Below are positions 1 to 64,000 of a stretch of 64,000 nucleotides of DNA, one piece after another. The notes beneath the pieces are model-generated. The model ran no database searches and was not told the origin of the DNA. It was given only the letters and a program-made list of their open reading frames with translations. Positions within the stretch are counted from its first letter, which is position 1. Each line of letters starts with the position of its first letter. This stretch comes from a bacterium (lineage in GTDB: Bacteria; Patescibacteriota; Minisyncoccia; Phycocordibacterales; Phycocordibacteraceae). The stretch covers positions 10,954 through 74,953 of the forward strand of contig JAJYHK010000011.1 of assembly GCA_021784815.1 (NCBI GenBank), read 5' to 3'. The translations under genes and the position numbers were made by a program.

Positions 1-959
1 TCGAAGGGGTTTATGTGGTGTTCGCTCGAGAGCGAGATGTGGAAGGAGCGGCCGCCCGTAGCCTCGGCAAGCTGCTCGTACTCGCGCTCCGGGTCGATGA
101 CGATGACGTCAGTGCCGAACATGAGCGACCGGAGGATCTCGAGTTTTGTCGTATAGCTTTTTCCCGAGCCCGACTTCGCAAAGACGACCGAGTTGTAGTT
201 TTCGAGCGAAAACCGGTCGAAGAGGATGAGCGAAGAGTTGTGGCGGTTGATACCGTAGAGGATTCCCCGGTCGCTCGTGAGGTCGAAGGAGACGAACGGA
301 AAGATGGAGGAGAGAGGCGAAGAGTTGAGTTTGCTCGTCACAAGGAGCTCATCGGTGCCTAGAGGCAAGCAGGAGCGGAAGCCCTGTTCCTGCTGGAAGA
401 GCGCCGGCTTTGTGTAGACGAGCTTCGCATCGAGAATGCCGCGAATATTGCCCTCGAGCTTGTCAACCTCCTCTTTTGAGTCGCCGTAGAGCGCAAGGTA
501 GAGACCGACGTCGAAAAGCTTCTCCTGCGCTTGTTGAAGATCGTCGCGGAGCTTCTCGAGGTCTTGGTAGGCGGTATCGAGGAGCGGATCGCGCACCAGC
601 CCTTTCGATTCGCGTTCGGCAATCTGGCTCTGTACCTCCGCGACTTTCTTCTGAAATGCGCGCAGCGCCTGTTCCGTCTCGATCGGGTGGATGAAAATCG
701 AAGCGTCGAGTACCTGGTCGAGGTTGATGACGGGAGCGAACCACCCATCGGTGAGGTAGCGAGGGTACGAAATGGTATAGAACGCACGCACGAACTTCTC
801 GCCGAGCTCAAGCTCGCGCGGGCCAATTTTGAGCGCCGTCGGAGCGATCGTGTCGACCAGATCGAGCGAGCCGCGCTGGTAAATGTCCTTCGGCAAGACC
901 GGCACGAGCGCTGGTGCCTCTTCTTGCTTGCTGCGGGATAGGAAATCGAGGAGGGACAT
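1..959 (-). CDS. VirB4/TrbE-like conjugation/T4SS ATPase, ATPase-domain part (partial, continues beyond window start)
   Basis: Manual translation of the minus strand from ATG at 959-957 gives MSLLDFLSRSKQEEAPALVPVLPKDIYQRGSLDLVDTIAPTALKIGPRELELGEKFVRAF...VVFAKSGSGKSYTTK (Walker A) with no stops to the window edge. It is absent from the ORF track because the stop lies outside the window. It is in frame with the upstream 963..1604 ORF across a single TAA. Confidence 0.6.
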   Translation of the reverse strand, partial: MSLLDFLSRSKQEEAPALVPVLPKDIYQRGSLDLVDTIAPTALKIGPRELELGEKFVRAFYTISYPRYLTDGWFAPVINLDQVLDASIFIHPIETEQALRAFQKKVAEVQSQIAERESKGLVRDPLLDTAYQDLEKLRDDLQQAQEKLFDVGLYLALYGDSKEEVDKLEGNIRGILDAKLVYTKPALFQQEQGFRSCLPLGTDELLVTSKLNSSPLSSIFPFVSFDLTSDRGILYGINRHNSSLILFDRFSLENYNSVVFAKSGSGKSYTTKLEILRSLMFGTDVIVIDPEREYEQLAEATGGRSFHISLSSEHHINPF

Positions 960-962
960 AGG

Positions 963-1604
963 TTAGTTGTCGAGGCGAATAGGGTTCTCAAGCTCGCCAG
1001 GATTGAAGGAGCGGTAGAACAGCTCAATCGCTTCCTCGGTGCCGAGCGGGACCGCACGGACGCCCGTCCCCGCTAGGCCGCCGGCGACGAGCGCAAGCCG
1101 CTGTTCGAGCTGAGCCCGGTGTTCCTCGAAGGAAGCGGTGCCGCCCGTTGGTTGCGGGGCTTGAATACGGCGGAAAAACCCGGTTGCCGCCTGCGCGACT
1201 GCGAGGTGCGGCGCGTATGGGACGACAATGTAAAACGACTTCGTCATAATATTTGCCTGTTCGGCGAACGAACGAATGAATTCCATGTATTCGCGAAGCT
1301 GGAGGCGCAAGAGTTCAGTCTTCTGATCCGAGGCTTTCTTCTCGAGGAGCGCCAGGTACGGGCGCAGGTCCATCTTGCGCGAGTTGATCACGATCTGAAT
1401 GGAGAAATCGAGCGTATTGAGGAAATTTTGGAACCCTTCGGTGATCGCGCGCTGCTCATCCGCCGATTTAAGCGCGAAGTTGACTGAGGAGCACATAAGG
1501 ATGCCGCGATACGTGCCGTCCTTAAGCGCCACGACGCCGTTGCGGATTTCCTTGATCGGGACGAATTGCTGGGTCGCGCCCGGGGCAGAAGAAGAGGATG
1601 GCAT
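963..1604 (-). CDS. VirB4-like N-terminal domain fragment (PIKEIRNGVVALKDGTYRGILMCSSVNFALKS motif)
   Basis: 213-aa ORF. Its N-terminus matches the conserved start of Gram-positive-type VirB4/PrgJ/TcpF proteins. It ends at TAA 963-965, one codon before the ATG of the ATPase part. Confidence 0.55.
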   Translation of the reverse strand: MPSSSSAPGATQQFVPIKEIRNGVVALKDGTYRGILMCSSVNFALKSADEQRAITEGFQNFLNTLDFSIQIVINSRKMDLRPYLALLEKKASDQKTELLRLQLREYMEFIRSFAEQANIMTKSFYIVVPYAPHLAVAQAATGFFRRIQAPQPTGGTASFEEHRAQLEQRLALVAGGLAGTGVRAVPLGTEEAIELFYRSFNPGELENPIRLDN

Positions 1605-1609
1605 ACGGA

Positions 1610-2047
1610 TTAGGATTCGCGGTCCTGAGCCTCTTCGGTATTGATATCGAGGGACCAGGCAAGCTCATTCAGTTTACCGCGTGTGAGGCGAGATCCCCGC
1701 GCACGCTCATCCACCCGTGCCGCGGCTTGTGTTGCTGCGACCGACGGCGGTTCGGGCCGCGCTTTCGGTTCCTCGTGCTTCCACAGGAAGAGTTTTGCAC
1801 CGGTGTAGTAATTAAAGCCGGCTTCGATCAGATCAATGAAAGGTTTCCCGTTCATTTTATAAAATGCGAGCGCGAGCGCGAAGCCGCCGAAGACTGCTAT
1901 AACCGGCAGCGAGAGGTAGAGCGGCAGGTAGACGAAGCCGGCGACGCTAATACCGCCGCCGCCCGCAAGGTAGATGAACTGCTTGAGGGTAAGCGGGCCG
2001 ACGACCTTGTTCTCCACCTCGATGAACTGCGGCACTTGGTACTCCAT
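1610..2047 (-). CDS. PrgI-like small T4SS membrane protein
   Basis: MEYQVPQFIEVENKVVGPLTLKQFIYL followed by two TM helices. This is the typical small protein encoded directly upstream of VirB4 in conjugation loci. Confidence 0.5.
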   Translation of the reverse strand: MEYQVPQFIEVENKVVGPLTLKQFIYLAGGGGISVAGFVYLPLYLSLPVIAVFGGFALALAFYKMNGKPFIDLIEAGFNYYTGAKLFLWKHEEPKARPEPPSVAATQAAARVDERARGSRLTRGKLNELAWSLDINTEEAQDRES

Positions 2048-2128
2048 TGTTCTTCAGTATACCGTGCGCGTGCCCAGGAGTAAGCGCTGTTGCAGACGTT
2101 GCTGTAAGAGTTGCGTTTTACACGCTAC

Positions 2129-2437
2129 TCATCTGGGTGGTTCAGGGTCGCCCTCTTCCCCTTTAAGATCTTTAGTCTGAAGCGGACTCTCAATGCCAGG
2201 CGACCATTTTGCGTCGATAGAGCCGAACTGGCGCTCATACTCGCCGAGCTGATGCGTGAGACTCTGCACGACCCGCTTCATGTGCTGGGGTGTGAGCGCG
2301 TAGGCGGCAGCATTGTTGCCGACACTCATAATGAGAACAAAATGTTCGCGCGTGTGGCCGGCGGCCACGTTTTCACAGAACTGCTTAGGGATAGCATCAA
2401 AATCCATACTCGATTGCATGAGGCTACAGTGTACCAC
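2129..2437 (-). CDS. hypothetical protein
   Basis: 102-aa ORF between the PrgI-like gene and the M50 protease, on the same strand. No recognisable motif. Confidence 0.25.
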   Translation of the reverse strand: MVHCSLMQSSMDFDAIPKQFCENVAAGHTREHFVLIMSVGNNAAAYALTPQHMKRVVQSLTHQLGEYERQFGSIDAKWSPGIESPLQTKDLKGEEGDPEPPR

Positions 2438-3104
2438 TGCCGCCTACGATGAGCCCAAAGAGCCAGACGACCAAACGATAAAACGGCCCGGCAAGCGCGT
2501 AGGAGAACACGAGGAGGAAGAGTACGAGGGCAAAGGCTCCCAAGCCGCGCAGCTGAGCTTCAAAGCGGCGTAGGCCGTGCGAGAACCGCCAAGGGAGCGC
2601 TGCTCGTAGCGCGGTGAAGCCGTCGAGCGGCGGGAACGGTATGAGGTTAAAGAGCGCAAGGAACAGGTTAATGAAGGCGATAAGCGCGGCAATCGAGATT
2701 GCCGCGCCAGGAAGCGAAAGGTATCCGCCAAAACGCGCCACCAGTCCGAATACGACCGCAAAGAGCAGGTTCGTAAAAATGCCCGCAAGCGCCACGAACA
2801 CCTCGCCCCACCGCTGGTTGCGCAGGTTATAGGGATTGTAGGGTACCGGCCGCGCCCAGCCGAACATAATGGGTGATCCGGAGATAACGAGAAGGATGGG
2901 GATGATGACCGAACCGAGCGGGTCGATGTGCGGAAGCGGGTTGAGAGTGAGGCGTCCTGCAAGCCGCGCTGTCGGATCTCCCTGCGCATTTGCCGCGTAG
3001 CCGTGGGCGACCTCGTGGGCAATAATGGAAAGAATAAGGATAATGAGGGATATCGCGATTACCATAAAAGAAAAAGTTGCTCGGTCGAGAAAGTATGGTA
3101 CCAT
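2424..3104 (-). CDS. site-2 protease family (peptidase M50) membrane metalloprotease
   Basis: HEVAHG (HExxH) in the first TM helix, polytopic, LDG motif near the C-terminus. Start is uncertain: the ORF extends to 3137, and alternative Met codons lie at 3104 and 3065. Confidence 0.7.
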   Translation of the reverse strand: MVPYFLDRATFSFMVIAISLIILILSIIAHEVAHGYAANAQGDPTARLAGRLTLNPLPHIDPLGSVIIPILLVISGSPIMFGWARPVPYNPYNLRNQRWGEVFVALAGIFTNLLFAVVFGLVARFGGYLSLPGAAISIAALIAFINLFLALFNLIPFPPLDGFTALRAALPWRFSHGLRRFEAQLRGLGAFALVLFLLVFSYALAGPFYRLVVWLFGLIVGGSGTL

Positions 3105-3114
3105 GCCGCTATCT

Positions 3115-3357
3115 ATGGCGCGAAAATGCGATATCACCGGTAAGACGACGCAGGTTGGCGGGCGCTACTCCAACCGCGTTCGTGCAACCCAGTTCAATCC
3201 GACTGGAAAGGTCCGCCGCAAGGCAAATCTACAAAGACGGCGTATTTACGTACCAGAACTGGAGAAAACCGTCATCCTCGACGTCTCAACCAAAGGGCTC
3301 AAGACCGTCAAAAAGGTCGGTGCGCATGCCGCCCTCAAGAAAGCTGGCCTCATCTAA
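3115..3357 (+). CDS. rpmB: 50S ribosomal protein L28
   Basis: MARKCDITGKTTQVGGRYSNRVRATQFNPTGKVRRKANLQRRRIYVPE resembles E. coli L28. ATG at 3115 checked in frame. Confidence 0.85.
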   Translation: MARKCDITGKTTQVGGRYSNRVRATQFNPTGKVRRKANLQRRRIYVPELEKTVILDVSTKGLKTVKKVGAHAALKKAGLI

Positions 3358-4039
3358 GGGTAGTAACCGTCCATCCATCAGAAACAACCGGTGGCGACGT
3401 GGAGGAGAGGAACAGTGCGCTTGCAAGGGCGCGTTGTTCCGTTTGGACGAGCCAGTTTCGGGTGCGCTTCGGAAGGTTCGGCTCAATTACAAATGAGGTG
3501 GAACCATACGAAATACGCGCAACGATGGTAGTACTCGGCCCTGTTCCGCGGGCTGCCTGAGCGTTTGGCCAGAGCACGTCCACAAATGCCCCGCTCCCAA
3601 GAGCGAGCCGCATTCCCTCTACAGCAGGGAGAACACGCGTCCCTTGCTTTTTGAGCGCCGCAGCGAGGGCCTGTTCCCTGGAGAATGAACCACGCGCCGC
3701 ACTTCGAATAAAGAGCGGGACGCGGTAGCGGTTGAGCACGGACGGGAGCCCCCCAGCGCTCTTCGCGCCCGGGTCCGTGAGCACGACCACGGCCAATGAC
3801 CGTTGCCAGGGTGGCAGTCGGGTGCCGAGCGCCCGCAGGATTGAAGCGTCGCTCCCGGCGTTAATGAGTAGGGTTGCGCCACTCGGGGCGCGGACCAGGT
3901 ACGCGGCGCCCTTTCCTGTCCGTAAGGGCTCGATGCGGAGCTCGAGTGCCACGGTGAGGCGTGCGTAGATCCAGACAGAGGCAATACCAAGTCCCACAAA
4001 ACTAGCCAGCAGAGTGCGCGTGCGTACGAGCGCCAGCAT
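3350..4039 (-). CDS. ComEC C-terminal metallo-beta-lactamase-like domain protein, degenerate (metal ligands lost)
   Basis: N-terminal TM helix then an MBL-like block order: LRTGKGAA where DVGQGD is expected, TDPGAKSAGG where THxDxDHxGG is expected, and ISYGSTSFVIEPNL. The ORF extends to 4138 but a Met is present at 4039. Confidence 0.4.
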   Translation of the reverse strand: MLALVRTRTLLASFVGLGIASVWIYARLTVALELRIEPLRTGKGAAYLVRAPSGATLLINAGSDASILRALGTRLPPWQRSLAVVVLTDPGAKSAGGLPSVLNRYRVPLFIRSAARGSFSREQALAAALKKQGTRVLPAVEGMRLALGSGAFVDVLWPNAQAARGTGPSTTIVARISYGSTSFVIEPNLPKRTRNWLVQTEQRALASALFLSSTSPPVVSDGWTVTTLR

Positions 4040-4112
4040 GTGCGTACTATACGACAGCGCCGCTCTCCTATTCACGCTTGACACAAGACCGCTCGTGGTA
4101 CAGTGAGGCTCT

Positions 4113-4703
4113 ATGTACGAAGCAAAAACCTTTTCCATTCCCGAGCTCGAGGGCCTTTCAAAGGAATCAATTGATCAGCATCTTGGGCTTTATCAGGGCT
4201 ACGTGAAAAACTTCAACGGCATGACCGAGCTTGCCGGCGAGCTTATGAAGGCTGATGCGCAGAAACATGCGCTTGCGATCGGCGAGCTCATGCGTCGCCG
4301 CTCTTTCGAGTTTGGCGGGATGCGCCTCCATGAGCACTACTTCCCCCAGTTTGAGGGCGGCAAAAAAGCGCTTGATGGTGGAAGTGCGCTCGGCAAAGCG
4401 CTTGCGGCGCAGTATGGCGATCCGGCACGCGCGGAGAAGGAGATGCGCATGGTGGCGAACCTGCGCGGTCCGGGCTGGGGCATTCTCTACTGGGATCCGG
4501 CTGCGAAACAGTTCCTTGTGGGCTTTACCGAAGAGCAGCATCAGGGCCACTTCGCGACCCTGCCGATCATCGTTGCGCTCGATGTGTGGGAACACGCATA
4601 CGTGCTCGACTACGGCGCTTTAGGCAAGGGCTCGTACGTTGACGCGTTCTTTGCCAACCTTAACTGGGGTGTTGCGGAGGAGCGGTTTGCGGCGCTTATG
4701 TAA
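4113..4703 (+). CDS. sod: Fe/Mn superoxide dismutase family protein
   Basis: DVWEHAYVLDY motif, LHEHYFPQF (His81 region), C-terminal ANLNWGVAEERF. The N-terminal HHxxHH motif is reduced to a single His. Confidence 0.8.
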   Translation: MYEAKTFSIPELEGLSKESIDQHLGLYQGYVKNFNGMTELAGELMKADAQKHALAIGELMRRRSFEFGGMRLHEHYFPQFEGGKKALDGGSALGKALAAQYGDPARAEKEMRMVANLRGPGWGILYWDPAAKQFLVGFTEEQHQGHFATLPIIVALDVWEHAYVLDYGALGKGSYVDAFFANLNWGVAEERFAALM

Positions 4704-6136
4704 AGCGCAAGGAGCGCGTAGGCGGCAAGGGTAAGCCAAAACGGAAAAGCCGGAAGAGAAAGCGCCGCGAGCTTTAGGCTTGCGGCGCTTTCCGCTATGC
4801 GAATAAGCCCATCGGTCAAAAGGTACGCCGGCAAGCCGGCAAGTATGGCAAGGAGGGGTGCGATTGAGCCGAAAAGCATTCCGGAAAAACCAGCGAGCGC
4901 GGAAAAGGCCATAGTCACCGGCACGAACGGCATGACGAGAAGGTTTACCGGAATGGCGACCAGCGAAAGATTGCCGGTGTCGTAGAGCAGAAGCGGAAGT
5001 ACGGCGATCTGCGCGGCGATGGTGGTGGCAATCGCGTTAGCCCAGAAGAACCCTATTCGCTTGCAAATAAATGTCTCGATATCCGGCGCGAGCCAAATGA
5101 GTCCGGCGGTCGCGGCGACTGAAAGACCGAAGCCCGGGTCGAATACCGCAAGAAGCGGATTCCAGAGCAGCATAAGCACGATTGCGAGCAAGAGCGCGCG
5201 ATTTGCCGCGTAGCTCTTCCCGGTTGCTCGCGCATAGAGCGCGATGCATGCCATGATGCCGGCGCGCACGGCGGTGGCGCTCGCGCCGGCGACGCCGATG
5301 AAGGCAATGAGCGCAAGCGCGCCAGCGAGCGCGCGGATGTGAAGCGACGCCTTTATATACGCGAGCGCCACCATGACCCACTCAGCGACGACCATGACGT
5401 TGTAGCCGGAGAGTACGATGATCTGCACGAGGCCGGTCCGGACGAATGCGTTTTGCAAATCACTGCCGAGGCCCGACTTGCCTCCGATGACGATGCCGCC
5501 GGCGAGCGAGGCATACGGCTCCGGAAGCGCTACATCGAGTCCGGAAAGGAATACATGTTTGACGCGCGCGAGAAGTGCAGAGACTGAATACCATGGCGCC
5601 GATGCGAGTGCGCGCACCGATGCGTAGTCGAGCACGAAGCGAATGCCCTCGCGCTCCAAATATTTGTCGTAGCGAAAGACGCGTCCGCCCGCGCTTGCAA
5701 ACGGCTGCGGCAATTCAAGCGTGCCGCGGATCGCGACGCGCTCTCCTACGGCAAGCGCCGTGTCGCGCGGCGTAACGGCAAGGACGAGAGAGTGCGCGCT
5801 CCCATACGCGACGCGCACGGGCACCCGCTGCAATCCATCGCGCACGTCCGGATCGCCGGTTATGACTCCGGTCAAGCGTGCGCGCGTGTGAAGCAGCGGT
5901 ACAAAGGCGCGAGGAAGCGGCGTGTCTATGAGCGCGGCGCGGCCCATGCCTATGAACACGCAGAAAAAGAAAATGGCCGCGAGGGCGTGCGCGCGTCGCG
6001 GCACGAAAAAGAAACCGAGAGCAAAAATGAGCGTGAGCAAAAACATAAACGCATACGCGCTCCATCCGAAAACGAAAAGCGAGCGAAGCACAACCCCGCC
6101 CGCGATTCCGATCGCAACGACGAGCAGGCCGCTCAT
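4610..6136 (-). CDS. comEC: ComEC/Rec2 DNA-uptake channel protein (DUF4131 plus competence domain; no attached MBL domain)
   Basis: About 10 TM helices and the FVRTGLVQIIVLSGYNVMVV competence-domain signature. The ORF extends to 6217; start chosen at MSGLLVVAIG (ATG 6136). The last ~30 codons overlap sod antisense. Confidence 0.7.
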   Translation of the reverse strand: MSGLLVVAIGIAGGVVLRSLFVFGWSAYAFMFLLTLIFALGFFFVPRRAHALAAIFFFCVFIGMGRAALIDTPLPRAFVPLLHTRARLTGVITGDPDVRDGLQRVPVRVAYGSAHSLVLAVTPRDTALAVGERVAIRGTLELPQPFASAGGRVFRYDKYLEREGIRFVLDYASVRALASAPWYSVSALLARVKHVFLSGLDVALPEPYASLAGGIVIGGKSGLGSDLQNAFVRTGLVQIIVLSGYNVMVVAEWVMVALAYIKASLHIRALAGALALIAFIGVAGASATAVRAGIMACIALYARATGKSYAANRALLLAIVLMLLWNPLLAVFDPGFGLSVAATAGLIWLAPDIETFICKRIGFFWANAIATTIAAQIAVLPLLLYDTGNLSLVAIPVNLLVMPFVPVTMAFSALAGFSGMLFGSIAPLLAILAGLPAYLLTDGLIRIAESAASLKLAALSLPAFPFWLTLAAYALLALYISAANRSSATPQLRLAKNASTYEPLPKAP

Positions 6137-6213
6137 GCGGCAAGGATAACAGGTTCGCCGGTGCCAAAGTCGGATTCGGGAACTCCGCCTGAACCGGGCG
6201 TCGGGACGAGGAG

Positions 6214-6633
6214 TCAATCCCCGCGGTCCATTGCTTGGTTCGCCAGAAGGTCGGCCTCTTTGTTCTGCGTGCGGAAGACGTGCTCGAACGAAATCGAACG
6301 GAAAGCTTTTTCAAGCCGAGCGAGCTGCGCCCGCTTCTCTTGCAGCACTGGATGCTTCACCTTGTATTCTCCTTTCACCTGCTTCACGATGAGCTCGCTG
6401 TCCATTTTTACCTGCACGTCGGCTCGCCCGCGTTCGGTCTCCGCAATAAGTTCGCGTAGTTTTGTGAGCGCGCGTATGACCGCTTCGTACTCGGCGAAAT
6501 TATTCGTTTGATGGCCGAGGTAGTCGCTCACCGTTGCGACGACGTTTCCCGCTTCGTCGTGAATGATTGCGCCGGCGCCTGCGGGTCCGGGATTGCCGCG
6601 CGCGCCGCCGTCGCTGTGGATGGTGTAACGCAT
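6214..6633 (-). CDS. rnhA: ribonuclease HI
   Basis: MRYTIHSDGGARGNPGPAGAGAII...NNFAEYEAVIRAL...NKEADLLANQA, classic RNase H fold motifs. Confidence 0.85.
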   Translation of the reverse strand: MRYTIHSDGGARGNPGPAGAGAIIHDEAGNVVATVSDYLGHQTNNFAEYEAVIRALTKLRELIAETERGRADVQVKMDSELIVKQVKGEYKVKHPVLQEKRAQLARLEKAFRSISFEHVFRTQNKEADLLANQAMDRGD

Positions 6634-6761
6634 GGGGCGAGTATAGCAGCGGACCGTCGCTCGTCGAGTCGAATGCGATAGGCGTACGAAACGCGCATGG
6701 TCGTGCTTGGCAAAGATACACAGGCCCGATAGCCCCGCCCGACCACGCGCGTTTCGTTTCG

Positions 6762-8489
6762 TTATGCGCTGTCCGCCTTTGAAATCGCGACAAGCCGCAG
6801 GCGCACCGGGCGACCGCGAGAGAACCTGTCCCGCTCGAGGTGTGCGAGCACGTTGACCAGGCTTCCTTCGGCGATCGAGTCAATTGTGCGCGCGAGCGCG
6901 CCGCGCGCGAAAAATACGATGGCGTCGAGCGCGCTCGTTTCATCGCGTGCGAACGCGATCTTCCGATGCTCTTCCCCTTTGCCGAACCGCGAAACCGCGC
7001 GCACGCAAACGCCGTGCAGCCGCACGAGCGGTTTTTCATTGCCCATGCCAAACGGCCCGAGCCGCTCTAGCTTCCCGAGAAGCGCGTGCGTCGCTTCTTC
7101 CGGCGTGATTTCAAAATCGGCGCGTGCACTCGTGGGGTCGGTCGGGTCATCAACCGTGAGATGTGCGAGCGCAGAAGCAAGTCGTCCTTCGAGCGTAAAA
7201 ATTGCGTCTTCGTGCGCGGTGAAACCGCCCGAGGCAGCATGTCCGCCGAACTCGATAAAGGCGTCGCCCGCGATACGCATGAGCTCAAGCGCGTTCACGG
7301 CGCCGCTCCGCACCGATCCTTTGATCGACGCGTCGCCTTCCCTCCCCCATAGGAACACCGGGCGGTTGTACTCTTCAGCGATCGAATTGGCGACGAGCCC
7401 AAGAAGCGCGGGGCGCCACGAGGGATCGCCGAGCGCAATGACACTCGGCATCGCGCCGCGCGCCTTGAGACGCGCGTGCACTGCGCGCGTAATCGCGCCC
7501 GCTTCAGCTTTGCGCTGCCGGTTGAGCTTCTCGAGATGCTTGGCGAGCGCGTCAGCACGCACTTCGTCGCTGGTGGTGAAAAGATCGAACGCGCTCTTCG
7601 CGTCGCCCATGCGGCTCGCGGCATTCACGCGCGGCGCGAGCATAAAGCCGATGTCGTCTTCAGTGAGCGTCCGCTGATCACAACGCGCCACTCGACAGAG
7701 CTTTTGGAAACCGATGCGCGGCGACTTGCGCATGACGATGAGTCCATACGTAGCGAGCACGCGGTTTTCGTCGAGGAGCGGCACCATGTCCGCAATCGTT
7801 GCGAGCGCCACCATATCGAGCAGCCACTTCTCCCATCCTTCCGGTATGCGCGCGCGCAGCTCCGGCGAAACGGCGAGTGCCCCGCGCACGAGCTTCCATG
7901 CGACCCCCGAGCCGCACAGTCCTCGGAAGGGGTACGGTTCGTCGGCGCGCGCGTTCGGGTTCACGACCGCAAACGCCGGCGGCAACGTATCGCCGGGCAG
8001 GTGGTGGTCGGTCACGATGACTTCCATGCCGAGCTCGTTCGCGCGCGCGATTGGCGCGACATCGGTGATGCCCGAGTCGGCGGTGACGACGAGCGTAACG
8101 CCTTCGCGCGCGAGCGACTCGATGCCTTGCTCGTTCATGCCGTAGCCCTCGAGGTGGCGATGCGGAATGTACGTAGTAGAATCGGCACCGACCTTTTCAA
8201 GGAAGTCGTGCAATAAAGTGGCAGCCGGAATGCCGTCGCAATCGTAGTCGCTCCAAATCGCAACCTTTTCCCTCTTGAGAGCAGCGTGCGCGAATCGCTC
8301 GGCTGCCTTAGGCATGTCGGTCATGAGAAGCGGATCGTGGAGGTGCCGATCATAGGAAGGCGCAAGAAACGCCTCCGCCGCTTCGGCCGTCGTGATCCCG
8401 CGTCGAACAAGGAGCGCGGCAGTGACCTCGTCGTACGCGTGAAGGGCGCCGCGCGCATGTGTGCCGATCGGTTCACGGAGTTCAAACAT
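6762..8489 (-). CDS. recJ: single-stranded-DNA-specific exonuclease RecJ
   Basis: DHH motifs (DYDCDGI, VTDHHLPGD), DHHA1 and a C-terminal OB domain; 575 aa. Confidence 0.85.
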   Translation of the reverse strand: MFELREPIGTHARGALHAYDEVTAALLVRRGITTAEAAEAFLAPSYDRHLHDPLLMTDMPKAAERFAHAALKREKVAIWSDYDCDGIPAATLLHDFLEKVGADSTTYIPHRHLEGYGMNEQGIESLAREGVTLVVTADSGITDVAPIARANELGMEVIVTDHHLPGDTLPPAFAVVNPNARADEPYPFRGLCGSGVAWKLVRGALAVSPELRARIPEGWEKWLLDMVALATIADMVPLLDENRVLATYGLIVMRKSPRIGFQKLCRVARCDQRTLTEDDIGFMLAPRVNAASRMGDAKSAFDLFTTSDEVRADALAKHLEKLNRQRKAEAGAITRAVHARLKARGAMPSVIALGDPSWRPALLGLVANSIAEEYNRPVFLWGREGDASIKGSVRSGAVNALELMRIAGDAFIEFGGHAASGGFTAHEDAIFTLEGRLASALAHLTVDDPTDPTSARADFEITPEEATHALLGKLERLGPFGMGNEKPLVRLHGVCVRAVSRFGKGEEHRKIAFARDETSALDAIVFFARGALARTIDSIAEGSLVNVLAHLERDRFSRGRPVRLRLVAISKADSA

Positions 8490-8545
8490 GCGAAAAGAGT
8501 ATAGCGCGGGAAGCGGCGCGTCCGCGATCTGGTATCGTTACCGGT

Positions 8546-8929
8546 ATGAGTGAAACAGCAAACGAACCGAACTGTATCTTTTGCAAGATTGTGCGTCGCG
8601 AAGCGCCATCGTTCACAGTGTACGAAGACGACGACTTCATCGCGTTTCTGGATATTCATCCGCACGCGCCTGGCCACGTGCAGGTGATTCCCAAGACGCA
8701 TTATCGCTGGGTATGGGACGTACCTGGGGCGGGCACATACTTTGAGGTGGTGCGTGCCGTTGCGCTCGCGCAACGAAAGGCGTTTGGAACGGAGTGGATT
8801 ATCTCTCGGATCGTCGGCGACGAAGTTCCGCATGCGCACATCTGGGTCTTCCCCGCCGACGGCGCGGGCAATGCGAATGATTTTAAAAGGAATGCAGAAA
8901 AAATCAGCCGTGCGCTCGCGCGCCACTGA
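8546..8929 (+). CDS. HIT family (histidine triad) protein
   Basis: NCIFCKI...HPHAPGHVQVIPK triad. The ORF starts at 8459; ATG at 8546 (MSETANEPNCIFCKI) was chosen. Confidence 0.8.
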   Translation: MSETANEPNCIFCKIVRREAPSFTVYEDDDFIAFLDIHPHAPGHVQVIPKTHYRWVWDVPGAGTYFEVVRAVALAQRKAFGTEWIISRIVGDEVPHAHIWVFPADGAGNANDFKRNAEKISRALARH

Positions 8930-8975
8930 GAGCAAGACAAAACACCCGGCGCCTTTGGCGCCGGGTGTTTTGTCT

Positions 8976-10121
8976 TTAGCGGTCGAGTGCTTGAATACCG
9001 GGCAGCATTCCGTGGACAAGTAGGTCGAGCATCGCGCCGCCGCCGGTCGAGACGAAAGAAAAGCGTGCAAGGAGTCCGAGGCCCTCAATCGAGGCGATGG
9101 TGTCCCCGCCGCCGATCACCGAGTATGCGCCGCTGTGCGCGACCGTCTTGGCGAAATCATCAGTGGCCTCACCAAAGCCGTTTTCATAGTTGCCGACCGG
9201 GCCGTTCCAGAGCACGGTCTTCGCCTCGCGCGCGAGCGCTGCAAGGCGAGCGCTCGTCTCGGGGCCGATGTCGAGAATGCGCTCATCCTCACGTACCGCG
9301 TTAACGGAGACGGTGCGCGCCTGCACAGGCGCGTTCGGCGCGCGTGCTGCAACGACGCGCACGTCCGCTGGCAGGACAAGTCTCGGGTTACGGAGCAGCG
9401 AACGGACACCCGCATCGTCATCGGTTGAAATGAGAGAATCGCCGATCGGCATGCCGGACGCCTTCAGAAAATCATTCGCGAGCGCGCCGCCGACAAAGAC
9501 ATGATCGTAGGCGGCAAGGAGCGCGTTTAGGACAGGCTCCTTCGTTGAGAACTTCGCACCGCCGACAACGGCGAGCGCCGGGCGCTCGGGTCGCCGCGCT
9601 CTCAATAGCACCGAGAACTCCTCTTCCACGACAAGACCGGCGTACGAGGGCAAATACTGCGGGACGCCGACAATCGAGGCATGCGCGCGGTGGCAGGTAT
9701 CAAAGGAATCCTGAACGAACACGTCTGCGAGCGCAGCGAGCGCTTTGGCGAAAGCCGGATCGTTCGCTTTTTCTCCTGCATTGCGGCGGAGGTTCTCGAG
9801 CACGAGCACGTCTCCAGGAAGGAGGTTGCGTATCGCGCTGCGCGCCTCGGCATCGATGGTCGAGGGACAGAAGGAAACGTTTCGTGTGAGCTTCTTGAGC
9901 GCGTCGACCACCGGTGCGAGCGTCTCGGTCCCCTTCTCGCCGATATGGCTAATGAGAACGACCCGCGCTCCGCGCTTCGCGAGGAACTCGATGGTCGGGA
10001 TGGCCCGGCGCAGACGATAATCGTTCGCGACAGCGTCGTTCTCGATCGGCACATTGAGCGCCGCGCGCACGAGTACGGGAACGCCTTCAAGGGTGGGGAT
10101 GTCGCGGACGGAACGAATCAT
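8976..10121 (-). CDS. pgk: phosphoglycerate kinase
   Basis: 381 aa; the N-terminal region matches PGK (VLVRAALNVPIENDAVANDYRLRRAIPTIEFLAKRGARVVLISHIGEKG...). Confidence 0.9.
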   Translation of the reverse strand: MIRSVRDIPTLEGVPVLVRAALNVPIENDAVANDYRLRRAIPTIEFLAKRGARVVLISHIGEKGTETLAPVVDALKKLTRNVSFCPSTIDAEARSAIRNLLPGDVLVLENLRRNAGEKANDPAFAKALAALADVFVQDSFDTCHRAHASIVGVPQYLPSYAGLVVEEEFSVLLRARRPERPALAVVGGAKFSTKEPVLNALLAAYDHVFVGGALANDFLKASGMPIGDSLISTDDDAGVRSLLRNPRLVLPADVRVVAARAPNAPVQARTVSVNAVREDERILDIGPETSARLAALAREAKTVLWNGPVGNYENGFGEATDDFAKTVAHSGAYSVIGGGDTIASIEGLGLLARFSFVSTGGGAMLDLLVHGMLPGIQALDR

Positions 10122-10861
10122 GAAAGCGCCTTGGCGAGTGATTGAAACGATGGCGGATCAATCGAAGCGTGGCCGACGAGGAATCCGTCGACCTGTGACT
10201 GCGCCGCAAGGGCGCGAATATTTGCCGGTTCGACCGAGCCGCCATAAAGGATGCGCGCGTTGGTAGCCGCTTTGCCGGGGAGGAATTGAGCGAGCACTTT
10301 GCGGATATAGAGCACCATTTCGGCGAGTTCCTCGGGACGCATCGCGTCTGCGGCCCCCTTCCCGATTGCCCAGATCGGTTCATAGGCAAGCACGACGCGC
10401 TGGCGCTCCTTCGCCGAAAGCGGCGCAAACGCGGTCTCGAGTTCTTCCCGAAGGAGCGAGAGATAGCGGCTTTCCTCATCGCGCTCGCGCTCGCCGATGC
10501 AGAGGATGGGGGTGAGTCCTTGCGCAAGCGCGTGGGCAAGCTTTTCGGCAACGATCGCGTTCGTGTCGCCCAGGGCGCGGCGCTCCGAGTGGCCGATAAT
10601 CGCAAAAGTCGCTCCTGCCGCCGCGTATGCCTGCGCCGTGTTTTCGCCGGTCTGCGCGCCGCCGGTGGTATGGGAGACATCCTGCGCGGCAAAGGCGAGT
10701 GCGGAGCGGTTGCCGCTCGCAAGGAGACTGAGGAATATGCCCGGCGGCGCAATGATGATCTGGTGGATACCGCCCCGTGCGAGACGCTTGCCGGTTGCGA
10801 CGAGCTTTTTCGCGCGCTCGATGTCTTCGACGTAGGCTTTCCAGTTTGCGGCAATGATCAT
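10118..10861 (-). CDS. tpiA: triosephosphate isomerase
   Basis: MIIAANWKAY...AIIGHSERR...AYEPIWAIGKG...YGGSV. ATG at 10861 checked. Overlaps the pgk start by 4 nt. Confidence 0.85.
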   Translation of the reverse strand: MIIAANWKAYVEDIERAKKLVATGKRLARGGIHQIIIAPPGIFLSLLASGNRSALAFAAQDVSHTTGGAQTGENTAQAYAAAGATFAIIGHSERRALGDTNAIVAEKLAHALAQGLTPILCIGERERDEESRYLSLLREELETAFAPLSAKERQRVVLAYEPIWAIGKGAADAMRPEELAEMVLYIRKVLAQFLPGKAATNARILYGGSVEPANIRALAAQSQVDGFLVGHASIDPPSFQSLAKALS

Positions 10862-10911
10862 TGCCTTGAGTATAGCAGCCGAGGGTAGCGTAAGGAGGCT
10901 CGACGCGGTCC

Positions 10912-12327
10912 CTACTCTTGTCGCCAGTCGACGAACTGCCACTGTGTCGAGGTGACGGGCGTAAAGGGGGGCGGATTCGTTGAATTTTGACGATCGAAGG
11001 CGGAGGTGCCATTCGAGTAGCCGGACCATCCGGAACAGCCGCCGCCGCCGCCGTACCACCAGTAGGTAATCGGCCGCATAGAAGAGACGATCGTACCGAG
11101 TATGTCGAGGGTCGACTTGCTGCCGTACGCGCTGCATGGGTACATGTTCATCCCGAACGCGCCCGATTGGGCGACAAATATGCCATCGAGGGTGAGGTCG
11201 GCGGGCGCCGTGGGATTAATGAGGACGCTGTGTGATGCGATTGCTGTGAGGCCTGAGGTGCCATCAAAGGCCGTGTAAGTGAGGTTGTTGGTGAGCTGAA
11301 TGTTCGGGTAGACGCCCGGTGTCGTCACGTTTGCGGCGACGACCGTCACTTTCCCCGAGATGGACCCCTCCATCCATACATTATCTTCGACAAAAATGAG
11401 GCCGCAGTTCGCCGGGATGGTGTAGGTGCCGAGCAGGGTTTCTGCGGTAATGAGCCCGTAGTCCTGCTTGTTATAGCCGTAAACCCCGTCAACGGGATAC
11501 GAGCGGATGCTCTTGCTCACGTCGGTCACCTTGTAGACGGTGACCGTGCCGTCGCCATTAAAGACGAGATGGTAGCCGAGATAGTACTGCTTCGAAGTCG
11601 AAATGCGCGGGAAGTAGAGTCCTTCGCTCTGGGCGACCGACTTAAGTGAGGAGAAGTTCGAGGCAATCGCGGCAAAATCGGTCTGCGGGGTCGGGTAGCT
11701 CCAGAGGTCTTGATTGGTACCGCTGCCGAAGACGCCCGGCTCGGTCTGGTTCCCTTGGCAGCCGTAGCTCGGATCGCAGGTCCATGTCGTAACCGAAGAG
11801 GTGACCGGCGCGTTTGGGTTGCCGTCCATGCGAATGCCACCGTTGCTGTGGACGGGCCCGTAAATAGGACCGCCCCCGAACCAGACGCTTGAATTGAGTA
11901 TCATGTTGTAGCGCGCGACCGAGGGCTGGGCGTAGCGCGCCCAGAGCGTCGCCGATACATTGGGAGCGTCGGCGGGGACGCCCTTGCTCGTCACGTCGAT
12001 TGACTGCACGGCATTGCATGCTTCGTTGCCGACGACCGAGAGCGTGTACGTGCCCGCGTTCTGCCCTTCTCCGTTCACATAGGGAACGATAAAGGGGCCG
12101 TTGTGGCCAGTGTGATCCTGGGTATCGCCCGGGTAGTGCGAGAGAAGCCAGCGGTAGTACTCGAGCCCGGCTTCCGCGATGTTAAACGCCTCGGATTGCG
12201 CGCGGACGAACTCCTGCGCGCGATTTTGCTCGAGCACGAATCCGGAGAGGCCGACAATCACCGCAAAAAAGACGGCGCCAAAAACGAGAACAAGCAGCAT
12301 GACAGAGCCTCCGCGATAGCGTTTCAT
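10912..12327 (-). CDS. PilX-N-like large pilus-associated protein (TM anchor plus Gly/Thr-rich secreted domain)
   Basis: N-terminus RGGSVMLLVLVFGAVFFAVIVGLSG resembles the PilX N-terminal domain. Last gene of the minus-strand pilus operon. Confidence 0.45.
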   Translation of the reverse strand: MKRYRGGSVMLLVLVFGAVFFAVIVGLSGFVLEQNRAQEFVRAQSEAFNIAEAGLEYYRWLLSHYPGDTQDHTGHNGPFIVPYVNGEGQNAGTYTLSVVGNEACNAVQSIDVTSKGVPADAPNVSATLWARYAQPSVARYNMILNSSVWFGGGPIYGPVHSNGGIRMDGNPNAPVTSSVTTWTCDPSYGCQGNQTEPGVFGSGTNQDLWSYPTPQTDFAAIASNFSSLKSVAQSEGLYFPRISTSKQYYLGYHLVFNGDGTVTVYKVTDVSKSIRSYPVDGVYGYNKQDYGLITAETLLGTYTIPANCGLIFVEDNVWMEGSISGKVTVVAANVTTPGVYPNIQLTNNLTYTAFDGTSGLTAIASHSVLINPTAPADLTLDGIFVAQSGAFGMNMYPCSAYGSKSTLDILGTIVSSMRPITYWWYGGGGGCSGWSGYSNGTSAFDRQNSTNPPPFTPVTSTQWQFVDWRQE

Positions 12328-12950
12328 AATTGCGCTTTGAGGTTACGGAGCGTCGCGCCCGCGGAGATCGTATAAGTGACGGGCGCGCGATTCACGTTGA
12401 CGTCAATCTGGAGCGTGGTTTCCACCGAGGCAATCCTGGATACGTTAATGGGTGCAGTGAGCTCGGTCCCGCTTGCGTCATAGAAGGTAAAGACGGGGGT
12501 CGATGTGCCATTGACCACCGAAGTCGCGATGGTTGAGGTTGCGGAGAGAGCACCCGCGTAGGTAGGAGGACTGCCTGCGGGTTCCGCGATGCCCCGATAG
12601 AGCGTGCCGCCGACGAGCTCGTAGGTAACGCGTTCGATTTCGGGCGAACTGTTGACGTTAGCGTAGAAGACGAGCGTTGACGTACCTGCGCTCCCGATCG
12701 GATAGGAACCATCGCTCCCATAGGATGCCTCGCGGAGATAGCGCATGGCGTCCTCGACGCCGCGCCGTCCTTGTTCTGAGGCAATGGACTGCTGAAGCGT
12801 GAAAGCATTCGTCTTATAGAAGTACACGATGAGCATACTGAGCGCGCCCATGACGAGCACGGTCATCGCGATGGTTACCATCATTTCAATAAGCGTAAAT
12901 CCGCGCGCCGGGCGGTCGGCATTCAGTCGGGCGGTCGGCGGACGGGTCAT
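12324..12950 (-). CDS. prepilin-type N-terminal cleavage/methylation domain protein (minor pilin/pseudopilin)
   Basis: ARGFTLIEMMVTIAM prepilin motif. ATG at 12950 forms an ATGA overlap with the upstream gene. Confidence 0.6.
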   Translation of the reverse strand: MTRPPTARLNADRPARGFTLIEMMVTIAMTVLVMGALSMLIVYFYKTNAFTLQQSIASEQGRRGVEDAMRYLREASYGSDGSYPIGSAGTSTLVFYANVNSSPEIERVTYELVGGTLYRGIAEPAGSPPTYAGALSATSTIATSVVNGTSTPVFTFYDASGTELTAPINVSRIASVETTLQIDVNVNRAPVTYTISAGATLRNLKAQL

Positions 12951-14683
12951 TGTAGGGAGAGAGAGACGGTTGTCGTCGCTTGCCCCGAAATAGGCAGGTT
13001 GAGGTCGCTCATGGTCGTATAGCCTGGTGCAGAGGTGACGAGCGAGTACGTGCCAGGAGCGATCGCGGCAAAATAGGCGACGCCGCATGCATCGGTCGGA
13101 AGCGCCGCGGCGAAGCTGGGACTGCTGAGGACGACCCGCGCGTTGCCGATGGCGCCACCCTGGGTGTTCATTACCGTGACGCCGAGCGAGGCGTTGCCGA
13201 GACTTCCTTGTACGAGCTTAGTCGACGTCGCCGAGCCCGGTGCCAGCTGGTACGGACCTGGTGGGCAGCTCTCGAGCACGGTCGTGCTTGCGGAGAGCGT
13301 GTAGGCGTCCCATTCGAGCGTCTCCGTTACAGATCCGGTCGATCCGGTTATACCCGTAACTTGGGTCTTGTACAGGGGTGCGCTGCTCGCGGTCGAACCG
13401 ATCGTCTTAGTGCCGGTGAGCAGGAAACGGCTGTTAGGAAAGGGTTCGGGCCCCTGCGTGTGCGAAAGCGACCAGGAGCGCAGGTCCGGATTTGTCGAGG
13501 TCGACGAGCGCGAGAGCGTTGCGGAAAGCGCGAGGGTCGGGTAGCTCGTCGTCGAAACGCCGATAAGCGAAACCGGGAAGGAGCTGAAGCCGGTGCTGTT
13601 CCCCGCGAGCACGGAATCCGGCAGCAGATTGCCGGAAGCGTCAAGTACCCGGACAACGACGCTCGCGCCGCTCGGCGTCGAAAGCGAGGCGTTCAAGAGC
13701 CCCCAACTATCGAGGTAGCTCGGCGAAATGGGTATGGACTGAACGGAACCGGACAGGGCGCCTGATGCGAGCTGTACGGAACCGTCGGATACGATCGCGT
13801 TCTTTTCGCCGGCAAGGTTCGCCGTGCTCGCGAAGCTGTCGGAAAAAACGGTGGTCGTCGCCGGCGAGAACGAAGAGATAATAAGGGTCGCGAGCCGGTC
13901 AATCGCGAACGTGCTCGTCGTCGTTTGATCCTGACGCACCGTGAGAAATCCCGGCGTCGGGTTGACGTTAATCGCGGTCCGCGGGTAGGTTTGTGCGCTC
14001 GAGTCGCCCGATTTCGACACATATATTTGGTAATCCGGGGAGCTCGTGGCGCCGCCGATCGATACCATACCGCTGCTGTCGGTAAGCGTGGTGAAGTCGA
14101 TAGCCGGCGAGGTCGATGCGTTCACGATCCGGACGCTCGCGCCGCTCACCGCGTTGTCGGAGGCGTCGACAACGTGGATGTCGAGCGTGCCTCCCGCGGT
14201 GTTGCTTTCAATCCCAGGCGGCGCAAAGTTCGATGCGAGCGTCACTAAGCGCGGGAACCCGCCGGCGGCGTAGGAAACCGATACGACCGCCTTCTTGTAG
14301 TCGGTCGTGATGCCGTTTGTGTCGGCGGTCCCCGTTCCGTCGGCGGGATCGTCGTAGTAATCAATAAAGGTATGTACGACATAGGGCGCGCCGTCTACGG
14401 TCGAGGTGGCGTACTGCGGAACGAATCCTGAAGGGATGCCGCCCTGCGTGCCGAGCGCCTCGTAATTAAGGCCACGGAGGTACTCCATCTGGGTATTCGC
14501 AACCTCGACTGCGGTCGCTTCGGCCTGGTCAATGGCGGAGAGCGAGAGCGAGGCGCGCAGGGCGCCGAAGAGCGCGAGGAAGACGACAAGGAGAAGAGCG
14601 CTGCCCACGAGGACGTCGATGAGCGTCATGCCCGACGCGATCGGTGCCCGCCCTCCTCGCTGCCGTTCTCTCGAGAGGCTCAT
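12947..14683 (-). CDS. large pseudopilin-like protein (prepilin-like N-terminus plus about 540-aa Ser/Thr-rich beta-rich domain)
   Basis: Leader MSLSRERQRGGRAPIASG then MTLIDVLVGSALLLVVFLALFGAL (class III signal-like); 578 aa. Confidence 0.55.
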   Translation of the reverse strand: MSLSRERQRGGRAPIASGMTLIDVLVGSALLLVVFLALFGALRASLSLSAIDQAEATAVEVANTQMEYLRGLNYEALGTQGGIPSGFVPQYATSTVDGAPYVVHTFIDYYDDPADGTGTADTNGITTDYKKAVVSVSYAAGGFPRLVTLASNFAPPGIESNTAGGTLDIHVVDASDNAVSGASVRIVNASTSPAIDFTTLTDSSGMVSIGGATSSPDYQIYVSKSGDSSAQTYPRTAINVNPTPGFLTVRQDQTTTSTFAIDRLATLIISSFSPATTTVFSDSFASTANLAGEKNAIVSDGSVQLASGALSGSVQSIPISPSYLDSWGLLNASLSTPSGASVVVRVLDASGNLLPDSVLAGNSTGFSSFPVSLIGVSTTSYPTLALSATLSRSSTSTNPDLRSWSLSHTQGPEPFPNSRFLLTGTKTIGSTASSAPLYKTQVTGITGSTGSVTETLEWDAYTLSASTTVLESCPPGPYQLAPGSATSTKLVQGSLGNASLGVTVMNTQGGAIGNARVVLSSPSFAAALPTDACGVAYFAAIAPGTYSLVTSAPGYTTMSDLNLPISGQATTTVSLSLQ

Positions 14684-15892
14684 TTAAAACGCCGAAGAGA
14701 GCTGGTAAATAGGCGCGATCATCGCAACCGCGAAGATGCCGACCATGGTGCCGATGAAGAGCATGAGGAGCGGCTCGATAATGGTCGAGAGGTCCTTCGT
14801 CTTTTCGGCGACGTCATTCTCGTAAAATTCGGCGATCTGTCCGAGCATCTGGGCAACCTTTCCGGTCTCCTCACCGACCGAGAGCATGTCGCTCATGAGG
14901 AGCGGGTACACGTTTGGATGCGCCGCAAATGCGCTCGAGAGCGGCTCGCCCTTGCGCACCCCGGTCTCCGCTTCCTCGATGATGTTCGCAAAGAGCGGCG
15001 CGTGAACGACCGCTTTGGTGATCGAGAGCGCCTCAAGTACCGGCACGCCGGCGGAGAGGAGCGAAGAGAGCGTGCGCGCGGCGCGCGCGGCGTAGGTCTC
15101 GCGAACGAGTTCGCCGATTGCCGGCATGAGAAGCGATGCTCTGAGGACGAGCGCGCTGCCGCGCGCCGAACGTATGAACGCGATACCGCCGCCCACGACG
15201 CCAACGAGAACGAGGAGCGTGAGGGCAACGTTGTTTATGAGCATGTTCGAAATGGCGACGATGACGCGGGTTGCCAAGGGCACCTTTACATGAAGCGAGA
15301 CAAAGGTCTTTGTGAGCACCGGTACGACGTACATGAGCATCAAGATAGCGATAATGATGACCGCAGAAATCACGATGGAGGGATAAATCATCGCGCCCTT
15401 TACCTTACGGATGAGCTCGGACGTATGCTCCATCTGGATACCGACCGTGTTGAGCGCCTCGGCGAGGCTTCCCGACTCCTCGCCCGCTTGTGCCATGGAA
15501 ATGAAGAGCGGCGGGAACACCTTCGGGTACTGCGCGAGCGCCTCATGAAAACTCGAGCCTTTTTCGACCGTTTGAGCGAGGTGCGCGGTTACTTCTGCCA
15601 TTTTACGCTTGCCGGACTGGCGCTGAATGACCGCGAGCGAGCGCGAGAGCGAGAGGCCGGCTGAGAGCATGGCGGAGAGATTCTTCGCCATGCGGATGAC
15701 TTCGGCGTTTTTCACGCCCGTACCGAGCGTCGCATGGAGGAGTGAGGACAGTTTAGTCGCGTTGCTTTCGGTGAGCCCGACGACCGTGCCGCCGTCCTTT
15801 TGAACTTGTTCGTACACCGCAAAACGCGAGGGCGCGTCGATCGTACGCGTCTCTTCCCCGCCGCTCGTGCGAACCGTCACGCGGAACCTCAT
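14684..15892 (-). CDS. pilC: type IV pilus assembly platform protein PilC (GspF family)
   Basis: Two T2SS-F domains with three TM helices. ATG at 15892 (MRFRVTV...) checked. Confidence 0.85.
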   Translation of the reverse strand: MRFRVTVRTSGGEETRTIDAPSRFAVYEQVQKDGGTVVGLTESNATKLSSLLHATLGTGVKNAEVIRMAKNLSAMLSAGLSLSRSLAVIQRQSGKRKMAEVTAHLAQTVEKGSSFHEALAQYPKVFPPLFISMAQAGEESGSLAEALNTVGIQMEHTSELIRKVKGAMIYPSIVISAVIIIAILMLMYVVPVLTKTFVSLHVKVPLATRVIVAISNMLINNVALTLLVLVGVVGGGIAFIRSARGSALVLRASLLMPAIGELVRETYAARAARTLSSLLSAGVPVLEALSITKAVVHAPLFANIIEEAETGVRKGEPLSSAFAAHPNVYPLLMSDMLSVGEETGKVAQMLGQIAEFYENDVAEKTKDLSTIIEPLLMLFIGTMVGIFAVAMIAPIYQLSSAF

Positions 15893-16084
15893 TTCAATGG
15901 TAGCGTAGCATGCGCATGCGCGCGTAGCGCGCGTTATAAAGAGATACGCGACGGCCGCAAGCCGCCGCGCAGTCTTCTTCCCATCGCCTTTTGTTGCACC
16001 TCCCGCTTCAATCCGCAAAACCATGCTTGCGCGTTCAAGCGGGGCGGAAACGGACGATTCGATAGGTCGTCCGTTGCCCCGAGT

Positions 16085-16306
16085 TCAGGTGTAGGTCATC
16101 GGCTGGACGTCTTTTGCGGCTCGGCAGCCCGCAAAGAGCTGAGCCGCAAGTTCTGGTTCTCCGCCCGCGGACAGATACTCAGCCTGTCGGTGGAGCGCTC
16201 GCGCTTGCAACTGCCGATAACCATCTTCGGACAAGCCGAGCATGATTTCACCTGCTGGTGCGGTCGTGGTCTCGGACATTTCCCACCCATAAAGAAAAAG
16301 CATCAC
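16085..16306 (-). CDS. hypothetical small protein between pilB and pilC
   Basis: 73-aa ORF in operon orientation. No motif and no clear RBS. Confidence 0.2.
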   Translation of the reverse strand: MMLFLYGWEMSETTTAPAGEIMLGLSEDGYRQLQARALHRQAEYLSAGGEPELAAQLFAGCRAAKDVQPMTYT

Positions 16307-16409
16307 GTCCAGCCGTTCCGCCCGGACGCCCGCGGGTCTCTTTGGTGCGCCGAAGAGACAGCCTGATATTGACGCTCAGTCGCAACTATGTCAAGGGTTC
16401 GGTCGATTG

Positions 16410-18158
16410 CTATTCCGAAACGGCACGGAGCACCTCTTCGACCGAGGTGATGCCGCGCGCCGCTTTGTAGAGGCCGTCTTCAAACATGGTGAGCATGCTC
16501 TCTCTGCGCGCCTGGTCCTCAATAGCATCAGTCGTCATCTGGTGGAGCATGATTTCCTTGATCGCCGGCGATACGGCGAGGACCTCGTGGATGCCAATGC
16601 GGCCCTTGTAGCCGTCCGCGCACTCGGCGGATTCCTTAGGATGATAAAACGGCACGTCATCAATGGCGGTCCCTTTTTTGACGAGCTTCTCTTCGGTGAG
16701 CGCGTTCAGGACCGTATCAAACGATTCTTTTGGGGCGATCTTGTCGCGCTCGCTAGCGTCGAGCGCGTACTGTTCTTTACCATCACAGAATTTACGCACG
16801 AGGCGTTGGCCGACAATGATGCGGATGGTCGACGCGAGGAGGAACGGCTCGACGCCCATATCGATGAGACGCGGAATCGCGCCGGCGGCACTGTTCGTGT
16901 GGATAGTCGAGAGCACGAGGTGGCCGGTGAGTGCGGCGTTGATGGCGAGCGAGGCGGTCTCGTTATCGCGGATTTCGCCGACCATGATGATGTCCGGATC
17001 CTGGCGCACGAGGGAGCGCAGGCCTTCCGCGAAAGTAAAGCCGATCGCGGGATTTACCTGGGTTTGGTTCACGCGCTTCATTTGGTACTCGATCGGATCC
17101 TCGATCGTAGAGATGTTCACGTCGGGAGTATTCACGATGTCCATCATTGTGTAGAGGGTCGTCGTTTTGCCCGAACCGGTCGGCCCCGAAATGAGAATGA
17201 TACCGGTCGTCGTCTTGAGCGCGGCATGGATCCGTTCAAGCGTCTCGCCATGGAAGCCGAGCGCCTCAAGCGTGAAGCCGCCCCCTCCCTCGCGCAAAAG
17301 GCGCATAACGATCTTCTCGCCATAGAAGGTGGGGAGGATGGAAACGCGAAAGGAGACGCGCTCGGCTTCCGTCTCCATCTTGAAGCGGCCGTCTTGCGGC
17401 AGCCGCTTTTCGTCGAGCTTGAGGTCGGAAAGCACCTTAATGCGCGCGACGATCGCCGGAGCCGCGATCTTCGGCAGAGTCATCGCGTCGTGGAGCATGC
17501 CGTCGATGCGGTAGCGTACGAGCACCTGCCCTTCCATGGGCTCAATGTGGACGTCGGAAGCGCCCTGCACGATGGCATGGCGCAGGAGCGAGTCGACAAT
17601 ACGCACGATCGGCAGATCGTCCGCCATTTTCTTGAGATCCTCGTGTGACATCTCTCTGTTCGTTTCGTTCACGACGCGAATCTTGCCCGTCTCAGTTGCG
17701 ATAATATCGCCGAACTCGTCTTTGAGCGATTTTTGGTACTGGAGGAGCGCGACCTTGATGCTCTCGGTATCGGTGAGGCGCGGCTGAATCTTGAGGCCGG
17801 TTTTCTTGCGGACCGAGTCGATCGAGGCGAGATCGTCGACGTCCAGCATGGCGACCTCGAGCGATTCCCCACTTTTTCGAAACGCGATGATGTTGTGCGT
17901 GCGTGCGATCGGTTCGGGGATGAGCACGAGCACATCGGTCGGAATGCGCTGGTCTTTGAGGCTCACGAACGGGATGCCAAGCACATACGCCTGAATACGG
18001 CGCAGCGCGTCCTCGCTCAGGGCGCCTCGATTCACGAGGATGGTGCCCAAGGGCGCGCCGCTCTTTTTCGATTCGGCATCGGCGTCCTCGACGTCCTTGC
18101 GGGAAACGAGTCCCGAGTCAATAATAAATTCTTTGAGCTCCCCCGGTGAAACGTGCAT
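16410..18158 (-). CDS. pilB: type IV pilus assembly ATPase PilB (GspE family)
   Basis: Walker A GPTGSGKTTTLY, Asp box, His box, N-terminal T2SSE_N domain. ATG at 18158 checked. Confidence 0.9.
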   Translation of the reverse strand: MHVSPGELKEFIIDSGLVSRKDVEDADAESKKSGAPLGTILVNRGALSEDALRRIQAYVLGIPFVSLKDQRIPTDVLVLIPEPIARTHNIIAFRKSGESLEVAMLDVDDLASIDSVRKKTGLKIQPRLTDTESIKVALLQYQKSLKDEFGDIIATETGKIRVVNETNREMSHEDLKKMADDLPIVRIVDSLLRHAIVQGASDVHIEPMEGQVLVRYRIDGMLHDAMTLPKIAAPAIVARIKVLSDLKLDEKRLPQDGRFKMETEAERVSFRVSILPTFYGEKIVMRLLREGGGGFTLEALGFHGETLERIHAALKTTTGIILISGPTGSGKTTTLYTMMDIVNTPDVNISTIEDPIEYQMKRVNQTQVNPAIGFTFAEGLRSLVRQDPDIIMVGEIRDNETASLAINAALTGHLVLSTIHTNSAAGAIPRLIDMGVEPFLLASTIRIIVGQRLVRKFCDGKEQYALDASERDKIAPKESFDTVLNALTEEKLVKKGTAIDDVPFYHPKESAECADGYKGRIGIHEVLAVSPAIKEIMLHQMTTDAIEDQARRESMLTMFEDGLYKAARGITSVEEVLRAVSE

Positions 18159-18421
18159 CGTATACGAAGTATACCGAGAGTTACGCGCGGGCACTGTGTA
18201 TGTACACACATTACGCTGCATGCGTGTGAAGGCATGCTAATGAGCGCGTACCAGCCTGTGCGCCACCACCATTGACGAAGCGAGATAATGCTGGTACCTT
18301 GTGGTCAACTGGAAGACCCGCCCCGCGGGCTTTCTTTTACCCAGCACAAAAGAACCGGCGCGTCCGGTTACAATCACAGGAGTGCTGGCTTTATAAAACG
18401 TGCGCCACATACACATCCCAT

Positions 18422-19795
18422 ATGATTGATCTCAAAACGATGAGTGCAGTGCTGGGCGAATTCGAGGATCGCGGCATCTCCCGGGCGACGATGATCGACG
18501 CTATAGAAAACGCCATGGCGACTGCGTACAAGCGAGAGTACGGCAAGCGCAGCCAAGTCGTGCGCGCCAAGCTCGACCTCGACACGGGCACGGTCGCTTT
18601 CGAGCAGGTGAAGACCGTCGTGGATAGTACGACCGTGCGTTTCCCCGATGAGGCCGAGGAGGAAGAGCGCGAGGAGCACCCGCATACTCGGCGCGAAGAC
18701 GAGGAACTCGCCGAGGGTGAGCTGCCGCGCTTTGACCCGGAAAAGCACATTCTCCTTGAGAACGCTCGTCTCATTAAGCGCGACGTACAGCTTGGGGACG
18801 AACTCATTTTCCCGCTTGAGCCGCAGGACGATTTCGGCCGCATCGCGGCCCAGACCGCCAAGCAGGTGGTTATCCAGAAGGTGCGGGAAGCCGAAAAGCT
18901 TTCCATGATGGAAGAATTCGGCGAGAAAAAGGGCGAGATCGTGAGCGGCATCGTCCAGCGCGTCGAGCGCGGAGCGATCTACGTCGACCTCGGCCGCACA
19001 ACCGGCATCATACCCTACGAGGAGCAAATTCCAGGCGAACGGTACCGTCCGGGCGAGCGTATCCGCGCCTACCTCTACGCGGTCGATGAAGGCTTTCGCG
19101 GCGTGTACCTGCGCCTCTCGCGCGCGCACCCGCGCTTCGTTGTGCGCCTCTTCGAACAGGAAGTGCCGGAGCTCGCGAATGGTGCCATCGAGGTAAGGGC
19201 ACTCGCGCGCGAGCCTGGCAGTCGCACGAAGATCGCCGTGGCGAGCGCCGATCCCCATGTCGACCCGGTGGGGGCGCTCGTGGGCCAGCGCGGTGTTCGC
19301 GTCTCGATCGTCATGAGCGCGCTCTCGGGCGAGCGCATCGACGTCGTTGACTGGTTCGAGGATTCGGGTGAGTTTATTCGCGAAGCCCTCTCCCCCGCTA
19401 AGCCGCTCGAGGTCGTGCTTAGTGAGACGGAGCATCGCGCGACAGTGACCGTCTCTGAAGACGAACAGTCGCTCGCGATCGGCCGCGGCGGCCAGAATGT
19501 GCGCCTCGCCGCCAAGCTCACGGGATGGAATATTGATATCGTTTCCGCCAAGGGCGAAGAAGTCGCCGAGAGCGATGGCGATTCGGTCGAGGTGGCGGGC
19601 GCGCCGTTCGACGCGGACGAGGATCCGGCAGTGGCCGCAGGGGCAGTGCCCTCCGAGAGCGAAGAACTTATCGAAAGCACGTTTGAAGAAGCAACGGCGC
19701 TGCCCACGGAGGAGGAAACCACCAAACTCCCCGCAAGCGACGAAACGGTCGCCGACCGCGAGGAAGACCGCGATCCGGCGCACGATGACAACTAA
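18422..19795 (+). CDS. nusA: transcription termination/antitermination factor NusA (with acidic insertion and acidic C-terminal tail)
   Basis: N-terminal domain, S1 domain and KH domain (GRGGQNVRLAAKLTGWNIDI). ATG at 18422. Confidence 0.85.
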   Translation: MIDLKTMSAVLGEFEDRGISRATMIDAIENAMATAYKREYGKRSQVVRAKLDLDTGTVAFEQVKTVVDSTTVRFPDEAEEEEREEHPHTRREDEELAEGELPRFDPEKHILLENARLIKRDVQLGDELIFPLEPQDDFGRIAAQTAKQVVIQKVREAEKLSMMEEFGEKKGEIVSGIVQRVERGAIYVDLGRTTGIIPYEEQIPGERYRPGERIRAYLYAVDEGFRGVYLRLSRAHPRFVVRLFEQEVPELANGAIEVRALAREPGSRTKIAVASADPHVDPVGALVGQRGVRVSIVMSALSGERIDVVDWFEDSGEFIREALSPAKPLEVVLSETEHRATVTVSEDEQSLAIGRGGQNVRLAAKLTGWNIDIVSAKGEEVAESDGDSVEVAGAPFDADEDPAVAAGAVPSESEELIESTFEEATALPTEEETTKLPASDETVADREEDRDPAHDDN

Positions 19796-19824
19796 AGCCC
19801 TTTACCGAAGATAACTGCATAGCA

Positions 19825-20412
19825 ATGGCAAACATCGACCATAAACCGAGCAAGTACATGTTGAACTTGCAGCATGTACTCCCCGCCTTCGTGCACGAGG
19901 GTAAGAAGATTGTGAACGGCCTTATCGAAATCAATGCGAACTCTATAAATAAGTACGAGTTCATCATCGAATCGGGCCAGCTCAAGCTCGATCGCGTCGG
20001 GTACTCGTCGCTCGCCTATCCGGTCGCATACGGCCTCATCCCGCAAACCTGGGACAAGGACAACGATCTGCTCGACTGCGTCGTTGCGAATGTTACGGAA
20101 CCCCTGGCCCCGGGCTGTCTTGCCGAGGTGCGCGTCATCGGGGTCATGAAGTTTATCGACAGCGATGAGGAGGACGACAAGATCATTACCGTCCTTGCTG
20201 ATGATAAGCGTATGGATCACATCGTCTCCTACAAGGACCTTGGCCCGCATTGGCAGGAGGAGACCAAGCACTACTTCGAGCACTACAAGGACCTCAAGAA
20301 ACCCGGCACCGGGAAGGTCGTGGGCTTCTTTGAGGTCGATGAGGCGATGAAAATCATTCACGAATGCATGGAGCGATACGATGCCGAGTATCGTCCGAAA
20401 CTCGAGGAGTAA
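19825..20412 (+). CDS. ppa: inorganic pyrophosphatase (family I)
   Basis: 195 aa, with a DxDxxD motif (DKDNDLLD) in a family-I-like context. Confidence 0.85.
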   Translation: MANIDHKPSKYMLNLQHVLPAFVHEGKKIVNGLIEINANSINKYEFIIESGQLKLDRVGYSSLAYPVAYGLIPQTWDKDNDLLDCVVANVTEPLAPGCLAEVRVIGVMKFIDSDEEDDKIITVLADDKRMDHIVSYKDLGPHWQEETKHYFEHYKDLKKPGTGKVVGFFEVDEAMKIIHECMERYDAEYRPKLEE

Positions 20413-20418
20413 ACGAAT

Positions 20419-20604
20419 ATGGAGGAGCACGAGCACGAACCGCTCCCGAGTATGCCGAACGCGCGGCGGCAGGCCTGGAGTGCAACAATCGCGATTGTTG
20501 TTATTGTGCTCATGATTATTGTCGGTGCTCGCTATGCCTGGGACAAGCGTACGGCCAAGCTGCGTCCGGCACTGACAGCAACTTCGACGACGTTCGCGCA
20601 GTAG
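20419..20604 (+). CDS. small membrane protein
   Basis: 61 aa with one TM helix. GGAG RBS 9 nt upstream. Followed by a terminator hairpin. Confidence 0.35.
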   Translation: MEEHEHEPLPSMPNARRQAWSATIAIVVIVLMIIVGARYAWDKRTAKLRPALTATSTTFAQ

Positions 20605-20621
20605 GGAGCCGACGCGCAAAA

Positions 20622-20647
20622 GCCCGCCGCAAATGCGGCGGGCTTTT
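20622..20647 (+). terminator. rho-independent terminator (gcccgccgc-aaat-gcggcgggc then TTTT)
   Basis: Perfect 9-bp GC stem followed by a T-run, downstream of ppa and the small ORF. Confidence 0.6.
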
Positions 20648-20763
20648 GCGCGCTCGGTACCTCCAATTCAGGAGTCTTTTCGTTAGGTCGTCGGACTGGC
20701 TCGATCCTGCCGAAACAAGGATTCTGAGCTGCTTTTACAACTCGGTTTTGCTACACTAGCGCC

Positions 20764-21378
20764 ATGACTATGAAATCCGCTTCCTCTTCCCCGCGTGCGT
20801 CCATGCTCGTGCCGATGGTGATCGAGAAGAGTCAATTTGGCGAGCGCGCGTACGACATCTATTCGCGCCTCCTTCGCGACCGCATTATTTTCCTAGGCGG
20901 CCCGATCGACGACGATACCGCGAACCTCGTCATCGCCCAGCTGCTCTTCCTGGAGAGCGAAGACTCGAGCAAGGGCATCTCGCTCTACATCAATTCTCCG
21001 GGCGGCGTCGTCACAAGCGGGCTCGCGCTCATCGACACCATGAACCACGTAAAACCCGAGGTGACGACCGTGTGCGTGGGTATGGCTGCCTCGATGGCGT
21101 CCGTCATCCTCTCGGCAGGCGCAAAGGGCAAGCGCTTCGCGCTCCCCAATGCGGAAATCATGATCCATCAGCCGCATGGCGGCGTGGAGGGCCAGGCTGC
21201 GGATATCGAAATTACCGCGCGCCAGATCCTAAAGCTGCGCGAGAAGCTCAACCGCATGCTCGCGAAGAACACCGGCCAATCGCTTGAGAAGATCGAGAAA
21301 GACGTTGACCGCGATTATTTTATGAGCGCCGACGAGGCGAAGAAGTACGGCATCATCGACAGCGTGTATCGGCAGTAG
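20764..21378 (+). CDS. clpP: ATP-dependent Clp protease proteolytic subunit
   Basis: Ser-His-Asp triad context: [19 protein letters not shown]. Confidence 0.9.
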
Positions 21379-21404
21379 GCCGGCAAGCATAGCAAAGCTC
21401 GTGG

Positions 21405-21452
21405 CCAATGAACACAAAACCGCGCGATGCCTTCGGCGTCCCGCGGTTTTGT
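21405..21452 (+). terminator. terminator-like hairpin after clpP
   Basis: cacaaaaccgcg...cgcggttttgtg, 12-bp stem. Confidence 0.4.
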
Positions 21453-21581
21453 GCTAGAGTCGCGCTACACCGCCCCGCCGCCCCGCCGCCCACGGTTGCC
21501 CGTAAGATCTTCCGCACTGACCATTACTCGTATGCGTTGTTGCTCCCAAGAAGGAGCAGCGACGTACACTGAAACCGGGCT

Positions 21582-23090
21582 ATGTCATTCCAATTACTAC
21601 TTATTTTTCTCGCGCTCACGAGCGTCGGCGGCATCGCGGTCGGATATGTGCTGCGCGTGCTCATCGGCCTCGCGCAAAAGAGCTCGATCGAAATCGACCT
21701 CAAGCGCAAACAGCTGCAGGCGAAAGAAGAGGCTGCGCGTATTGTTGAGGAAGCAGAGACGCGGGCCGAAGCGCTCGAAGAAGAACGGCTCGCCGATCTT
21801 GAGATACGGGAAGATCGCGTCGCAGTACGCGAAGATCGCCTTTCGGAACGCGAAGCGTTTCTCGATTCGCGCCAGCGCGACCTCGACCTTAAAGAAAATA
21901 CTACCGCAGGACGCGAACAGCGCGCAGAGGCGCTGCTGAAAGAACGCCAGCGCGCACTTGCTGTCGCGGCGAACCTCCCGATCGATCGGGCCCGGCAGGA
22001 GCTCTTTGAGGGCATCGAGCGCGAGCATGAGGAGGCGATTCTCCTGCGCCTCCAGAAACTCGATGCCAACGGCCGCGCGCGTCTCGAAGAGCGCGCACGC
22101 GCAATCCTCACGAGCACTATCCAGCGGCTTGGCAGTGCGGTGAACGCCGATGTTATGAGCCTCTCGGTGCAGATTCCCTCCGATGAAATTAAGGGTAAGA
22201 TTATCGGCAAGGAAGGCCGGAATATTAAAACGTTCGAACGGCTCACGGGGGTCGACGTCCTCATTGACGACGCACCCGATAAGATCACGCTCTCTTCGTT
22301 TGATCCGCTTCGCCGGGCGATCGCGAAAATCGCTCTTGAAAAGCTCATTGCGGACGGCCGCATCCAGCCGGCCAAGATAGAAGAGATGATTGAAAAGACA
22401 CGAACGGAAATTGACGAACTCGTAAAACAAAAGGGCGAAGAAGCAGCGCTTGAAACGGGGGTCATTGGCCTTGATCCGCGGCTCATTGTCCTCTTGGGCC
22501 GCCTCCATTTCCGTACGAGCTACGGGCAGAACGTGCTCCAGCACTCGATCGAGATGGTGCATATTGCCGGTATGCTCGCGGCTGAGCTCGATGCCGATGA
22601 GGCGGTTGCCCGCACGGGCGCCCTGCTCCATGACATCGGCAAAGCGGTCGACCACGAGGCGGAAGGCACTCACGTTGAGGTCGGCAGACGCATTCTCGAG
22701 AAGTACGGGGTTGATAGGCGGATTATTCAGGCCATGCAGTCACATCACGAAGAATTCCCCTATGAAACTCCGGAGGCGGTTATTGTGCAGGTAGCCGATG
22801 CGATCAGCGCGAGCCGTCCTGGTGCGCGCCGCGACACGGTTGAGCGATACCTTGAGCGTTTGGGCGACCTTGAGCGCCTCGCAAAAGGTTTTGAGGGCGT
22901 CGAAAAGGTGTACGCGATTGCGGCGGGGCGCGAAATCCGTGTCTTTGTGAATCCCGGCAAAATTTCTGACGTTGCGCTTCACGCGCTCGCACGCGAAATC
23001 GCGAAGCGCATTCAAGCCGAACTCAAGTACCCGGGCGAGATCAAGGTGAATGTAATTCGTGAGAATCGCGTGGTCGAATTCGCCCGATAA
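21582..23090 (+). CDS. rny: ribonuclease Y
   Basis: N-terminal TM, coiled coil, KH (GKIIGKEGRNIKTFE) and HD domain (HSIEMVHIAGMLA...LLHDIGKA). Confidence 0.9.
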   Translation: MSFQLLLIFLALTSVGGIAVGYVLRVLIGLAQKSSIEIDLKRKQLQAKEEAARIVEEAETRAEALEEERLADLEIREDRVAVREDRLSEREAFLDSRQRDLDLKENTTAGREQRAEALLKERQRALAVAANLPIDRARQELFEGIEREHEEAILLRLQKLDANGRARLEERARAILTSTIQRLGSAVNADVMSLSVQIPSDEIKGKIIGKEGRNIKTFERLTGVDVLIDDAPDKITLSSFDPLRRAIAKIALEKLIADGRIQPAKIEEMIEKTRTEIDELVKQKGEEAALETGVIGLDPRLIVLLGRLHFRTSYGQNVLQHSIEMVHIAGMLAAELDADEAVARTGALLHDIGKAVDHEAEGTHVEVGRRILEKYGVDRRIIQAMQSHHEEFPYETPEAVIVQVADAISASRPGARRDTVERYLERLGDLERLAKGFEGVEKVYAIAAGREIRVFVNPGKISDVALHALAREIAKRIQAELKYPGEIKVNVIRENRVVEFAR

Positions 23091-23112
23091 CGATCTGAGA
23101 GGCGCGCAAAAA

Positions 23113-23150
23113 TCACACACCGGCGAGTGCCAGCGTGTGATTTTGCGACA
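23113..23150 (+). terminator. terminator-like hairpin after rny
   Basis: cgcaaaaatcacac...gtgtgattttgcg. Confidence 0.4.
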
Positions 23151-23369
23151 TACACAGTAACTCGGCAACCCCTATTGCGGAAAAAACGGCGATATTTATA
23201 CTTTTTATGTACCCGACTGTGCAGTTCTCCAAGAACGTGCAGATTTGGGTGCAGTTCAAAGGAGCGGGGCGCTCCGATGATCGGCGAAAGCCGACCGCAT
23301 CGGATGGGGTCCGTGACGCAGAAATGCGCCAAATCTGGGCGTTCAGTTACCAACAGTAACCACCTACTC

Positions 23370-23645
23370 ATGGCTAACAAAGCTGACATTATCGACAAGG
23401 TGCACGGCGTGCTTGGTTCGACCAAGGCCGATGCCGAACGCGCCGTAGAGACCATGATCGACACGATCGTGACGAGTCTCAAGAGCGGCGAGGAGGTCTC
23501 GGTTGCCGGTCTCGGCATCTTCGCAACGAAGGCGCGTCCGGCGCGCGAGGGTCGCAACCCACGTACGGGCGAGACCATCCGCATCCCGGCCACCCGCACG
23601 GCGAAGTTCCGTCCGGCAAAAGCGCTCAAAGACGCGATCAAATAA
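23370..23645 (+). CDS. hup: DNA-binding protein HU
   Basis: MANKADIIDKV...GLGIFATKARPAREGRNPRTGETIRIPA. ATG at 23370; the ORF track's upstream extension is non-coding. Confidence 0.85.
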   Translation: MANKADIIDKVHGVLGSTKADAERAVETMIDTIVTSLKSGEEVSVAGLGIFATKARPAREGRNPRTGETIRIPATRTAKFRPAKALKDAIK

Positions 23646-23648
23646 TCG

Positions 23649-23706
23649 CTTAGGAGCGCAAAGAGAAAACCGCCCTTCCGAGCGGTTTTCTCTTTGCGCT
23701 CCTAAG
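23649..23706. terminator. bidirectional terminator with 25-bp perfect stem between hup (+) and pheA (-)
   Basis: cttaggagcgcaaagagaaaaccgc / gcggttttctctttgcgctcctaag. Confidence 0.65.
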
Positions 23707-24271
23707 CAAGCCTGGTGGCGGCAATGAAACTCGTGTAGTTGAATTTGAGATCCTGGATGCCTTCTTCGAGGATGTCGAGGCCGTACAGGTCGGCGGCAGC
23801 GCGCGCGGCAATGACTGCGGTCGTTGGCGGCAAAACGCCGGACGCAAGGTCAGCGGCGGCTTTAGCCGTGTCGGGGTACTCGCGGATCTCTACGCCTGGC
23901 CAGATGCGCTTCAGGTACATGCGGCACTGTTTGAGCGCCTGGTCGTGCGAGGTTATCTCGGTAATGTTGCCGGCATGGGTGCCTGGCTTCACAAGCAGGT
24001 TGTGCCGGACGTCAATCTCGAATAGCTTCTTAATATCGAAGCGATGCTTGGCCATCGCGTACACGGCTTCGATGACGATGCCGCCATTGCTGTTTTCAAT
24101 CGGGAAAACGGCGATATCGATTTCAGCCGCCTCAAGCGCGGAAAGCACCATCTCGGCATTTACGAGATATACGAGTTCGGGTTTCTCAAGCTTTTCTTTC
24201 ATGGCGTAGGTGCGTCCTGCTTCCTCAGAGAAGCTTCCCTGCGCACCCATCACGCCGATCTTTGCGTTCAT
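23702..24271 (-). CDS. pheA: prephenate dehydratase (PDT catalytic domain only, no ACT domain)
   Basis: IGVMGAQGSFSEEA...ESNGGIV...TRLA; about 190 aa. ATG at 24271. Confidence 0.7.
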   Translation of the reverse strand: MNAKIGVMGAQGSFSEEAGRTYAMKEKLEKPELVYLVNAEMVLSALEAAEIDIAVFPIENSNGGIVIEAVYAMAKHRFDIKKLFEIDVRHNLLVKPGTHAGNITEITSHDQALKQCRMYLKRIWPGVEIREYPDTAKAAADLASGVLPPTTAVIAARAAADLYGLDILEEGIQDLKFNYTSFIAATRLA

Positions 24272-24375
24272 GAAGCCTACTCTACATGCGCGCGTCGCCA
24301 TTTCAAAATTCCTGCGGAAGCCGGACTTTATATTGGCAGCGCTAGACGCTGTCCTTGCTGCTACGATCGAGCGAT

Positions 24376-25512
24376 TTATCGCAAATACCGTTTCCCCTTG
24401 AGCGGGTCCGGCAGGTAGGATTCCGTACCGTACTTTTCATAGCCCTTGCCGTAGTCGAGCTCTTTCATGAGTTTGGTCACCGGGTTGCGGATTTTCTTCG
24501 GAATGGGGAGGTTTCCGAGCGCGTGCACATCGGACTGCGCTGCCAGCAGCGCGTCATACGCGCTGCGGTCCTTTTTCGCCTGAGCGAGATAGGCGACGCC
24601 GTGCGCGAGATTGATCGCGCACTCCGGATAGCCGATCGTTTCGCAGGCGCGGAAGACGGCATTTGCGACGACGAGCGCGGTCGGCTGCGCAAGACCCACG
24701 TCCTCGCTCGCGAAGACCACCATGCGTCGGGCGATGAAGAGCGGGTCCTCCCCGGCCTCGACCATGCGCGCCAAATAATAGAACGCAGCATCCGGTTGTG
24801 AAGCGCGCATGCTTTTAATAAAGGCGCTGATGGTGTCGTAGTGCTCCTCGCCCTTTTTGTCGTAGCGCAGGTGCGGCGATTCGAGTGCCCTCGAGAGCGT
24901 GTCGGCTGTAATTTCTCCGTACAGGCTCTGGGCGCCCTCAAGGAGGCCGAGCGCTCGGCGGGCGTCGCCATTGGCGTAGGTCGCGAGCCAGTCGAAGGCG
25001 GCTTTGGGCACTTTGAGCTTTGTGCGCTTCACGAGCGCCCTGAGCGAGTCGTCCGAAAGCAGCTCGAGCACGAAGACGCGGCAGCGCGAGAGAAGCGCGG
25101 AAATGACCTCGAAGGACGGGTTTTCAGTGGTTGCGCCGATAAGCGTGAGCTCGCCGCTCTCGACGTAGGGGAGCAAAAAATCCTGCTGTGCCTTGTTGAA
25201 GCGATGGATTTCATCCAAAAAGAGAACCTTTGACTTACCGTGCGTATCGAGCTCGACGATTTTACGGATATCGTCCTTCCCCGCCGACACCGCCGAAAGC
25301 TCAAAGAGCTCCGCATCAAGCGCGCGGGCGTAGATGCGCGCGATGGTGGTCTTTCCTGCTCCGGGCGGTCCCCAGAGGATAAAGGAGAAGAGATGTTTCT
25401 TCTCAATCGCGGCGCGCAGCGGCTTCCCTTCCCCGATGAGGTGCTCTTGTCCGACCACTTCGTCGAGCGTTTGGGGTCGAACCCGAGCGGCAAGCGGCTC
25501 CATAAGCTCCAT
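24376..25512 (-). CDS. rarA: replication-associated recombination protein A (AAA+ ATPase RarA/MgsA)
   Basis: LWGPPGAGKTT Walker A, sensor motifs and the MgsA C-terminal domain. ATG at 25512 (MELMEPLAARVRPQTLDEVVGQEHL). Confidence 0.85.
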   Translation of the reverse strand: MELMEPLAARVRPQTLDEVVGQEHLIGEGKPLRAAIEKKHLFSFILWGPPGAGKTTIARIYARALDAELFELSAVSAGKDDIRKIVELDTHGKSKVLFLDEIHRFNKAQQDFLLPYVESGELTLIGATTENPSFEVISALLSRCRVFVLELLSDDSLRALVKRTKLKVPKAAFDWLATYANGDARRALGLLEGAQSLYGEITADTLSRALESPHLRYDKKGEEHYDTISAFIKSMRASQPDAAFYYLARMVEAGEDPLFIARRMVVFASEDVGLAQPTALVVANAVFRACETIGYPECAINLAHGVAYLAQAKKDRSAYDALLAAQSDVHALGNLPIPKKIRNPVTKLMKELDYGKGYEKYGTESYLPDPLKGKRYLR

Positions 25513-25595
25513 GGTACTCTCCTTCCCGAGCGATACAACGGACCGACGTTCCTCGGCAGCGCGCGTATGGTGCCCGCTCGCTGTGCTCGTGAGCT

Positions 25596-25611
25596 CCTCG
25601 CAGTTGCGGAC
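25596..25611 (+). repeat. 16-bp motif CCTCGCAGTTGCGGAC, copy 1 of 4
   Basis: Same orientation as the copies at 26892, 27115 and 29984. It is followed by a ~200-bp region homologous to 27131-27320. Confidence 0.7.
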
Positions 25612-25952
25612 CGGCAGCGGATCGGCAAATGCCAAGAATCCGGGGGCTTTCCGAACAAGCCGAACACGGATTTGGCATTTCTGGCGTGTTCGGTTTCTGT
25701 CAAAAATGTTACAAATGTTACACGAATACGCGATATCGGGGATGTAACATTTGTGAAGAAATGCGCCATAAGCACTAGACTTTTTAAAGAAATGCGTGGC
25801 GTTTTGTGCACCTACCGCAGCTTGATGAAAAAAGTATTTACGCAATTTCCCGATCATAGTCTAGTTCAGTACTCAAACCGTATTTAAAAAGGCGAAATGC
25901 GCAGGAAATCCTTATTTTAAGGGTCTTTTATCGAGCTACCATCGCGTGACAT

Positions 25953-25980
25953 TGACATAAGAAAGTAGTCATCGTATTAT
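25953..25980 (+). promoter_or_regulatory. sigma70-like promoter (TTGACA, 16 nt, TATTAT)
   Basis: Consensus -35 and -10 elements about 45 nt upstream of the 26028 ORF. Confidence 0.5.
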
Positions 25981-26027
25981 ATATGTAGGTTTTGAGTCCT
26001 GTGCATTTCGCCCAGGAGAACAGCACA

Positions 26028-26189
26028 ATGGAGAAGACCATGCTGAACAAGATGATTGCCGGTTTCGGCCGGTTACCAGACTTCGAACGCCTCCTCCTTG
26101 GAGTGGTCGTTCTCGGAGGCGGCTGTTTCGCCTTCGCACTCGCCAGCATCGAAGGTCTGTCGATCATTCAGGGACGCCCCCTGTTCTGA
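26028..26189 (+). CDS. small hydrophobic protein (53 aa)
   Basis: AGGAGA RBS 8 nt upstream, TM helix VVVLGGGCFAFALASI. Flanked by a consensus promoter and terminator. Confidence 0.4.
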   Translation: MEKTMLNKMIAGFGRLPDFERLLLGVVVLGGGCFAFALASIEGLSIIQGRPLF

Positions 26190-26210
26190 TTGCGCAGACC
26201 CCAACCAAAC

Positions 26211-26241
26211 CCCTGCCTCAAGAATCGAGGCAGGGGTTTAT
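26211..26241 (+). terminator. rho-independent terminator (cccctgcctc-aagaatc-gaggcagggg then TTTA)
   Basis: Perfect 10-bp stem. Confidence 0.6.
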
Positions 26242-26687
26242 ATGCCTGCCATACTCAGGCGAGTTTCTCTTATTTAGGGGTATTCCATGAGTATTGAGCA
26301 TCCATCATCACAAGCACCTAAACCCGATCCCTCAGAGAACCAAGATATGAGCTGGATGAATCTGGCCGAGAGAGGTTCAGTTCAAATGTGGAAGTCGTGG
26401 CGAGCGAGATGGAAGTGCGTGCTGCCGGTGCCGCTTCATCTGTGGAGACGGCATGCCCATCGCTGGGGCAGATCCAAGCGGCGGAGGCTACTCTCGAGCA
26501 AAGCCAACAAAGACTAGAGGCCGCACTACGCTCTACGAATCAAACAACGCCGGAACGCAGCGCTACGATACGGGAACGGGTGTAATGAGCATTGGACAAA
26601 AGCAAAGCTGAAGGCGGGCCTGGCCTTCGCGGGTCTCGGAGCGGCTTCACTCGGGGGAGTACCGATTCCCCGCTGAACCCCACTGAC

Positions 26688-26816
26688 CTCGATATACGCA
26701 AGTATGCGAAGTATCTGCTCAAAAACGGCTCCCGAGAGGAGAGGCGCGAGCTGCTCGGGCATCTCCGCAACCGACTCATTCTACTGAAGGACAGAGAAAT
26801 CGCGCCCGCAGATTAG
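26688..26816 (+). pseudogene. 3' fragment of a second large serine recombinase gene (decayed paralog of 28616..29941)
   Basis: Encodes [42 protein letters not shown]; the recombinase C-terminus is [41 protein letters not shown]. About 75% nt identity over about 125 bp. No upstream recombinase domains remain. Confidence 0.6.
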
Positions 26817-26848
26817 CCCGGACAAGTCTCGCAGTTGTGAACTTTTTC

Positions 26849-26889
26849 CGAGGCCTCGCGGTCTAAAATCGGGTCTCTGACTGCTGTGC
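26849..26889 (+). repeat. about 41-bp direct repeat (cgaggcctcgcggtctaaaatcgggtctctgactgctgtgc), copy of the tRNA-Gly-flanking sequence at 30005..30046
   Basis: About 80% identity to 30005-30046. Flanked by 16-bp motif copies (degenerate at 26828, canonical at 26892). Confidence 0.65.
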
Positions 26890-26891
26890 CC

Positions 26892-26907
26892 CCTCGCTGT
26901 TGCGGAC
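26892..26907 (+). repeat. 16-bp motif CCTCGCTGTTGCGGAC, copy 2 of 4
   Basis: Direct repeat family. Confidence 0.7.
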
Positions 26908-27114
26908 TGCACCAAGCGAGGCAACATAAGGGCGGTTTTGGCGCTCGTCGCCTCACCGATTTGACCCCTCGCAGTCATGATCAGAATGGGACATTTGGGA
27001 CACCATTCGCGCATAATAGGACACTGTCCCGTTTATACGATTCTAGCAAGCATTTGCAGGGTATTCCCATGATTCGGAGCGCGGGACGGGCGTCCCGTCC
27101 GTGTCCCAAGCGAG

Positions 27115-27130
27115 CCTCGCAGTTGCGGAC
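27115..27130 (+). repeat. 16-bp motif CCTCGCAGTTGCGGAC, copy 3 of 4
   Basis: Followed by tgttacaaatattacac and tgtaacat/ccgaacacg repeats homologous to 25620-25790. Confidence 0.7.
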
Positions 27131-27592
27131 TGAAATGTTACAAATATTACACGTTTTGAGCACTTTTGGGGTGTAACATTTTGGACAAAATCTGGCTTGG
27201 AGAAAGGATAGATCGCTCGGAAAGGGCTGTAACATTCTGGCTGTCGCGGCCGCAATTCCGAACAATCCGAACACGACAGAGGCCATTCCGAACGTTCGAA
27301 ACGTGTTCGGTTACCAGGAACGCCACTCGAAGACGGTCGTTTAAAATGCCCAAAAATGCCAATTTTCTGACAATCGAGATTGCGAGATGTGTTTCATTCA
27401 TGCGTCAGAAAACGGCGCAAATGCTAGGGATGAGACAAGTGAGACACTTTTACGCGTTTCATTTTGCGTCTCAAAATTGGCATTTTATCGCTATGCCACG
27501 AAGGCACCCCACCGCCCGTCTCGCCCACATCACCCGTGCGGAGCGGATAACGACAAATTGGACAAAAATGAGCACCGGGAGCGAGTGTAACG

Positions 27593-28141
27593 TTATTCAG
27601 GCAATATCATCATATTGCCGTATGGGTCTCCCGGCGTTGCTTCGCCCCAGTTCATGCCCGACCAGCACGCCGGCTGCGCGTACGGAGAATTCGCCGGCCG
27701 CGGTTCTTCGGTGTCCCAATACAAGACCGCGTACGTGCCGCTCGGCGAACCGCAGGTTGCTGGTCCTCCGGTAAAATTTACATAACGGAACGTGCAGCCG
27801 CTGAGCGTCGTCTCAACCGGAACCTGACTTATATAACCTCCTGTCTGCAGCGCAGAGAGCCAACTGTACCCGCTACCAGAATTACCCGATTGCCAATTCC
27901 ACCAGCAGCCGCTGCCGCCTCCCGATTGATTCAAGTACGGATACTGGCCGTTATGATCGTTCGCATACATTTCAAGAGCGGTGCGTATGCTCTGAATGTC
28001 GGAAATGCGCGCCGCATCGCGCGCTTTACTACGCGCGGTACTTAAGCTCGCAAGTATGATGCTTGAGAGAACCCCAATAATCGCAATGACCACCAAGAGT
28101 TCGATTAGGGTAAACCCGCGATACGAACGTGCACGCCTCAT
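27593..28141 (-). CDS. pilA: type IVa major pilin (PilA-like)
   Basis: MRRARSYRG|FTLIELLVVIAIIGVLSSIILASLSTARSKARDAARISDIQSIRTALEMY. ATG at 28141. Cys residues for a C-terminal disulfide are present. Confidence 0.8.
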   Translation of the reverse strand: MRRARSYRGFTLIELLVVIAIIGVLSSIILASLSTARSKARDAARISDIQSIRTALEMYANDHNGQYPYLNQSGGGSGCWWNWQSGNSGSGYSWLSALQTGGYISQVPVETTLSGCTFRYVNFTGGPATCGSPSGTYAVLYWDTEEPRPANSPYAQPACWSGMNWGEATPGDPYGNMMILPE

Positions 28142-28425
28142 TGTGTTTGCTGGCCTGGGATACGATCTGTTTGGGAGAAATTTTTTACGATTTGTCCTGA
28201 CGAAGTACCAAGTAACATCGGCACGGCAAACGCAAGAATGATCGCGCCAACGGCAATGCCAATGAGCACGCGTGTCGCACCCTTTTCGTCCTTCGCCAAT
28301 CCCCATCCGATAACGAGCTTCGCCATGCCGCGGGACTCGCTCGTCACTCCCCGTCGAGGCGTATATTGTTCCTCCTCCTGAAATTGAATGCCACTACCGC
28401 CTGCGCCTAAGTCCATATGCTTCAT
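28138..28425 (-). CDS. hypothetical small membrane protein upstream of pilin
   Basis: 95-aa ORF with one TM helix. Its stop overlaps the pilin start. No clear RBS. Confidence 0.3.
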   Translation of the reverse strand: MKHMDLGAGGSGIQFQEEEQYTPRRGVTSESRGMAKLVIGWGLAKDEKGATRVLIGIAVGAIILAFAVPMLLGTSSGQIVKNFSQTDRIPGQQTQ

Positions 28426-28615
28426 ATTAATACCACACCCACGTCTGCCGACATTAATCTAATGGGGACATACGGGCCTGCCTGCTACACGCCGTTTTAT
28501 TTTCAGCTAGACTTATAGCGGTACCGGTGCCCTAGAGATACCAACTCACCCCTCATGGACTCCTCCGAGGGGTTGCGTCATTCCTTGTACCTGTTAGCAG
28601 CTAATCAAGGAATGT

Positions 28616-29941
28616 ATGGGAACAGCAACGGTTCAGGGTGGTTTCGGGGCGACCACTGCCCCACCGGAGGCAGTGCCAGTCCGGTATTGCCTGTATGCTC
28701 GAAAATCAACGGAGAGCGAAGAACAGCAGGTGTTGAGCATTGAGAGCCAGGTGAAGGAAATGCTCGCCATGGCAGAGAATGAAAAATTGGAGATTGTGGA
28801 GGTGAAGCGTGAGTCGCACTCAGCCAAGGAAGCCGGAGCGCGTCCGGTATTCAACGAGATCGTGGAGGAGATACGCACTGGAAAGTTCAACGGCATCCTG
28901 ACCTGGGCACCAGATCGCATCAGCCGCAACGCCGGAGACTTGGGCAGGATCGTAGACCTGATGGACCAAGGACTACTGCGGGATATCCGTACATACGGTC
29001 AGCGCTTCACGAACAATCCGAACGAGAAATTCCTCCTCATGATATTGGGAAGCCAGGCGAAGCTTGAGAACGACCAGAAGCGCATCAACGTGAAGCGCGG
29101 ACTGCGCGCCCGAGCCGAGATGGGCCTTTGGCCCGGTATCGCGCCGACGGGATACTTGAACGACCAACGCAAGGATCATCGCTGCGAGATACTTGTCGAT
29201 CCTGTCCGCTTCCCTATCATCAAGCAGGTCTTCGAAAAGATCGGCGTCGAGCGCTGGAGTGGCCGCAAGGTATATGCATGGCTCAAGAATGACGTGCGGT
29301 TCGTCTCTCGCTTCGGCAAGGGCATGAACCTCGGTACCTTGTACAAAATAATCAAGAATCCCTTCTACTGCGGTGTCTTCGAGTACCCGCGCGGAAGTGG
29401 CTCCTGGTATACCGGCAAGCATACGCCACTCATCACCCAAGAGTTATTCCAAGCCGTGCAAGAAAAGATCGCCGAAGAGAATCGCCCCAAACATCGCTTC
29501 AAGGAGTGGCACTTCACCAAACTCTTCATCTGCGGATACTGCGGCAGCGGCATCACGGCGCAGGAGAAGACGAAACTCCTTGCGACCGGCGAGCCCGCCA
29601 CCTACGTCTATTATTCCTGCTCCCGTGCCAAGGACGCGCACTGCAAGAATCCGTACCTGCGCGAGGAGAAAGTCATCGACCAGCTTGCTGGCCTAATTGA
29701 CCAGATATCGCTTGATGAAATTGGTGCCCGTCATCTCATCGAGCGCGAGGTATCGCGATACAACAAGCTGCGGGCTGAAGTTGAGGGGACGACCGACGTG
29801 ATCAAGGCGAAGGAGATGGACATCCGCAAATACGCCAAGTATCTCCTGAAGAACGGCTCGAGAGAAGAAAAACGCGAGCTGCTCGGGCATCTGCGCGACC
29901 GACTCATCCTGAACGATCGGGTGATCACGCTCGCCGATTAG
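28616..29941 (+). CDS. large serine recombinase (resolvase catalytic domain, recombinase domain, zinc ribbon, coiled coil)
   Basis: [12 protein letters not shown] catalytic Ser motif, recombinase domain, CGYCGSG...C zinc ribbon; 441 aa. Confidence 0.85.
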
Positions 29942-29983
29942 CACAACAGCGCGACATCCGTCGCGTCTTTGTGCGCGAACGAC

Positions 29984-29999
29984 CCTCGGAGTTGCGGAC
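29984..29999 (+). repeat. 16-bp motif CCTCGGAGTTGCGGAC, copy 4 of 4
   Basis: 43 bp downstream of the recombinase stop. Confidence 0.7.
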
Positions 30000-30004
30000 C
30001 AAAA

Positions 30005-30046
30005 TCGAGGCCTTGGAGTCTAAAAACCGCGTGCTGACCGCTGTGC
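30005..30046 (+). repeat. about 41-bp direct repeat (att-like) abutting and overlapping the tRNA-Gly 3' end
   Basis: cgaggccttggagtctaaaaaccgcgtgctgaccgctgtgc. The last 3 nt are the tRNA discriminator and terminal GC. Confidence 0.65.
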
Positions 30047-30114
30047 GGGATAGGAGAATCGAACTCCTACTCTCAGTTTGGAAAACTGACGTTCTGCCAT
30101 TAAACTAATCCCGC
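30044..30114 (-). tRNA. tRNA-Gly (anticodon UCC)
   Basis: Manual fold: acceptor gcgggat/atcccgc, anticodon stem tcagt/actga, loop tttCCaa (anticodon tcc), T-arm aggag-ttcgatt-ctcct. No encoded CCA. Confidence 0.8.
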
Positions 30115-30208
30115 ATCCGTTCAGCATAGCAGAACGCGTATCGGGGCGCCTGTATGTCTCCCTTGCCAGGCTCTGTATTTATTGCTCGTTTTGCGCTAGC
30201 GTAAGGGA

Positions 30209-31351
30209 ATGAACCGCTTGCCCCTGTGGACGAGCCTGGTTGCGCTTTTTGCGAGCGTTCTTCTGTTGGTTGCCGTGAGCCGCGCGACCATTCGCCATGC
30301 GGATCTCTTAGCGCAGGTGTCTCGCGAGACTCCGGCAGGACAGGCCTCCTCAAGCGCGGTTGCGTTCGGGCGTGCCGCCACGAGTACGCGCACAGCTGGC
30401 ATGCTGACAGCCGCAACGTCTTCGCCCGCGCGCCCGCGCGGATCAAAAACGAGCACGGCAGCCGTCTCTAATAAAAAAGCATCCTCGCCCGCGGCGGTGT
30501 CAGCAGCAAACTTTGCGAACGCTTCGGCGCGCTTGCGCGCCGCGCTCGTGAATATCATGTGCTATGCGCCGGCGAGTAGCTCGCTCCACTCCATCTCCGG
30601 CAGCGGCGTCATCATTGACCCGAAAGGAATAATCCTTACCAATGCGCATGTAGCACAGTATTTCCTCCTCGCCAATCAGGGCGTCTCATGCGTTATTCGC
30701 GCCGGTACGCCGGCAACCGACCGCTACGATGCTACTATCGAGTACCTCTCCCCTGCTTGGATTGTCGAAAACGCGGGGGTGCTCACCGAACATATGCCTA
30801 CCGGTACGGGCGAGCACGACTACGCACTGCTCGCGATTACGGGAACCACTACCGGCGCGCCGCTTCCCGCTCGGTTTCCTGCAATATCGCTCGCGCTCGC
30901 ACCGCCCCAGGCGGGTGCGGACGTAGTAATCGCCTCATACGGGGCGCAATTTTTGAATCCCGTAGAAATTCAAGACGCTCTTTCGCCGACGGTCGTTTAT
31001 GGCTCCATTAAGGGCATTTTCACTTTTGCAACGAGCTCGGTCGACGTGCTCTCGCTCGGGGGCAGCGCGGCGGCGCAAGAGGGATCGTCCGGTGGCGGCG
31101 TGGTAGACGGGCAAGGCAGGCTCGTGGGACTCATCACGACGAGTACGGTAACCGGCGCAACCGCTACCCGTTCGCTCGACGCGATTACTGCCTCCTACAT
31201 TCGCGCTGACTATGCAGCGCAGGCGGGCACGTCGTTCGATGCGCTTCTCGCGCAGGACCCAGTAATGGCGGCACAGGCCTTTGCGCCGCGTATTCCTGCG
31301 CTCGAAGCAGCCATTTTGGGTGCCAGCACGAGCACGACGCCTCGGGGGTGA
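30209..31351 (+). CDS. trypsin-like serine protease (S1 family, membrane-anchored or secreted, no PDZ domain)
   Basis: Catalytic triad contexts TNAHV, DYALL and GSSGGGVVD. N-terminal TM/signal. Confidence 0.75.
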   Translation: MNRLPLWTSLVALFASVLLLVAVSRATIRHADLLAQVSRETPAGQASSSAVAFGRAATSTRTAGMLTAATSSPARPRGSKTSTAAVSNKKASSPAAVSAANFANASARLRAALVNIMCYAPASSSLHSISGSGVIIDPKGIILTNAHVAQYFLLANQGVSCVIRAGTPATDRYDATIEYLSPAWIVENAGVLTEHMPTGTGEHDYALLAITGTTTGAPLPARFPAISLALAPPQAGADVVIASYGAQFLNPVEIQDALSPTVVYGSIKGIFTFATSSVDVLSLGGSAAAQEGSSGGGVVDGQGRLVGLITTSTVTGATATRSLDAITASYIRADYAAQAGTSFDALLAQDPVMAAQAFAPRIPALEAAILGASTSTTPRG

Positions 31352-31483
31352 GCGGTTGCGGGTTTGGTTGCGGAGCAGGAATCATGTACGCGGTCAGAGT
31401 CGAGTACGCGAACGAAACGCCGTCTCCCGCGAAGCGTCCCCCGATAACGAAGCTCATCTTTTCCTGGCACATAAACATATTTA

Positions 31484-31557
31484 TGGTCGGGACGCCGAGA
31501 CTCGAACTCGGGCTACAACCTCCCAAAGGTCGCGTGCTACCGCTACACCACGTCCCG
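31484..31557 (-). tRNA. tRNA-Pro (anticodon UGG), CCA encoded
   Basis: Manual fold: acceptor cgggacg/cgtcccg, anticodon stem cgacc/ggttg, loop tttGGga (anticodon tgg), T-arm ccgag-ttcgagt-ctcgg, 3' ACCA. Confidence 0.8.
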
Positions 31558-31587
31558 ATACCCGCATCGTACCAGGTTTCGCAGGAT

Positions 31588-31983
31588 TTAGGCGATTTGC
31601 GGGAAAAATCGGACGAACGCCTTGCCATCGCGCCTCCTGAGCCATACCAGGCAGCCATCAACTTGCCAGTCCCCCTCCCAGCCCGAATCTAGTACGTACC
31701 ACTCGGCGGTTCGCGCCACCTTGCGGATCTTGTACGCATGGAGATTCACCGAGGGATCGTAGACATCCTCGCCATTTTCCATACGCGGAAACTCGTTAAT
31801 CACGAGTGTCTTTACCTCGACGATGTGGAGAATATCCTCTTCGCAAGCAATAACATCAAGCTCGCCCGTCTTCCGCGTGACATTGCGGGCGATGATCTGC
31901 ATGCCACGTCGGCGAAGGTATTCCACTGCGACCGATTCCCCCAGGGCGCCTATCTCCTTGCGGTTTCTAGAGGATAAATCCAT
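31588..31983 (-). CDS. YraN/UPF0102 family endonuclease-like protein
   Basis: GESVAVEYLRRRGMQIIARNVTRKTGELDVIACEEDILHIVEVKT, the typical UPF0102 core. Confidence 0.7.
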   Translation of the reverse strand: MDLSSRNRKEIGALGESVAVEYLRRRGMQIIARNVTRKTGELDVIACEEDILHIVEVKTLVINEFPRMENGEDVYDPSVNLHAYKIRKVARTAEWYVLDSGWEGDWQVDGCLVWLRRRDGKAFVRFFPQIA

Positions 31984-32317
31984 GGCTTTTAAAAGTATGG
32001 CTTACTTACTTATTAGATTCTCGGACTCTCCACAATTTCCACAGGATTCTCCCCTGTCCTTTATCCCCATAATCCACATGGATATCCACACTTTTGCGCA
32101 GAGGGCAAATCTGTTCCTTGAGAGGCTGCACAGGGATTAATCCGCCCTCTTCCTAGATCGTTTTCTCCGAAGACTGGCAATCGGCCAATGGTGTGTCATC
32201 GGGAGCTGAGTTTGCACGCCCGGCAAGGCGCCGATCGCGCTTCGTTTAGGTCGTCTCCCAGTGAGCGGCCCCCTGGCTTCCGCCTGGGAACCGTTCGGCG
32301 ATTTGCTCGCTATTCGG

Positions 32318-32388
32318 TGCGGATAGGGAGAATCGAACTCCCGTCTCATCCTTGGCAAGGACGTGTTCTACCACTAAACCATATCCGC
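32318..32388 (-). tRNA. tRNA-Gly (anticodon GCC)
   Basis: Manual fold: acceptor gcggata/tatccgc, anticodon stem cgtcc/ggatg, loop ttGCCaa (anticodon gcc), T-arm gggag-ttcgatt-ctccc. Confidence 0.8.
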
Positions 32389-32458
32389 GCTGGTGGCCAT
32401 TTTCGCATAAAACACCCATATTCACAAGACGATTTGTGGCGCGGCAGACGGATCTTAT

Positions 32459-33298
32459 TTAGGATTGCCAGAAGTAAAACGGCAGCGAAAGGCGCTTCTT
32501 GAGCTTCCGTGCCTTAGGGCCGTTGTGTTCAAGTGTGAGCCGTATGTTCGTCCGCGTTTCGAAAATCCCAACCAATTCCGGTAAGAAGTCAGCCACACCT
32601 CTTCCAGAGGCATAGAGCGAATCAATATGGCTCGTAATGCCTTTAGGCAGTCGCACATTCAAAACGTAGTCGCCGAGGATTTTGAGGTGGTCGGTTCGCA
32701 GGAGTCCGCCCACATGCCCGGCGTGTATTTGCAGAAACTGGTTTTGGTAGGCGTATTTAAATGCCAAGTCCGCTGCAGTCGAGCCCCCCACCGTATGGTA
32801 AGCGTGCACTTTCTGTTCGGCAAAATGCCGGTAATACCCATCCTCGCTCTCTTTGCGCTCCGGCAGGTACGCCCAGAAGTTGTGAGGGGTGTAGACAAAT
32901 ACCTGCCCATCCTGTTCGAGCTCCTCAAGCCCGAGCACGAGCGTCTTCCAGTACGCGTCAAGATTAGCCAGCGAGGTGAACCGATACGCGAGCCGCTCGC
33001 CAGGTGCGAGGCTCGGCGCAATAGGGTGCTGTACGAGGTTTCGAACAACCCGAGCCCACTCCTGGTCGACCCTGACCACCATGCCCGCTTTCGCTAATAC
33101 GCCGCACCGGATCAGGTTGCCAACGGCCTTGTAAACAGCTCGTGGGCCCTGCTTCCCTCCCGCTTTCAGGTCTGCGGCGAGTACCTTCATGGTGGCGGGT
33201 GCCTCTATAAGCCGCTCTACTACCCGATCCTCAAGGCCCCTCTGTTTCCCGCAAAGCATTGGACTAACTATAACACCGATTTTGAACAGAAAGTGCAA
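32459..33298 (-). CDS. hypothetical protein with N-terminal winged-helix-like domain
   Basis: 279 aa. Predicted wHTH (VVERLIEAPATMKVLAADL...AVYKAVGNLIRCGVL). C-terminal domain not recognised. Flanked by tRNA genes. Confidence 0.45.
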   Translation of the reverse strand: MHFLFKIGVIVSPMLCGKQRGLEDRVVERLIEAPATMKVLAADLKAGGKQGPRAVYKAVGNLIRCGVLAKAGMVVRVDQEWARVVRNLVQHPIAPSLAPGERLAYRFTSLANLDAYWKTLVLGLEELEQDGQVFVYTPHNFWAYLPERKESEDGYYRHFAEQKVHAYHTVGGSTAADLAFKYAYQNQFLQIHAGHVGGLLRTDHLKILGDYVLNVRLPKGITSHIDSLYASGRGVADFLPELVGIFETRTNIRLTLEHNGPKARKLKKRLSLPFYFWQS

Positions 33299-33503
33299 AA
33301 AAGCGCGAAACTAACGTTATACTCACTGCGATACTAGTATTTTTGTAAGATACATTACCGTTCCGCGCCTATCGGCCACTTCCCTGGATATGTTGGTCGG
33401 AGATGTTACACGCGGAACATTGTAGTCCCCGCACGGCATCCGCCATAAGCCGCAACGTTCGTTTCAGAAGCGGCCTGTATGTGCAACGTTTATTCTGCTT
33501 TTG

Positions 33504-33575
33504 TGCCCCGGCCAGGATTCGAACCCAGAATAGCTGTTCCGAAGACAGCCGTGATATCCATTTCACCACCGGGGC
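33504..33575 (-). tRNA. tRNA-Arg (anticodon UCG)
   Basis: Manual fold: acceptor gccccgg/ccggggc, D-stem gtga/tcac, anticodon stem gctgt/acagc, loop ctTCGga (anticodon tcg), T-loop ttcgaat. Confidence 0.75.
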
Positions 33576-33618
33576 AGGCCTATGGGGTCAATTCTACGCT
33601 ACGTGCTACTATCACGCC

Positions 33619-35082
33619 ATGGATTTCACCATTCCGAAAGAGATCTCCACCATTTCTGAGGCGCTCCGAGGGGCGGGGTTCGAAGCATACCTGGTGGGAG
33701 GGTGTGTTCGTGATCTCATCCTGGGCCGGGAGCCGCACGATTGGGATTTCACAACGAATGCGCTCCCAGAGCACATTCAGACGATCTTTCAGGACTCTTT
33801 TTATGAAAACGATTATGGAACAGTGGGTGTAAAGACAGGGTCAGAGGATCCTCGCCTGGCTATCGTCGAGGTGACTCCATATCGCACTGAATCAGGCTAC
33901 TCCGACCGTCGGCGGCCAGATACAGTTACTTTTGGTACCTCGCTCGAGGATGATTTGGCACGTAGGGATTTCACTATGAATGCGCTCGCCTACGATGAAT
34001 CTAAAGGACAGCTCATAGACCTGTTTTGCGGGGGGAAAGACATAAAGGACATGCTTGTGCGGGCGGTTGGGAATCCGTCTGAACGTTTCGATGAAGATGC
34101 GTTACGCATGTTGCGGGCGATTCGCCTTGTTGCTGAGCTCGGCTTTGGAATAGACGGGGGGACGGCAGCGGCTATCCAGGAAAATGCAAAACATTTGGGA
34201 AACGTTTCACGTGAAAGAGTGAGGGATGAATTGGTGCGTATCATTGGCTCCAATGAGCCCATGATGGCTTTGCAAATGGCAAAACAGCTTGGAGTCCTTG
34301 AGTACATGGTGCCGGATTTGATGCGAGGTATCGGCGTGGAACAGAATCAGGCCCATACATACGATGTGTTTGAGCATCTTCTTCGGGCGTTACAGCACGC
34401 TGCTGACAAACGCTATACCTTTGATATCCGGCTGGCAGCCCTTTTCCATGATATTTCTAAGCCGGAAACACGGCGCTGGTCAGAAGATAAGCAGGACTGG
34501 ACCTTTCATGGGCATGAGGTTGTTGGTTCACGTGTAACCAGAAAGGCGCTTGAAGATCTCCGGTTTTCACGGGAAACCATTGAGAAAGTGTCGAAGCTGG
34601 TGCGGTGGCACATGTTTTTCTCAGACCCTGATAAAATTACGCTCTCCGCAGTGCGCCGGATGATTGTGAACGTCGGGAGGGAGAATATGCAGGATTTGCT
34701 CAATCTGCGCATCTGCGACCGAATCGGTACCGGAAGACCGAAAGAGCAACCTTTCCGGTTCCGTAAGTACCAGGCAATGGTCGATCAGGCACTGCGGGAT
34801 CCTGTCTCCGTCACCATGCTTAAGACGGATGGGAACCGGCTTATGCAAGTGTTCCACGAGAGACCAGGCCCTAGAATTGGTTTTATACTCCATGCGCTCC
34901 TTGCGGACGTGCTTGAAGACGCTGAGCGTAACACCGGGGAATACCTTGATAATCGCACCGCTGAGCTTCAAAAGCTATCCGACGATGATCTTAAAGCTTT
35001 GGGAGAAGCGGGGAAGGAGCGCAAGGGGCTGGAAGAGGAAAGGGAAATCGAACAAATCCTAGATAAACACCGCGTCTCATAG
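33619..35082 (+). CDS. cca: CCA-adding tRNA nucleotidyltransferase with HD domain
   Basis: GGCVRDLILGREPHDWDF (polymerase beta-like NT), RDFTMNALAYD, HD domain HDISKP. ATG at 33619; the ORF track's upstream extension overlaps tRNA-Arg. Confidence 0.85.
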   Translation: MDFTIPKEISTISEALRGAGFEAYLVGGCVRDLILGREPHDWDFTTNALPEHIQTIFQDSFYENDYGTVGVKTGSEDPRLAIVEVTPYRTESGYSDRRRPDTVTFGTSLEDDLARRDFTMNALAYDESKGQLIDLFCGGKDIKDMLVRAVGNPSERFDEDALRMLRAIRLVAELGFGIDGGTAAAIQENAKHLGNVSRERVRDELVRIIGSNEPMMALQMAKQLGVLEYMVPDLMRGIGVEQNQAHTYDVFEHLLRALQHAADKRYTFDIRLAALFHDISKPETRRWSEDKQDWTFHGHEVVGSRVTRKALEDLRFSRETIEKVSKLVRWHMFFSDPDKITLSAVRRMIVNVGRENMQDLLNLRICDRIGTGRPKEQPFRFRKYQAMVDQALRDPVSVTMLKTDGNRLMQVFHERPGPRIGFILHALLADVLEDAERNTGEYLDNRTAELQKLSDDDLKALGEAGKERKGLEEEREIEQILDKHRVS

Positions 35083-35424
35083 GTTGTTTCATGTGTAACT
35101 GATTCAAAACACCAGAATCGTCGCGCTCCGCGGTCCTGGCGTTTTGTAGTAAATATCTTGTGTATCTTGTATAGAAATATAGAAATAAAGAAACCGCCCA
35201 GAAGTGCTAGCGGCTGAAATGGAGAGGGGGCTTTGTTTTTATGCCTCTAGCTGAGAATATGTGGGCGGTTCTTAATTTAATGCTTTCACGTGTAACCTTA
35301 CGCGCCCTGTGGTTTTGAGCGGATCGCCGCGGAATCGTTGGCGGCAGGTTCACGATCGAGCCGGATGAAGGGAGCAATCAAAGAACAATCGATCTGAGAT
35401 ATATAGTACCGACATAACGGACAC

Positions 35425-35458
35425 TGTAAAGGACATTGCTGTGGATAAATGTCCTTTA
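35425..35458. terminator. hairpin aaaggacat-(N14)-atgtccttt just downstream of the xth stop
   Basis: 9-bp perfect stem. No clear U-run. Confidence 0.35.
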
Positions 35459-35460
35459 TA

Positions 35461-36252
35461 TTAGAGCGTAATCGAAACGGGGCAGTGATCGGAGCCAAAA
35501 ATAGTGTTGTGGATTTCTGCATTCTTTATTCGTTTTGTAAGCGTTTTTGATGCGAAAATGTAGTCAATACGCCACCCGATATTGCGCGCCCGTGCATTAG
35601 CCCAGTGGGTCCACCAGGTATAGTGGCCATTACCCTTGGTAAAGAGGCGAAAGGTGTCCACGAAGCCGGCATCCTCCATTTTGTCGATACCCTCGCGTTC
35701 TTCCGCAGTGTAGCCTTTCTTGCCTTCATTGGGTTTGGGGTTGGCGAGGTCATCCGGCGTATGAGCGACATTGAGATCGCCGCAGAAAATAACCGGCCTC
35801 TCCTCTCCAAGCCGCTGCATGTATGCCAAGAACGCAGGGTCCCAGCAGCGGTGGCGCAGATTGAGGCGTGAGAGGTCATCTTTGGCATTCGGAGTATAGA
35901 CGGAAACGACGTAGAAATCACCCATGTCGGCGGCAATGATCCGGCCTTCTTTGTTAGGGTCGCCGTAGGAATCATCGGCGAGATCGTACTTTCTTGCTAG
36001 ATCCTCGGGCATACCGAAAATGATGTTGAAAGGAAGGTGTTTGGAGAAAATCGCCGTACCGCTGTAGCCTTTCTTTTTCGCCGAGTTCCAGTACTCCTCA
36101 TAATCCGGCAGGTCGAGTGGGGATTCGTGTTGTTCGGCTTTCGTCTCTTGGAGGCAAAGGATATCCGGCTTAAGCTCCTTTATCATGGGTTCAAAAAGAC
36201 CCTTTTTATGGACCGCACGGATACCATTAACATTCCAAGACACGATTTTCAT
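35461..36252 (-). CDS. xth: exodeoxyribonuclease III (AP endonuclease, Xth family)
   Basis: MKIVSWNVNGIRA...LCLQETK...SDHCPV. Confidence 0.9.
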   Translation of the reverse strand: MKIVSWNVNGIRAVHKKGLFEPMIKELKPDILCLQETKAEQHESPLDLPDYEEYWNSAKKKGYSGTAIFSKHLPFNIIFGMPEDLARKYDLADDSYGDPNKEGRIIAADMGDFYVVSVYTPNAKDDLSRLNLRHRCWDPAFLAYMQRLGEERPVIFCGDLNVAHTPDDLANPKPNEGKKGYTAEEREGIDKMEDAGFVDTFRLFTKGNGHYTWWTHWANARARNIGWRIDYIFASKTLTKRIKNAEIHNTIFGSDHCPVSITL

Positions 36253-36512
36253 GCAAAAACGATAGCACGGAGAAGCGGCAGCGCTTTCCCATTTTGAAGG
36301 GCGTCTCGCGCAAACCGGCCATGCCTCATGGCGCGCCGAGATGTAGCGATATTTCGCCTAATCTCTAAAATGGCAGAACGCTGCTGCTCTTAGTGATCTT
36401 TGTGTAATCTTTGCGCCCTACGTGCCGCTTCTGTAAGCAGAACGAACGTTGAGTGGTCAAAGATGTGTCGGGCTATCAACTCGGCGCAGGTGGATTACAA
36501 ATTCAAATTACT

Positions 36513-36640
36513 GCTCTCTTTTCTTTTACCCTCCCTCCTTTCTTTCGATCTGCCTTGCCCCTTTTGTCCACACGTCTAACCTCAACTCACTCTCGTTCCT
36601 TTCTTTCATCCGTTTTCCTCTTCCACTTGCTTGCCATCGC
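36513..36640 (+). repeat. about 130-nt polypyrimidine (CT-rich) low-complexity tract
   Basis: tctcttttcttttaccctccctcctttctttcgatctgccttgccccttttgtcc...ttcctttctttcatccgttttcctcttcc, almost purine-free on the plus strand. Confidence 0.6.
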
Positions 36641-36669
36641 GATTCGCGGTGGCTTGTTACTTTCAGGGG

Positions 36670-37584
36670 CTATCTACGGCGGGAGTGGTACTTTTGGTGG
36701 ATTTCGCGCAGGCGCGCGTCCGTGACGTGGGTATAGATCTGAGTGGTGTTTATGGAGGCGTGGCCGAGCATTTGCTGTACAGAGCGGATATCAGCGCCAT
36801 TGGCGAGCAAATCGGTGGCAAACGCATGGCGCAAGACGTGCGGGGTGACCTTGCGGGTAATCCCGGCCAGGGCCGCGTACTTTTTAATGTGCCGTTGCAC
36901 GTCTCTGGGAGAGATGCGATGGAGCTTCTTGGGTCGGCCGTCTACAAAGAGCGCTTCTTCCATGTCTTTACGCGCTTTGAGGTACTCAGAAACCGCGCGT
37001 TTAGAAGCAGGGGAGAGGAACACAACACGAACTTTGTCTCCTTTGCCCCGCACGGAGAGCTCGTCGCGCGAGAGGTCGAGGTCGCTATCGAGCGCGCAGA
37101 GTTCGGCGATGCGCAGGCCGGTCGAGAAAAGGAGCTCAAGAATAGCGCGGTCGCGTAGATAGGTAAGGCGTTTTTGTTCGTCTTTTTCCTTTGCGAGCAC
37201 TTCATCTGGTGTCTTGAAGAGTCGGTCGAGCTCGCTCTCCGTGAGGAGATCGATCTGCCGCTCGGGGAGCTTCGCGAGCTCGATACGCTCGGGAGAGAGG
37301 CTCTCGATCCCGCGTTTGCGCAAAAACTTAAGAAATGCGCGCAAGGCGATCATGTAGTAGTTCTGAGTGCGGCGCTTCATGGGGCCGTTCGTGCCTTTCT
37401 GGCGGTTGAGCCATAGGCGGAACTCGCGTATGTTCGACTCGGTGATGTTCGCAGTCTGCGTAATGCCCATCTGGGCGAAGTAGCGGGAGAGGTAACGGTC
37501 GTAGTTTTCAATCGTTTTGACCGCGCGGCCCCGCTCGATTTCGGTGTACTCGAGGAATTGGCGTTTCGCGTCTTCAATATTCAT
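36670..37584 (-). CDS. tyrosine recombinase XerC/XerD family
   Basis: R..HxxR..Y catalytic box: HVLRHAFATDLL...GHASINTTQIYTHV. N-terminal SAM-like domain. ATG at 37584. Confidence 0.85.
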   Translation of the reverse strand: MNIEDAKRQFLEYTEIERGRAVKTIENYDRYLSRYFAQMGITQTANITESNIREFRLWLNRQKGTNGPMKRRTQNYYMIALRAFLKFLRKRGIESLSPERIELAKLPERQIDLLTESELDRLFKTPDEVLAKEKDEQKRLTYLRDRAILELLFSTGLRIAELCALDSDLDLSRDELSVRGKGDKVRVVFLSPASKRAVSEYLKARKDMEEALFVDGRPKKLHRISPRDVQRHIKKYAALAGITRKVTPHVLRHAFATDLLANGADIRSVQQMLGHASINTTQIYTHVTDARLREIHQKYHSRRR

Positions 37585-37690
37585 GAGCAAAGTATACCCC
37601 TACGAAGTGCGCACATTGTTGGTCGGGCACCCCCCGCGCTGACTGCAACACCCTTGCGAGAATAATCAAGATGTGGTAAGGTGTCGCCAC

Positions 37691-37957
37691 ATGCTTACCA
37701 GCAAGAAAAAGACGGCAATCATTAAGGATTCGGCCCGGCATGAGGGGGACACGGGTTCCCCGGATGTACAGGTGGCGCTGCTTTCGCAGCGCATCGAGGA
37801 GCTCACGAAGCACCTCAAGAAGAACCCAAAGGATCTCCACTCTCGTCGCGGCCTTTTGCAGATGGTCGCTGACCGTCGTACCCACCTGCGGTACCTCGAG
37901 GCAAACGATAGGCGCCGCTACAACGCGCTCGTCAAGAAACTCGGGCTCAAGAAATAG
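37691..37957 (+). CDS. rpsO: 30S ribosomal protein S15
   Basis: MLTSKKKTAIIKDSARHEGDTGSPDVQVALLSQRIEELTKHLKKNPKDLHSRRGLL. Confidence 0.9.
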   Translation: MLTSKKKTAIIKDSARHEGDTGSPDVQVALLSQRIEELTKHLKKNPKDLHSRRGLLQMVADRRTHLRYLEANDRRRYNALVKKLGLKK

Positions 37958-37969
37958 GAAATAGGAAAA

Positions 37970-37999
37970 AGGGACAAGCGCCGGCTTCGCCGGCGCTTG
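37970..37999 (+). terminator. terminator-like hairpin after rpsO (acaagcgccggc-ttc-gccggcgcttgt)
   Basis: 12-bp stem. No U-run. Confidence 0.35.
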
Positions 38000-38102
38000 T
38001 GGTAGCATGGGGAAGCGGCAAGGCCGCACATTTTAATGGCATCGTGCATGTGGCGAGCACAGTTCTTTCTGAGCGCACAGTCTCGCCACTCACTCACTTT
38101 TT

Positions 38103-38618
38103 ATGGCAGTAATAAAGCATCCGGCACAGCGCGTGGGGGTTTTTATCGACACGCAGAACCTCTACCATAGCGCCAAACACCTCTATCGTGCGCGCGTGAA
38201 TTTCGGGAAAATCCTTGAAGAAGCTGTGGGCGGCCGAATTCTTGTCCGCGCCATCGCGTACGTCATTAAGACCGATACCGGCGAGGAGTCGGCTTTTTTT
38301 GATGCGCTGACAAAGATCGGCATCGAAACAAAGGTCAAGGACCTTCAGATATTCTCCGATGGTGCTAAAAAAGCGGACTGGGACGTCGGAATTGCAATCG
38401 ACGCGGTCAAACTCGCGCCCAAGCTCGACACGGTCATCCTTGCGACCGGAGACGGTGACTTCATTCCGCTCATTCAGTACCTCGACCTGCACGAAGGGTG
38501 CCAGGTTGAGGTCATCTCCTTTGGTAAGTCTTCCTCGGCCAAACTCAAAGAGGCGGCGCACGCATTTACCGACATGTGCGACGATCCGCGAAAATTCACC
38601 ATTTCCTCCCGCTCGTAA
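38103..38618 (+). CDS. NYN domain (LabA-like/DUF88) protein
   Basis: RVGVFIDTQNLYHSA...ATGDGDFIPLIQYL...GCQVEVISF. Confidence 0.8.
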   Translation: MAVIKHPAQRVGVFIDTQNLYHSAKHLYRARVNFGKILEEAVGGRILVRAIAYVIKTDTGEESAFFDALTKIGIETKVKDLQIFSDGAKKADWDVGIAIDAVKLAPKLDTVILATGDGDFIPLIQYLDLHEGCQVEVISFGKSSSAKLKEAAHAFTDMCDDPRKFTISSRS

Positions 38619-38654
38619 CTAGAAGCCGCAATTATACGCTACTATAGGTAGCGA

Positions 38655-39968
38655 ATGGACGGCGAAGAGAAAAAACAGCAAGGCGCGCAAGAGCCGCTGC
38701 CGGAGAAGCCGAAAAAATTCATCCGCACTTTTGCGGCTGACGCTGAAGCGTTAAAGCAAGGGAACACGCCTGATCTTGTGCCGTACGGTGAATCGGCTAA
38801 CAACGCCAGTGGCAGCGCACCTCCATTGCTCGAGGCGGAGGCGACGGAGAAGGTACCGCTTCCCAAGGAGCCGCCGCCCGATCTAACACCCCAATCGGTC
38901 TCAGAGCTACCGCAGGAACCAGAACCAGAACCAGAACCAATCCCCGAGCCTCAACCTGAACCGTCGCCAGAACCCATTCCAGAGCCGGCAATAATAATTG
39001 AACCGCCTATGATTGCTGCTCCACCGCCTCCCGAACCCGAACCCGAACCCGCTCCAGAGGTTGGAAACGAGCTACCCGTGTCGGTCGAACCGCCGACCAT
39101 CGAGGTGCGCGGCCCAGCACCCTTGCCGATCGAGACCTATTCGAGTGATTTCTCGGACCACTTGCGCGATACCGACGCATCGGCGATGACCGTGCTCGCT
39201 GCACAGCAAGATGCTCCGTCCGTCGCGCCGCGTCCGCCAAGCCATGTTCTTGCGAATGCACTCTACTTTGGCGCCAGCCTCGTGCTGCTTCTCGTGGGTG
39301 TCGTCGGAGCGTATGGAGCATACCAGTACTACGAGCGCGGGCGGGCGCCGGTCGCTGTCACGTCGGCCGTATCCGCACCGATTTTTGTGGATGAGCGCGC
39401 AGCGATTTCCGGTACCGGTCTTGTGCTCGAGCGCGCGATCGCGCAATCCGTCGCAACGCCGCCCGCCGAGGGTATGGTGCGTCTGCTCTATACGACCGAT
39501 GCAACCTCGACCGACAACAACATTTTTCTCGCTATGCAGCTGCCTGCCCCGGGCGAGCTCCTCCGCAACCTCGCGCTGTCGGGGGGCATGGCGGGGGTTC
39601 TCACCAGTAACGGCCAGGCGAGTCCTTTCTTCATTCTGCCTGTAGCCTCGTATGCGGACACCTTCGCGGGCATGCTTGACTGGGAGCCGACGTTACCAGA
39701 AAGCATGCGCCTGCTCTACCCGCCCTATCCATCGGCCGGCACAACGACCACTGGTACCGCGACAAGTACGGTGCGGGCACCTCAGCCAGTAGGAACCTTT
39801 ATCGATGAGATTGTTGCGAACCACAATACGCGCGTGTACAAGGGCGCAAGCGGGCACACAGTGCTCCTCTACGGATACTGGAATCAATCGACTCTGATCA
39901 TTGCGCGTAATAGTGCAGCTTTTACGGAAATCGTGAATCGTCTCGCGAATTCGAGCAGCAGTTCCTAG
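38655..39968 (+). CDS. Pro/Glu-rich membrane-anchored hypothetical protein
   Basis: PEPEPEPEPIPEPQPEPSPEPIPEP tandem repeats, one central TM helix, C-terminal globular domain. Confidence 0.5.
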   Translation: MDGEEKKQQGAQEPLPEKPKKFIRTFAADAEALKQGNTPDLVPYGESANNASGSAPPLLEAEATEKVPLPKEPPPDLTPQSVSELPQEPEPEPEPIPEPQPEPSPEPIPEPAIIIEPPMIAAPPPPEPEPEPAPEVGNELPVSVEPPTIEVRGPAPLPIETYSSDFSDHLRDTDASAMTVLAAQQDAPSVAPRPPSHVLANALYFGASLVLLLVGVVGAYGAYQYYERGRAPVAVTSAVSAPIFVDERAAISGTGLVLERAIAQSVATPPAEGMVRLLYTTDATSTDNNIFLAMQLPAPGELLRNLALSGGMAGVLTSNGQASPFFILPVASYADTFAGMLDWEPTLPESMRLLYPPYPSAGTTTTGTATSTVRAPQPVGTFIDEIVANHNTRVYKGASGHTVLLYGYWNQSTLIIARNSAAFTEIVNRLANSSSSS

Positions 39969-40033
39969 AACTCATTTCAAAATAATAATGGCGAACGGGG
40001 ATGGCAAGTTTTTTCATAGAAAAGTAGCTAGTA

Positions 40034-41683
40034 TTGAAACGAGTTCTAGGGTGCAGTTATGCACAGCGCGCGTCGCGGACGCGGCGCCTTTGGACTGCGC
40101 TCGCTATACTGCGCATAGTGTCGGATCCCGCTCGCAGCACCCCGCCGGTAGCGCGGCAGCCACGAACCAAGCCCGGATATGCTAAAGTCCTCGCTGCACA
40201 GCCACTCGGCGCGAACGCCGCACTCGTGACGGTTGAAGCTGACCTTACGCGGGGGCTCCATGCTTTTTCGGTGGTAGGCTTACCGGACAAGGCAGTTGAA
40301 GAAGCGCGTGATCGCATAAGCGCCGCCATTCGCCACGCGGGTTGCAAGCCGCCTAAGCAGCAAAATAAGCGCATCGTCCTCGCGCTCTCTCCGGCAGATC
40401 TTAAAAAAGAGGGGTCGCACTACGATCTACCGCTTGCACTTGCGTATCTCATTGCTGCGGGCGATCTGCCCGAGCCCTCGGAACCGATGCTCTTCAGCGG
40501 CGAGCTTTCACTCGACGGCGGGCTGCGCAGTGTTCGGGGTGTCCTGCCCCAAGTACTTGCGGCGAAGTGTGCGGGTATTGCTACGGTATTTGTGCCGAGT
40601 GAGAATGTGCGTGAAGCCCTCCTTGCCGAAGGGATCGCGGTTTATGCGCCGCAAACGCTCGCTGATGCGCTCGCGCACCTGCGCGGGGGAAAGCCGCTGC
40701 CGCGCGCCGTGCGCGGGTGCCGAACCGAGATATCCGAACCGGCTGTTGACCTGCGCGACATAAAAGGGCAAGAAAGTGCGAAGCGCGCGCTTGAGATTGC
40801 CGCTGCGGGCCGGCACAATATCGTCCTCTATGGGCCGCCGGGTACCGGCAAAACCATGCTTGCACGCGCCTTGCCCGGCATTCTACCGCCTCTAACGAAC
40901 GATGAGGCGCTTGAAGTGACGGCAATTCATTCGACCGCTGGTTTGCTGAGGAGCGGCGAAGTCGTGCACTACCCGCCTTTACGCTCACCGCACCACAGCG
41001 TTTCCATGGCGGCGATAGTCGGCGGCGGGACGGTGCCCAAAGCAGGCGAAGTAACACTTGCGCACCGGGGCGTACTTTTCCTCGACGAGTTCCCGGAGTT
41101 CGACCCGCGCACGCTCGAGGCGCTGCGTCAGCCGCTTGAGGACCGGGTGGTCACGGTTGCGCGCGCAAAGGCGAGTATCATCTTTCCGGCCGACTGCATG
41201 CTGGTCGCAGCCATGAACCCGGCCGAAACGCTCTCAAGCGATTCGCGAGTAGCGGAGCGTGCGGCCGTACGCCAGGCGCGCCGTATCTCGCGGCCCATTG
41301 CCGATCGGCTCGACCTGTGGGTCGAGGTGCCGCACGTGCCGCATGAGACGCTCGCAAAGCTTACAGCCGGCGAATCATCTGACGTGGTTCGCGTACGGGT
41401 CGCTGCTGCGCGCAGCAAGGCACAGCAGCGCACGGGCTTTGCTGGTGCGGCCAATGCGGCGCTTTCTCCGCGGCAGCTTGATGAGATCAGCTGCATTTCG
41501 CCGACGGCGCGCGCTGCGCTTTCCGCGGCAGCCGCCCGGCTTGGCCTCTCTCCCCGCGGCTACCACCGCACGTTGCGCGTGGCGCGCACGATTGCCGACC
41601 TCGCCCAGAGCGATTCGGTCGAAGCGCCGCATGTGCTCGAAGCGCTTCAGTACCGCCCCCGCGGGCTTCTAGGTTTTGAATAG
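40034..41683 (+). CDS. comM: YifB/ComM family Mg-chelatase-like AAA+ ATPase
   Basis: N-terminal Lon-like domain ([22 protein letters not shown]), Walker [12 protein letters not shown], ChlI C-terminus. Start codon uncertain: there is no in-frame ATG near the conserved N-terminus; a GTG at 40118 and an out-of-frame ATG at about 40180 are candidates. Confidence 0.75.
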
Positions 41684-41701
41684 AACGGCTAAGCGTGCAG
41701 C

Positions 41702-42151
41702 ATGGGTTTCATGGATATAGATCTGCGAGCCCGCGCGAAAGAAGTGTTGGCACAGACGCATGTAATGACGCTCGCGGTGCACGACGAAGCGGGCGTGTGG
41801 GCTGCCGATGTTATTTTCGTCTACGACGACGAACTTCGGCTGTACTGGATCAGTGATCCGGACACGCGCCACTCGCGCGCGATCGAAGCGGATGGCGAAG
41901 CGGCGGCGACCATTACCGCAAGCACGAAAAGCAAGGAGCCGGACTTCGGACTGCAGCTCGCCGGAAAGGTGCAGCGGCTCTCTGGTCCGCGTCCCGAGCC
42001 CATGGCAAAGCATTTTGGGAAACGGGGGCGCAGCCTCCCCGAGGAATCCGAAAACCCGTTCGAAGGTTTAGCGTGGTACGAGTTCGAATCGCACACGATT
42101 CATTTGATAGACGAAGCGAACTTCGGATTTGGAGCGCAGAACGTGCCGTGA
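41702..42151 (+). CDS. pyridoxamine 5'-phosphate oxidase-like FMN-binding protein
   Basis: Short PNPOx-like split-barrel pattern (MTLAVHDEAGVWAADVIFVYDD...). Confidence 0.6.
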   Translation: MGFMDIDLRARAKEVLAQTHVMTLAVHDEAGVWAADVIFVYDDELRLYWISDPDTRHSRAIEADGEAAATITASTKSKEPDFGLQLAGKVQRLSGPRPEPMAKHFGKRGRSLPEESENPFEGLAWYEFESHTIHLIDEANFGFGAQNVP

Positions 42152-42226
42152 CGCAAAAGCGTGCGTGTTCGGGGCGGCAGCGGGCGCTGTGGCCATGCAT
42201 TGCCGCCTCCGTGTACTATGGGCGGA

Positions 42227-42850
42227 ATGACGGAGCACGGGCTGATCGCGGAATCGGTGCGGGTACTCAAGCTCGACGCGCGCCTGGGCGCGTTCATTAC
42301 GTCATGCGGCCCACTACCATTCCGCCATGCGCATACCGAGGATCCGTTTCAGGCGTTGTGCCGATCGATCATCTACCAGCAGATTTCCGGAAGCGCGGCG
42401 GCTTCCGTACTCGCGCGCTTCAAAACGCTCTGGCCGCGCAAGACGTTTCCCGCGCCGCGCGACGTGACGCGTTCCGACCCGGTTCGTTTGCGTTCGAGTG
42501 GGTTGTCGCAACAGAAGGCGGGCTACCTCAAGGATCTCGCGGCGAAGTTTTTGGACGGCACGATTGATCCCGCGCAGTTTCCAAAGATGAGCGACGAGGA
42601 AATCATCGAGCATGTGTGCGCGGTGAAAGGAGTCGGTCGTTGGACCGCGCAGATGTTTCTCATGTTTACGCTCCACCGGCCCGACGTGTTACCGACCGGC
42701 GACCTGGGCATCCAGAAGGCGTTTCAGCGCGTGTTCCATTTAAGGAGGCTTCCGACGCCGCAGCGGATGGAGGTGCTTTCGGCACCCTGGCGCGGTCACC
42801 GCACCGTCGCCTGTTTCTATTTGTGGCGCATGCTTGATACCAAGAGTTAG
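42227..42850 (+). CDS. HhH-GPD DNA glycosylase (AlkA-like 3-methyladenine glycosylase II)
   Basis: GVGRWTAQMFLMFTLHRPDVLPTGDLGIQKA helix-hairpin-helix with catalytic Asp. Confidence 0.75.
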   Translation: MTEHGLIAESVRVLKLDARLGAFITSCGPLPFRHAHTEDPFQALCRSIIYQQISGSAAASVLARFKTLWPRKTFPAPRDVTRSDPVRLRSSGLSQQKAGYLKDLAAKFLDGTIDPAQFPKMSDEEIIEHVCAVKGVGRWTAQMFLMFTLHRPDVLPTGDLGIQKAFQRVFHLRRLPTPQRMEVLSAPWRGHRTVACFYLWRMLDTKS

Positions 42851-43068
42851 CCGTCGGCAACGGCACAAAGACGCAACCTCGATGAAACGTCTGCGGGCGC
42901 TCGCCGCTTATGCGTGTCAGACAGGGGAAGGACATGCGAGCGCTTATGCGCATCTCCGCACAGGTCGAGCAAAATGAGCTAGCTCGCACCAAAGCGTGCT
43001 CGTCGTGCACGCAAAACGCGTTCGGTAAGGTCGGGATAACTCAAACGTCACCACATACATAATAAGCC

Positions 43069-43776
43069 ATGCAAAGGAATATCTTTCTTGCGCTCCTGGT
43101 GTTCTTCATTGTGTTTGCAGGGGTTTTGTTTTTGCGGGGACGGGGCTCAGGAACCGCTCCGCAAATGGGCGCGACAATGCCGGCAAGCACGACTACTGCG
43201 ACTACCGCAAGCACGACCTCCGATGGCACGATAACGTTCGTGCGCCTTCCGGGGCTCGGGCTGGCGATAACGCCTGAACAAGCGCCGAAGAGCTACATTC
43301 CGCCGTGCGCGGAGGGGTTCAGATACTGTCTCTACTACGATGGCACGGCCTACCAGGCCACCAATTTTGAAAGCGCGGGGCTCAGTATCACCACGCGGCC
43401 GGATCTTTCGACAGAGCACGCCTGTTTGATGACGCCGCCGATGGCGTACGGTTCAAGCCTTCCGCCCGTAATGAACACGATGAGCGGGTATGCGACGAGC
43501 GTCTTTGCACCCGTGGGTGTCGCCGCTATGGGGCACTATGCAAGCGGAGCCGCATACCGCCTCTGGGTATCGGGCCGCGCGGTGTGCTATGCCTTCGACA
43601 CGCGCGTGAGCGAAGCGGCGTTCGCGAACTATCCGGCGGGGAGCGTCAAGGAGTTTACGGCTACCGCTCACGAACAACTGGCGCAACTCCTCGGCGAGGA
43701 GCTCAATACCGTAACGCTTTTTGCAAGCAGCGCCCCGGTATCGGTCACGTTTCCTGTGCCGCCGGCGAAAGGGTGA
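43069..43776 (+). CDS. hypothetical membrane-anchored secreted protein
   Basis: N-terminal TM/signal and Thr-rich linker. No motif. Confidence 0.45.
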   Translation: MQRNIFLALLVFFIVFAGVLFLRGRGSGTAPQMGATMPASTTTATTASTTSDGTITFVRLPGLGLAITPEQAPKSYIPPCAEGFRYCLYYDGTAYQATNFESAGLSITTRPDLSTEHACLMTPPMAYGSSLPPVMNTMSGYATSVFAPVGVAAMGHYASGAAYRLWVSGRAVCYAFDTRVSEAAFANYPAGSVKEFTATAHEQLAQLLGEELNTVTLFASSAPVSVTFPVPPAKG

Positions 43777-43835
43777 CGTCGTGTGCCGGTTGACTCAGTT
43801 TTGTCCGCATTACGCACAACCTAACTTCGTTCTCT

Positions 43836-44081
43836 ATGTCTAAGGGTGCCACCGAATCAACCGCCTCTGCTGAACCCTTGCCAGAAAAAGAAACACCGGC
43901 CGCTCGAAGAAAGATCGAAGGCGATATCGCCCTGTGGACCGAAAAGCTCAAGGTCGCGCGGGCAAAGCTTAAGGAAAATCCAGAGGATGCAAGTGCGGAG
44001 TACTACCGCAGCACGGCGTTTACCACGTTAACGGAGCTACAGCGTGAGCTCGCGCGTTTAACAGATGCCGAGGCAGGGTGA
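43836..44081 (+). CDS. hypothetical small coiled-coil protein
   Basis: 81 aa, followed by a bidirectional terminator. Confidence 0.35.
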   Translation: MSKGATESTASAEPLPEKETPAARRKIEGDIALWTEKLKVARAKLKENPEDASAEYYRSTAFTTLTELQRELARLTDAEAG

Positions 44082-44084
44082 GCG

Positions 44085-44123
44085 AAGAGGGAACCGTCGA
44101 CACCGCGCCGACGGTTTCCTCTT
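44085..44123. terminator. bidirectional terminator hairpin (15-bp stem, one G-U)
   Basis: aagagggaaccgtcg-acaccgcgc-cgacggtttcctctt between convergent genes. Confidence 0.55.
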
Positions 44124-45192
44124 ACTGCGGATTGCAGGAACTGCCGATCGGGCAGTTGCGGAATGGGTTTGCCGCGCCGCGCACTTCAAAGTGCACATGC
44201 GGACCGGTAGTCCAACCGGTCATGCCGATGTAGCCGATGATCTGGCCCTTTGAAACGGTTTCGCCGGGGTGTACGGCATCGCGCTTCATGTGCGCATAAA
44301 GCGTCTGGACGCCGTTTTTGAGGTTGATGACGACGTAATTGCCGTAGCCGCCATCCCAGGCGCCCGTATCGCGCGCAATAATGACGGTACCGGCTGCGGC
44401 GGCATGGATGGGGGTGCCGATCGGCGCGCCGATGTCGACGGCGTCCCAGCCGTGAATTCCTTGGGTAATGATGCCACCGGGTACCGGGTTCCCGAAGAAA
44501 CCGTTAAGCGCCGGGCCGCTACCGCCGAGGTACGGTTCGTGCACGCCCGGTGCATTGGATGCCCGGCTAGAAGACGCGTGCTTCGGCGCGCCGCTGCTTG
44601 GACTTGGAACAGAGAGTTCGCCACCCGGAATCGTGATTTTGGTGCCGACCGGGAGCGGCTTCTCGGGATCGAGGCCGTTGTACTCGGCGATCTCGGTCGG
44701 ATCAGCGTGGTACCTGGTCGCAATTGAGGCAAGCGTCTCGCCTTTCCCGATGGTGTGCTCAATCCCCGACACGGGAAGGATAATGAGGGTGTCTCCCGGT
44801 CGAATATCGTTCGGGCCGCTCAGGTTATTAGCCCAAATGATCGTGTTTATGGAGACCCCGAACATACGAGCGATTCCCCAAAGGGTGTCGCCGCGCCGCA
44901 CGACATAGGTGGAAATCCGGTCCGACGGTGTCGTCGAAGCTATGTCGGCCAAGGTGCCGGAGGGGCCGGTATAGGCAACAAGCGCGCCGCCAGAGGTGGC
45001 GAGCGCTATTGGGGCGCTTAGGTTCGGATTACTATTGGTCGGGGCAACGAGCGCTGGTGTCGAAGCGCTCGGAACGGCAGCGCCGGTAGCTGCAGCTACG
45101 TCCGTCGAGAACGGCCAAAACGCCTTCGCCTTGCTCGGAAGCATGGACGCCGCAAGCGCAACCAGGGCGAATCCTGCTAGTAGGAGCGCCAC
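44122..45192 (-). CDS. LysM plus M23 family peptidase (murein endopeptidase)
   Basis: LysM (YVVRRGDTLWGIARMFGVSINTIIWANN; second LysM) and M23 motifs (HGWDAVDIGAP...GPHVHFEV). Confidence 0.8.
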   Translation of the reverse strand: MALLLAGFALVALAASMLPSKAKAFWPFSTDVAAATGAAVPSASTPALVAPTNSNPNLSAPIALATSGGALVAYTGPSGTLADIASTTPSDRISTYVVRRGDTLWGIARMFGVSINTIIWANNLSGPNDIRPGDTLIILPVSGIEHTIGKGETLASIATRYHADPTEIAEYNGLDPEKPLPVGTKITIPGGELSVPSPSSGAPKHASSSRASNAPGVHEPYLGGSGPALNGFFGNPVPGGIITQGIHGWDAVDIGAPIGTPIHAAAAGTVIIARDTGAWDGGYGNYVVINLKNGVQTLYAHMKRDAVHPGETVSKGQIIGYIGMTGWTTGPHVHFEVRGAANPFRNCPIGSSCNPQ

Positions 45193-45522
45193 TTGCTCGA
45201 GCGTTTTATATAAATCCGGGGTATCGCGCTGCGATACAGAATCGGGGGTTCTTTCGGGGGAATCTATACGCTAGGGAAGCACGTCAGGCGTTCGGCGATA
45301 ATACAAAAATGGCTTAGTTAAGCCATTTCTTTCGTCCATCCATTCAGTCAGTACCGGCAGTATAGCGGACTACCCAGGTCGGTCAACTCCAGTACATGAA
45401 GATTGTGTGGAGAGCAGTCTTGTGGTGTACTATGGCCCGTTATCGCGGTTGCGCTGCTATCCTGCACGTGGTTCGGCTGTGCATACTAGCTAATCCTCCA
45501 CTGTGCTAGGTATAGTGCCAAG

Positions 45523-47436
45523 GTGGACTATCTTGAGGGGCTTAATGATGAACAGCGGCAGGCGGTGCTCGCTACTGACGGGCCGGTTTCGGTGCTTGCA
45601 GGCGCCGGGAGCGGTAAAACGCGCGTGCTCACGATGCGCATCTACCACCTCATCCGCCTCGGAGTGCCCGGAAGCAAGATTCTCGCCGTTACTTTTACCA
45701 ACAAAGCCGCGCGAGAGATGCGCGAACGCGTCCGTGCGCTTTTGGGCGAGGGGGCGGAGCTCCCGTTCATTGCAACCTTCCACGGGCTTGGGCGCGAGCT
45801 GCTCGAGCGCTATGGTGCAGCTATCGGCGTTTCGCGCTTCTTTAGCGTGTACGATCGCGATGACTCCGAGCGGGTCATTGGGACGGCACTGAAGGCGCTC
45901 GATGTTTCAACGAAAGAGCTCTCGCCGCGCGCGGTGCTTTCACGCATTTCCCGCGCGAAGAGCGACGGACTTTCCGCGCAGGAATTTTATGAAAAGCTCG
46001 GCCGCTCGAGCTTCGGCGCGCGCATTGCCGCTGAAGCGTGGCTGCGCTATGAAAAAGCGCTTGCGGCTGAGAAAGCGCTCGATTTCGATGATCTTATCGC
46101 GAAGCCGATGCGCCTGCTCGAGGATTTCCCCGACGTGCGTGCCGCGGCGCAGGAGCGCTGGCGGTATATGCACATTGACGAGTACCAAGACACGAGTGCG
46201 CAGCAGGGACGGCTTGCGGGCATGCTCGCGGCGAAGCACGGTAACCTCTTCGTCGTCGGCGATATCGACCAGACCATCTACACCTGGCGCGGTGCTACCA
46301 TCGAGAACTTGCTTGCCTTTGACCGGACGTATCCGGAGGCGCAGACGATCGTCCTCGAACGCAACTACCGCTCCACCAAAAATCTCGTGGATGCCGCGAA
46401 TGCGGTCATCGAGAAAAACCGGAACCGCAAGGAGAAGCGCGCGACGACGGATAACGAAGCGGGGGAGCCGATCGTTATCCACCTCGCGAGCAATGCAGAA
46501 GACGAAGCGCGGTGGATTGCGCAGAAGATTCGCGCGTTTTTACGCGCCGGCATTCCGCCGGAAGAAATCGCCATTCTCTACCGCACCAACTTCCAGTCGC
46601 GGGCGCTCGAAGAGGGGCTCTTGTATGCGGGGGTGCCCTACAAGCTTCTCGGGACGCGCTTTTTTGACCGGAAGGAGGTGAAGGATGTGCTTGCCTGGAT
46701 CCGGCTCGCGATCGACCCGACGCGGGAAGCCGATAAGGTGCGCGCGGCCTCGGCGCCGCCGCGCGGCATCGGCAAGGTGACTCTGGCCAAACTTGCTGCG
46801 GGCGAGCGGGACAAGCTGCGCGACGGCGAGCGCGCCAAGGTCGAGACATTCGAGCGCGTCGTTAGCGAGCTCGCGGCATCGGCGGAGCAGATGGTGCCGA
46901 GCGAGTTCGTGAAGCTTGTCATCGAAAAGAGCGGCCTGCGCCGCGCGCTCGTCGAGGAGGGTACCGCTGAGGATCGTGAACGGTTCGAAAACATCGAGGA
47001 GCTCGCGAGCGTCGCGGCGCGCTACGACGGCATAAGCGGCAGAGAGGGTATAGCGCTCTTTTTAGCGGAGTCGGCGCTCGCCGGGGATCAGGACGAGCTC
47101 GACCGCACCGAACAAAAGAGCGTCGCGCTCATGACGGTGCATGCGGCGAAAGGACTGGAGTTCGCGGTAGTGTTCGTTGCTGGCATGGAAGGGGACCTCT
47201 TCCCGCACGGCGGCATGGGCGACAGCAACGACCGCGACGAGGAAGAGGAACGGCGGCTCTTCTACGTCGCCATGACCCGCGCTAAGGAGCGCCTCTTCCT
47301 GACGCTTGCGCGCACGCGCAAAATCTATGGCGTCGACAGCTACAACGAGCCGTCCGAGTTTTTGGCAGACCTCGACCGCTCGCTCACGGTCTATGATGAG
47401 AGTTATGGGTATGAAGAGGATGTCATCGAGATCTAA
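45523..47436 (+). CDS. uvrD: UvrD/PcrA-type ATP-dependent DNA helicase
   Basis: GAGSGKTRVLT Walker A, helicase motifs I-VI. GTG start. Confidence 0.9.
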   Translation: MDYLEGLNDEQRQAVLATDGPVSVLAGAGSGKTRVLTMRIYHLIRLGVPGSKILAVTFTNKAAREMRERVRALLGEGAELPFIATFHGLGRELLERYGAAIGVSRFFSVYDRDDSERVIGTALKALDVSTKELSPRAVLSRISRAKSDGLSAQEFYEKLGRSSFGARIAAEAWLRYEKALAAEKALDFDDLIAKPMRLLEDFPDVRAAAQERWRYMHIDEYQDTSAQQGRLAGMLAAKHGNLFVVGDIDQTIYTWRGATIENLLAFDRTYPEAQTIVLERNYRSTKNLVDAANAVIEKNRNRKEKRATTDNEAGEPIVIHLASNAEDEARWIAQKIRAFLRAGIPPEEIAILYRTNFQSRALEEGLLYAGVPYKLLGTRFFDRKEVKDVLAWIRLAIDPTREADKVRAASAPPRGIGKVTLAKLAAGERDKLRDGERAKVETFERVVSELAASAEQMVPSEFVKLVIEKSGLRRALVEEGTAEDRERFENIEELASVAARYDGISGREGIALFLAESALAGDQDELDRTEQKSVALMTVHAAKGLEFAVVFVAGMEGDLFPHGGMGDSNDRDEEEERRLFYVAMTRAKERLFLTLARTRKIYGVDSYNEPSEFLADLDRSLTVYDESYGYEEDVIEI

Positions 47437-48280
47437 GAGCTCGGAGCGTCCCGCGTTAGGGCGACGCTCGGGAGCGCTCCGTGGCAGGTCGAGTTTCACT
47501 CTTCCAGCTCGCCCTAACGCGGGACGCTCGGGAGTTTCCGCGAAGAAATCCCTTGGACAGAATTTCCTTAAGCACGATCAAACCGCCGAGCGTATCGCGC
47601 TTGCCGCGCCGCTCACGAGCGAGAGTGTGGTGCTCGAGGTTGGGCCGGGTACGGGCAAGCTCACCCGGGCGCTCCTTGCCCGGGCAAAAAAGGTCATTGC
47701 GGTCGAGACGGACGAGCGTATGATCCCTCTTCTCCGGGAAACCTTTCCGCAAGAGCTTGCGCACGGGCAACTCGAACTCCTCCACGCGGATATCCGCTCC
47801 TTTCCGCTTGAGACCCTTCCTAAGGGCTACCAGGTAGTCGCGAACATCCCCTACTACCTCACCGGAGAGCTCGTTCGACAGCTCCTCACGGCTCCAAACC
47901 AGCCATCCGCGCTCACTCTGCTGGTACAGAAGGAGGTAGCTGAACGCATTGCGCGAGCCAAGAAGGAGAGCCTGCTCTCGCTCTCGGTCAAGGCATTTGG
48001 TGAGCCGCTGTACGCTTTTACTGTGCAGCGGGGCGCGTTTTCGCCTGCGCCGAAGGTAGATTCCGCGGTGCTCGTCATACAGCGGATCTCGCGGGGCCGG
48101 TTTGCTTCTGAAGCAGAGGAAGCGCGCTTCTTCGCGCTCCTCCATGCAGGATTCGGCCACAAACGCAAACAGCTCGCGAAAAATCTTAAGGACGCGGGGT
48201 TCTCGCTGCACCGGCTTCCCGAAAAGATCCGTGCCGAAGACCTGTCGTTCGAGGACTGGCTCTCGCTCGCGCGCTCCTGA
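47420..48280 (+). CDS. rsmA: 16S rRNA (adenine1518/1519-N6)-dimethyltransferase RsmA/KsgA
   Basis: KKSLGQNFL, VLEVGPGTGKLT SAM motif, NIPY. Start uncertain: the first in-frame ATGs (47411/47420) overlap the uvrD 3' end and force translation through the inverted repeat. Confidence 0.8.
   Translation: MSSRSKSSERPALGRRSGALRGRSSFTLPARPNAGRSGVSAKKSLGQNFLKHDQTAERIALAAPLTSESVVLEVGPGTGKLTRALLARAKKVIAVETDERMIPLLRETFPQELAHGQLELLHADIRSFPLETLPKGYQVVANIPYYLTGELVRQLLTAPNQPSALTLLVQKEVAERIARAKKESLLSLSVKAFGEPLYAFTVQRGAFSPAPKVDSAVLVIQRISRGRFASEAEEARFFALLHAGFGHKRKQLAKNLKDAGFSLHRLPEKIRAEDLSFEDWLSLARS
47444..47529. repeat. 21-bp perfect inverted repeat (gagcgtcccgcgttagggcga ... tcgccctaacgcgggacgctc) with 44-nt loop
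   Basis: Lies between the uvrD stop and the conserved start of ksgA. Each arm is followed by cgctcgggag. Confidence 0.7.
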
Positions 48281-48355
48281 GCTGCGTGGACGGCTGCTTG
48301 TGCACAGCAGCCTGGGTAAACCAGGCGTGCGCTCCGGTATACTTGAGTGCATACC

Positions 48356-49417
48356 ATGGGGGTGATTGCACGAAATTGGCGCGTGCTTTTTGCATCGGCC
48401 TGCGCCGTCGCGCTTGTGGGCGGGTCTTACTGGTTGTCTCACAGCGTCGGGACGCCGCCGCAGGCGCATGCGTCCGAGGAGACAGCACTCTTGCGGCAGA
48501 TCGCCACGAAAGATTCAAATGGCGACGGGGTACCCGATTGGGAGAAGCAGCTCTACGGGATTCCGCTTAACGCGACAACGACCGACTACTTCCACCTCGG
48601 CATGACGGATGCGCAGGCGATTGCTAAAGGACTCATTGTACCGAAGGCGATCGCGAACCTGCCCGCGGCGACCTCAACCGGCTCCGCGTCGCACCCGCTC
48701 CTCGACTCCGCGCCTGCGCCTGCGCCCGGCACGCTCACCGATGCGTTCGCCAAGACGTTCTTTACGCTCTATCTCGCGGCGAAGCAGCAGAATGGCGGTG
48801 CGAACCTCACCCAGGCGCAAACACAAGCAGTCGCGCAGCAGGCCATGACCCAGTTTGCGTCCACCATTTCCACCGCTCCGGATTTCATTACTGCCTCCGA
48901 TCTCAAACACGCGACGAGTACTGGGCCTGACGCGCTGCGCGCCTACGCGGAAGCGGCGGGTGCCGTGTTTGCCGAGAACACCAGCTATGCCTCGACAAGC
49001 GAAATCGCCTACCTCAAGCAGGCGCTGCAAAATCCGGGGAATGATGCGGTCCCGCTTGCGTACATCGCCTCAATCGCGAAACTGTACCGCCAGGCCGCTG
49101 TCGGGCTTGCGGCGCTGTCGGTGCCGAGTTCGCTCGCGTCGCCCGATCTCTCGATTATTAATGCGCTTGCGCGGCTGAGCGGGATCTTGAATGACTTCAC
49201 GAAGATCGACAGCGATCCAATGGCGGCCATGCTGGCCATCCAACAGTACCCCACAGCCATACAGCAACTGGGTAATGGGCTCATTGGGATGAACCAGGTG
49301 TACGTAACCTCCGCAATTACATTCCCCTCGAATACTCCTGGGGCGCAGTTCGTGAACATCATCCCCGATATTGCGGCGAGCCAAGCGTCCGCGCCGCATT
49401 CCGCCCAAACGCCATGA
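48356..49417 (+). CDS. hypothetical secreted/membrane-anchored protein
   Basis: N-terminal TM/signal, Ala-rich. First gene of a four-gene plus-strand operon. Confidence 0.45.
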   Translation: MGVIARNWRVLFASACAVALVGGSYWLSHSVGTPPQAHASEETALLRQIATKDSNGDGVPDWEKQLYGIPLNATTTDYFHLGMTDAQAIAKGLIVPKAIANLPAATSTGSASHPLLDSAPAPAPGTLTDAFAKTFFTLYLAAKQQNGGANLTQAQTQAVAQQAMTQFASTISTAPDFITASDLKHATSTGPDALRAYAEAAGAVFAENTSYASTSEIAYLKQALQNPGNDAVPLAYIASIAKLYRQAAVGLAALSVPSSLASPDLSIINALARLSGILNDFTKIDSDPMAAMLAIQQYPTAIQQLGNGLIGMNQVYVTSAITFPSNTPGAQFVNIIPDIAASQASAPHSAQTP

Positions 49418-51081
49418 GATATAGCGCCCCACTCATTCGTCTCATTGCGCTCTCGCTTATCGCGGCGGTTCTCATGCCCTCGGTGTTCTTCATGGAAGCG
49501 CCAAAAGCGCATGCAATCATTCCGGTATTCGTCGACGGCACGGTTGCTTTGCCTTACAACGCGCAAACGGCTTCGGAAACTGCTTTTACTGCAGTCAAAT
49601 CCGCAATTGACGCGGTTGCCAACGTTGCTAACCAGGTGAACACTTACCTGCTGGTTCTCGATAAATGGGTTCTTGAGCCGCTTGCGTTCATCGAGAGCGG
49701 ACAATTGCTGCGTAGCATTACCGCCGGCGTCATTTTGTTTGTCGATGGGGTCGCTAATGCCACCGGCGTACCCCAATTTGTGCAAAGTCTGTCTTATAAT
49801 CTTCAGGCTATCGCGGACACCCAAGCATTTTCGTTCTTTTCCGAGTATGGCGCTTTGTCTAATTCGCCGTTTGCCTCCTCCATTGTGTATTCCTTGAATG
49901 AGCAGTACCTCCAAGATTCAAGCTTGGGAGGGTTCTTCGCGGCAAACCAGTGTACGCTCACGGGCATGAGCGGGTTTATGTACGGCAATTGGTCGCAGGG
50001 CGGCGCCGCCGCATGGTTTGCGCTCACGACTCAGCCGCAAAATAACCCCTATATGCTCTTCCTCTCCTCGCAAGCGCAACTTTCCGTCATGACGACGGGC
50101 TCGGTAAACGGCGAGCTCAACCAGCTCGCTTGGGGGCAGGGCATGCTCTCGTGGTGCGGCTCGGCGAATACGCTCGGCGGCGGCATAGCCAACCCGACGA
50201 CCGATACATGCACACAATCGGACGGCACGCCTGGAGTCATTAAGACGCCGGGTTCGGTGATTGCGGATGGGCTCCAACAGGCGCTCGGCACGACCATCGA
50301 TAAGCTCGTCCAAATGGGCCAGGTGGGCCCCGAAATCAACACCATTCTGGGGACGGTCATGAACGCTATGGAAACACTCTCCTTCGGGCAGCAGCTTCTG
50401 GGTGGCAGTAATTCGGGCGGTCTTGCCGGTCTTGCGTATGGCGGCAGCGGCTCCTTGCTCAATCAGTACCAAAATCAATCGGGCTACCTCGGCGTGACCA
50501 ACAACTCCGTACTGCAAAACAGCGCTACTGCTGGCGTGGGGTCTGGACTGGCTTCCCGCATTTCGGGGTACCAGACGGCCTGGAATTCCATTGCTGCAGC
50601 CACGAATAATGCCTCCACGAGCGTTGCTAAGCTTATTACCGCCTGCTCGGTAACAACAATCAATGGGATGGCGATGCCGTCGAGCGCGCATACGACGCTC
50701 ACCGAAGCACAGAGCGCTATGGCGACCGAGATAGCTCCTGTGGCGAGACAAATCGATCAGGCGAGCACGACGATCGCGAATGCACAGCAGTTTGAAGCGC
50801 AGATCCAGGCAGATAGCGCGGCGGGGAATACCAGTGCGTACACGGCGGACCTCGCCGCTTCACAGACGACTGCCCCAACGACGAGCGACGTGGCAAATGC
50901 ACAGCAGCAGGCGACATCCTTCGGCACTGCTCAGGCAAACGCCTCGAATCCGCTCAGTGTGACCGCGTCGTCGTTTCTTGACCAGATGAACCTTATCTCC
51001 TCGAATGCAGCCGGGCTCATAAACAGATGCACGCCAGTTTCGAGCGCAAGTGTGAGCTCGTACTATGGCCGCGGCAGTTAG
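49414..51081 (+). CDS. hypothetical secreted protein (555 aa, signal peptide, Gly/Ser/Asn/Gln-rich)
   Basis: ATGA overlap with the upstream gene. Signal peptide MRYSAPLIRLIALSLIAAVLMPSVFF...AHA. Confidence 0.45.
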   Translation: MRYSAPLIRLIALSLIAAVLMPSVFFMEAPKAHAIIPVFVDGTVALPYNAQTASETAFTAVKSAIDAVANVANQVNTYLLVLDKWVLEPLAFIESGQLLRSITAGVILFVDGVANATGVPQFVQSLSYNLQAIADTQAFSFFSEYGALSNSPFASSIVYSLNEQYLQDSSLGGFFAANQCTLTGMSGFMYGNWSQGGAAAWFALTTQPQNNPYMLFLSSQAQLSVMTTGSVNGELNQLAWGQGMLSWCGSANTLGGGIANPTTDTCTQSDGTPGVIKTPGSVIADGLQQALGTTIDKLVQMGQVGPEINTILGTVMNAMETLSFGQQLLGGSNSGGLAGLAYGGSGSLLNQYQNQSGYLGVTNNSVLQNSATAGVGSGLASRISGYQTAWNSIAAATNNASTSVAKLITACSVTTINGMAMPSSAHTTLTEAQSAMATEIAPVARQIDQASTTIANAQQFEAQIQADSAAGNTSAYTADLAASQTTAPTTSDVANAQQQATSFGTAQANASNPLSVTASSFLDQMNLISSNAAGLINRCTPVSSASVSSYYGRGS

Positions 51082-51087
51082 CGAAAT

Positions 51088-53550
51088 ATGAAGCGCTTCC
51101 TCGTGATCCTCGGCATCGGCCTCTCACTCTCGGTAGCGGGGGCTGTGCTCACCTCTCACCCGCGACAGGCCCTCGCAGCAAATCCGGGAAGTAGCTCTGA
51201 CCCCGCCCCCTCGTCATCTTCACAACCGACCAATACTCAGGCTGCTGCCCAGGCTGCGGCGGCACAGAAAGCAACGCCGTCGGGGTTGGCACAGGCCCAT
51301 GCATGCAGTGTGACCGACATAAGCTGTGACTTCGGCTGGATCATGACCGAAATCGCGAGCCTCTTCGCTTGGTTTCTCGGCGTCGCGATGCTCGTACTCG
51401 ACACGGCGGTGTATTACACGGTCGTGAAGATGGGGGACATTTTAGGACAGGCGAACGGCATTACGGCGATACCGCTCATTTGGCGCATTATGCGCGACCT
51501 CGGCAACGTGGCGCTCCTCTTTGGGTTCATTGCGATCGGGCTTGAGACCGTGCTCGGGATCGATTTTTATGGCGGCGGCACGAAGCTCCTGCCTACGCTC
51601 ATCATTGTGGCGGTTCTCCTGAACTTTTCGCTTTTTTTTGCGAGCGCAATCGTCGACGCGAGTAATCTCTTTGCGACCGAATTCTATACGCAGATCAATG
51701 ACGGAAACATTCCGGCGCCCCCGCAATGGAATAACTTTTCAGCAGCCGTGGGGGAGGAGGGCGTCTCAAATGCGATTATGAGTCAGCTTGGTCTGCAAAC
51801 GCTCTACACGGGCGCCCTCGACTACGGCACGACGGCAAGCTCGAAAGTCATGACTCTCTTTACAGGGGCGGACATGATGTACATCGGCTTCCTAAGCATT
51901 TTTCTCTTCATCGTCGCCTCGTTTGTCATGCTCGCGCTTGCGTTTACGCTCGTGGCGCGGTTCGTCGTTCTCATTGTTTTGCTCGTCGTCTCGCCCATCG
52001 GTGTGGCTGCATATGCAGTTCCGCAACTTAAGGCGCGAGGGAAGCAATGGTGGGACATGCTCATCGCGCAATCCATAACCGCCCCGGTACTCCTTCTACT
52101 TCTTTATGTGGCGCTCCGGGTGATCACGGACGCGCATTTTATTACGAGCTTCATGTCCCCAGGGAGCGGGGGTGTAGCAGCGCAGACCGCAACAACCGTC
52201 TGGACGGGTGCGATTAATGGTGGGAATCTCGAGGGATTTGGCGGTATGTTGCTCTCCTTTATCGTCGCCATGGGCCTACTCTTTGCGGTCGTCCAGGCCT
52301 CTAAGTCTATGTCGGCCTGGGGCGCAGGCGCAGCGACGAAACTCGCTGGTATGGCCTCCTTCGGTGCCATCTCGCTCGGTATGCGCAGCACGGTCGGGTA
52401 TGCCGGCACGCGGCTGAATACTAAGCGCATGCAGGCACGCGCTGCAGGGACTGGATTTGGGGCTGGGGTCGCACGTACTGGCGTGCTGATGGGTAAATAC
52501 CTCGGTACGAGCACCTTCGATATACGTAACGCGCCGGGGTCGAAAATGGTTCAAAAGGAGTTCGGCATCGATGCGGGCAAGGGCGCCACGCTTACCGCGC
52601 AAAAGGTAGTGGACAACAAGGTGGGCAAGCCTTGGAATGTGGTCACAGGCTGGAAGCCAATGCAGGAAGCCAGCAAGAAGAGAATGGAGGAATACCGTTC
52701 TGCCAAACGTGACATCGACTTTGCCGACGCACAGTCAGCCATTGAGCAGGCGAAAGAAAAGCTGAAAGCAGGTGTTATTTCGCAAGCGGAATTCGACCGA
52801 GAGACCGTGACGCCAACGAAGATCATTACAGAGGGGCTCGCAAAAATGAGCACAAAACAGCTTGAAGAACTTGGAAGTATTAAGAAGGGGGTCTCTTCTC
52901 TTGTGGAGAACTTGTCTCCGCAAAAATTCGATGCGCTCATGAAGAGCGACAAGCTGACAGAGGAAGAACGCGAGAAGCTCCGCAGCGTCCGATTCGCTAA
53001 AGTTAACGAACTGGTCGAAAAAGCAAATAGGACTGGCGATCGAGCAGATGTCGCAGCTGCACAGAAAGAGATTACGAAACTGAATCAGAAGGAGATTGTT
53101 CACGCACCAAACGAGTTTCTTACGACTCAGATGGTTGCACAGGGTCTTACGAACGATCAGTATGATGCCGTTGCCAAGGATGGTGGGCTCCCTTCTCTTG
53201 AGAGAGCAAAAATCGATGAATATCGAAAGAATCGCTATGACGCGGCTGCTGCGGGTAGCACTGCGAAGTCGGTTGCCGAATCCATTCGGGCGCTCAATTG
53301 GAATCGTGATGCGATCACAAAGCTACCAGCTGGTACCCTTACAAATCACGCTGTTCTTGATGAGCTCGGCCCTGACGCTCTGAATCTCATTGATGTTGCG
53401 CGTCGAGGGAATCTTTCTCCTGTGGACCGCCAGAAACTGGGCGAGTACCTTGAAGATGTCGCTAAAAACGCAGCCGATGCCCGCCAGGCAGTCTTTGCGG
53501 CATACGTTAACACCGATACACGGGTTAAGCGCGATTTGCTCATATCATAG
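51088..53550 (+). CDS. large polytopic membrane protein, VirB6/TrbL-like (inference), with charged coiled-coil C-terminal tail
   Basis: Signal peptide, Ser/Ala-rich linker, six or more TM helices, about 330-aa hydrophilic C-terminus. Confidence 0.4.
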   Translation: MKRFLVILGIGLSLSVAGAVLTSHPRQALAANPGSSSDPAPSSSSQPTNTQAAAQAAAAQKATPSGLAQAHACSVTDISCDFGWIMTEIASLFAWFLGVAMLVLDTAVYYTVVKMGDILGQANGITAIPLIWRIMRDLGNVALLFGFIAIGLETVLGIDFYGGGTKLLPTLIIVAVLLNFSLFFASAIVDASNLFATEFYTQINDGNIPAPPQWNNFSAAVGEEGVSNAIMSQLGLQTLYTGALDYGTTASSKVMTLFTGADMMYIGFLSIFLFIVASFVMLALAFTLVARFVVLIVLLVVSPIGVAAYAVPQLKARGKQWWDMLIAQSITAPVLLLLLYVALRVITDAHFITSFMSPGSGGVAAQTATTVWTGAINGGNLEGFGGMLLSFIVAMGLLFAVVQASKSMSAWGAGAATKLAGMASFGAISLGMRSTVGYAGTRLNTKRMQARAAGTGFGAGVARTGVLMGKYLGTSTFDIRNAPGSKMVQKEFGIDAGKGATLTAQKVVDNKVGKPWNVVTGWKPMQEASKKRMEEYRSAKRDIDFADAQSAIEQAKEKLKAGVISQAEFDRETVTPTKIITEGLAKMSTKQLEELGSIKKGVSSLVENLSPQKFDALMKSDKLTEEEREKLRSVRFAKVNELVEKANRTGDRADVAAAQKEITKLNQKEIVHAPNEFLTTQMVAQGLTNDQYDAVAKDGGLPSLERAKIDEYRKNRYDAAAAGSTAKSVAESIRALNWNRDAITKLPAGTLTNHAVLDELGPDALNLIDVARRGNLSPVDRQKLGEYLEDVAKNAADARQAVFAAYVNTDTRVKRDLLIS

Positions 53551-53568
53551 ATAATAAAAACTATTCCT

Positions 53569-54597
53569 ATGCGCCAGTATTCTGACCAAGAGGTCGAGAG
53601 TCTTGTACAGCAGTTGCCCCAACCGATTCAAGATAGTTTGACAGGACCAGATATGGCAATGAAAGTTGCTAATATCGGTTCTCGAGCAGGTCTCCACATC
53701 GACCAAATTGGCCTTCTGGCGCAGCTTAATCGCAACCTGCTGCTCGGTTTGGTACGGCCGCCTGAATTCTTGCAAGGACTACTCGAGACTGGTATTTCGC
53801 GGGAGAATGCAAATAAGGTCATTGCAGAAATAAACGAGAAGATATTTACACCGCTTCATGATGAGGTCATGGGGGCGACAAAGCGCGAACGTGAGCCAAA
53901 TACCGTTGCGCCAGCGGTTGCGGTGCCGCACTACGAAGCGACGCCCTTGCCGCCCCGGGGAATGCAGGATCAAGCGGCGCCTGCGATGCCCTTTGCGGCG
54001 CCCCAACCCGCGCCATCGGCGCCCTTGCCGCCACGGAGCGTTATGCCTGGAGCTGCCCCTACGACTCCGGCGTATGTGCCGCAAAAACTCATTCAGCTCG
54101 AGCAGATGCAAGTCCGGCGGCCTCAGGCGGCTTCCGTTCCAGCATCCATAAGCGCCTCCCCACAAACGCCGCAAACGCCGCAAATACCGCCGCCGGAATT
54201 TACTTCCTTATATACCGCCCCACAACCGATTGAGCACGTTCGGCAAGCTGAGCCGCCGGCGCCTCCGCCTAACTTGCCCGGCATCTATGGGTCTGTTCTG
54301 GTTTTTGCGCAGACCCCTCACGCCGACCCAACGCCCGCACCAGCGCCGTATGCGCCGCCTGTGCTTGAGGAGCAGTATCCGGGTGCTGCAGCGGAGCAGT
54401 CTGTTGTCCCGGTACTCCCGTCGTATATGCCGCAGCGCGCGCCAGCCAAAATGAGCGCCGCCACGCAGCGGGCTCCACTCGCGGTAACGCCGAGCGCACC
54501 CGTTCAGTCGGAGGCACTGCCGCTCACCGTGCCGCAGCCCGCGTCACCGTCTCCTTCGAACGACAGCACCGACCCATACCGCGAACCGATCGGGTAG
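53569..54597 (+). CDS. proline-rich hypothetical protein
   Basis: [12 protein letters not shown] and PAPAPY repeats. N-terminal globular domain. Confidence 0.45.
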
Positions 54598-54668
54598 TAC
54601 CTTGCCTTGCAATCCGCTTGTGGTTCCCGTATAGTGGCGCTATCCGCTCTTGCGGGTCTCATTTTCTC

Positions 54669-55079
54669 ATGGCCACTATCAATCAGCTCACCAACAAGCG
54701 CCGGCGCGACAAGATTCGCAAGACGAAAGTACTTGCGCTCACGCGCGGTTTCAACGCGCTCGAGAACCGGCCGACGTACTACGCTTCGCCGTTTAAGCGC
54801 GGCGTCTGCACCAAGGTGACCACGAAAACCCCTCGCAAACCGAACTCGGCAATCCGCAAGATTGCCCGCGTGCGCCTCACGAACGGCTATGAGGTAACTG
54901 CTTACATCCCGGGCGAGGGCCACAACCTCCAGGAACACTCGGTGGTGCTTTTGCGCGGTGGTCGCGTGAAGGACATCGGCGTCCAATATACGATCGTCCG
55001 CGGCAAGCTCGACACCGCTGGGATCGAGAAGCGCCGTCGCGGCCGCTCGCGCTATGGGGCTAAGAAGCCTAAGGCCTAG
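54669..55079 (+). CDS. rpsL: 30S ribosomal protein S12 (extended variant)
   Basis: MATINQL...[60 protein letters not shown]. Confidence 0.9.
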
Positions 55080-55081
55080 CT

Positions 55082-55543
55082 ATGCGCCGCCCCCTTAAGC
55101 ACAAACGCGTTTGGCGTCCAGACACCCGCTACCAATCGGAGGCCGTGACCCGATTCATTAACGCGGTTATGTGGGACGGAAAGAAGGATACGGCTCGCAA
55201 GATCGTCTACACGGCGTTCGACAAGATCAAAGAGGAGCACGACCCGCTTGAGACGTTTGAGTCGGCTATCCGCAACGTCTCGCCGCTCATGGAGGTGCGC
55301 TCTCGACGCGTCGGTGGGGCCAACTATCAAGTGCCCCGCGAGGTGCCGCAAAAACGCCGCCTCGCCCTCGCGTATCGGTGGATCATCACGAGCGCTCGTT
55401 CGAAGAAGGGCCGCCCGGTGGCTGAGAAGCTCGCCGAAGAGATTCTCCTCGCAAGCAAGAACGAGGGCGATGCGATCAAAAAGAAAGACGAAATGCATCG
55501 CATGGCCGAAGCCAACAAAGCATTCGCCCACTTCGCCTGGTAG
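55082..55543 (+). CDS. rpsG: 30S ribosomal protein S7
   Basis: [27 protein letters not shown]...NYQVPREV...[11 protein letters not shown]. Confidence 0.9.
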
Positions 55544-55768
55544 GAACCCAGAAGTAAACGGCAAAAAACGCTCGGAATACGGGTGTTTTTTCGCCGTTTG
55601 CGCTGCCCGCGCATGCCGCGATTCATGCAGTATGCTTGACAAAAAAACAAGGGCAGGTTAGTTGTGTAGTTGTTGCTCCGTGAGGGGGCACATGTCCTTT
55701 GTGCTCGCTAACGAAAGTAACTCCAGTCCCGCGGAATCCTCCACGGGATATCACAAGGAAGACACGCA

Positions 55769-56134
55769 ATGAGAAACTTGCTCGGAGCCGCTGCGCTCCT
55801 TGCGATCAGTCTGGCCATCACCCCGCCGCCCGCCGCCGCGGGCACGCTCGGCACGCTCTCCTCGAGCTCGCAGGCGTCCGCCAATGGCGGCACCGGCGGG
55901 TTCATGACGCCGTTCGGCTCCTGGTTCGGGCCCGGCAGCGCCGTGACCGGCGACCAGGCGTACGGAAGCGCCACGCTCCTCATGGGGCGTGGCGGCGTGA
56001 GCACCACGACCACCACGGGTACCCAGGGATACGGGTACTCCGGCCTGACCGGCTTCACCACGTTTGGCGGCATGGGCAATGCCAATGCCAATGCCAATGT
56101 GGTGCGCGGGTTCTTCGGATTCCCGCCCTTCTGA
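55769..56134 (+). CDS. small secreted Gly/Thr-rich protein (high-GC island)
   Basis: Signal peptide MRNLLGAAALLAISLAITPPPAAA, NANANA repeat. About 68-70% GC with strong GC3 bias against a host background of about 58-60%. Confidence 0.5.
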   Translation: MRNLLGAAALLAISLAITPPPAAAGTLGTLSSSSQASANGGTGGFMTPFGSWFGPGSAVTGDQAYGSATLLMGRGGVSTTTTTGTQGYGYSGLTGFTTFGGMGNANANANVVRGFFGFPPF

Positions 56135-56227
56135 TCCGCACCGGACTACGTCGACATGGGAGGCGCATCTTCGGATGCGCCTCCTTGCTCGTGTCGGCTC
56201 CCTCGGCAATACCAGGAAGGAACTCAA

Positions 56228-56914
56228 ATGAAGACGATCGTCCGATTTTTGGGCGGTTTCGTGGCGCTTGCCGCGGTAGCCGCCTTCTCGCCTGCTGTCT
56301 ACGCCGGTTCGCTGCAAGCGAACAGCGCAGCCAGCTCCGGTGCCCAGGCAGGCTCGGTGCTGGAAATGAATGCCGCCCCAGGAGTGAACTATAGCGGCGG
56401 CTACATGCTGGGCAACACCCCGGCCGTGATGCCGGGTTCCATCTACACGATGAATCCGTGCAGCAACGGCGCAGCCGTCGGCGGCGCCGGCCCGGGGATC
56501 GGTCTCACCTTCTCGTTCTCCCACGATTCGGATGAGTGCCAACTCCAGAATTGGGCCACGTTCGCCATGCGCGCGTACGCGATGACGCATGATCCGCGCG
56601 ACGAGCAATGGGCTCGCGGCATCATGTGCGCTGCGAACCCGACCGTCTTCAAGACCGCGCCGACTGGCATGTGCCAACCCGAGGCTGGCTCGAAAGCGGT
56701 CGCGGCTGCGGTACCGGCGAGCCCCGTGCCGCCGCCCGTCAAGACGGTGTCCTATCATGGCTCGGTCGTGGCGCTTGACCCCGATGCCCCCGCGTATTGC
56801 CTTCAGGGCGGCGTGGACCCGCGGATCATCCCGGCGTGCGTCGGCGCGCAAGCCGCGAGCGAAGCGTATAAGCAGCTTCATCGCGATCGCGCTGGGAGCA
56901 ACAACGCGGGCTGA
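56228..56914 (+). CDS. secreted Cys-containing hypothetical protein (high-GC island)
   Basis: RBS AGGAAGG, signal peptide MKTIVRFLGGFVALAAVAAFSPAVYA, 8 Cys. Same compositional signature as the neighbouring gene. Confidence 0.5.
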   Translation: MKTIVRFLGGFVALAAVAAFSPAVYAGSLQANSAASSGAQAGSVLEMNAAPGVNYSGGYMLGNTPAVMPGSIYTMNPCSNGAAVGGAGPGIGLTFSFSHDSDECQLQNWATFAMRAYAMTHDPRDEQWARGIMCAANPTVFKTAPTGMCQPEAGSKAVAAAVPASPVPPPVKTVSYHGSVVALDPDAPAYCLQGGVDPRIIPACVGAQAASEAYKQLHRDRAGSNNAG

Positions 56915-56987
56915 TAATCCGCGACCGTGCCTCCACCCCCCGTTTCTGGCTTTCATGCCGGAGCGGGGGTTTTCTTTTGGGAATGTA

Positions 56988-57194
56988 TTAGATACGGGTA
57001 GTAATACCAATCGTATTCTTCCACGTGAGTCGTATAAGATAAATGCCGAACGCAATCTCGGCGAGTATCACTAGGTTTGCCCCGACCATCTCTCCGCTAT
57101 TCCAGTCAAGTAGATAGTACCAGTCGCTCTGATGGAGATATACAAGAAAACCAACGACAACCACTGCAACGATTGAAAACTTCAAATATTTCAT
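56988..57194 (-). CDS. small two-TM membrane protein (transposon passenger)
   Basis: 68-aa ORF in an AT-rich context. Its stop lies within the left IR. Confidence 0.3.
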   Translation of the reverse strand: MKYLKFSIVAVVVVGFLVYLHQSDWYYLLDWNSGEMVGANLVILAEIAFGIYLIRLTWKNTIGITTRI

Positions 57195-57198
57195 AGAA

Positions 57199-57435
57199 CT
57201 ATTCTACTACCACCTCATATTCCTCTTGCGTGTAGTTCGCGTCGCAGTTCCGGCAATGGTAAATGAACTCTGTGCGGGTGATTTTACCTCCTTTGATATC
57301 GGGACCACCCGAGAACTTATCGAGGGACTTCTCTCCGCAATTCGGACATTTTAATGTTTCGCCCGTCCATTTATCCTTAAGCGGGCCAATAGGTTCTCCT
57401 GTCATTCGCGGATTATACCATTCGGCGTTAGGCAA
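57199..57435 (-). CDS. zinc-ribbon small protein (CPNC...HCRNC) (transposon passenger)
   Basis: 78 aa with two CxxC pairs. 8-nt overlap with the upstream 313-aa ORF. Confidence 0.45.
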   Translation of the reverse strand: MPNAEWYNPRMTGEPIGPLKDKWTGETLKCPNCGEKSLDKFSGGPDIKGGKITRTEFIYHCRNCDANYTQEEYEVVVE

Positions 57436-58369
57436 CTTCTCCCGTCTCTCCCGTTTCGGGAAGGTCGAGCATCCTTTGCACGCCGAACGCTCGGGCGAAG
57501 TTCTCCTCGAACTTGCGCCAGTTCGGAGAAATACGCATCAGCGTTGTAACGGAAGCCACAAGCTTATCGAGGTGCGGTATGCCGATCTCCTTCGTCAGAT
57601 AGCGGTGGTGGTGCTTCTCGTAAGTTCCCTTAGAGGTCGCCGTGCCTTCCGTGCGCTTTACGTTCTGCTTCTTTATCTCGTCAATGACGCCTTCCGGCAA
57701 CTGGTCGTAAATGAGCTTCTTCGTGAGATACCCGGCGAACTTCGGGCGCTTGCGGCGCGACTGGGCGTTATACTCCCAACCTTTCAAGCGGAACATTTCC
57801 TGATAGAACTCGTGCGGAAAGCGCATCGTCCACGGCAGGAGTTCCTTCGCGATGTATTTCGAGAGGATAAGTTGCAGTTCTTCCTTTTCACGAACCTCCT
57901 GATAGCCCGTTGCTTCGTCCACGAGAGCGATGATGCCCACGTGGGCAAGCCCGCGCATGATTATCTCGGCCATACGTGCCGTTTCGAGCGCCTTGCCTTT
58001 GAGTACGTTTGCGTCGCGGGCTTGGAGCCATACGTCGCAGATTTCAGGGAGCATGATGGCTGGAATGCCGTTGGTCCTGCCGCCTTTGCCTATATAGGGG
58101 ATAGGGCTACTTGCGCGAGCCAATAAACCCGCAGAAATAAAGGGTCTTAGCGGCTTTAGCTCCAAGAAACGCGGTAGATTTCGCGAGCCGTCCGTATCTA
58201 CGTCCTTACTGCCGCCTTCCGGCCTTGCCAGTGCCTTATTTACGCTTGCCTGCGTGAGCACTCGCGTTCCGTCCTCTAGCACGTAGCACTGGATTTCTAG
58301 GTCTCCGATATGGATGGGGTGGTCCTCCGATCCGTATGCGATTTTCTGCACCTTCTGCGGTTCGTCCAT
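57428..58369 (-). CDS. hypothetical phage-type protein (possibly P63C-domain-like; assignment uncertain) (transposon passenger)
   Basis: 313 aa with a charged C-terminal half. No catalytic motif recognised. Placed 3 nt downstream of the transposase stop. Confidence 0.45.
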   Translation of the reverse strand: MDEPQKVQKIAYGSEDHPIHIGDLEIQCYVLEDGTRVLTQASVNKALARPEGGSKDVDTDGSRNLPRFLELKPLRPFISAGLLARASSPIPYIGKGGRTNGIPAIMLPEICDVWLQARDANVLKGKALETARMAEIIMRGLAHVGIIALVDEATGYQEVREKEELQLILSKYIAKELLPWTMRFPHEFYQEMFRLKGWEYNAQSRRKRPKFAGYLTKKLIYDQLPEGVIDEIKKQNVKRTEGTATSKGTYEKHHHRYLTKEIGIPHLDKLVASVTTLMRISPNWRKFEENFARAFGVQRMLDLPETGETGEVA

Positions 58370-58371
58370 GG

Positions 58372-59238
58372 TTATGCGGTTATTGCGTTTAATATCAGCG
58401 TCTCGAACGCCGCGCCAGCGTCTCTCCGGTTATACCGGAAGCAGAACTCATTGATGTAGGCGTTCAAGTGCTTGTCGCTGATGTGATGGTATTGCCCGTA
58501 AATGCCTCGCTTCAGGAGCGCCCAAAAACCTTCGATGGTATTCGTGTGCGCATTGGCGTCCACATAGTTACCCTTACTGTGTCGAACGATGGAGTGCTTG
58601 TAGTCCTTTTTGCTCGATATGCCGTAGTAGCCGCCCCATTCGTCCGTCATGATGTGCGAGCCATCCTTCACGTTCTCCTTGATGAGCGTGTGGAGGGTTC
58701 TCATGTCCGTGCCCGAAATCTTCCGCGCCTTCACTTTACCGCCCCGTTGGAGCAAGCCCATGACGGCGGTCTTGCCGACAGCGCCCCTACCGAGGTTAGC
58801 CCGCTTCGACTTGTGCTTGTTCTTCTCCTTTCCGCCGATATATGTCTCATCGGCTTCCACGATGCCTTCGAGGAGATCGCCTTGGTCTCTCATGGCCTTT
58901 CGTATTCTCATGAGCATGAGCCAAGCCGTGTTCTTATTCACTTCGATGTCCCGTGCGAGTTGTCGGGCGCTGATACCTTTCTTGGCGTTCAATACGAGCG
59001 CGATGGCAAGAAACCACTTTTGGAGGTCTACCTTACTCTTATGGAAAATCGTTTGAACCGTCCCGCTAAAGGAAGTGTTGCAGGAGTTGCAGTGATATCT
59101 GCTCTCCTTCGGAGCCGGGGTAACTCTCACCGACGAGCAGTATGGGCACTTCGGCTTACCGTTCCATCGCACCACCTCGATGTGCTCTCTGCAGTCCTCT
59201 TGTGTCGGGAACCTCTTATATAGTTGGATAATATTCAT
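58372..59238 (-). CDS. IS1595 family transposase (N-terminal zinc ribbon plus DDE domain)
   Basis: CPYCSS...CNSC zinc ribbon; TDEWGGY...NTIEGFWALLKRGIYGQYHHISDKHLNAYINEFCFRYNRR signature. Confidence 0.9.
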   Translation of the reverse strand: MNIIQLYKRFPTQEDCREHIEVVRWNGKPKCPYCSSVRVTPAPKESRYHCNSCNTSFSGTVQTIFHKSKVDLQKWFLAIALVLNAKKGISARQLARDIEVNKNTAWLMLMRIRKAMRDQGDLLEGIVEADETYIGGKEKNKHKSKRANLGRGAVGKTAVMGLLQRGGKVKARKISGTDMRTLHTLIKENVKDGSHIMTDEWGGYYGISSKKDYKHSIVRHSKGNYVDANAHTNTIEGFWALLKRGIYGQYHHISDKHLNAYINEFCFRYNRRDAGAAFETLILNAITA

Positions 59239-59391
59239 GGTGTTTTACGTCTCTACCTTTATGTAAGGCAGTATAGCACCCCGAAAAAGGTCAACCCCCT
59301 GCTCGCGCCGGGGGCTGTGGATAACCTCTACCTATAACTAATACATTCCCTTTCTTTTGTGTGGCGGAGCGGCAGTTCTCTGACAAATCGT

Positions 59392-59679
59392 CTACGTGTT
59401 CTCCGGCTCGGCGAGCAGGACGCGCCTGCGTTCCTCGTACTCCTCCTTACCGATTTCCCCCTTGGCGAAACGCTCGTTCAAAATCTCAAGTGCTGAAGAG
59501 GTACCGTCGAGGTAGCGGTGCCAGTGGCAGCGGCCGTGCCGCCGGCCGAAGACGAGGCGGAGCAGCCATACGAGTGCCACGACGAGCACGATCGCCCAAA
59601 AGACGTTCCAGAGGACTTCCAATATGCCAAAACCGCCGCCCCAGCCCATGCCCGATCCGTACCCGTAGTGATACATCAT
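59392..59679 (-). CDS. SHOCT-domain membrane protein
   Basis: TM helix plus C-terminal LEILNERFAKGEIGKEEYEERRRVL SHOCT motif. Confidence 0.6.
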   Translation of the reverse strand: MMYHYGYGSGMGWGGGFGILEVLWNVFWAIVLVVALVWLLRLVFGRRHGRCHWHRYLDGTSSALEILNERFAKGEIGKEEYEERRRVLLAEPENT

Positions 59680-59878
59680 ATTACGATTTACGATATACCC
59701 CCATTATAACTCTCGACCGCGGCGCTTTGTTTCCCGTGAACGCCGATGGAGAATTAAGGACGAAGGTCTTTTCTTTTGTCCTATTTTCTTGTATCGTGAG
59801 ACCAACGCTCCGGCGGGCTTTATTTTTATTTTAACCAGTAAAGAAGGAGGTAACACCGACCCTTAGTAACCACCAGTC

Positions 59879-62056
59879 ATGAAGCGAGACTATCCTCTAG
59901 AAAAAGTGCGTAACTTCGGCATCATTGCCCACATTGATGCGGGTAAGACAACCACGTCCGAGCGCATCCTCTACTACACGGGCATGAGCCATAAAATCGG
60001 CGAGGTGCACGAGGGCGCGACGGTCACCGACTGGATGGAACAGGAGCGCGAGCGCGGCATCACGATCACCGCGGCCGCCATCACCTGCTTCTGGACGCCG
60101 ACCCAAGCGCGCATGGAGGGCGGATCGGTGCAAGCCTCAATGGCACATGACGCTCAGAAACACCGCTTCAACATCATCGACACGCCGGGGCACATCGACT
60201 TCACCGCCGAGGTGCAGCGCTCCATGCGCGTCCTCGACGGCGCCATCACGGTCTTCGACGGCGTATCAGGCGTCGAGCCGCAGTCGGAGACGAACTGGCG
60301 CTATGCCGACGATGCCAATGTGCCGCGCCTGTGCTTCATCAATAAGCTCGACCGCACCGGCGCTTCCTTCGAGGACTCCTATAAGAGCATTCTCGAACGT
60401 CTCTCGCCGAAGGCGGTGCGCATGCAGATCCCGATCGGCGAGGAGAGCGCGCACGAGGGCGTTGTTGATCTGCTCACCATGAAGGCGTACCGCTTCGAAG
60501 GCGCCATGGGCGACCAGGTGATTGAGGGCGAGGTGCCTGCGGATCTCGTCGACACCGCGAAGAAGTACCGCGGCGAGCTCATCGAGCGCATCGTCGAGAA
60601 TGACGAGGCGGCGATGAACGCATACCTCGAGGGCAACGAGCCCCCTCTCGAGGAACTCAAAAAGCTTTTGCGCAAAGCGGTGATCGCCAACGAAGTCTTC
60701 CCGGTGTATTGCGGCAGCGCGCTCAAGAACAAGGGCGTGCAGCTCATACTCGACGCCGTGGTCGACTACCTCCCGAGCCCGCTCGATGTGCCGCCGGTGA
60801 CCGGAATCAATCCGAAGACGGGCGAGGAAATCATGCGCCGCGCGTCCGATGACGAACCGTTCTGCGCGCTCGCCTTCAAGCTCCAGACCGATCCGTTCGT
60901 CGGCTCGCTCACGTTCTTCCGCGTGTACTCGGGCAGCATCGCGGCCGGGTCCTACGTGTACAACTCGACCACGGGCAACAAAGAGCGCATTGGCCGCATC
61001 GTGCGGCTCCAGGCTGACAAGCGCGAAGAAGTCGAGCAGGTTTTCGCAGGTGAAATCGCCGCCGCCGTGGGCCTTAAGGACACCAAGACCTCGCACACGC
61101 TCTGCGACGAGGCGAACCCGATCGTGCTCGAGGAAATCCACTTCCCGGAACCGGTCGTGTCGGTCCGCATCGAGCCGAAGACCAAGGCCGACCAGGAGAA
61201 GATGGGCATTGCGCTCAGGAAGCTTGCGGATGAAGACCCGACCTTCCGGGTGTCCTCCGACGAAGAAACGGGCGAAACAATCATCTCGGGCATGGGCGAG
61301 CTTCATCTTGAGATTCTCGTCGACCGCATGAAGCGCGAGTTTAACGTCGTTGCCGATACGGGTGCGCCGCAGGTGGCGTACCGCGAAACGATCCTCGGCA
61401 ATGCCGACGTCGAAGGCAAGTACATCAAGCAGACCGGCGGCCGCGGCCAGTACGGGCACGTCAAGCTCAAGATCAAGAAGCTCGAGCCGTTGCCGGAAGG
61501 CGAGGACGTCAAGATTGCGAAAAACGTGACGCGCGAGGACCACTTCGAGTTCATTAACAACATAAAAGGAGGCGTCATTCCGCAGGAGTACATCCCGGCG
61601 GTGGAGAAAGGCATCCGCGAGGCGATGGCGCGCGGCGTGCTCGCCGGCTTCCCGATGGTCGATATCTCAGTCGATTTGTACGACGGCTCGTATCACGACG
61701 TGGACTCCTCCGAAGTCGCCTACAAGATCGCAGCCTCGATGGCCTTCCAGGATGGCGTCCAGAAATCGAAACCGGTCTTGCTTGAGCCGATCATGAAGGT
61801 GGAGGTGACCGTGCCGGAGCAGTTCATGGGCGACATTACCGGCAACCTCTCCGGGAAGCGCGGCGCGATCGAGGGCATGGATGATCGCGGCATGAGCAAG
61901 GTCATCCGCGCCAAGGTGCCGCTCAAGGAAATGTTCGGCTACACAACGACCCTGCGAAGCATGACCGAAGGCCGCGGCGCCATGATGATGGAGTTCGACC
62001 ACTATGATGTCGTGCCGACGAACGTGGCGCAGGACATTATCACTGCGCGCAAGTAG
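59879..62056 (+). CDS. fusA: translation elongation factor G
   Basis: [21 protein letters not shown] and full EF-G domains II-V; 725 aa. Confidence 0.95.
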
Positions 62057-62068
62057 TTTTTTAGAGAT

Positions 62069-62126
62069 CGTCTGTAGACACCGAAGCGACCGCCCTCTCG
62101 GGCGGTCGCTTCGGTGTCTACAGACG
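62069..62126. repeat. 27-bp perfect palindrome (cgtctgtagacaccgaagcgaccgccc tctc gggcggtcgcttcggtgtctacagacg) downstream of fusA
   Basis: 58-nt hairpin with no following U-run. May act as a terminator or a REP-like element. Confidence 0.7.
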
Positions 62127-62195
62127 GTAAGATATGCTCTGCAGTCCCGTCTGGATACGTGTACCAGTTGTAAATTACTTTCCTGTCATTCTTCT

Positions 62196-63419
62196 ATGCA
62201 CCGACTTACCCTTACACTTGCGGCCCTTGTATTTGCGGCGGCGGGCGCGGTTGCGCTCGCGGCTCCGGCGCAAGCAGCATCGCTTACCTCGGATCAAGTC
62301 CAGAGCATCGTCATGCTCCTGCAATCGTTCGGCGTCAACAGCTCGACCGTCACGAATGTGCGCAACGTACTCATCGGGGCTCCGATTATGCCGACTGCCG
62401 CAACGAGCACCGTAGCCGTTTCGACGAGCTCGACCGGCGTCGCCTGCCCAACCTTTTCCGAAGATCTCTATCGCGGCCGCTCCGACAAGCACACGGAGGA
62501 CGAAGTCTCGATGCTGCAGCGTTTCCTTGCGCGTGCATCGAGCAGCGCGTATGCAGCCGGCGCGACCGGATACTTTGGCGCCGAAACCGAGGCTGGCGTG
62601 AAGGCGTGGCAGGCGGCGCACGGTGTCCCAGCAACCGGCTTTGTGGGCCCCTTAACCCGCGCCGCTATCGCGCACGCCTGCAACCCGTCGCGCCACGACG
62701 ACCATGTACCAAGCGCCTACCGCGCCGGCATCTACCAGAATCAGGTGAACCTCTCGGCACAGCCGATGAGCGGCACGGCGCCACTTACGGTCGCCTTCTC
62801 GGCTACGGGCGCGAGCAGCACGCAGAAGTACATTCTCACCTACGGCGACGGCGCGGTTAGCGGCGCCTTCTCGGGTACGAGCACCGTCTCGCACACCTAC
62901 GCGAAGCCGGGTGAGTACACCGCGACGCTCTCGCCCTACGTTGCCTGCATGTACAGCACCCCGCGCTGTGAAATTGCCGTCATGATGCTCGCACAGGCGC
63001 GTGTGCGCGTTACCGGCACCACGTCGCCCGCCACGAACACGCTTCCGACGATCGTCTCGCTTTCGCCGGCGACCGGCGCGGTCGGCACGCAGGTGACCAT
63101 CGGCGGCAATGGCTTTACCCAGAACAACACGGTACTCTTCAACAACAGCGTGGCCGCGCGGGATGTTGCGGCACGGCCGGCTGTGTACAACTGTCTAATG
63201 ATTCCTGCCGGCGCGACGACCACGTCCTGCGGCAGCTACGCGCAGACGCTCACTTTCTCGGTGCCTCAGGGCATGGGGCCGTACTGCCCGGCCGGTGAAT
63301 TCTGTCCGCTCTATATGCTGCAGGTGGCACCCGGCCCCTACGCGGTTTCAGTGGTGAATGAAAACGGCGTAAGCGCGACGAGCGCCTTCACGGTTGCAAG
63401 CTCGAGCGCACAGGAGTAG
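62196..63419 (+). CDS. secreted protein with peptidoglycan-binding-like domain, PKD-like domain and Cys-rich C-terminal domain
   Basis: Signal peptide MHRLTLTLAALVFAAAGAVALAAPAQA. PG_binding_1-like LQRFLA...YFGAETEAGVKAWQAAHGVPATGFVGPLT. PKD-like PLTVAFSATG...YGDGAVSG...HTYAKPGEYT. ATG at 62196. Confidence 0.6.
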   Translation: MHRLTLTLAALVFAAAGAVALAAPAQAASLTSDQVQSIVMLLQSFGVNSSTVTNVRNVLIGAPIMPTAATSTVAVSTSSTGVACPTFSEDLYRGRSDKHTEDEVSMLQRFLARASSSAYAAGATGYFGAETEAGVKAWQAAHGVPATGFVGPLTRAAIAHACNPSRHDDHVPSAYRAGIYQNQVNLSAQPMSGTAPLTVAFSATGASSTQKYILTYGDGAVSGAFSGTSTVSHTYAKPGEYTATLSPYVACMYSTPRCEIAVMMLAQARVRVTGTTSPATNTLPTIVSLSPATGAVGTQVTIGGNGFTQNNTVLFNNSVAARDVAARPAVYNCLMIPAGATTTSCGSYAQTLTFSVPQGMGPYCPAGEFCPLYMLQVAPGPYAVSVVNENGVSATSAFTVASSSAQE

Positions 63420-63443
63420 CCTAGAATTATCCCAGCAAAGACC

Positions 63444-63474
63444 GCGCGGCCGCCTCTGGCGGCCGCGCAGTTTT
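63444..63474 (+). terminator. rho-independent terminator (gcgcggccgcc-tct-ggcggccgcgc then agTTTT)
   Basis: 11-bp GC stem plus a T-run. Confidence 0.6.
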
Positions 63475-63581
63475 CTGAAAGGCTAATTGCGCCAGTCCCC
63501 TCGAAGTATGGTGTCCACACCGAAGTCATTGCAACATACCCCCCCATGATACTTTGAGGGCATACTCAATAATCCCCCTCG

Positions 63582-64000
63582 CATGCTTAAAAGACTTGCG
63601 TTTTTCGGTGCGGCACTTGCGTTTGGTGCTCGGGAGTTTCCAGATTACGGGACCGACTCGGCTCTCACTTCAACTCAGGTGAACGCCATCGTTAGTATCT
63701 TGGAATCGTTTGGTGTGGCGGGCTCGACCATTGCAAATGTACAAGCTGCCCTTACGGGCTCTGCACCGCAGCCCTCAAGCAACTGCGTCGATCTCTCTCA
63801 AGACCTCACCCTCGGAGCCACTGACTCCTCTACGAACGGAGCTGTCTCGCAGCTCCAGTCCTTCCTCGAGTCCCAGGGCTACTTCACTTACCAGGGTCCC
63901 AAAGGCTACTACGGCTTCATTACCGCCCAAGCCGTGGGGCAGTACCAGATGGCACATGGCCTCGTCTCCTCTTCCGCTGATAGTGCCTACGGCATCGTTG
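63582..64000 (+). CDS. paralogous secreted PG-binding-like protein (partial, runs off window end)
   Basis: Manual translation from ATG at 63582: MLKRLAFFGAALAFGAREFPDYGTDSALTSTQVNAIVSILESFGVAGSTIANVQAALTGS...SQLQSFLESQGYFTYQGPKGYYGFITAQAVGQYQMAHGL. This parallels the N-terminus of 62196..63419. No stop before the window end. Confidence 0.45.

Follow-up and report, generated by a model that had tools for sequence, protein, structure and literature searches.

A recent IS1595-family insertion and an apparently older gene cassette between rpsG and fusA in a Kaiserbacteria-like member of the Patescibacteria

Background

The genes of the bacterial str operon are arranged in the order rpsL-rpsG-fusA-tuf. 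In Gammaproteobacteria, conserved translation operons have been found to be parted by small multigene insertions (Brandis, Cao and Hughes 2019, PMC6735719), which are located between operons, for example between str and S10. The locus described here resembles those cases in that unrelated genes gather in a narrow neutral space, from the end of a transcription unit to the next promoter, and in that most of the inserted genes have no role in mobility. Here, however, the break falls within genes that normally form the str operon, it concerns a lineage of the Patescibacteria, and it is recurrent with different cargo in many species.

Part of the inserted DNA is a member of the IS1595 family. An 8-bp direct target duplication is a trait of this family, and some of its subgroups in ISfinder reportedly carry passenger genes. 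Like the rest of the family, the element at our locus encodes one DDE transposase whose N-terminal part is a Zn ribbon (NF033547, PF12762, PF12760), is bounded by short inverted repeats, is flanked by AT-rich duplications of 8 bp and, as some members do, carries passenger genes. It belongs to a clade that differs from the rest in always having a P63C gene and one or two small ORFs after the transposase gene.

Results

The str genes and their order

The window, by which we mean the whole 64-kb stretch of DNA that was analyzed, belongs to a Kaiserbacteria-like organism of the Patescibacteria. The best GTDB representative has an EF-G that is 85% identical, and the closest relative found is a contig, L092, of which EF-G and S7 are 91.4% and 89.5% identical, respectively. 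The str genes and their surroundings are as follows.

54607-54635, promoter-like site 5' of rpsL, TTGCAA-N17-TATAGT
54642-54657, hairpin 5' of rpsL
54672-55079, + strand, rpsL (ribosomal protein S12; Pfam Ribosom_S12_S23, 3.6e-33)
55082-55543, + strand, rpsG (ribosomal protein S7; Pfam Ribosomal_S7, 5.3e-58)
59879-62056, + strand, fusA (EF-G, 725 aa; full set of five EF-G Pfam domains)
62196-63419, + strand, gene for a secreted PG_binding-type protein, 66% identical to the PG_binding_1 protein of L092

An initial sequence-only reading had placed the end of rpsG at 55543 and the start of fusA at 59879, and had concluded that the str operon is interrupted. The Pfam-confirmed genes bear this out: the gap between them (55544-59878) is 4,335 bp. 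The order rpsL-rpsG-fusA is that of other bacteria, followed by tuf as seen in L092, and the spacing of rpsL and rpsG is still 2 nt. By contrast, the tight rpsG-fusA spacing by which str is recognized as a single transcription unit is absent, since 4.3 kb of DNA with terminator-like hairpins and genes on the opposite strand separate the two genes. Two further differences are that fusA seems to own a separate promoter, and that the gene of a PG_binding protein parts it from tuf.

The same reading had rightly remarked that tuf does not follow fusA; no tuf gene was found after fusA within the 64-kb window, and the genes present there are of the PG_binding type instead, a paralogue of the first one beginning near 63586. 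PG_binding-type homologues are also located downstream of fusA in four other sequences (L009, L011, L012 and L029), and they precede tuf wherever tuf was found. Because L092 has the order fusA-PG_binding-tuf-rpsJ, tuf probably lies just past the end of the window, and the non-adjacency of fusA and tuf, which L092 shares, appears to be ancestral.

Contents of the gap shared with the closest relative

Outside the IS element, the gap contains a two-gene cassette and a SHOCT gene.

55636-55664, + strand, promoter-like site for the cassette, TTGACA-N17-TAGTTG (putative function)
55674-55690, + strand, small hairpin after this site
55769-56134, + strand, isl1, a 121-aa Gly/Ser/Thr-rich protein with a signal peptide
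56228-56914, + strand, isl2, a 228-aa Cys-containing protein of an uncharacterised family, with a signal peptide
56937-56969, + strand, intrinsic-terminator-like hairpin after isl2 (RNA fold, centroid stem)
56970-56978, + strand, U-tract TTTTCTTTT following this hairpin, which is the IS target
59392-59679, - strand, gene for a small 95-aa membrane protein with a SHOCT domain, divergent from fusA (Pfam SHOCT, 2.3e-9)

The gene order in L092 is rpsL-rpsG-h125-h240-h228-SHOCT(-)-fusA-PG_binding-tuf-rpsJ, without the IS. In that contig, h125 occupies the position of isl1, with which it shares 45-47% identity (E 8.5e-14), and the promoter-like site of the cassette has a counterpart, TTGACA-N17-TATTGA, followed at equal spacing by the same hairpin. 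No match to isl1 was found in Pfam, PHROG or NCBIfam, and the gene is identical in independent Logan and ENA contigs. As to isl2, a phmmer search against 1.84 billion representatives gave 70 matches at E<=1e-3, including P0003 (46% identity) and P0005 (35% by phmmer, 32% by BLASTP, E 6e-21). Residues C78 and C104 are invariant; h240 of L092 is a divergent homologue with weak similarity (32% over 98 aa). No Pfam family was assigned to isl2, and its AF2 model (pLDDT 73.6) had no fold match in the PDB. The SHOCT gene, which had been recognized before, was confirmed by its C-terminal motif (PF09851, 37.1 bits, cut-off 27); the orthologue beside fusA in L092 is 76% identical and has the same position and orientation.

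The cassette had been described as a high-GC two-gene island. It does contain two genes, and its total GC of 66-69% exceeds the 58% of the window, but the wording is overstated: third-position GC (GC3) is 0.86 and 0.78 for the cassette genes versus 0.75-0.84 for rpsL, rpsG and fusA, and the excess sits at codon position 2, reflecting a composition rich in Gly, Ala and Pro. Because GC3 is host-like, the high GC is an effect of amino-acid composition and not a foreign signature. The SHOCT gene is likewise host-like (GC3 0.80). The IS has a GC of 52%, and the GC3 of its genes is lower than that of the cassette and the SHOCT gene.

L092, to which two further contigs are similar, is the only relative found with the cassette and the SHOCT gene, and the next nearest species (EF-G 85%) have neither. 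Because L092 has both at the same place without the IS, cassette and SHOCT gene would be ancestral at roughly the genus level, within a narrow clade only. A comparison with relatives had been suggested at the outset, with shared ancestral content counting against an insertion; this is partly borne out, for these genes and not for the IS.

The IS1595-family element

The IS and its target duplication comprise the following features.

56971-56978, left copy of the 8-bp target-site duplication, TTTCTTTT
56979-59350, - strand, element of the IS1595 family, 2,372 bp, carrying passenger genes (terminal inverted repeats and target duplication)
56979-57001 and 59328-59350, terminal inverted repeats, 23 nt, 87% complementary
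56988-57194, - strand, 68-aa predicted membrane ORF (ORF list; also called as a gene in L081)
57199-57435, - strand, Zn-ribbon ORF (CxxC...CxxC motif)
57428-58369, - strand, P63C-domain protein, 313 aa, passenger gene (Pfam P63C, 1.4e-28)
58372-59238, - strand, IS1595-family DDE transposase, 288 aa (NCBIfam NF033547, 219.8 bits, cut-off 75)
59351-59358, right copy of the duplication, TTTCTTTT, identical to the left one

The inverted repeats and the perfect 8-bp duplication demonstrate that this transposon, already noticed as such, is a true insertion. Only these 2,372 bp (56979-59350) constitute a demonstrable recent insertion. The transposase contains the DDE_Tnp_IS1595 domain (PF12762, 8.2e-43) preceded by Zn_ribbon_IS1595 (PF12760, 3.5e-8, residues 11-55), and has more than 7,800 homologues at E<=1e-20. 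The P63C domain scores 99.8 bits (PF10546, cut-off 26.1), and the whole protein matches phrog_2384 over its full length (4.7e-94, function unknown). The Zn-ribbon ORF encodes 78 aa from TTG at 57435, or 68 aa if the ATG at 57405 is used, as in the gene call for L081; its matches to Zn-ribbon/Lar-like families are all sub-threshold, and its homologues in related elements are 54-80% identical. No family match was found for the membrane ORF; related elements have small ORFs of 58-84 aa at the corresponding end.

Elements with 69-79% identical transposases are present at unrelated loci in four contigs (L088, L089, L090 and L094). They are 2.2-2.4 kb long, have the same content of transposase, P63C and small ORFs, end in GGGAATGTATTAG or GGGGATGTCCTAG, and are flanked by AT-rich duplications of 7-8 bp. 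The termini of our element recur in L088, L089, L093 and L094, the GGGAATGTATTAG ends being common to it and to related elements of other Patescibacteria, and a P63C gene follows the transposase gene in all 18 related elements with enough sequence. Since the elements at unrelated loci share content, ends, size and duplications, the mobile unit is the whole four-gene module. The clade of IS1595 elements bearing P63C seems to be centred on the Patescibacteria. Searches with the IS gave no match in plasmids beyond a stretch of approximately 180 bp of P63C and none in viral contigs, and our literature search found no paper in which IS1595 and P63C occur together.

The insertion point is 33 nt past the stop codon of the SHOCT gene. 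The IS breaks no ORF or predicted signal and leaves the U-tract of the putative isl2 terminator intact; its insertion was, for that reason, probably near-neutral.

Support from independent assemblies

Logan contig L081 is 100% identical to 56950-59380. In metagenome SRR13178631, Logan contigs end and start at 56979/56950 and at 59380, which are exactly the breaks expected where a filled and an empty allele form a bubble in a k=31 graph. Such a bubble is favoured over a multicopy repeat because a repeat would break at differing positions, and the IS site thus appears to be polymorphic, filled and empty, in this one metagenome. The reconstructed empty site, of which the allele-specific unitig would be about 51 bp, was not found in JGI metagenomes.

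Signals flanking the gap

The remaining features are candidate transcription signals.

55554-55601, + strand, terminator-like hairpin straight after rpsG, its GC core lying between an A-tract and a U-tract
59757-59834, + strand, fusA control block (conserved; putative function)
59757-59782, + strand, terminator-like hairpin in this block
59770-59775, + strand, -35-like TTTCTT, weak by E. coli standards
59792-59797, + strand, -10-like TATCGT
59806-59815, + strand, small hairpin CGC-UCCG-GCG
59819-59834, + strand, U-rich tract

The RNA fold of 55540-55640 has an energy of -43.4 kcal/mol (z = -4.56; none of 200 shuffles was as stable), and the rpsG hairpin is also present in L092 with wobble and compensating changes, as judged by eye. 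The control block directly precedes fusA in 12 genomes, with short and long gaps alike, and shows little or no variation in its -10 motif T-A-n-n-n-T, the hairpin CGC..G and the T-run. Relatives with a short gap have the hairpin and T-run 20-50 nt after rpsG. The conserved block, together with the strong terminator-like hairpin of rpsG, suggests that fusA is transcribed on its own. The earlier proposal that fusA keeps its own promoter within 59700-59878 is supported by the -10-like element. The hairpin and U-run just downstream of the -10 could be an attenuator rather than a 5' stabiliser.

Discussion

We consider it likely that two layers are present in the gap, a recent IS of 2,372 bp and about 1.96 kb of inherited DNA (cassette and SHOCT gene), and that fusA forms an independent unit; this assessment applies to the explanation as a whole. 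The lineage has kept the order rpsL-rpsG-fusA-tuf, but these genes have lost the look of a single tight operon. rpsG would end in a strong hairpin acting as a terminator, and fusA would start from a promoter-like layout composed of a -35-like element, 16-17 nt, TAnnnT, about 8 nt, a small GC hairpin and a U-rich leader. DNA added to the spacer between them should disturb neither gene, because the former has a putative terminator and the latter a putative promoter of its own, and the spacer has grown repeatedly in the lineage. In the ancestor shared with the L092 organism, it would already have held the cassette, equipped with a terminator of its own and a TTGACA promoter close to consensus, and, on the opposite strand and divergent from fusA, the SHOCT gene. 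Later, the IS1595-family element inserted into the TTTCTTTT U-tract of the putative cassette terminator, duplicating those 8 bp.

The sequence-only reading had instead regarded the whole 4.3 kb (island, IS and SHOCT gene) as one composite insertion, considered here as a recent one into a formerly tight junction. In its favour, none of these genes is present in the gap of the ten nearest GTDB species, and several of them have gaps of 54-112 bp. Nevertheless, we judge it very unlikely: the inverted repeats and duplication bracket the IS alone, no repeats, integrase or tRNA surround the full 4.3 kb, the codon usage of cassette and SHOCT gene is host-like, and the IS-free arrangement of L092 (EF-G 91%) appears to largely refute it. 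That the L092 organism and ours acquired cassette and SHOCT gene independently at the same site is a formal possibility. Two classes of element were tried and rejected. A composite transposon does not fit, because the 64-kb window has a single transposase gene and a single pair of inverted repeats, with cassette and SHOCT gene outside the repeats; a site-specific genomic island does not fit the lack of an integrase among the gap ORFs and of long bracketing direct repeats, nor the host-like GC3. The tRNA nearest to the locus in the window is at 33575. An assembly artefact (chimerism of the contig, or a collapsed IS put at the wrong site) might be suspected, since IS elements are a frequent cause of misjoins and the genome was assembled from a metagenome. 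We regard it as extremely improbable, however, given that independent Logan and ENA assemblies match at 100% across rpsG-isl1-isl2, that contigs cover both IS junctions at 100% with 29-30 nt of unique flank on each side, that the target duplication is perfect, and that synteny with L092 holds on both sides.

With regard to transcription, fusA could also be expressed mainly by read-through from the rpsL promoter, in which case the conserved block would be a processing or attenuation site and the operon functionally intact. The position of the hairpin and T-run in short-gap relatives, similar to that of an intra-operon attenuator, and the weakness of the -35-like hexamer fit this view. Yet such transcripts would have to cross three terminator-like hairpins (55554-55601, 56937-56978 and 59757-59782) and about 2.7 kb of opposite-strand genes; moreover, the invariant T-A-n-n-n-T is typical of a -10 element, and long-gap relatives have TTGCTT-N16/17-TAYNNT in common. 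These signals argue against co-transcription of rpsG and fusA, and we consider read-through unlikely as the main source of fusA expression.

The gap sizes in other bacteria place the locus in a wider context. In 48-50 bacteria that are more distant, drawn from other Patescibacteria and from other phyla, rpsG and fusA are separated by a median of 79 bp, in agreement with the tens of bp assumed at the start, whereas 16 of the 30 nearest species (species representatives with EF-G at least 66% identical) have a gap of >500 bp or lack rpsG in such upstream sequence as is available, versus five of 50 more distant bacteria. For the ten nearest GTDB species, the gap measures 428, 81, 54, 545, 522, 112, 1589, 2053, 79 and 68 bp. 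Thus, the 4,335-bp gap is real and unusual in bacteria generally, but split junctions are common in this lineage, for which the view that insertions at this junction are rare is untrue. The cargo in other species is unrelated to that of the window and diverse, including pilin-like proteins, an S8 subtilase, a reverse transcriptase and a P-type ATPase.

More tentatively, Kaiserbacteria and related Patescibacteria might in general have an independent fusA unit (promoter, 5' hairpin and U-rich leader without a Shine-Dalgarno sequence), the spacer serving as a lineage-wide "cargo bay" and an IS1595 clade landing in terminator U-tracts. If so, the spacer would repeatedly capture and exchange self-contained genes whose products are often secreted or located at the surface (pilin-like proteins, subtilases and the isl1/isl2 cassette, for example), and the IS would represent an undescribed, Patescibacteria-wide IS1595 clade with a fast-evolving P63C passenger, for which terminator U-tracts are safe landing sites. 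In some more distant relatives, such as L022, where the gap holds lgt and a P-type ATPase gene, large gaps may be rearrangements and not insertions.

Genes of the rpsG-fusA gap

Few gene adjacencies in bacteria are as conserved as that of rpsG and fusA, which often serves as an anchor in synteny comparisons and in quality control of MAGs. In the window these genes are separated by 4,335 bp (55544-59878). Here we show that this gap is an inherited, lineage-typical expansion that has received one recent and apparently polymorphic insertion of an IS1595-family element (the IS). Known mechanisms account well for the case, which leaves basic understanding unchanged. Besides a two-gene cassette (isl1 and isl2), the gap contains four consecutive ORFs and then a fifth (SHOCT) on the - strand:

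Genes in and around the rpsG-fusA gap of the window
54672-55079, + strand: rpsL (S12; Pfam)
55082-55543, + strand: rpsG (S7; Pfam)
55769-56134, + strand: isl1, signal peptide, no family match
56228-56914, + strand: isl2, signal peptide, no family match
Inside the IS, - strand: 68-aa membrane ORF, first of the four-ORF run
Inside the IS, - strand: Zn-ribbon ORF
57428-58369, - strand: P63C-domain protein
58372-59238, - strand: IS1595-family transposase (NF033547, 219.8 bits against a cut-off of 75)
59392-59679, - strand: SHOCT protein
59879-62056, + strand: fusA (complete EF-G; Pfam)

The coordinates and gene calls of a sequence-only reading of this DNA were thus right, with S12, S7 and EF-G (all by Pfam), IS1595 and SHOCT confirmed. 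That reading had also noticed that tuf does not follow fusA in the window, and indeed a gene for a secreted PG_binding-type protein (62196-63419) lies between fusA and the expected position of tuf. Homologues of this gene are also present 3' of fusA in four other loci (L009, L011, L012 and L029), and a second paralogue, 35% identical, runs from 63586 to the window end at 64000. No tRNA was found in the gap region, and an Rfam search of 54300-60200 gave no match, even at E<=1; the fusA leader therefore belongs to no described RNA family.

A 2.4-kb insertion in an inherited gap

The sequence-only reading took the whole 4.3 kb for a single composite insertion. However, only 2.4 kb of the 4,335-bp gap is demonstrably inserted, and the rest is inherited. 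Inverted repeats of 23 nt (56979-57001 and 59328-59350, 87% complementary) bracket the four - strand ORFs, and a perfect 8-bp repeat, TTTCTTTT, is found on either side of the IS (56971-56978 and 59351-59358). Together, these repeats are the signature that transposition of an IS1595-type element leaves behind. The IS went into the U-tract of a canonical terminator-like hairpin 3' of isl2 (56937-56969 followed by TTTTCTTTT) and, because this target was duplicated, the hairpin retains its U-tract. On the other side the IS was inserted 33 nt beyond the SHOCT stop codon, so that no ORF or predicted signal was disrupted.

The inherited layer is revealed by the closest relative found, L092 (JGI contig Ga0136806_1047976, 165 kb), which was reached through a search with the SHOCT protein. 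Its gene order is rpsL-rpsG-h125-h240-h228-SHOCT(-)-fusA-PG_binding-tuf-rpsJ-(462 aa)-rplC-rplD. Identity to the window is 94.8% for S12, 91.4% for EF-G, 89.5% for S7, 76% for SHOCT, 66% for the PG_binding-type protein and 45-47% between isl1 and its counterpart h125, while isl2 and its counterpart h240 have a common N-terminal motif (32% over 98 aa). The IS is absent from L092, where the spot matching its target is a plain convergent terminator. Given this synteny, the common ancestor of the two organisms already had the cassette and SHOCT in its rpsG-fusA gap; a relative with ancestral content, which would speak against the composite-insertion view, thus exists for everything except the IS. 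The cassette is judged to be evolving fast. Exact look-ups of EF-G and SHOCT returned no record, yet an identical SHOCT cluster exists, which we read as a quirk of gene calling or indexing.

The cassette had also been described as a high-GC island. Its GC is high, but a foreign origin is not borne out: its GC3 (0.86 and 0.78) is host-like compared with that of rpsL, rpsG, fusA and SHOCT (0.75-0.84), and its GC excess sits at codon position 2. The GC3 of the IS genes (0.49-0.71) is below that of the cassette.

Upstream of rpsL lies a gene for an 820-aa multi-pass membrane protein (51088-53550) with a weak match, below the cut-off, to the ICE transmembrane family NF045889. Because it is kept at the same position in L001-L004, L006 and L092 (36-55% identity), we regard it as a stable neighbor and not as mobile DNA.

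Probable coexistence of filled and empty insertion sites

Run SRR13178631 provided two Logan contigs that are 100% identical to the window, L083 over 55462-56979 and L081 over 56950-59380. Logan contigs are built with k=31. If sites with and without the IS coexist, the resulting bubble should break the left flank at 56979 and give an IS path from 56950 to 59380, because the base following the duplication (G) is identical in both alleles. A multicopy IS could break contigs as well, but would give a flank contig reaching 30 nt into the IS. The contig ends agree with the filled/empty bubble at all three positions and not with the repeat pattern, for which reason a multicopy IS was rejected as the cause of the breaks. 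An exact 36-nt search of JGI metagenomes for the reconstructed empty site (...GGAGCGGGGGTTTTCTTTTGTGTGGCGGAGCGG...) gave 0 matches. As judged from the contig ends, the insertion looks polymorphic in the SRR13178631 metagenome.

Gap sizes across the lineage

Insertions at the rpsG-fusA junction had been supposed to be rare, which does not hold for this lineage. An EF-G scan of GTDB species representatives yielded 80 loci, the nearest being Kaiserbacteria and unclassified Patescibacteria. In the ten nearest species, the gaps are 428, 81, 54, 545, 522, 112, 1589, 2053, 79 and 68 bp. Among the 30 species with EF-G at least 66% identical, the gap exceeds 500 bp in 16, a number that includes species lacking rpsG within 1.3-3.2 kb upstream, and exceeds 1 kb in 12. 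In the 50 more distant genomes, on the other hand, the median is 79 bp and only five gaps exceed 500 bp. The genes fusA and tuf are often apart too, with a median distance of 2.4 kb among those members of the 66-75% identity group for which tuf was located.

None of the cargo in these relatives is akin to that of the window. Examples are pilin-like proteins, an S8 subtilase of 2,010 aa, a GFA enzyme, a 2OG oxygenase, lgt together with a P-type ATPase, and ORF6N together with a reverse transcriptase. The 4.9-kb gap of one relative, L053 (5072-10000), contains an ORF6N-domain protein, a 614-aa protein without a family and, on the opposite strand, an RVT_1 reverse transcriptase.

A whole lineage within Patescibacteria routinely opens rpsG-fusA, apparently because fusA has gained its own promoter, and the window is a concrete case of a core operon opened up for gene gain. 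Such breaks should not be treated as misassemblies or exceptional events. A systematic look may be rewarding both at this opening of the str operon across the lineage and at the clade of IS1595-P63C elements.

Predicted transcription signals and a proposed basis of tolerance

A promoter of its own had been proposed for fusA, and a predicted element supports this. According to blastn, the 60-100 nt 5' of fusA are the only part of the non-coding spacer conserved in GTDB relatives; the rpsG-proximal spacer is additionally common to the window and L092. The fusA-proximal block accompanies fusA at gaps of 54 bp and 2 kb alike. Long-gap relatives have TTGCTT-N16/17-TAYNNT upstream of fusA, and the window has TTTCTT-N16-TATCGT with the -10-like hexamer at 59792-59797. 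Across 12 aligned genomes, three bases of this hexamer (T, A and the final T) are invariant or nearly so; these are the most important -10 positions of sigma-70 promoters. A small GC hairpin (59806-59815) lies about 8 nt past the -10, with a U-rich run behind it. The stem is invariant in close relatives, and MAFFT misaligns more distant ones. In L009, L015, L020, L024 and L029 a hairpin with other stem sequences is seen by eye.

The same geometry recurs 5' of rpsL (54607-54657). It is also found 5' of the cassette, as TTGACA-N17-TAGTTG (55636-55664) with a hairpin (55674-55690), and this cassette version is conserved in L092. All three promoter-like sites (54607-54657, 55636-55690 and 59770-59834) consist of a -35, 16-17 nt, a -10, 6-9 nt, a small GC hairpin and a U-rich leader; such 5' leaders could be typical of the lineage. 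About 40 nt (59835-59878) that separate the U-rich leader from the fusA ATG in the window are missing from L092 and the other relatives. This segment contains AAGGAGG (59844-59850) 28 nt before the ATG, too distant for a normal ribosome-binding site; the relatives have no Shine-Dalgarno sequence between U-run and ATG.

A very stable hairpin with A and U tracts alongside lies 3' of rpsG (55554-55601, z = -4.56) and is kept in L092. The region would thus be divided into a rpsL-rpsG unit, an isl1-isl2 unit, a - strand unit of SHOCT with the IS downstream of it, and fusA as a fourth. We infer that the gap DNA may be tolerated by virtue of these separate transcription units. This picture agrees with a rule proposed for Gammaproteobacteria, by which added DNA is neutral solely in the stretch from where one unit ends to the next promoter (PMC6735719).

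The isl1 and isl2 families

The isl2 product is predicted to be a secreted, disulfide-containing protein. It belongs to a small uncharacterized family (70 phmmer matches) with two invariant and two nearly invariant cysteines, and further members turn up on Patescibacteria-like contigs and, in one instance, in phage-like surroundings. Searches against Pfam, PHROG and NCBIfam gave no family, PDB profiles gave nothing below E 0.1, and a Foldseek search of the PDB with the AlphaFold model (pLDDT 73.6) gave no match at E<=0.001.

The phage-like member (L086:5030-5638) lies in a block with ERF, YqaJ, RusA and Lar-like genes. Another (L084:5521-6624) is surrounded by chromosomal genes (GroES/EL, SecG, RNase J) and is located directly 3' of a Gly-rich secreted 134-aa ORF, an echo of the isl1-isl2 pair; isl1 and this ORF have no significant similarity, and their likeness is one of composition and position only.

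The IS1595-P63C element clade

It is the four-gene module of the IS as a whole that moves, and this module is common throughout Patescibacteria. At E<=1e-20 there are >7,800 homologues of its transposase, many of them on contigs of 2-3 kb, and those with a source name come from Parcubacteria or Minisyncoccia. Elements with transposases 69-79% identical occupy unrelated places (3' of rpoC, in the interval from def/fmt to mreB, beside a Fic gene). Like the IS, they are laid out as transposase-P63C-small-ORF, and they have lengths of 2,179-2,395 bp, termini beginning GGGAATGTATTAG or GGGGATGTCCTAG, and AT-rich duplications of 7-8 bp (ACTACAA, AAAAAAAG, ATAATAAT and CTAAAAAA). In a JGI metagenome scan, P63C adjoined the transposase at 18 of the 18 loci that had a transposase at least 54% identical and enough downstream sequence. 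No relatives of the IS were found on the viral contigs searched; the plasmids searched gave only P63C matches of approximately 180 bp and about 70% identity. A literature search found no paper joining IS1595 and P63C. Being abundant in reduced Patescibacteria genomes, these elements could mark recent mobility and strain-level polymorphism.

In related elements (L088-L108), identity to the window is only 30-42% for P63C, against 55-79% for the transposase and 54-80% for such Zn-ribbon ORFs as were detected. The P63C passenger would either evolve much faster or be exchanged between elements. A sister element (L088:3898-6292, transposase 78% identical, duplication ACTACAA) lies on a high-GC (62%) Patescibacteria contig about 1 kb 3' of rpoC, with the same insertion in L093; it too is intergenic and beside a core expression gene.

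Follow-up and report, generated by a model that had tools for sequence, protein, structure and literature searches.

In operons that combine a major subunit with an accessory gene, a hairpin may follow the structural gene, a comparison that is used here as an analogy, and in bacteriocin operons a hairpin between the structural gene and the downstream gene is common. As regards insertion sequences (IS), most members of the IS1595 family are about 1 kb in length, their target repeats measure 8 bp, and groups carrying passenger genes are known. The phage 'moron' cassettes (Juhala/Hendrix) have been reviewed by Cumby, Davidson and Maxwell (2012; PMC3594210).

In the window, that is, the whole 64-kb stretch of DNA analysed, orfA, a hairpin, orfB and a terminator appear to make up a compact unit in the variable rpsG-fusA spacer of a Candidatus Kaiserbacteria (Patescibacteria/CPR) genome. 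We consider it likely that this is a two-gene unit for exported proteins whose GC content derives from composition together with host codon bias, that it represents an old, moron-like module, and that the IS beside it is a separate and later arrival.

The orfA-orfB unit and its site

The gene order is rpsL-rpsG, the orfA-orfB pair, the IS, a gene for a SHOCT-domain protein and fusA, and no phage genes were found in the window context outside the IS. The features of the site, other than those of the IS, are the following:

54669..55079, + strand: rpsL (ribosomal protein S12), left flank; Pfam Ribosom_S12_S23
55082..55543, + strand: rpsG (ribosomal protein S7), left flank; Pfam Ribosomal_S7
55549..55605, + strand: strong terminator-like hairpin with A-run/U-run, just 3' of rpsG; fold -35 kcal/mol (z -3.8; none of 200 shuffles equally stable)
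55769..56134, + strand: orfA, predicted exported protein of 121 aa, Gly/Thr/Ser/Ala-rich and almost uncharged, C-terminus ...FGFPPF
56077..56099, + strand: hexanucleotide repeat (CAATGC)x3.8 encoding NANANA, from TRF; shorter in the sister variant L003
56159..56184 (extended stem 56150-56198), + strand: hairpin between orfA and orfB; perfect GC-rich stem of 11 bp, UUCG loop; fold -42 kcal/mol, z -3.7
56228..56914, + strand: orfB, predicted exported protein of 228 aa with 6 Cys
56937..56978, + strand: intrinsic terminator of the orfA-orfB cassette, predicted by folding; stem 56937-56969, U-tract 56970-56978, UUUUCUUUU after the stem
59392..59679, - strand: 95-aa SHOCT-domain membrane protein, an accessory spacer gene outside the IS; Pfam SHOCT E 2e-9
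59879..62056, + strand: fusA (EF-G), right flank; Pfam GTP_EFTU/EFG domains

Both proteins of the pair start with a typical Sec signal peptide as read from the translation (MRNLLGAAALLAISLAITPPPAAA followed by G in OrfA, MKTIVRFLGGFVALAAVAAFSPAVYA followed by G in OrfB), and RBS-like AGGA/GGAAG motifs are located 5' of the two genes, which bears out the earlier note's description of two signal-peptide proteins; the NANANA repeat that it had read in OrfA is likewise present. OrfA contains 25 Gly, 16 Ala, 16 Thr and 11 Ser among its 121 residues, and no internal repeat besides the NANANA hexamer was detected by TRF. It had no match in Pfam (tried up to E 1), NCBIfam, PADLOC, PHROG or PDB, and the AF2 model obtained from two sequences is unreliable (pLDDT 42). 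Several identities were considered for OrfA and rejected. A curli or functional amyloid subunit (CsgA-like) was set aside, with neither a Curlin repeat nor any other Pfam match up to E 1 and with no csgEFG-type genes nearby; a type IV pilin was ruled out by the lack of a class III signal, and a lipoprotein by the lack of a lipobox. An outer-membrane beta-barrel, hinted at by the C-terminal aromatic residue, was dropped, since CPR cells are described as having no outer membrane.

OrfB had been called a Cys-rich protein of 229 aa; it has 228 aa, and its six Cys (2.6% vs a background of 0.8%) make it only mildly Cys-rich. An exhaustive phmmer search gave 70 relatives, across which C78 and C104 never vary and C134 and C149 hardly do, whereas the two C-terminal Cys are absent from the listed conserved columns. 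No hydrophobic segment can be read from the sequence past the signal peptide. The AF2 model of OrfB reached a pLDDT of 73, with blocks above 90 within 101-150, and its structure matches in BFVD were uncharacterised phage proteins (probability 0.98-1.0, best E 2e-4), among them A0A0K2FIE8 of Achromobacter phage phiAxp-2. The top nine span 132-315 aa, most of them 160-210, with identities of 11-22% by structure alignment and TM-scores of about 0.3. Furthermore, 14 of 37 aligned OrfB relatives matched phrog_20531 (function unknown; best E 1e-22), while OrfB itself had no match to PHROG profiles at E 1e-3, PHROG 20531 included, so that its tie to this group would be a transitive one, running through the relatives. 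Neither OrfB nor its family alignments matched Pfam, NCBIfam, PADLOC or PDB; when OrfB and four relatives were compared by tblastn with plasmids and INPHARED phages, only a marginal hit to Ralstonia phage RSP15 (E 0.04) emerged, and an IMG/VR scan with OrfB gave no relatives. In a search of 5.8 billion proteins the pair proved nearly an orphan, and HMM searches detected no paralogues of orfA or orfB elsewhere in the 64-kb window or in the spacers of the relatives.

As for transcription signals, the hairpin 3' of rpsG would act as a terminator. A scan confined to sigma-70-like promoters gave none for the + strand of 55544-55768, the TTGACA at 55637 having no good -10, and no Rfam RNA family was detected in 54.4-60 kb. 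The intercistronic hairpin is unchanged in L003 despite a diverged orfA, and a GC-rich hairpin between the two genes was present in 6/6 homologous pairs tested which, with the window, makes seven loci; an exact search of JGI metagenomes for the hairpin gave no match.

Homologous pairs, their contexts and the origin of the unit

Compared with S7 from Kaiserbacteria/Paceibacterota MAGs, the S7 protein of the window shows 74-82% identity. Among 72 relatives the rpsG-fusA spacer can be as short as 35 bp or as long as 5918 bp; across Kaiserbacteria and Paceibacteria, accessory genes and IS elements apparently land in this spacer and are tolerated there. The orfA-orfB pair was found at the spacer in none of the 72 related genomes (S7 61-82% identical, the nearest no closer than species level), with no match anywhere in their 14-kb loci, and the SHOCT-domain gene had no tblastn match in the relatives' loci either. 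In a more distant relative, L010, an OrfB homologue (45% identical) lies directly upstream of fusA, without an IS, and is followed by a terminator like that of the window; the EF-G of L010 shares its first 22 aa with the window, the DNA being 83% identical. In the variants from a sister sample (L003), dS amounts to 0.22 for orfB and 0.50 for orfA, and dN/dS values of 0.16 and 0.64 for the two genes point to purifying selection on both.

The cassette also occurs on phage or prophage contigs and in further uncultured bacteria, with the same layout: first an exported protein rich in Gly and Ser whose last residue is F or W, then a GC-rich hairpin, and finally an exported protein with 6 Cys. Among the loci with upstream sequence, comparison of sequences in L003, L006, L007/8, L009, L091, L095, L097/8 and L100 showed that the gene 5' of the orfB homologue encodes such a Gly/Ser-rich exported protein; in L099 this position is held by an ORF of 109 aa. 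The homologues stand in differing contexts: downstream of an atp operon, flanked by HhH-GPD and RNase J, or on one of three phage or prophage contigs, the phage link being given by a DUF3987 (primase/helicase-type) gene, AAA_24 and DUF669 in L095, by ERF, YqaJ, RusA, Lar and GH19 in L097/98, and by an integrase and a tail fibre gene in L099. The pair of the window is one member of an uncharacterised and widely scattered cassette family that is also present in phage and prophage genomes. In this family, common to CPR-type bacteria and phages and carrying no functional annotation, the gene-hairpin-gene layout is kept, and the two genes evolve at very different rates.

Since the family is scattered and reaches into phage and prophage genomes, the pair is probably an old, moron-like, horizontally mobile module, by now fully adapted to its host. 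The absence from the 72 relatives, together with the homologues in phage and prophage contigs, points to an older acquisition, ameliorated or well adapted, and makes an old, moron-like horizontal origin plausible. As to how such a unit may work, the hairpin between the genes would make the orfA:orfB ratio high. OrfA, as an uncharged protein of low complexity that diversifies fast, would be abundant and deposited on or outside the envelope, and OrfB would be a scarcer extracytoplasmic partner, probably stabilised by disulfides. In phages, a pair of this kind would remodel or mask the cell surface. A bolder extension, which we offer tentatively and hold to be doubtful, sees in the pair an undescribed, phage-disseminated two-component extracellular system, which episymbiotic CPR bacteria would have domesticated and would express highly beside their translation genes. 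Here OrfA would serve in abundance as a coat or fibre protein of Gly/Ser-aromatic, uncharged and rapidly changing sequence, with a disulfide-stabilised partner, and by this system phages might remodel or mask the host surface, e.g. in superinfection exclusion.

Vertical inheritance has to be weighed against the old, moron-like origin. The pair could be specific to a lineage of the Kaiserbacteria clade, with no horizontal arrival at this site, and the phage copies could be captures from bacterial hosts. A fully host-like codon usage, the position of the orfB homologue of L010, likewise upstream of fusA, and the purifying selection would all agree with this. Nevertheless, a pair handed down within the clade is at odds with its absence from all 72 relatives, both at the site and in the remainder of their 14-kb loci, and with the very different contexts of the homologues, in one of which (L100) an IS30-like transposase gene adjoins the pair. 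We therefore regard vertical inheritance as unlikely.

It is quite unlikely, moreover, that OrfA is a Sec-dependent Gly-rich bacteriocin with OrfB as its secreted immunity or maturation partner. OrfA is small, almost uncharged and rich in Gly, Ser, Thr and Ala, recalling Gly-rich microcins and class II bacteriocins, although only its composition is suggestive; it diversifies fast between strains, and the order orfA-hairpin-orfB resembles that of bacteriocin operons. On the other hand, no bacteriocin, immunity or ABC-exporter family was matched, immunity proteins are mostly membrane proteins whereas OrfB has no hydrophobic segment past its signal peptide, and sites in phage early regions or adjacent to tail fibre genes are atypical of bacteriocin loci.

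The GC peak and the IS1595-family element

The stretch 55700-56930 is the richest of its length (1231 bp) in the window, with 65.9% GC vs 58.4% for the whole window (+2.2 SD), a level reached by 0.14% of 1231-bp windows, and the GC-rich island described by the earlier note is therefore real, if overstated. The GC content is 68.9% in orfA and 66.2% in orfB; native stretches at 40.4, 62.2 and 6.9 kb come near, with 65.0-65.4% GC. The same note had proposed a recent horizontal acquisition from a high-GC donor, with codon usage unlike that of the flanking genes and next to an IS. A peak of GC and GC3 beside an IS does resemble textbook recent horizontal gene transfer, and the case serves mainly as a caution: the apparent signal dissolves once the three codon positions are considered separately for GC and synonymous choice is set against that of the highly expressed neighbours.

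At positions 1, 2 and 3, GC is 0.55/0.66/0.86 in orfA, 0.64/0.57/0.78 in orfB and 0.61/0.38/0.84 in fusA, so that the odd feature of the pair is GC2 (0.66 and 0.57 vs about 0.42 typically), which is raised because Gly, Ala, Pro, Thr and Ser are frequent in the two proteins. The codons of these residues, GC-rich at positions 1 and 2, explain about 63-76% of the GC excess, and a strong codon bias of host type, as in the neighbouring translation genes, explains the rest. In fact, the GC predicted from the amino-acid sequence with host codon usage is 65.4% for orfA and 64.6% for orfB, and with the codon usage of rpsL, rpsG and fusA it is 69.0% and 67.9%, the observed values being 69.4% and 66.5%.

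For the codon statistics only the 47 genes of the 64-kb window served as the reference (mean GC3 0.709, SD 0.062). The GC3 of orfA (0.86) and orfB (0.78) compares with 0.79 in rpsL, 0.75 in rpsG and 0.84 in fusA, the gene with the highest CAI in the window; orfB ranks 6/47 and orfA 1/47, merely 0.025 over fusA. The earlier codon argument thus fails by the refuting condition that the note itself had set, since the GC3 of both genes lies inside the distribution of the window. The codon adaptation check also gave a host-like result, with CAI ranks of 6 and 10 of 47. The fit of synonymous codons is z +1.7 and +2.1 for the pair, as in rpsL (+2.5) and rpsG (+1.7), and codon choice per amino acid follows the host (GGC>>GGG, GCC~GCG, ACC~ACG, CCG>CCC, GTG>GTC, CTC, CGC). 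Two findings count against an explanation by the host alone: orfA exceeds all 47 genes in GC3 and in 4-fold-site GC (0.91), and in several other hosts the GC3 of the pair is 2-5 SD over the prediction from flank codon usage. With only 349 codons, a small residual chance is left for a donor of higher GC whose codon preferences are similar, for instance a different Kaiserbacteria lineage or a phage of that lineage.

An IS does adjoin the pair, as had been stated, and it is cleanly delimited:

56971..56978, no strand: left copy of the 8-bp target-site duplication TTTCTTTT, from the sequence and a repeat search
56979..59350, - strand: IS1595-family element, 2372 bp; terminal inverted repeats 56979-57001 and 59328-59350
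56988-57194, - strand: 68-aa TM protein (IS passenger)
57199-57405, - strand: 68-aa Zn-ribbon protein (IS passenger)
57428-58369, - strand: P63C-domain protein (IS passenger); P63C E 1e-28, phrog_2384 E 5e-94
58372-59238, - strand: IS1595-family transposase; DDE_Tnp_IS1595 PF12762 E 8e-43, PF12760 E 4e-8, NF033547 E 4e-65
59351..59358, no strand: right copy of the 8-bp target-site duplication TTTCTTTT, from the sequence

The inverted repeats are 23 nt long and 87% complementary, and the window contains no further copy of their 13-nt tips; the Logan contig L002 stops exactly at 56979. The codon usage of the IS genes is atypical (z -3.2 and -3.4, CAI ranks 32-33 of 47), and an IMG/VR scan with the P63C protein gave no relatives. 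Both the inverted repeats and the target duplication leave out orfA and orfB, therefore the IS did not deliver the pair; moreover, the duplication lies inside the terminator of orfB, therefore the IS was inserted later than the pair. The element is an independent insertion into the U-tract of the cassette terminator, and the intact target site without it would read ...GGAGCGGGGGTTTTCTTTTGTGTGGCGGAGC.... No repeats bracketing the pair were found, nor an integrase, tRNA or direct-repeat boundary around it.

From all this, a recent island from a high-GC donor, carried by or along with the neighbouring IS, is very unlikely. It would account for the richest 1.2 kb of the window, for orfA having the highest GC3, for the adjoining IS, for the absence of the pair from the spacer of 72 relatives and for its near-orphan standing among 5.8 billion proteins. 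Nevertheless, the GC3 of the pair fits the range seen in its flanks, its synonymous choice and CAI resemble those of the host, the excess is located in GC2, and the IS boundaries leave the pair out. Sister strains have, in addition, diverged in the pair (dS 0.2-0.5), the distant L010 has its orfB homologue upstream of fusA without any IS, and homologous pairs carry the same GC offset in hosts of differing GC (0.65 vs 0.56 in L006, 0.59 vs 0.51 in L095). What stands of the earlier proposal is accessory, horizontally mobile DNA; a recent acquisition from a high-GC donor is not supported.

That orfA and orfB are chance ORFs has a negligible probability: GC-rich DNA does yield long spurious ORFs, and the antisense ORF 55751-57055 (434 aa), the longest in the region, is such an artefact, but the codon-model score picks the two + strand ORFs, which have signal peptides, RBSs, the GC3>GC1/GC2 frame signature, dN/dS <1 and homologues of both proteins with conserved Cys and motifs.

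Comparison with known kinds of locus

With a compositional genomic island the pair shares a local GC maximum and an IS nearby; the 72 related genomes lack it at this site, while L010 has an orfB homologue upstream of fusA. It differs from such an island in its host-like codon usage and GC3 and in IS boundaries that leave it out. The neighbouring element shares with the IS1595 family the DDE transposase with an N-terminal Zn ribbon, the terminal inverted repeats and the 8-bp target duplication, and differs in its length of 2.4 kb and in its three passenger ORFs (TM, Zn-ribbon and P63C-domain proteins).

Fimbrial and bacteriocin-type operons with an intercistronic stem-loop have in common with the unit a small gene of structural type, a stable hairpin and a larger partner gene, an arrangement kept across hosts, whereas neither sequence nor fold gives kinship to pilins, curlins or known bacteriocins. 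As regards PHROG 20531 and the phage proteins in BFVD, relatives of OrfB match the profile and protein sizes are similar, but OrfB itself falls below the profile, and structural identity and TM-scores are low.

The phage morons differ from the unit in that the pair of the window lies in a bacterial chromosome, where rpsG and fusA flank it and no prophage surrounds it, and in that its GC difference comes from amino-acid composition and host codon bias and not from foreign origin; the scan for sigma-70-type sites identified no promoter. Nevertheless, both are short accessory units between conserved genes, with a GC content unlike that of their neighbours and a terminator of their own (PMC3594210). 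Furthermore, homologous pairs are found as add-ons in early or recombination regions of phages and prophages, or beside a tail-fibre gene, so that location inside a phage genome, which does not apply to the pair of the window, does hold for its homologues L095, L097 and L099.

The rpsG-fusA locus and its gene pair

The window belongs to an uncultured Candidatus Kaiserbacteria / Paceibacterota (CPR) bacterium. The GC-rich interval at 55700-56930 lies inside a 4.3-kb spacer (55544-59878) between rpsG and fusA, in a str operon which is normally contiguous, and the S7 protein encoded next to it is 74-82% identical to that of Kaiserbacteria, Paceibacterota and Minisyncoccia MAGs. The arrangement is real, since further contigs match the window. 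An ENA contig of 84.5 kb from a second assembly (L001, L005) shows 99.9% identity over the overlap, and other samples gave two short contigs (L002, L004) with 100% identity through the rpsG-orfA-orfB junction, so that an assembly artefact was ruled out. The interval contains two plus-strand genes, orfA and orfB, each with an RBS-like motif and a classical Sec signal peptide. The longest ORF of the region, an antisense one of 434 aa, was rejected as an artefact of GC-richness, because a self-trained codon model prefers the two plus-strand genes and because these are conserved elsewhere.

Features of the rpsG-fusA region
54669-55543, rpsL-rpsG, left flank of the GC-rich interval
55769-56134, plus strand, orfA, 121 aa (25 Gly, 16 Ala, 16 Thr, 11 Ser)
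56159-56184, intercistronic hairpin, 11-bp perfect stem with UUCG loop (-42 kcal/mol, z -3.7)
56228-56914, plus strand, orfB, 228 aa (42 Ala, 25 Gly, 19 Pro, 6 Cys)
56937-56969, stem of the orfB intrinsic terminator, followed by a U-tract
56979-59350, minus strand, IS1595-family element, 2372 bp, lower-GC block to the right of the pair
Passenger ORFs of this element: 68-aa TM protein; 68-aa zinc-ribbon protein; 313-aa P63C-domain protein (phrog_2384, E 5e-94)
59392-59679, minus strand, SHOCT-domain membrane protein gene, 95 aa, convergent with orfB
59879-62056, fusA, right flank of the GC-rich interval

The orfA product has one acidic and three basic residues and ends in ...FGFPPF, and its NANANA motif, already described in the earlier note, is coded by a (CAATGC)x3.8 repeat. 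The rates of change were compared between the window (55769-56514) and a variant from a sister-sample strain (L003, 21-773). For orfA, dN was 0.32, dS 0.50 and dN/dS 0.64, with 60% amino-acid identity, while the first 95 codons of orfB gave 0.034, 0.22 and 0.16, respectively, with an N-terminus 95% identical. On these ratios, the first gene of the cassette is hypervariable and the second conserved. The hairpin between them has the same sequence in both strains, despite the divergence of orfA.

Composition of the pair and order of insertion

The interval had been taken for a foreign island recently acquired from a high-GC donor. A local GC peak does exist, since the 65.9% GC of 55700-56930, against 58.4% for the window, is the highest of all 1231-bp stretches and is reached by only 0.14% of them, although it stands only 2.2 SD above the mean and values of 65.0-65.4% occur in three stretches that are clearly native. 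GC at the first, second and third codon positions is 0.55/0.66/0.86 in orfA and 0.64/0.57/0.78 in orfB, compared with 0.57/0.47/0.79 in rpsL, 0.60/0.42/0.75 in rpsG and 0.61/0.38/0.84 in fusA; the odd position is therefore the second, whose base is dictated by the amino acids encoded. Among 47 well-supported genes of the window (GC3 mean 0.709, SD 0.062), orfB ranks 6th for GC3 and orfA 1st, just 0.025 over fusA. The pair is thus inside the gene distribution of the window, the result which the earlier note had itself named as contradicting its proposal, and the codon usage it had called unlike that of the flanking genes proved host-like.

In fact, the synonymous fit to the preferences of the 64-kb window, which was the sole codon-usage reference set, is above average for the pair (z +1.7 and +2.1, given its amino acids) and resembles that of rpsL (+2.5) and rpsG (+1.7); the adjacent IS genes score -3.2 (P63C) and -3.4 (transposase). 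The codon choices copy those of the host (GGC>>GGG, GCC~GCG, ACC~ACG, CCG>CCC, GTG>GTC, CTC, CGC), and C3/(C3+G3) is 0.58 in the pair, 0.61 in rpsL/rpsG/fusA and 0.56 in the rest. With rpsL/rpsG/fusA as the CAI reference, orfB ranks 6th and orfA 10th of 47, and the IS genes 32nd and 33rd. Back-translation with window-average codons predicts a GC content of 65.4% for orfA and 64.6% for orfB, and with rpsL/rpsG/fusA codons 69.0% and 67.9%, the observed values being 69.4% and 66.5%. The GC peak is accounted for by protein composition together with a host-type codon bias, and the pair is not foreign in composition by any test run on the window. Since G or C is the last base of host-preferred codons, the tests would not reveal a donor that shared these preferences but was somewhat richer in GC, and such a donor would be compatible with them.

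Elsewhere in the window, a cluster at 48347-54597, upstream of rpsL, encodes four large secreted or membrane proteins without a Pfam family (356, 555, 820 and 342 aa). The gene for the 820-aa protein has the most atypical codon usage of the window (z -6.3) and a weak match to an ICE transmembrane protein family; for this gene and that of the 342-aa protein, most Kaiserbacteria relatives show synteny 5' of rpsL, at 24-47% identity. The PilB/T2SSE-type secretion ATPase gene at 16410-18221 (E 5e-125) has CAI rank 7, one of the highest codon adaptations in the window, as would be expected if this CPR bacterium makes active use of a type IV pilus system. About 1.4 kb at 26200-27600 contains neither a convincing ORF nor an Rfam match; beside it, on the minus strand, is a type IV pilin-like gene with a GFTLIELLVV motif (27593-28306), and the surroundings (25-37 kb) have a lower GC content and four tRNA genes.

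As regards the IS, the earlier note rightly placed one beside the pair, but its boundaries exclude the pair, so that it is not the carrier. The transposase of the IS1595-family element matches PF12762 (E 8e-43) and NF033547 (E 4e-65). The 23-nt terminal inverted repeats of the element are 87% complementary, with 13-nt tips, GGGAATGTATTAG, found exactly twice in the window, and an 8-bp direct repeat, TTTCTTTT, brackets it at 56971-56978 and 59351-59358. Because this duplicated target is the U-tract of the orfB terminator, the element arrived after the cassette, as a separate insertion, and the cassette is not its cargo. The Logan contig L002 ends precisely at 56979, which is compatible with a repeated or polymorphic element. 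At the 90% cluster level, the zinc-ribbon passenger protein groups with proteins from Minisyncoccia MAGs.

The spacer in related genomes

The length of the rpsG-fusA spacer varies from 35 to 5918 bp (median ~547) across 72 related genomes, compared at loci around the S7 match (L011-L090). It is 150 bp or less in 18 of them and above 1 kb in 24, and the contents are heterogeneous and unrelated. Among Kaiserbacteria and Paceibacteria, this site is a hot spot of variation. Pilin-like ORFs with a prepilin motif, a PIN-like ORF and enzyme-sized ORFs were seen there, from N-terminal sequences only; neither orfA/orfB homologues in these loci nor a match to the SHOCT gene in the relatives' loci were found. 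The SHOCT gene falls outside the IS and represents another accessory gene of the spacer. Just 3' of rpsG the window has a strong terminator-like hairpin (-35 kcal/mol, z -3.8). We infer that rpsG and fusA are separately transcribed in this clade, from which it would follow that accessory genes and IS elements can settle in the spacer without harm.

In another locus (L010) the pair lies immediately 5' of fusA, with a terminator after the orfB homologue and no IS. The first 22 residues of EF-G are identical to those of the window and the DNA is 83% identical; the block upstream of fusA is similar by eye, the BLASTN alignment being restricted to the coding start.

Relatives of the cassette and its possible role

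When 5.8 billion proteins were searched by word index, the sole match of orfB was itself and that of orfA one 63%-identical variant, while an exhaustive phmmer search yielded 70 orfB relatives, mostly of 160-270 aa, with no match in Pfam, NCBIfam, PADLOC or PDB sequences. Their common features are the signal peptide, a Ser/Ala/Gly linker of low complexity and the core motif NPC..G.S.G....G.G...G...C..R.W, Cys78 and Cys104 being invariant and Cys134 and Cys149 nearly so; 14 of 37 aligned relatives match PHROG 20531, of unknown function. In every retrieved context with upstream sequence, the orfB homologue follows a gene whose product is a signal-peptide protein of 109-154 aa; this product is Gly/Ser/Thr/Asn-rich, nearly uncharged and terminated by Phe or Trp in all sequence-compared loci (all but L099). 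Moreover, a strong GC-rich stem-loop occupies the gap in every homologous pair tested, phage-borne ones included (L003, L006, L009, L091, L095, L097), with unrelated sequences, so that structure is kept without sequence conservation. Such comparisons show the pair to be a conserved cassette with phage-borne relatives.

On bacterial chromosomes the pair lies directly 3' of an ATP-synthase operon (L006) or has a DNA glycosylase gene on one side and RNase J on the other (L091). The context is clearly that of a phage or prophage in L095 (a DUF3987 primase/helicase-type gene, an NrS1-like polymerase domain, AAA_24, DUF669), in L097/L098 (ERF, YqaJ, RusA, DUF968, Lar, GH19 lysin) and in L099 (integrase upstream, tail-fibre gene directly downstream). 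In L100, a metagenome contig (2-976, JGI VFSW01224918.1), a divergently oriented HTH_38, IS30-like transposase gene precedes the pair, a second instance of an IS adjoining the cassette.

The GC offset relative to neighbouring genes was measured at five other loci: it recurs in L006, L091, L095 and L099, and is small or absent (0.617 and 0.650) in L097, with a flank GC of 0.62. Amino-acid composition explains 39-82% of the offset where it recurs, with residual GC3 enrichment in most pairs. Because the homologues are only 30-45% identical, the recurrence is better accounted for by the proteins themselves and by selection for biased codon use than by a series of recent imports. Of the horizontal acquisition previously proposed, an accessory, possibly horizontal origin is plausible; its recency, the high-GC donor and delivery by the IS do not hold.

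The pair is an uncharacterised accessory or moron-like secreted-protein cassette adjoining an IS1595-family element. It is probably an old, moron-like mobile module, and this copy would have settled in the lineage and adapted well to it. The intercistronic hairpin would set a high orfA:orfB ratio: OrfA, uncharged and diversifying fast, would be made in abundance and lie in the envelope or outside the cell, whereas its partner OrfB would be scarcer and is probably stabilised by disulfides. Phages may use the pair to remodel the cell surface or to mask it. The main functional rival is a Sec-dependent bacteriocin (OrfA) with a partner protein (OrfB), and the tool results favour neither this nor the surface-remodelling role. 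As to fold, the AF2 model of OrfB (pLDDT 73, with 10-residue blocks above 90 across 101-150) had no structural match in the PDB; in BFVD it matched several uncharacterised phage proteins (probability ~1.0, best E 2e-4, TM ~0.3), among them a protein of Achromobacter phage phiAxp-2.

Follow-up and report, generated by a model that had tools for sequence, protein, structure and literature searches.

The P63C-domain gene carried by an IS1595-family element in a Patescibacteria chromosome regularly accompanies such transposases in many bacterial phyla, as comparison with related loci shows, and is translationally coupled to them, not a random passenger. The element was found in a 64-kb stretch of DNA (here called the window), where it sits in the rpsG-fusA spacer between two convergent genes, and it is a complete IS1595-family transporter IS (tIS) with intact transposase residues. 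The relatives of its EF-G assign the host to Patescibacteria, and the chromosome is Paceibacteria/Kaiserbacteria-like. The reading we favor, with only somewhat better than even confidence, is that of a tIS with a coupled transposase-P63C core and lineage-specific cargo, in which P63C would be a non-catalytic DNA-binding accessory protein.

The ends of the element are 23-nt terminal inverted repeats (IRs), one at 56979 to 57001 on the side away from the transposase (GGGAATGTATTAGATACGGGTAG) and the other nearest the transposase at 59328 to 59350 (reverse complement GGGAATGTATTAGTTATAGGTAG), giving an IR-to-IR length of 2,372 bp. By repeat search they are complementary at 20 of 23 positions (87%), slightly better than the roughly 19 of 23 given in the initial annotation, with no mismatch in the outer 13 nt of both, GGGAATGTATTAG; both begin with GGG. 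Directly outside them lie the flawless copies of the 8-bp target-site duplication tttctttt that had been noted earlier, at 56971 to 56978 on the left and 59351 to 59358 on the right. GC content is 0.45 to 0.56 within the element versus 0.62 to 0.67 in the flanks, and the four ORFs previously recognized between the IRs, the transposase gene included, are all present and all on the minus strand. Within the 64-kb window the GGGAATGTATTAG 13-mer occurs exactly twice, the two occurrences being inverted to each other, and the search with this 13-mer for the other copies that the annotation had proposed to look for found none; the element is single copy there. A match at 49314 with two mismatches is at chance level and was discarded as a second copy. 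At no fewer than 10 other loci, related elements are flanked by homologous IRs and by 8-bp duplications of their own (the latter in relatives L005, L043, L044, L046, L051, L075, L086, and L102, among others), so the pattern seen here is not due to chance. One genome has two copies of its element, L045 and L048, which differ from each other at 1 nt and lie in different duplications, a further sign that the unit moves. The 23-mer GGGAATGTATTAGATACGGGTAG recurs unchanged as an IR of the element at L092.

The 288-aa product of the transposase gene (58372 to 59238, minus strand) matches PF12762 (E = 8.2e-43, 146.5 bits against a cutoff of 27 bits), PF12760 (3.5e-8, 33.7 bits against 25.4), and NF033547 (3.8e-65), the Pfam and NCBIfam models thus agreeing with the original identification of an intact IS1595-family transporter IS. 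Its N terminus combines a Zn ribbon (CPYC...CNSC) with an HTH, and its catalytic residues D130, D199, and E236, followed by K243/R244, are invariant in 14 relatives. The DDE_Tnp_IS1595 domain with its acidic triad, the Zn ribbon, the 8-bp duplication, and the short IRs are all features of the family; a simple IS1595 element has one gene in approximately 0.7 to 1.1 kb, and because of its 2,372 bp and four ORFs the present element belongs instead with the passenger-carrying derivatives. In the IS1595 family the N-terminal zinc-finger domain is missing only from the IS1016 group, and the majority of elements work with a single gene (PMC8101967). In a tIS, the ends and the transposase are those of an established IS family and enclose further genes (TnCentral preprint), and three ORFs besides the transposase gene lie within the IRs here. 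The further genes of a tIS take no part in transposition; on this point the P63C gene described below gives mixed signs, since it is coupled to the transposase gene in nearly all relatives but is interrupted in a two-copy element and swapped between elements. Since passenger-bearing IS1595 elements are an already recognized class (TnCentral preprint; PMC11891212), the element type is not new; the passengers of ISNha5 named in the open literature are transcription regulators. The window element is like tIS such as ISNha5 in its DDE domain and Zn ribbon, its GG-starting IRs, its 8-bp duplications, and its extra genes, but differs in that, unlike arbitrary cargo, the gene next to that of the transposase is conserved and coupled to it in translation. 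By its DDE-K tetrad and GGnnnnTAT-type ends it presumably resembles the ISNwi1 group, while the CGGAATTT ends of sister elements are, we assume, like those of the ISNha5 group.

The first extra gene (57428 to 58369, minus strand) encodes the 313-aa protein in which the initial annotation had recognized no catalytic motif. It does contain a P63C domain, at residues 168 to 267 (PF10546, E = 1.4e-28, 99.8 bits against a gathering cutoff of 26.1), and it matches phrog_2384 over residues 7 to 298, effectively its full length (4.7e-94). More than 6,600 homologues were found, and an invariant motif, ALVDEATGYQ, runs through the aligned P63C proteins. The structure prediction that had been suggested for this protein (AF2, pLDDT 78.8) gives a beta-rich N-terminal domain followed by the helical P63C domain. 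Foldseek against BFVD returned Mx8 p63 in addition to weak Bro-N/KilA/antirepressor matches; in both PDB fold searches DdrC and DnaD ranked first, as weak matches, and a profile search gave a winged-helix IBP39 match at an E value of 0.19. The protein shares the P63C domain and the full-length phrog_2384 match with Mx8 p63 and 933W L0095, and its phage homologues are 40 to 43% identical across approximately 90% of the length. Its N-terminal part is weakly Bro-N-like, resembling in this the Bro-N/KilA-N regions of phage P63C/Bro/Ant proteins. We know of no phage P63C protein with a demonstrated function. That two of the passenger ORFs are genuine coding sequences is supported by pN values of about 0.13 to 0.15 against pS values above 0.7 for both the P63C gene (0.13 and 0.75 in comparison with L084) and the Zn-ribbon gene, and the transposase gene behaves likewise.

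P63C genes were compared across 80 related loci from species-representative genomes, a sampling biased towards relatives of the query, and at 28 of these the gene lies directly downstream of an IS1595 transposase (or of its N-terminal domain) on the same strand. Among the upstream neighbors (n = 74), Zn_ribbon_IS1595 accounts for 21 and DDE_Tnp_IS1595 for 18, with at most 4 for any other. Downstream neighbors are heterogeneous, a methyltransferase taking that position at 3 of 75 loci, and methyltransferase or restriction genes, which do accompany a few elements and plasmids, were on this count rejected as general partners of P63C. Transposase and P63C genes are separated by a median of 1 nt; of 23 gaps, 21 fall in the range −11 to +3, and ATGA overlaps are frequent. 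In the window the junction is TAA-cc-ATG, a 2-nt spacer. Tight coupling joins the 313-aa gene to the transposase gene and not, as first annotated, to the Zn-ribbon gene. Minimal elements consist of transposase and P63C genes only, like that of L086, which has 1,944 bp, perfect IRs, and a duplication. Of the three passenger genes originally counted, all lie inside the IRs as extra genes, but the P63C gene is better described as a conserved, coupled companion across phyla. Distances between transposases and between P63C proteins correlate moderately (r = 0.49, reached in 10 of 2,000 permutations); strict coevolution of the two was discarded, r being only 0.49 and allele swaps contradicting it. 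Searching the open literature for "P63C domain," we found no report connecting P63C with IS elements.

The connection extends to loci where the transposase is no longer complete. At least seven loci keep the first ~110 to 140 transposase residues and an intact P63C gene, with no usable IRs, and the closest P63C homologue (L084, 79% identity) is among the loci without the transposase catalytic domain. At L015, L041, L054, and L084 a stand-alone transposase N-terminal protein of 120 to 135 aa is encoded upstream of P63C. Moreover, a basic N-terminal motif, GGxARAxxLSxExRxEIAxxAAxARW, is absent from all IS-linked P63C proteins, whereas 41 of the 49 unlinked proteins have it; stand-alone phage, plasmid, and chromosomal P63C proteins usually have this extra motif and no transposase. 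The allele of L087 is also devoid of the motif, even though it shares 61% identity with an unlinked protein that has it. Both observations, the retention of the two parts at DDE-less loci and the lack of the motif in IS-linked P63C, tie P63C to the N-terminal domain of the transposase. IS1, whose transposase superfamily is related (NF033558 match at 3.6e-6; a shared IS1/IS1595 N-terminal Zn-binding model), also produces its N-terminal Zn-finger-HTH part as a protein on its own, InsA, which binds the IRs and acts as a repressor. The four stand-alone N-terminal proteins share the domain content of InsA; however, the short IS1 protein arises from a missed frameshift and the IS1595-type fragment through loss of the catalytic domain by deletion, no P63C partner exists in IS1, and for the IS1595-type fragment a repressor role is at most predicted.

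Downstream of P63C, the element carries a gene for a Zn-ribbon protein with a CPNC...CRNC pattern (57199 to 57405, minus strand). Its start is most likely the ATG at 57405, giving 68 aa: homologues form five clusters of 66 to 67 aa, 77 to 79% identical and each encoded directly after a P63C gene, all begin with MTGEP, and two have in-frame stops upstream. The TTG at 57435, from which the initial annotation had derived a 78-aa protein overlapping the 313-aa gene, was rejected on these lengths and upstream stops, and with the ATG start the overlap disappears, as does support for coupling between the two genes. The L085 Zn-ribbon protein is more distant (52% identical to that of the window). A pN of 0.13 to 0.15 versus a pS of 0.76 indicates purifying selection on the gene. 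Membership in the Lar family of anti-restriction proteins was considered and rejected, the TIGR03655 and PF14354 scores being 19.4 and 15.8 bits against cutoffs of 39.6 and 28.6; all Zn-ribbon and Lar-like matches of the protein are below threshold, and the Lar-like resemblance is a generic Zn-ribbon similarity. The last ORF (56988 to 57194, minus strand), whose stop codon lies inside the IR, encodes 68 aa with hydrophobic segments at residues ~6 to 20 and 37 to 56 and is, as previously suggested, a probable small membrane protein. No sequence homologue of it was found, and its protein cluster has one member. In its place, L092, L085, and L102 have nonhomologous small TM ORFs of 72, 47, and 41 aa, respectively. 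No significant match to defense, toxin-antitoxin, or anti-restriction families was obtained for the proteins of the element. In PADLOC-DB v2, none of the models matched P63C, the membrane ORF, or the transposase, and the single match for the Zn ribbon (E = 0.018) is at chance level; the defense predictors recommended at the outset thus recovered no component above chance, and the proposal that the cargo is a defense or addiction module stays speculation.

Candidate regulatory sites accompany this gene order. A putative extended −10 (TGGTATAAT, 57412 to 57420, minus strand) precedes the Zn-ribbon ATG by 6 nt, and a −10-like hexamer is equally spaced from the Zn-ribbon start in L087, L092, and L102; the gene is apparently transcribed, without a leader, from a promoter of its own. 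Another putative extended −10 (TGCTATACT, 59270 to 59278, minus strand), conserved in L084, L086, L087, and L092, would serve the transposase-P63C operon. Because a generic scan for sigma-70 promoters and terminators gave no signal exceeding shuffles, these promoter assignments rest on conservation. A perfect DnaA-box consensus, TTATCCACA, lies at 59316 to 59324 (minus strand), 3 nt inside the transposase-proximal IR, and the window contains two matches to this consensus versus 0.14 expected. The box occurs in the same place in L084, L086, and L087 and at the IR of five metagenome loci that were retrieved by the IR-plus-box pattern itself. The outside end of IS50/Tn5 carries a DnaA box. A consensus box inside a transposon end is a likeness between the two, although the IS families are unrelated and binding is only predicted here.

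The insertion target was the U-tract of a host terminator, from which the 8-bp A/T-rich site was duplicated, the left copy of tttctttt still forming this tract. The intrinsic-terminator hairpin (56937 to 56969, plus strand; ~13 bp, followed by UUUUCUUUU) belongs to the host gene at 56228 to 56914 and not to the element, and RNA folding gives it a minimum free energy (MFE) of −25.8 kcal/mol over a 61-nt stretch (z = −2.6). Among the Logan contigs of SRR13178631, one (L095) stops at window position 56979 and another (L001) covers 56950 to 59380, their ends being the exact k = 31 branch points of a filled/empty bubble. From these assembly-graph breaks we infer that the site is polymorphic, IS-present and IS-absent, in one sampled population. 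The exact 27-mer across the junction of the reconstructed empty site (...GGAGCGGGGGTTTTCTTTTGTGTGGCGGAG...) was not found in JGI metagenomes. In the sister genome L093 this spacer has diverged, and L094 is without the whole region; the empty allele is seen only by inference. With the perfect duplication and the graph breaks, the recent transposition claimed initially is plausible, and the insertion is probably recent.

In the arrangement we favor, the transposase-P63C operon would be read from the promoter by the proximal IR, its two genes being translationally coupled, and the lineage-specific cargo would follow downstream, the Zn-ribbon gene from its own, probably leaderless promoter and then the membrane gene. 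P63C itself may, with low confidence, be a non-catalytic, DNA-binding, Bro/Ant-like accessory protein that works with, or is tethered by, the N-terminal Zn ribbon and HTH of the transposase. It would be dispensable for the chemistry of transposition and act as an exchangeable module by which the element is regulated or holds its own against the host or rival elements; DNA cleavage would not be its function. Counting against a dedicated partnership with the transposase are the divergence of P63C between sister elements, one allele whose closest match is a non-IS protein, the majority of the P63C family that occurs with no transposase nearby (in the lysogeny or nin regions of prophages, or on small plasmids), the two stops in the P63C gene of the near-identical copies L045 and L048, and the only moderate correlation of distances (r = 0.49).

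P63C might instead be conflict cargo, either by itself or together with the Zn-ribbon and membrane genes: a prophage-type exclusion, defense, or counterdefense gene that uses the transcription and translation signals of the transposase, having none of its own. Sister elements have transposases that are 77 to 80% and Zn-ribbon genes that are 77 to 82% identical, with P63C merely 30 to 46% identical, and such replacement of P63C as a cassette, in elements that otherwise agree at 78%, is a pattern characteristic of genes for conflict or specificity. Temperate phages carry the gene at sites used by accessory genes that are expressed in the lysogen, i.e., between repressor and integrase in Javan515, adjoining the integrase gene of Gordonia phage Petra and that of Burkholderia phage DC1, and in the nin region of 933W beside a methyltransferase and a Lar-like gene. 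It also neighbors methyltransferase or restriction genes in several sister elements and plasmids (L012, L013, L024, L044, pRW2, pMPPM01) and stays intact at the DDE-less loci. We nevertheless regard this explanation as rather unlikely, given that no PADLOC model matches beyond the chance-level one, that downstream methyltransferases are found at just 3 of 75 loci, and that P63C has no conserved effector-type domain; the retained transposase N-terminal domain and the constant absence of the basic motif from IS-linked P63C would also go unexplained.

Improbable, in our judgment, is a two-gene IS whose transposition requires P63C, or is strongly stimulated by it, as an architectural or target-selecting DNA-binding subunit in the manner of IstB of IS21. 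The near-universal coupling, the two-gene minimal elements with perfect IRs and duplications, the position of the transposase as the sole recurrent neighbor of P63C, and the covariation of their distances would suit such a role, and IS21 (IstA/IstB), IS66 (TnpA/B/C), and IS200/IS605 (TnpB) also have a second conserved, coexpressed gene within the IRs, although P63C has no domain in common with IstB (AAA+), the IS66 accessory proteins, or TnpB. L045 and L048, the two copies in one genome that differ at 1 nt and have different duplications, carry two in-frame stops in P63C, which argues against an essential role like that of accessory IS proteins, although complementation in trans may occur. P63C also persists without catalytic domain or IRs, most IS1595 elements need one gene (PMC8101967), and alleles are freely swapped, even from the non-IS pool, one having a non-IS protein as its closest match. 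As for the remaining genes, that the Zn-ribbon and membrane proteins form an addiction pair, a peptide toxin with the Zn ribbon as regulator or antidote, seems very improbable to us. A Zn-ribbon gene followed by a small membrane-anchored ORF does recur in four elements (window, L092, L085, and L102), the former conserved and the latter variable, and the pair has a conserved promoter-like element of its own. However, neither protein matches a toxin-antitoxin family in Pfam, NCBIfam, or PADLOC, the membrane ORFs of different elements cannot be aligned and have only their position in common, L087 has a soluble 80-aa ORF in that place, and both genes are missing from many sister elements.

By itself, the element adds a case to the passenger-carrying IS1595 class and stands out chiefly because it is intact and, within a small Patescibacteria genome, apparently still polymorphic. 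Through the comparative result, P63C, a large family of mobile-element proteins, acquires one strongly conserved genomic partner, the IS1595 transposase and in particular its N-terminal DNA-binding domain, and clear signs of an exchangeable module are seen as well. A bolder possibility, which we put forward tentatively and would sooner doubt than assert, is a widespread IS1595 lineage with an undescribed two-gene core, in which P63C would be a swappable DNA-binding module acting via the transposase Zn-ribbon-HTH, and the N-terminal domain and P63C would have been domesticated after loss of the catalytic domain. If so, the P63C family, with over 6,000 members in phages, plasmids, and IS, would for the first time have a defined partner, as well as a tractable system for assays. 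For a domain uncharacterized since 2002, cheap and concrete experiments are now possible. The association bears on whether the "passenger" genes of tIS truly are passengers.

The element spans 2,372 bp between 23-nt terminal inverted repeats (IRs) at 56979-57001 and 59328-59350, which by sequence inspection and repeat search agree at 20 of the 23 positions and share an identical first 13 nt (GGGAATGTATTAG). Immediately outside them are two exact 8-bp direct repeats, tttctttt (56971-56978 and 59351-59358), confirming the IRs and target duplications where the initial annotation had placed them. The 13-mer has two sites only within the window, both at the element's ends, and no other copy of the element is present there. 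GC content is 0.45-0.56 inside versus 0.62-0.67 in the flanks, and the minus strand carries four closely packed ORFs. A second low-GC stretch (about 0.49-0.51 versus at least 0.6 around it) lies at 52600-53800, within a long ORF (51088-53550).

The assignment to the IS1595 family stands, as the transposase (58372-59238, minus strand) matches PF12762 (8e-43), the PF12760 Zn ribbon, and NF033547 (4e-65). Its residues D130, D199, and E236 are invariant in a comparison of 14 relatives and are followed by K243/R244, and judging from its sequence the enzyme looks functional. The DDE-K tetrad and the ends presumably resemble those of the ISNwi1 and ISNha5 groups. These groups include passenger-carrying members, and the element's kind is therefore to be treated as known. 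Since every testable defining feature of the IS1595 family was found except "single gene, about 1 kb," the element is a transporter IS, a passenger-carrying class already recognized for IS1595 (TnCentral preprint; PMC11891212; PMC8101967).

The 313-aa product of the ORF at 57428-58369 (minus strand), initially described as having no recognizable catalytic motif, contains a P63C domain (PF10546, 1.4e-28; phrog_2384, 4.7e-94, full-length). The family is very large (>6,600 matches), and 80 P63C loci were taken from species-representative genomes for comparison. In 28 of the 80, the gene immediately preceding P63C, in the same orientation, encodes an IS1595 transposase or no more than its first ~110 to 140 residues. 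In a Pfam scan, the upstream neighbors (n = 74) comprised Zn_ribbon_IS1595 in 21 cases, DDE_Tnp_IS1595 in 18, and any other family in at most 4, making the IS1595 transposase the sole recurrent P63C partner in the census; downstream neighbors were heterogeneous (N6_N4_Mtase, 3/75). The gap from transposase stop to P63C start has a median of 1 nt and ranges from −11 to +3 in 21 of 23 cases, often with an ATGA overlap. At many of the IS-linked loci the ends are homologous IRs fitting the pattern (C/G)GGAAT.T..TAG....GGT, and each such locus has its own 8-bp duplications. One of these, L086, measures 1,944 bp, has perfect 23-bp IRs with AAAATAAA as its duplication, and contains only the transposase and P63C, while an alphaproteobacterial MAG (CBDBHH010000005.1) has two 2.37-kb copies, L045 and L048, with a single-base difference and distinct 8-bp duplications. 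Sister elements differ in what follows P63C, which may be methyltransferase/restriction-modification genes (L012, L013, L024, and L044), genes for small membrane proteins or for lipoproteins, or nothing. Given this adjacency, exclusive recurrence, coupling, and joint mobility, with variable content downstream, the conserved core of this IS1595 lineage consists of the transposase and P63C. Passenger behavior is confined to the genes beyond it, rather than shared by all three as first proposed. The open literature makes no mention of P63C in connection with IS elements, the three papers that name a P63C domain dealing with other subjects, and the core may therefore be undescribed; an ISfinder record is possible.

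The restriction-modification genes next to P63C in sister elements imply that IS1595 transporter ISs also move such genes. Methyltransferase/restriction genes also adjoin P63C in plasmids pRW2 (L105) and pMPPM01 (L106) and in phage 933W (L082). As a general P63C rule this linkage was rejected, with only 3 of 75 downstream neighbors of that type.

Among the passengers, the Zn-ribbon protein has just five close homologue clusters (77 to 79% identity, 66 to 67 aa), all beginning MTGEP..., plus one at 52%. Two homologues have in-frame stop codons upstream of the ATG, and the gene is therefore located at 57199-57405 (minus strand, 68 aa), 22 nt downstream of the P63C stop, rather than encoding 78 aa in a coupled overlap with P63C as originally annotated. 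A −10-like element (TGGTATAAT, 57412-57420) lies 6 to 7 nt before this ATG, and a TATAAT/TATACT element is found at the same distance in sister elements L087 (~4985-5000), L092 (~4985-5000), and L102 (~2795-2810). Its conservation in four elements suggests that the Zn-ribbon/cargo module may have its own leaderless transcript, separate from the transposase-P63C operon. The last ORF (56988-57194, minus strand), of 68 aa with two hydrophobic segments, gave no homologues when searched. The same position is occupied by non-alignable small membrane-anchored ORFs in L092 (72 aa), L085 (47 aa), and L102 (41 aa) and by a soluble 80-aa ORF in L087. For the transposase, P63C, and Zn ribbon alike, pN is 0.13 to 0.15 with synonymous change saturated (pS > 0.7), which marks them as genuine genes evolving under purifying selection.

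Three nucleotides inward from the transposase-proximal IR there is a perfect match to the DnaA-box consensus (TTATCCACA, 59316-59324, minus strand), and the same box occupies the equivalent place in sister elements L084, L086, L087, and L102. Two matches were observed in the window versus 0.14 expected, the second at 35440-35448. Transposition or transposase expression is linked to DnaA in IS50, and by analogy the candidate box may establish such a link here. The interval separating this box from the putative transposase promoter contains a G/C-clamped hairpin, CCCCCGGCGCGAGCAGGGGG (59295-59314, minus strand), that shows no conservation among sister elements.

By its EF-G relatives, the window belongs to Patescibacteria and falls among Paceibacteria/Kaiserbacteria-like organisms. 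The element sits in the rpsG-fusA spacer (55543-59879), with the 3′ end of a convergent gene on either side of it. This junction, normally compact, is expanded to 4.3 kb here, versus ~0.7 kb in the relative L094. Also encoded in the spacer are two Gly/Ala-rich proteins predicted to be secreted (55769-56134 and 56228-56914) and, at 59392-59679, a membrane protein with a SHOCT domain. Just past the 56228-56914 gene is a ~13-bp hairpin (−25.8 kcal/mol) followed by UUUUCUUUU (56937-56978). As the duplicated tttctttt is the U-tract after this hairpin, insertion was into an intrinsic terminator, and the target duplication restored the U-tract. Duplications of sister elements are likewise A/T-rich (AAAATAAA, CTAAAAAA, AAAATATT, TAAAAAAA, and others), and the L046 and L044 elements too adjoin a hairpin followed by a T-run, which suggests either terminator targeting or, in GC-rich genomes, no more than a preference for A/T tracts.

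Two Logan contigs of run SRR13178631, L095 (55462-56979) and L001 (56950-59380), match the window with 100% identity. The filled site and the empty site as reconstructed have 56979 as their last common base on one side and 59351 as their first on the other. The contig breaks coincide exactly with the filled/empty bubble positions expected at k = 31, whereas for a multi-copy IS the breaks would be expected at the tips of the IRs. Coexistence of filled and empty alleles in the sample is strongly, though indirectly, supported by this pattern, which together with the perfect duplication upholds the claim of recent transposition; the empty junction itself was absent from the JGI metagenomes searched.

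All IS-linked P63C proteins are of a short form, and a basic N-terminal motif, GGxARAxxLSxExRxEIAxxAAxARW, is present in 41 of 49 unlinked ones; the L087 allele lacks it despite 61% identity to a long-form protein. The DDE domain has been cleanly lost in at least seven loci (L003, L015, L020, L041, L054, L074, and L084), where an intact P63C gene comes straight after an intact 120- to 135-aa Zn-ribbon-HTH ORF, i.e., the first third of the IS1595 transposase, and the IRs, where examined, are missing or degenerate. In L084, the closest homologue (79%; ENA contig ERZ1292646, 424-1758), the transposase is truncated precisely at its first catalytic Asp and only a degenerate IR-like remnant is present. 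Such pairs recur and are domesticated-looking. In the related IS1, an N-terminal DNA-binding domain of this kind acts alone as the repressor InsA. The short form, the DDE-less pairs, and the gene coupling argue that P63C would act together with the DNA-binding N-terminal domain of the transposase.

One rival reading is that P63C is pure conflict cargo. In the window element, L087, L092, and L102, transposases are 77 to 80% identical and Zn-ribbon genes 77 to 82%, P63C only 30 to 46%, and DNA similarity breaks at the P63C gene borders; P63C is thus replaced as a cassette between sister elements. If P63C were instead an essential cofactor, L045 and L048 would have to be accommodated, both with two in-frame stops in the P63C variable loop though the element is present twice; P63C is either dispensable for movement, active as two fragments, or supplied in trans. 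Phage P63C genes are located in lysogeny or nin regions, and restriction/methylase genes sometimes adjoin plasmid P63C. Allele swapping, the interrupted copies, and these phage and plasmid contexts argue against a co-evolved catalytic subunit; P63C would rather be an exchangeable, probably DNA-binding module for regulation or inter-element conflict. Its AF2 model has a pLDDT of 78.8, viral-model matches are to Mx8 p63 and then to a string of weaker Bro-N, KilA, and antirepressor proteins, and in a PDB profile search the winged-helix DNA-binding domain of IBP39 was matched marginally (E = 0.19). A further rival is an addiction pair made up of the Zn-ribbon and membrane genes. The element's proteins matched none of the defense or toxin-antitoxin models searched, and the novel defense or addiction module initially suggested is not upheld. 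We favor, with modest confidence, a combined reading in which P63C works with the transposase N-terminal domain as an exchangeable regulation or conflict module. Taken alone the element is ordinary, whereas what comparison reveals around P63C offers a useful and testable lead.
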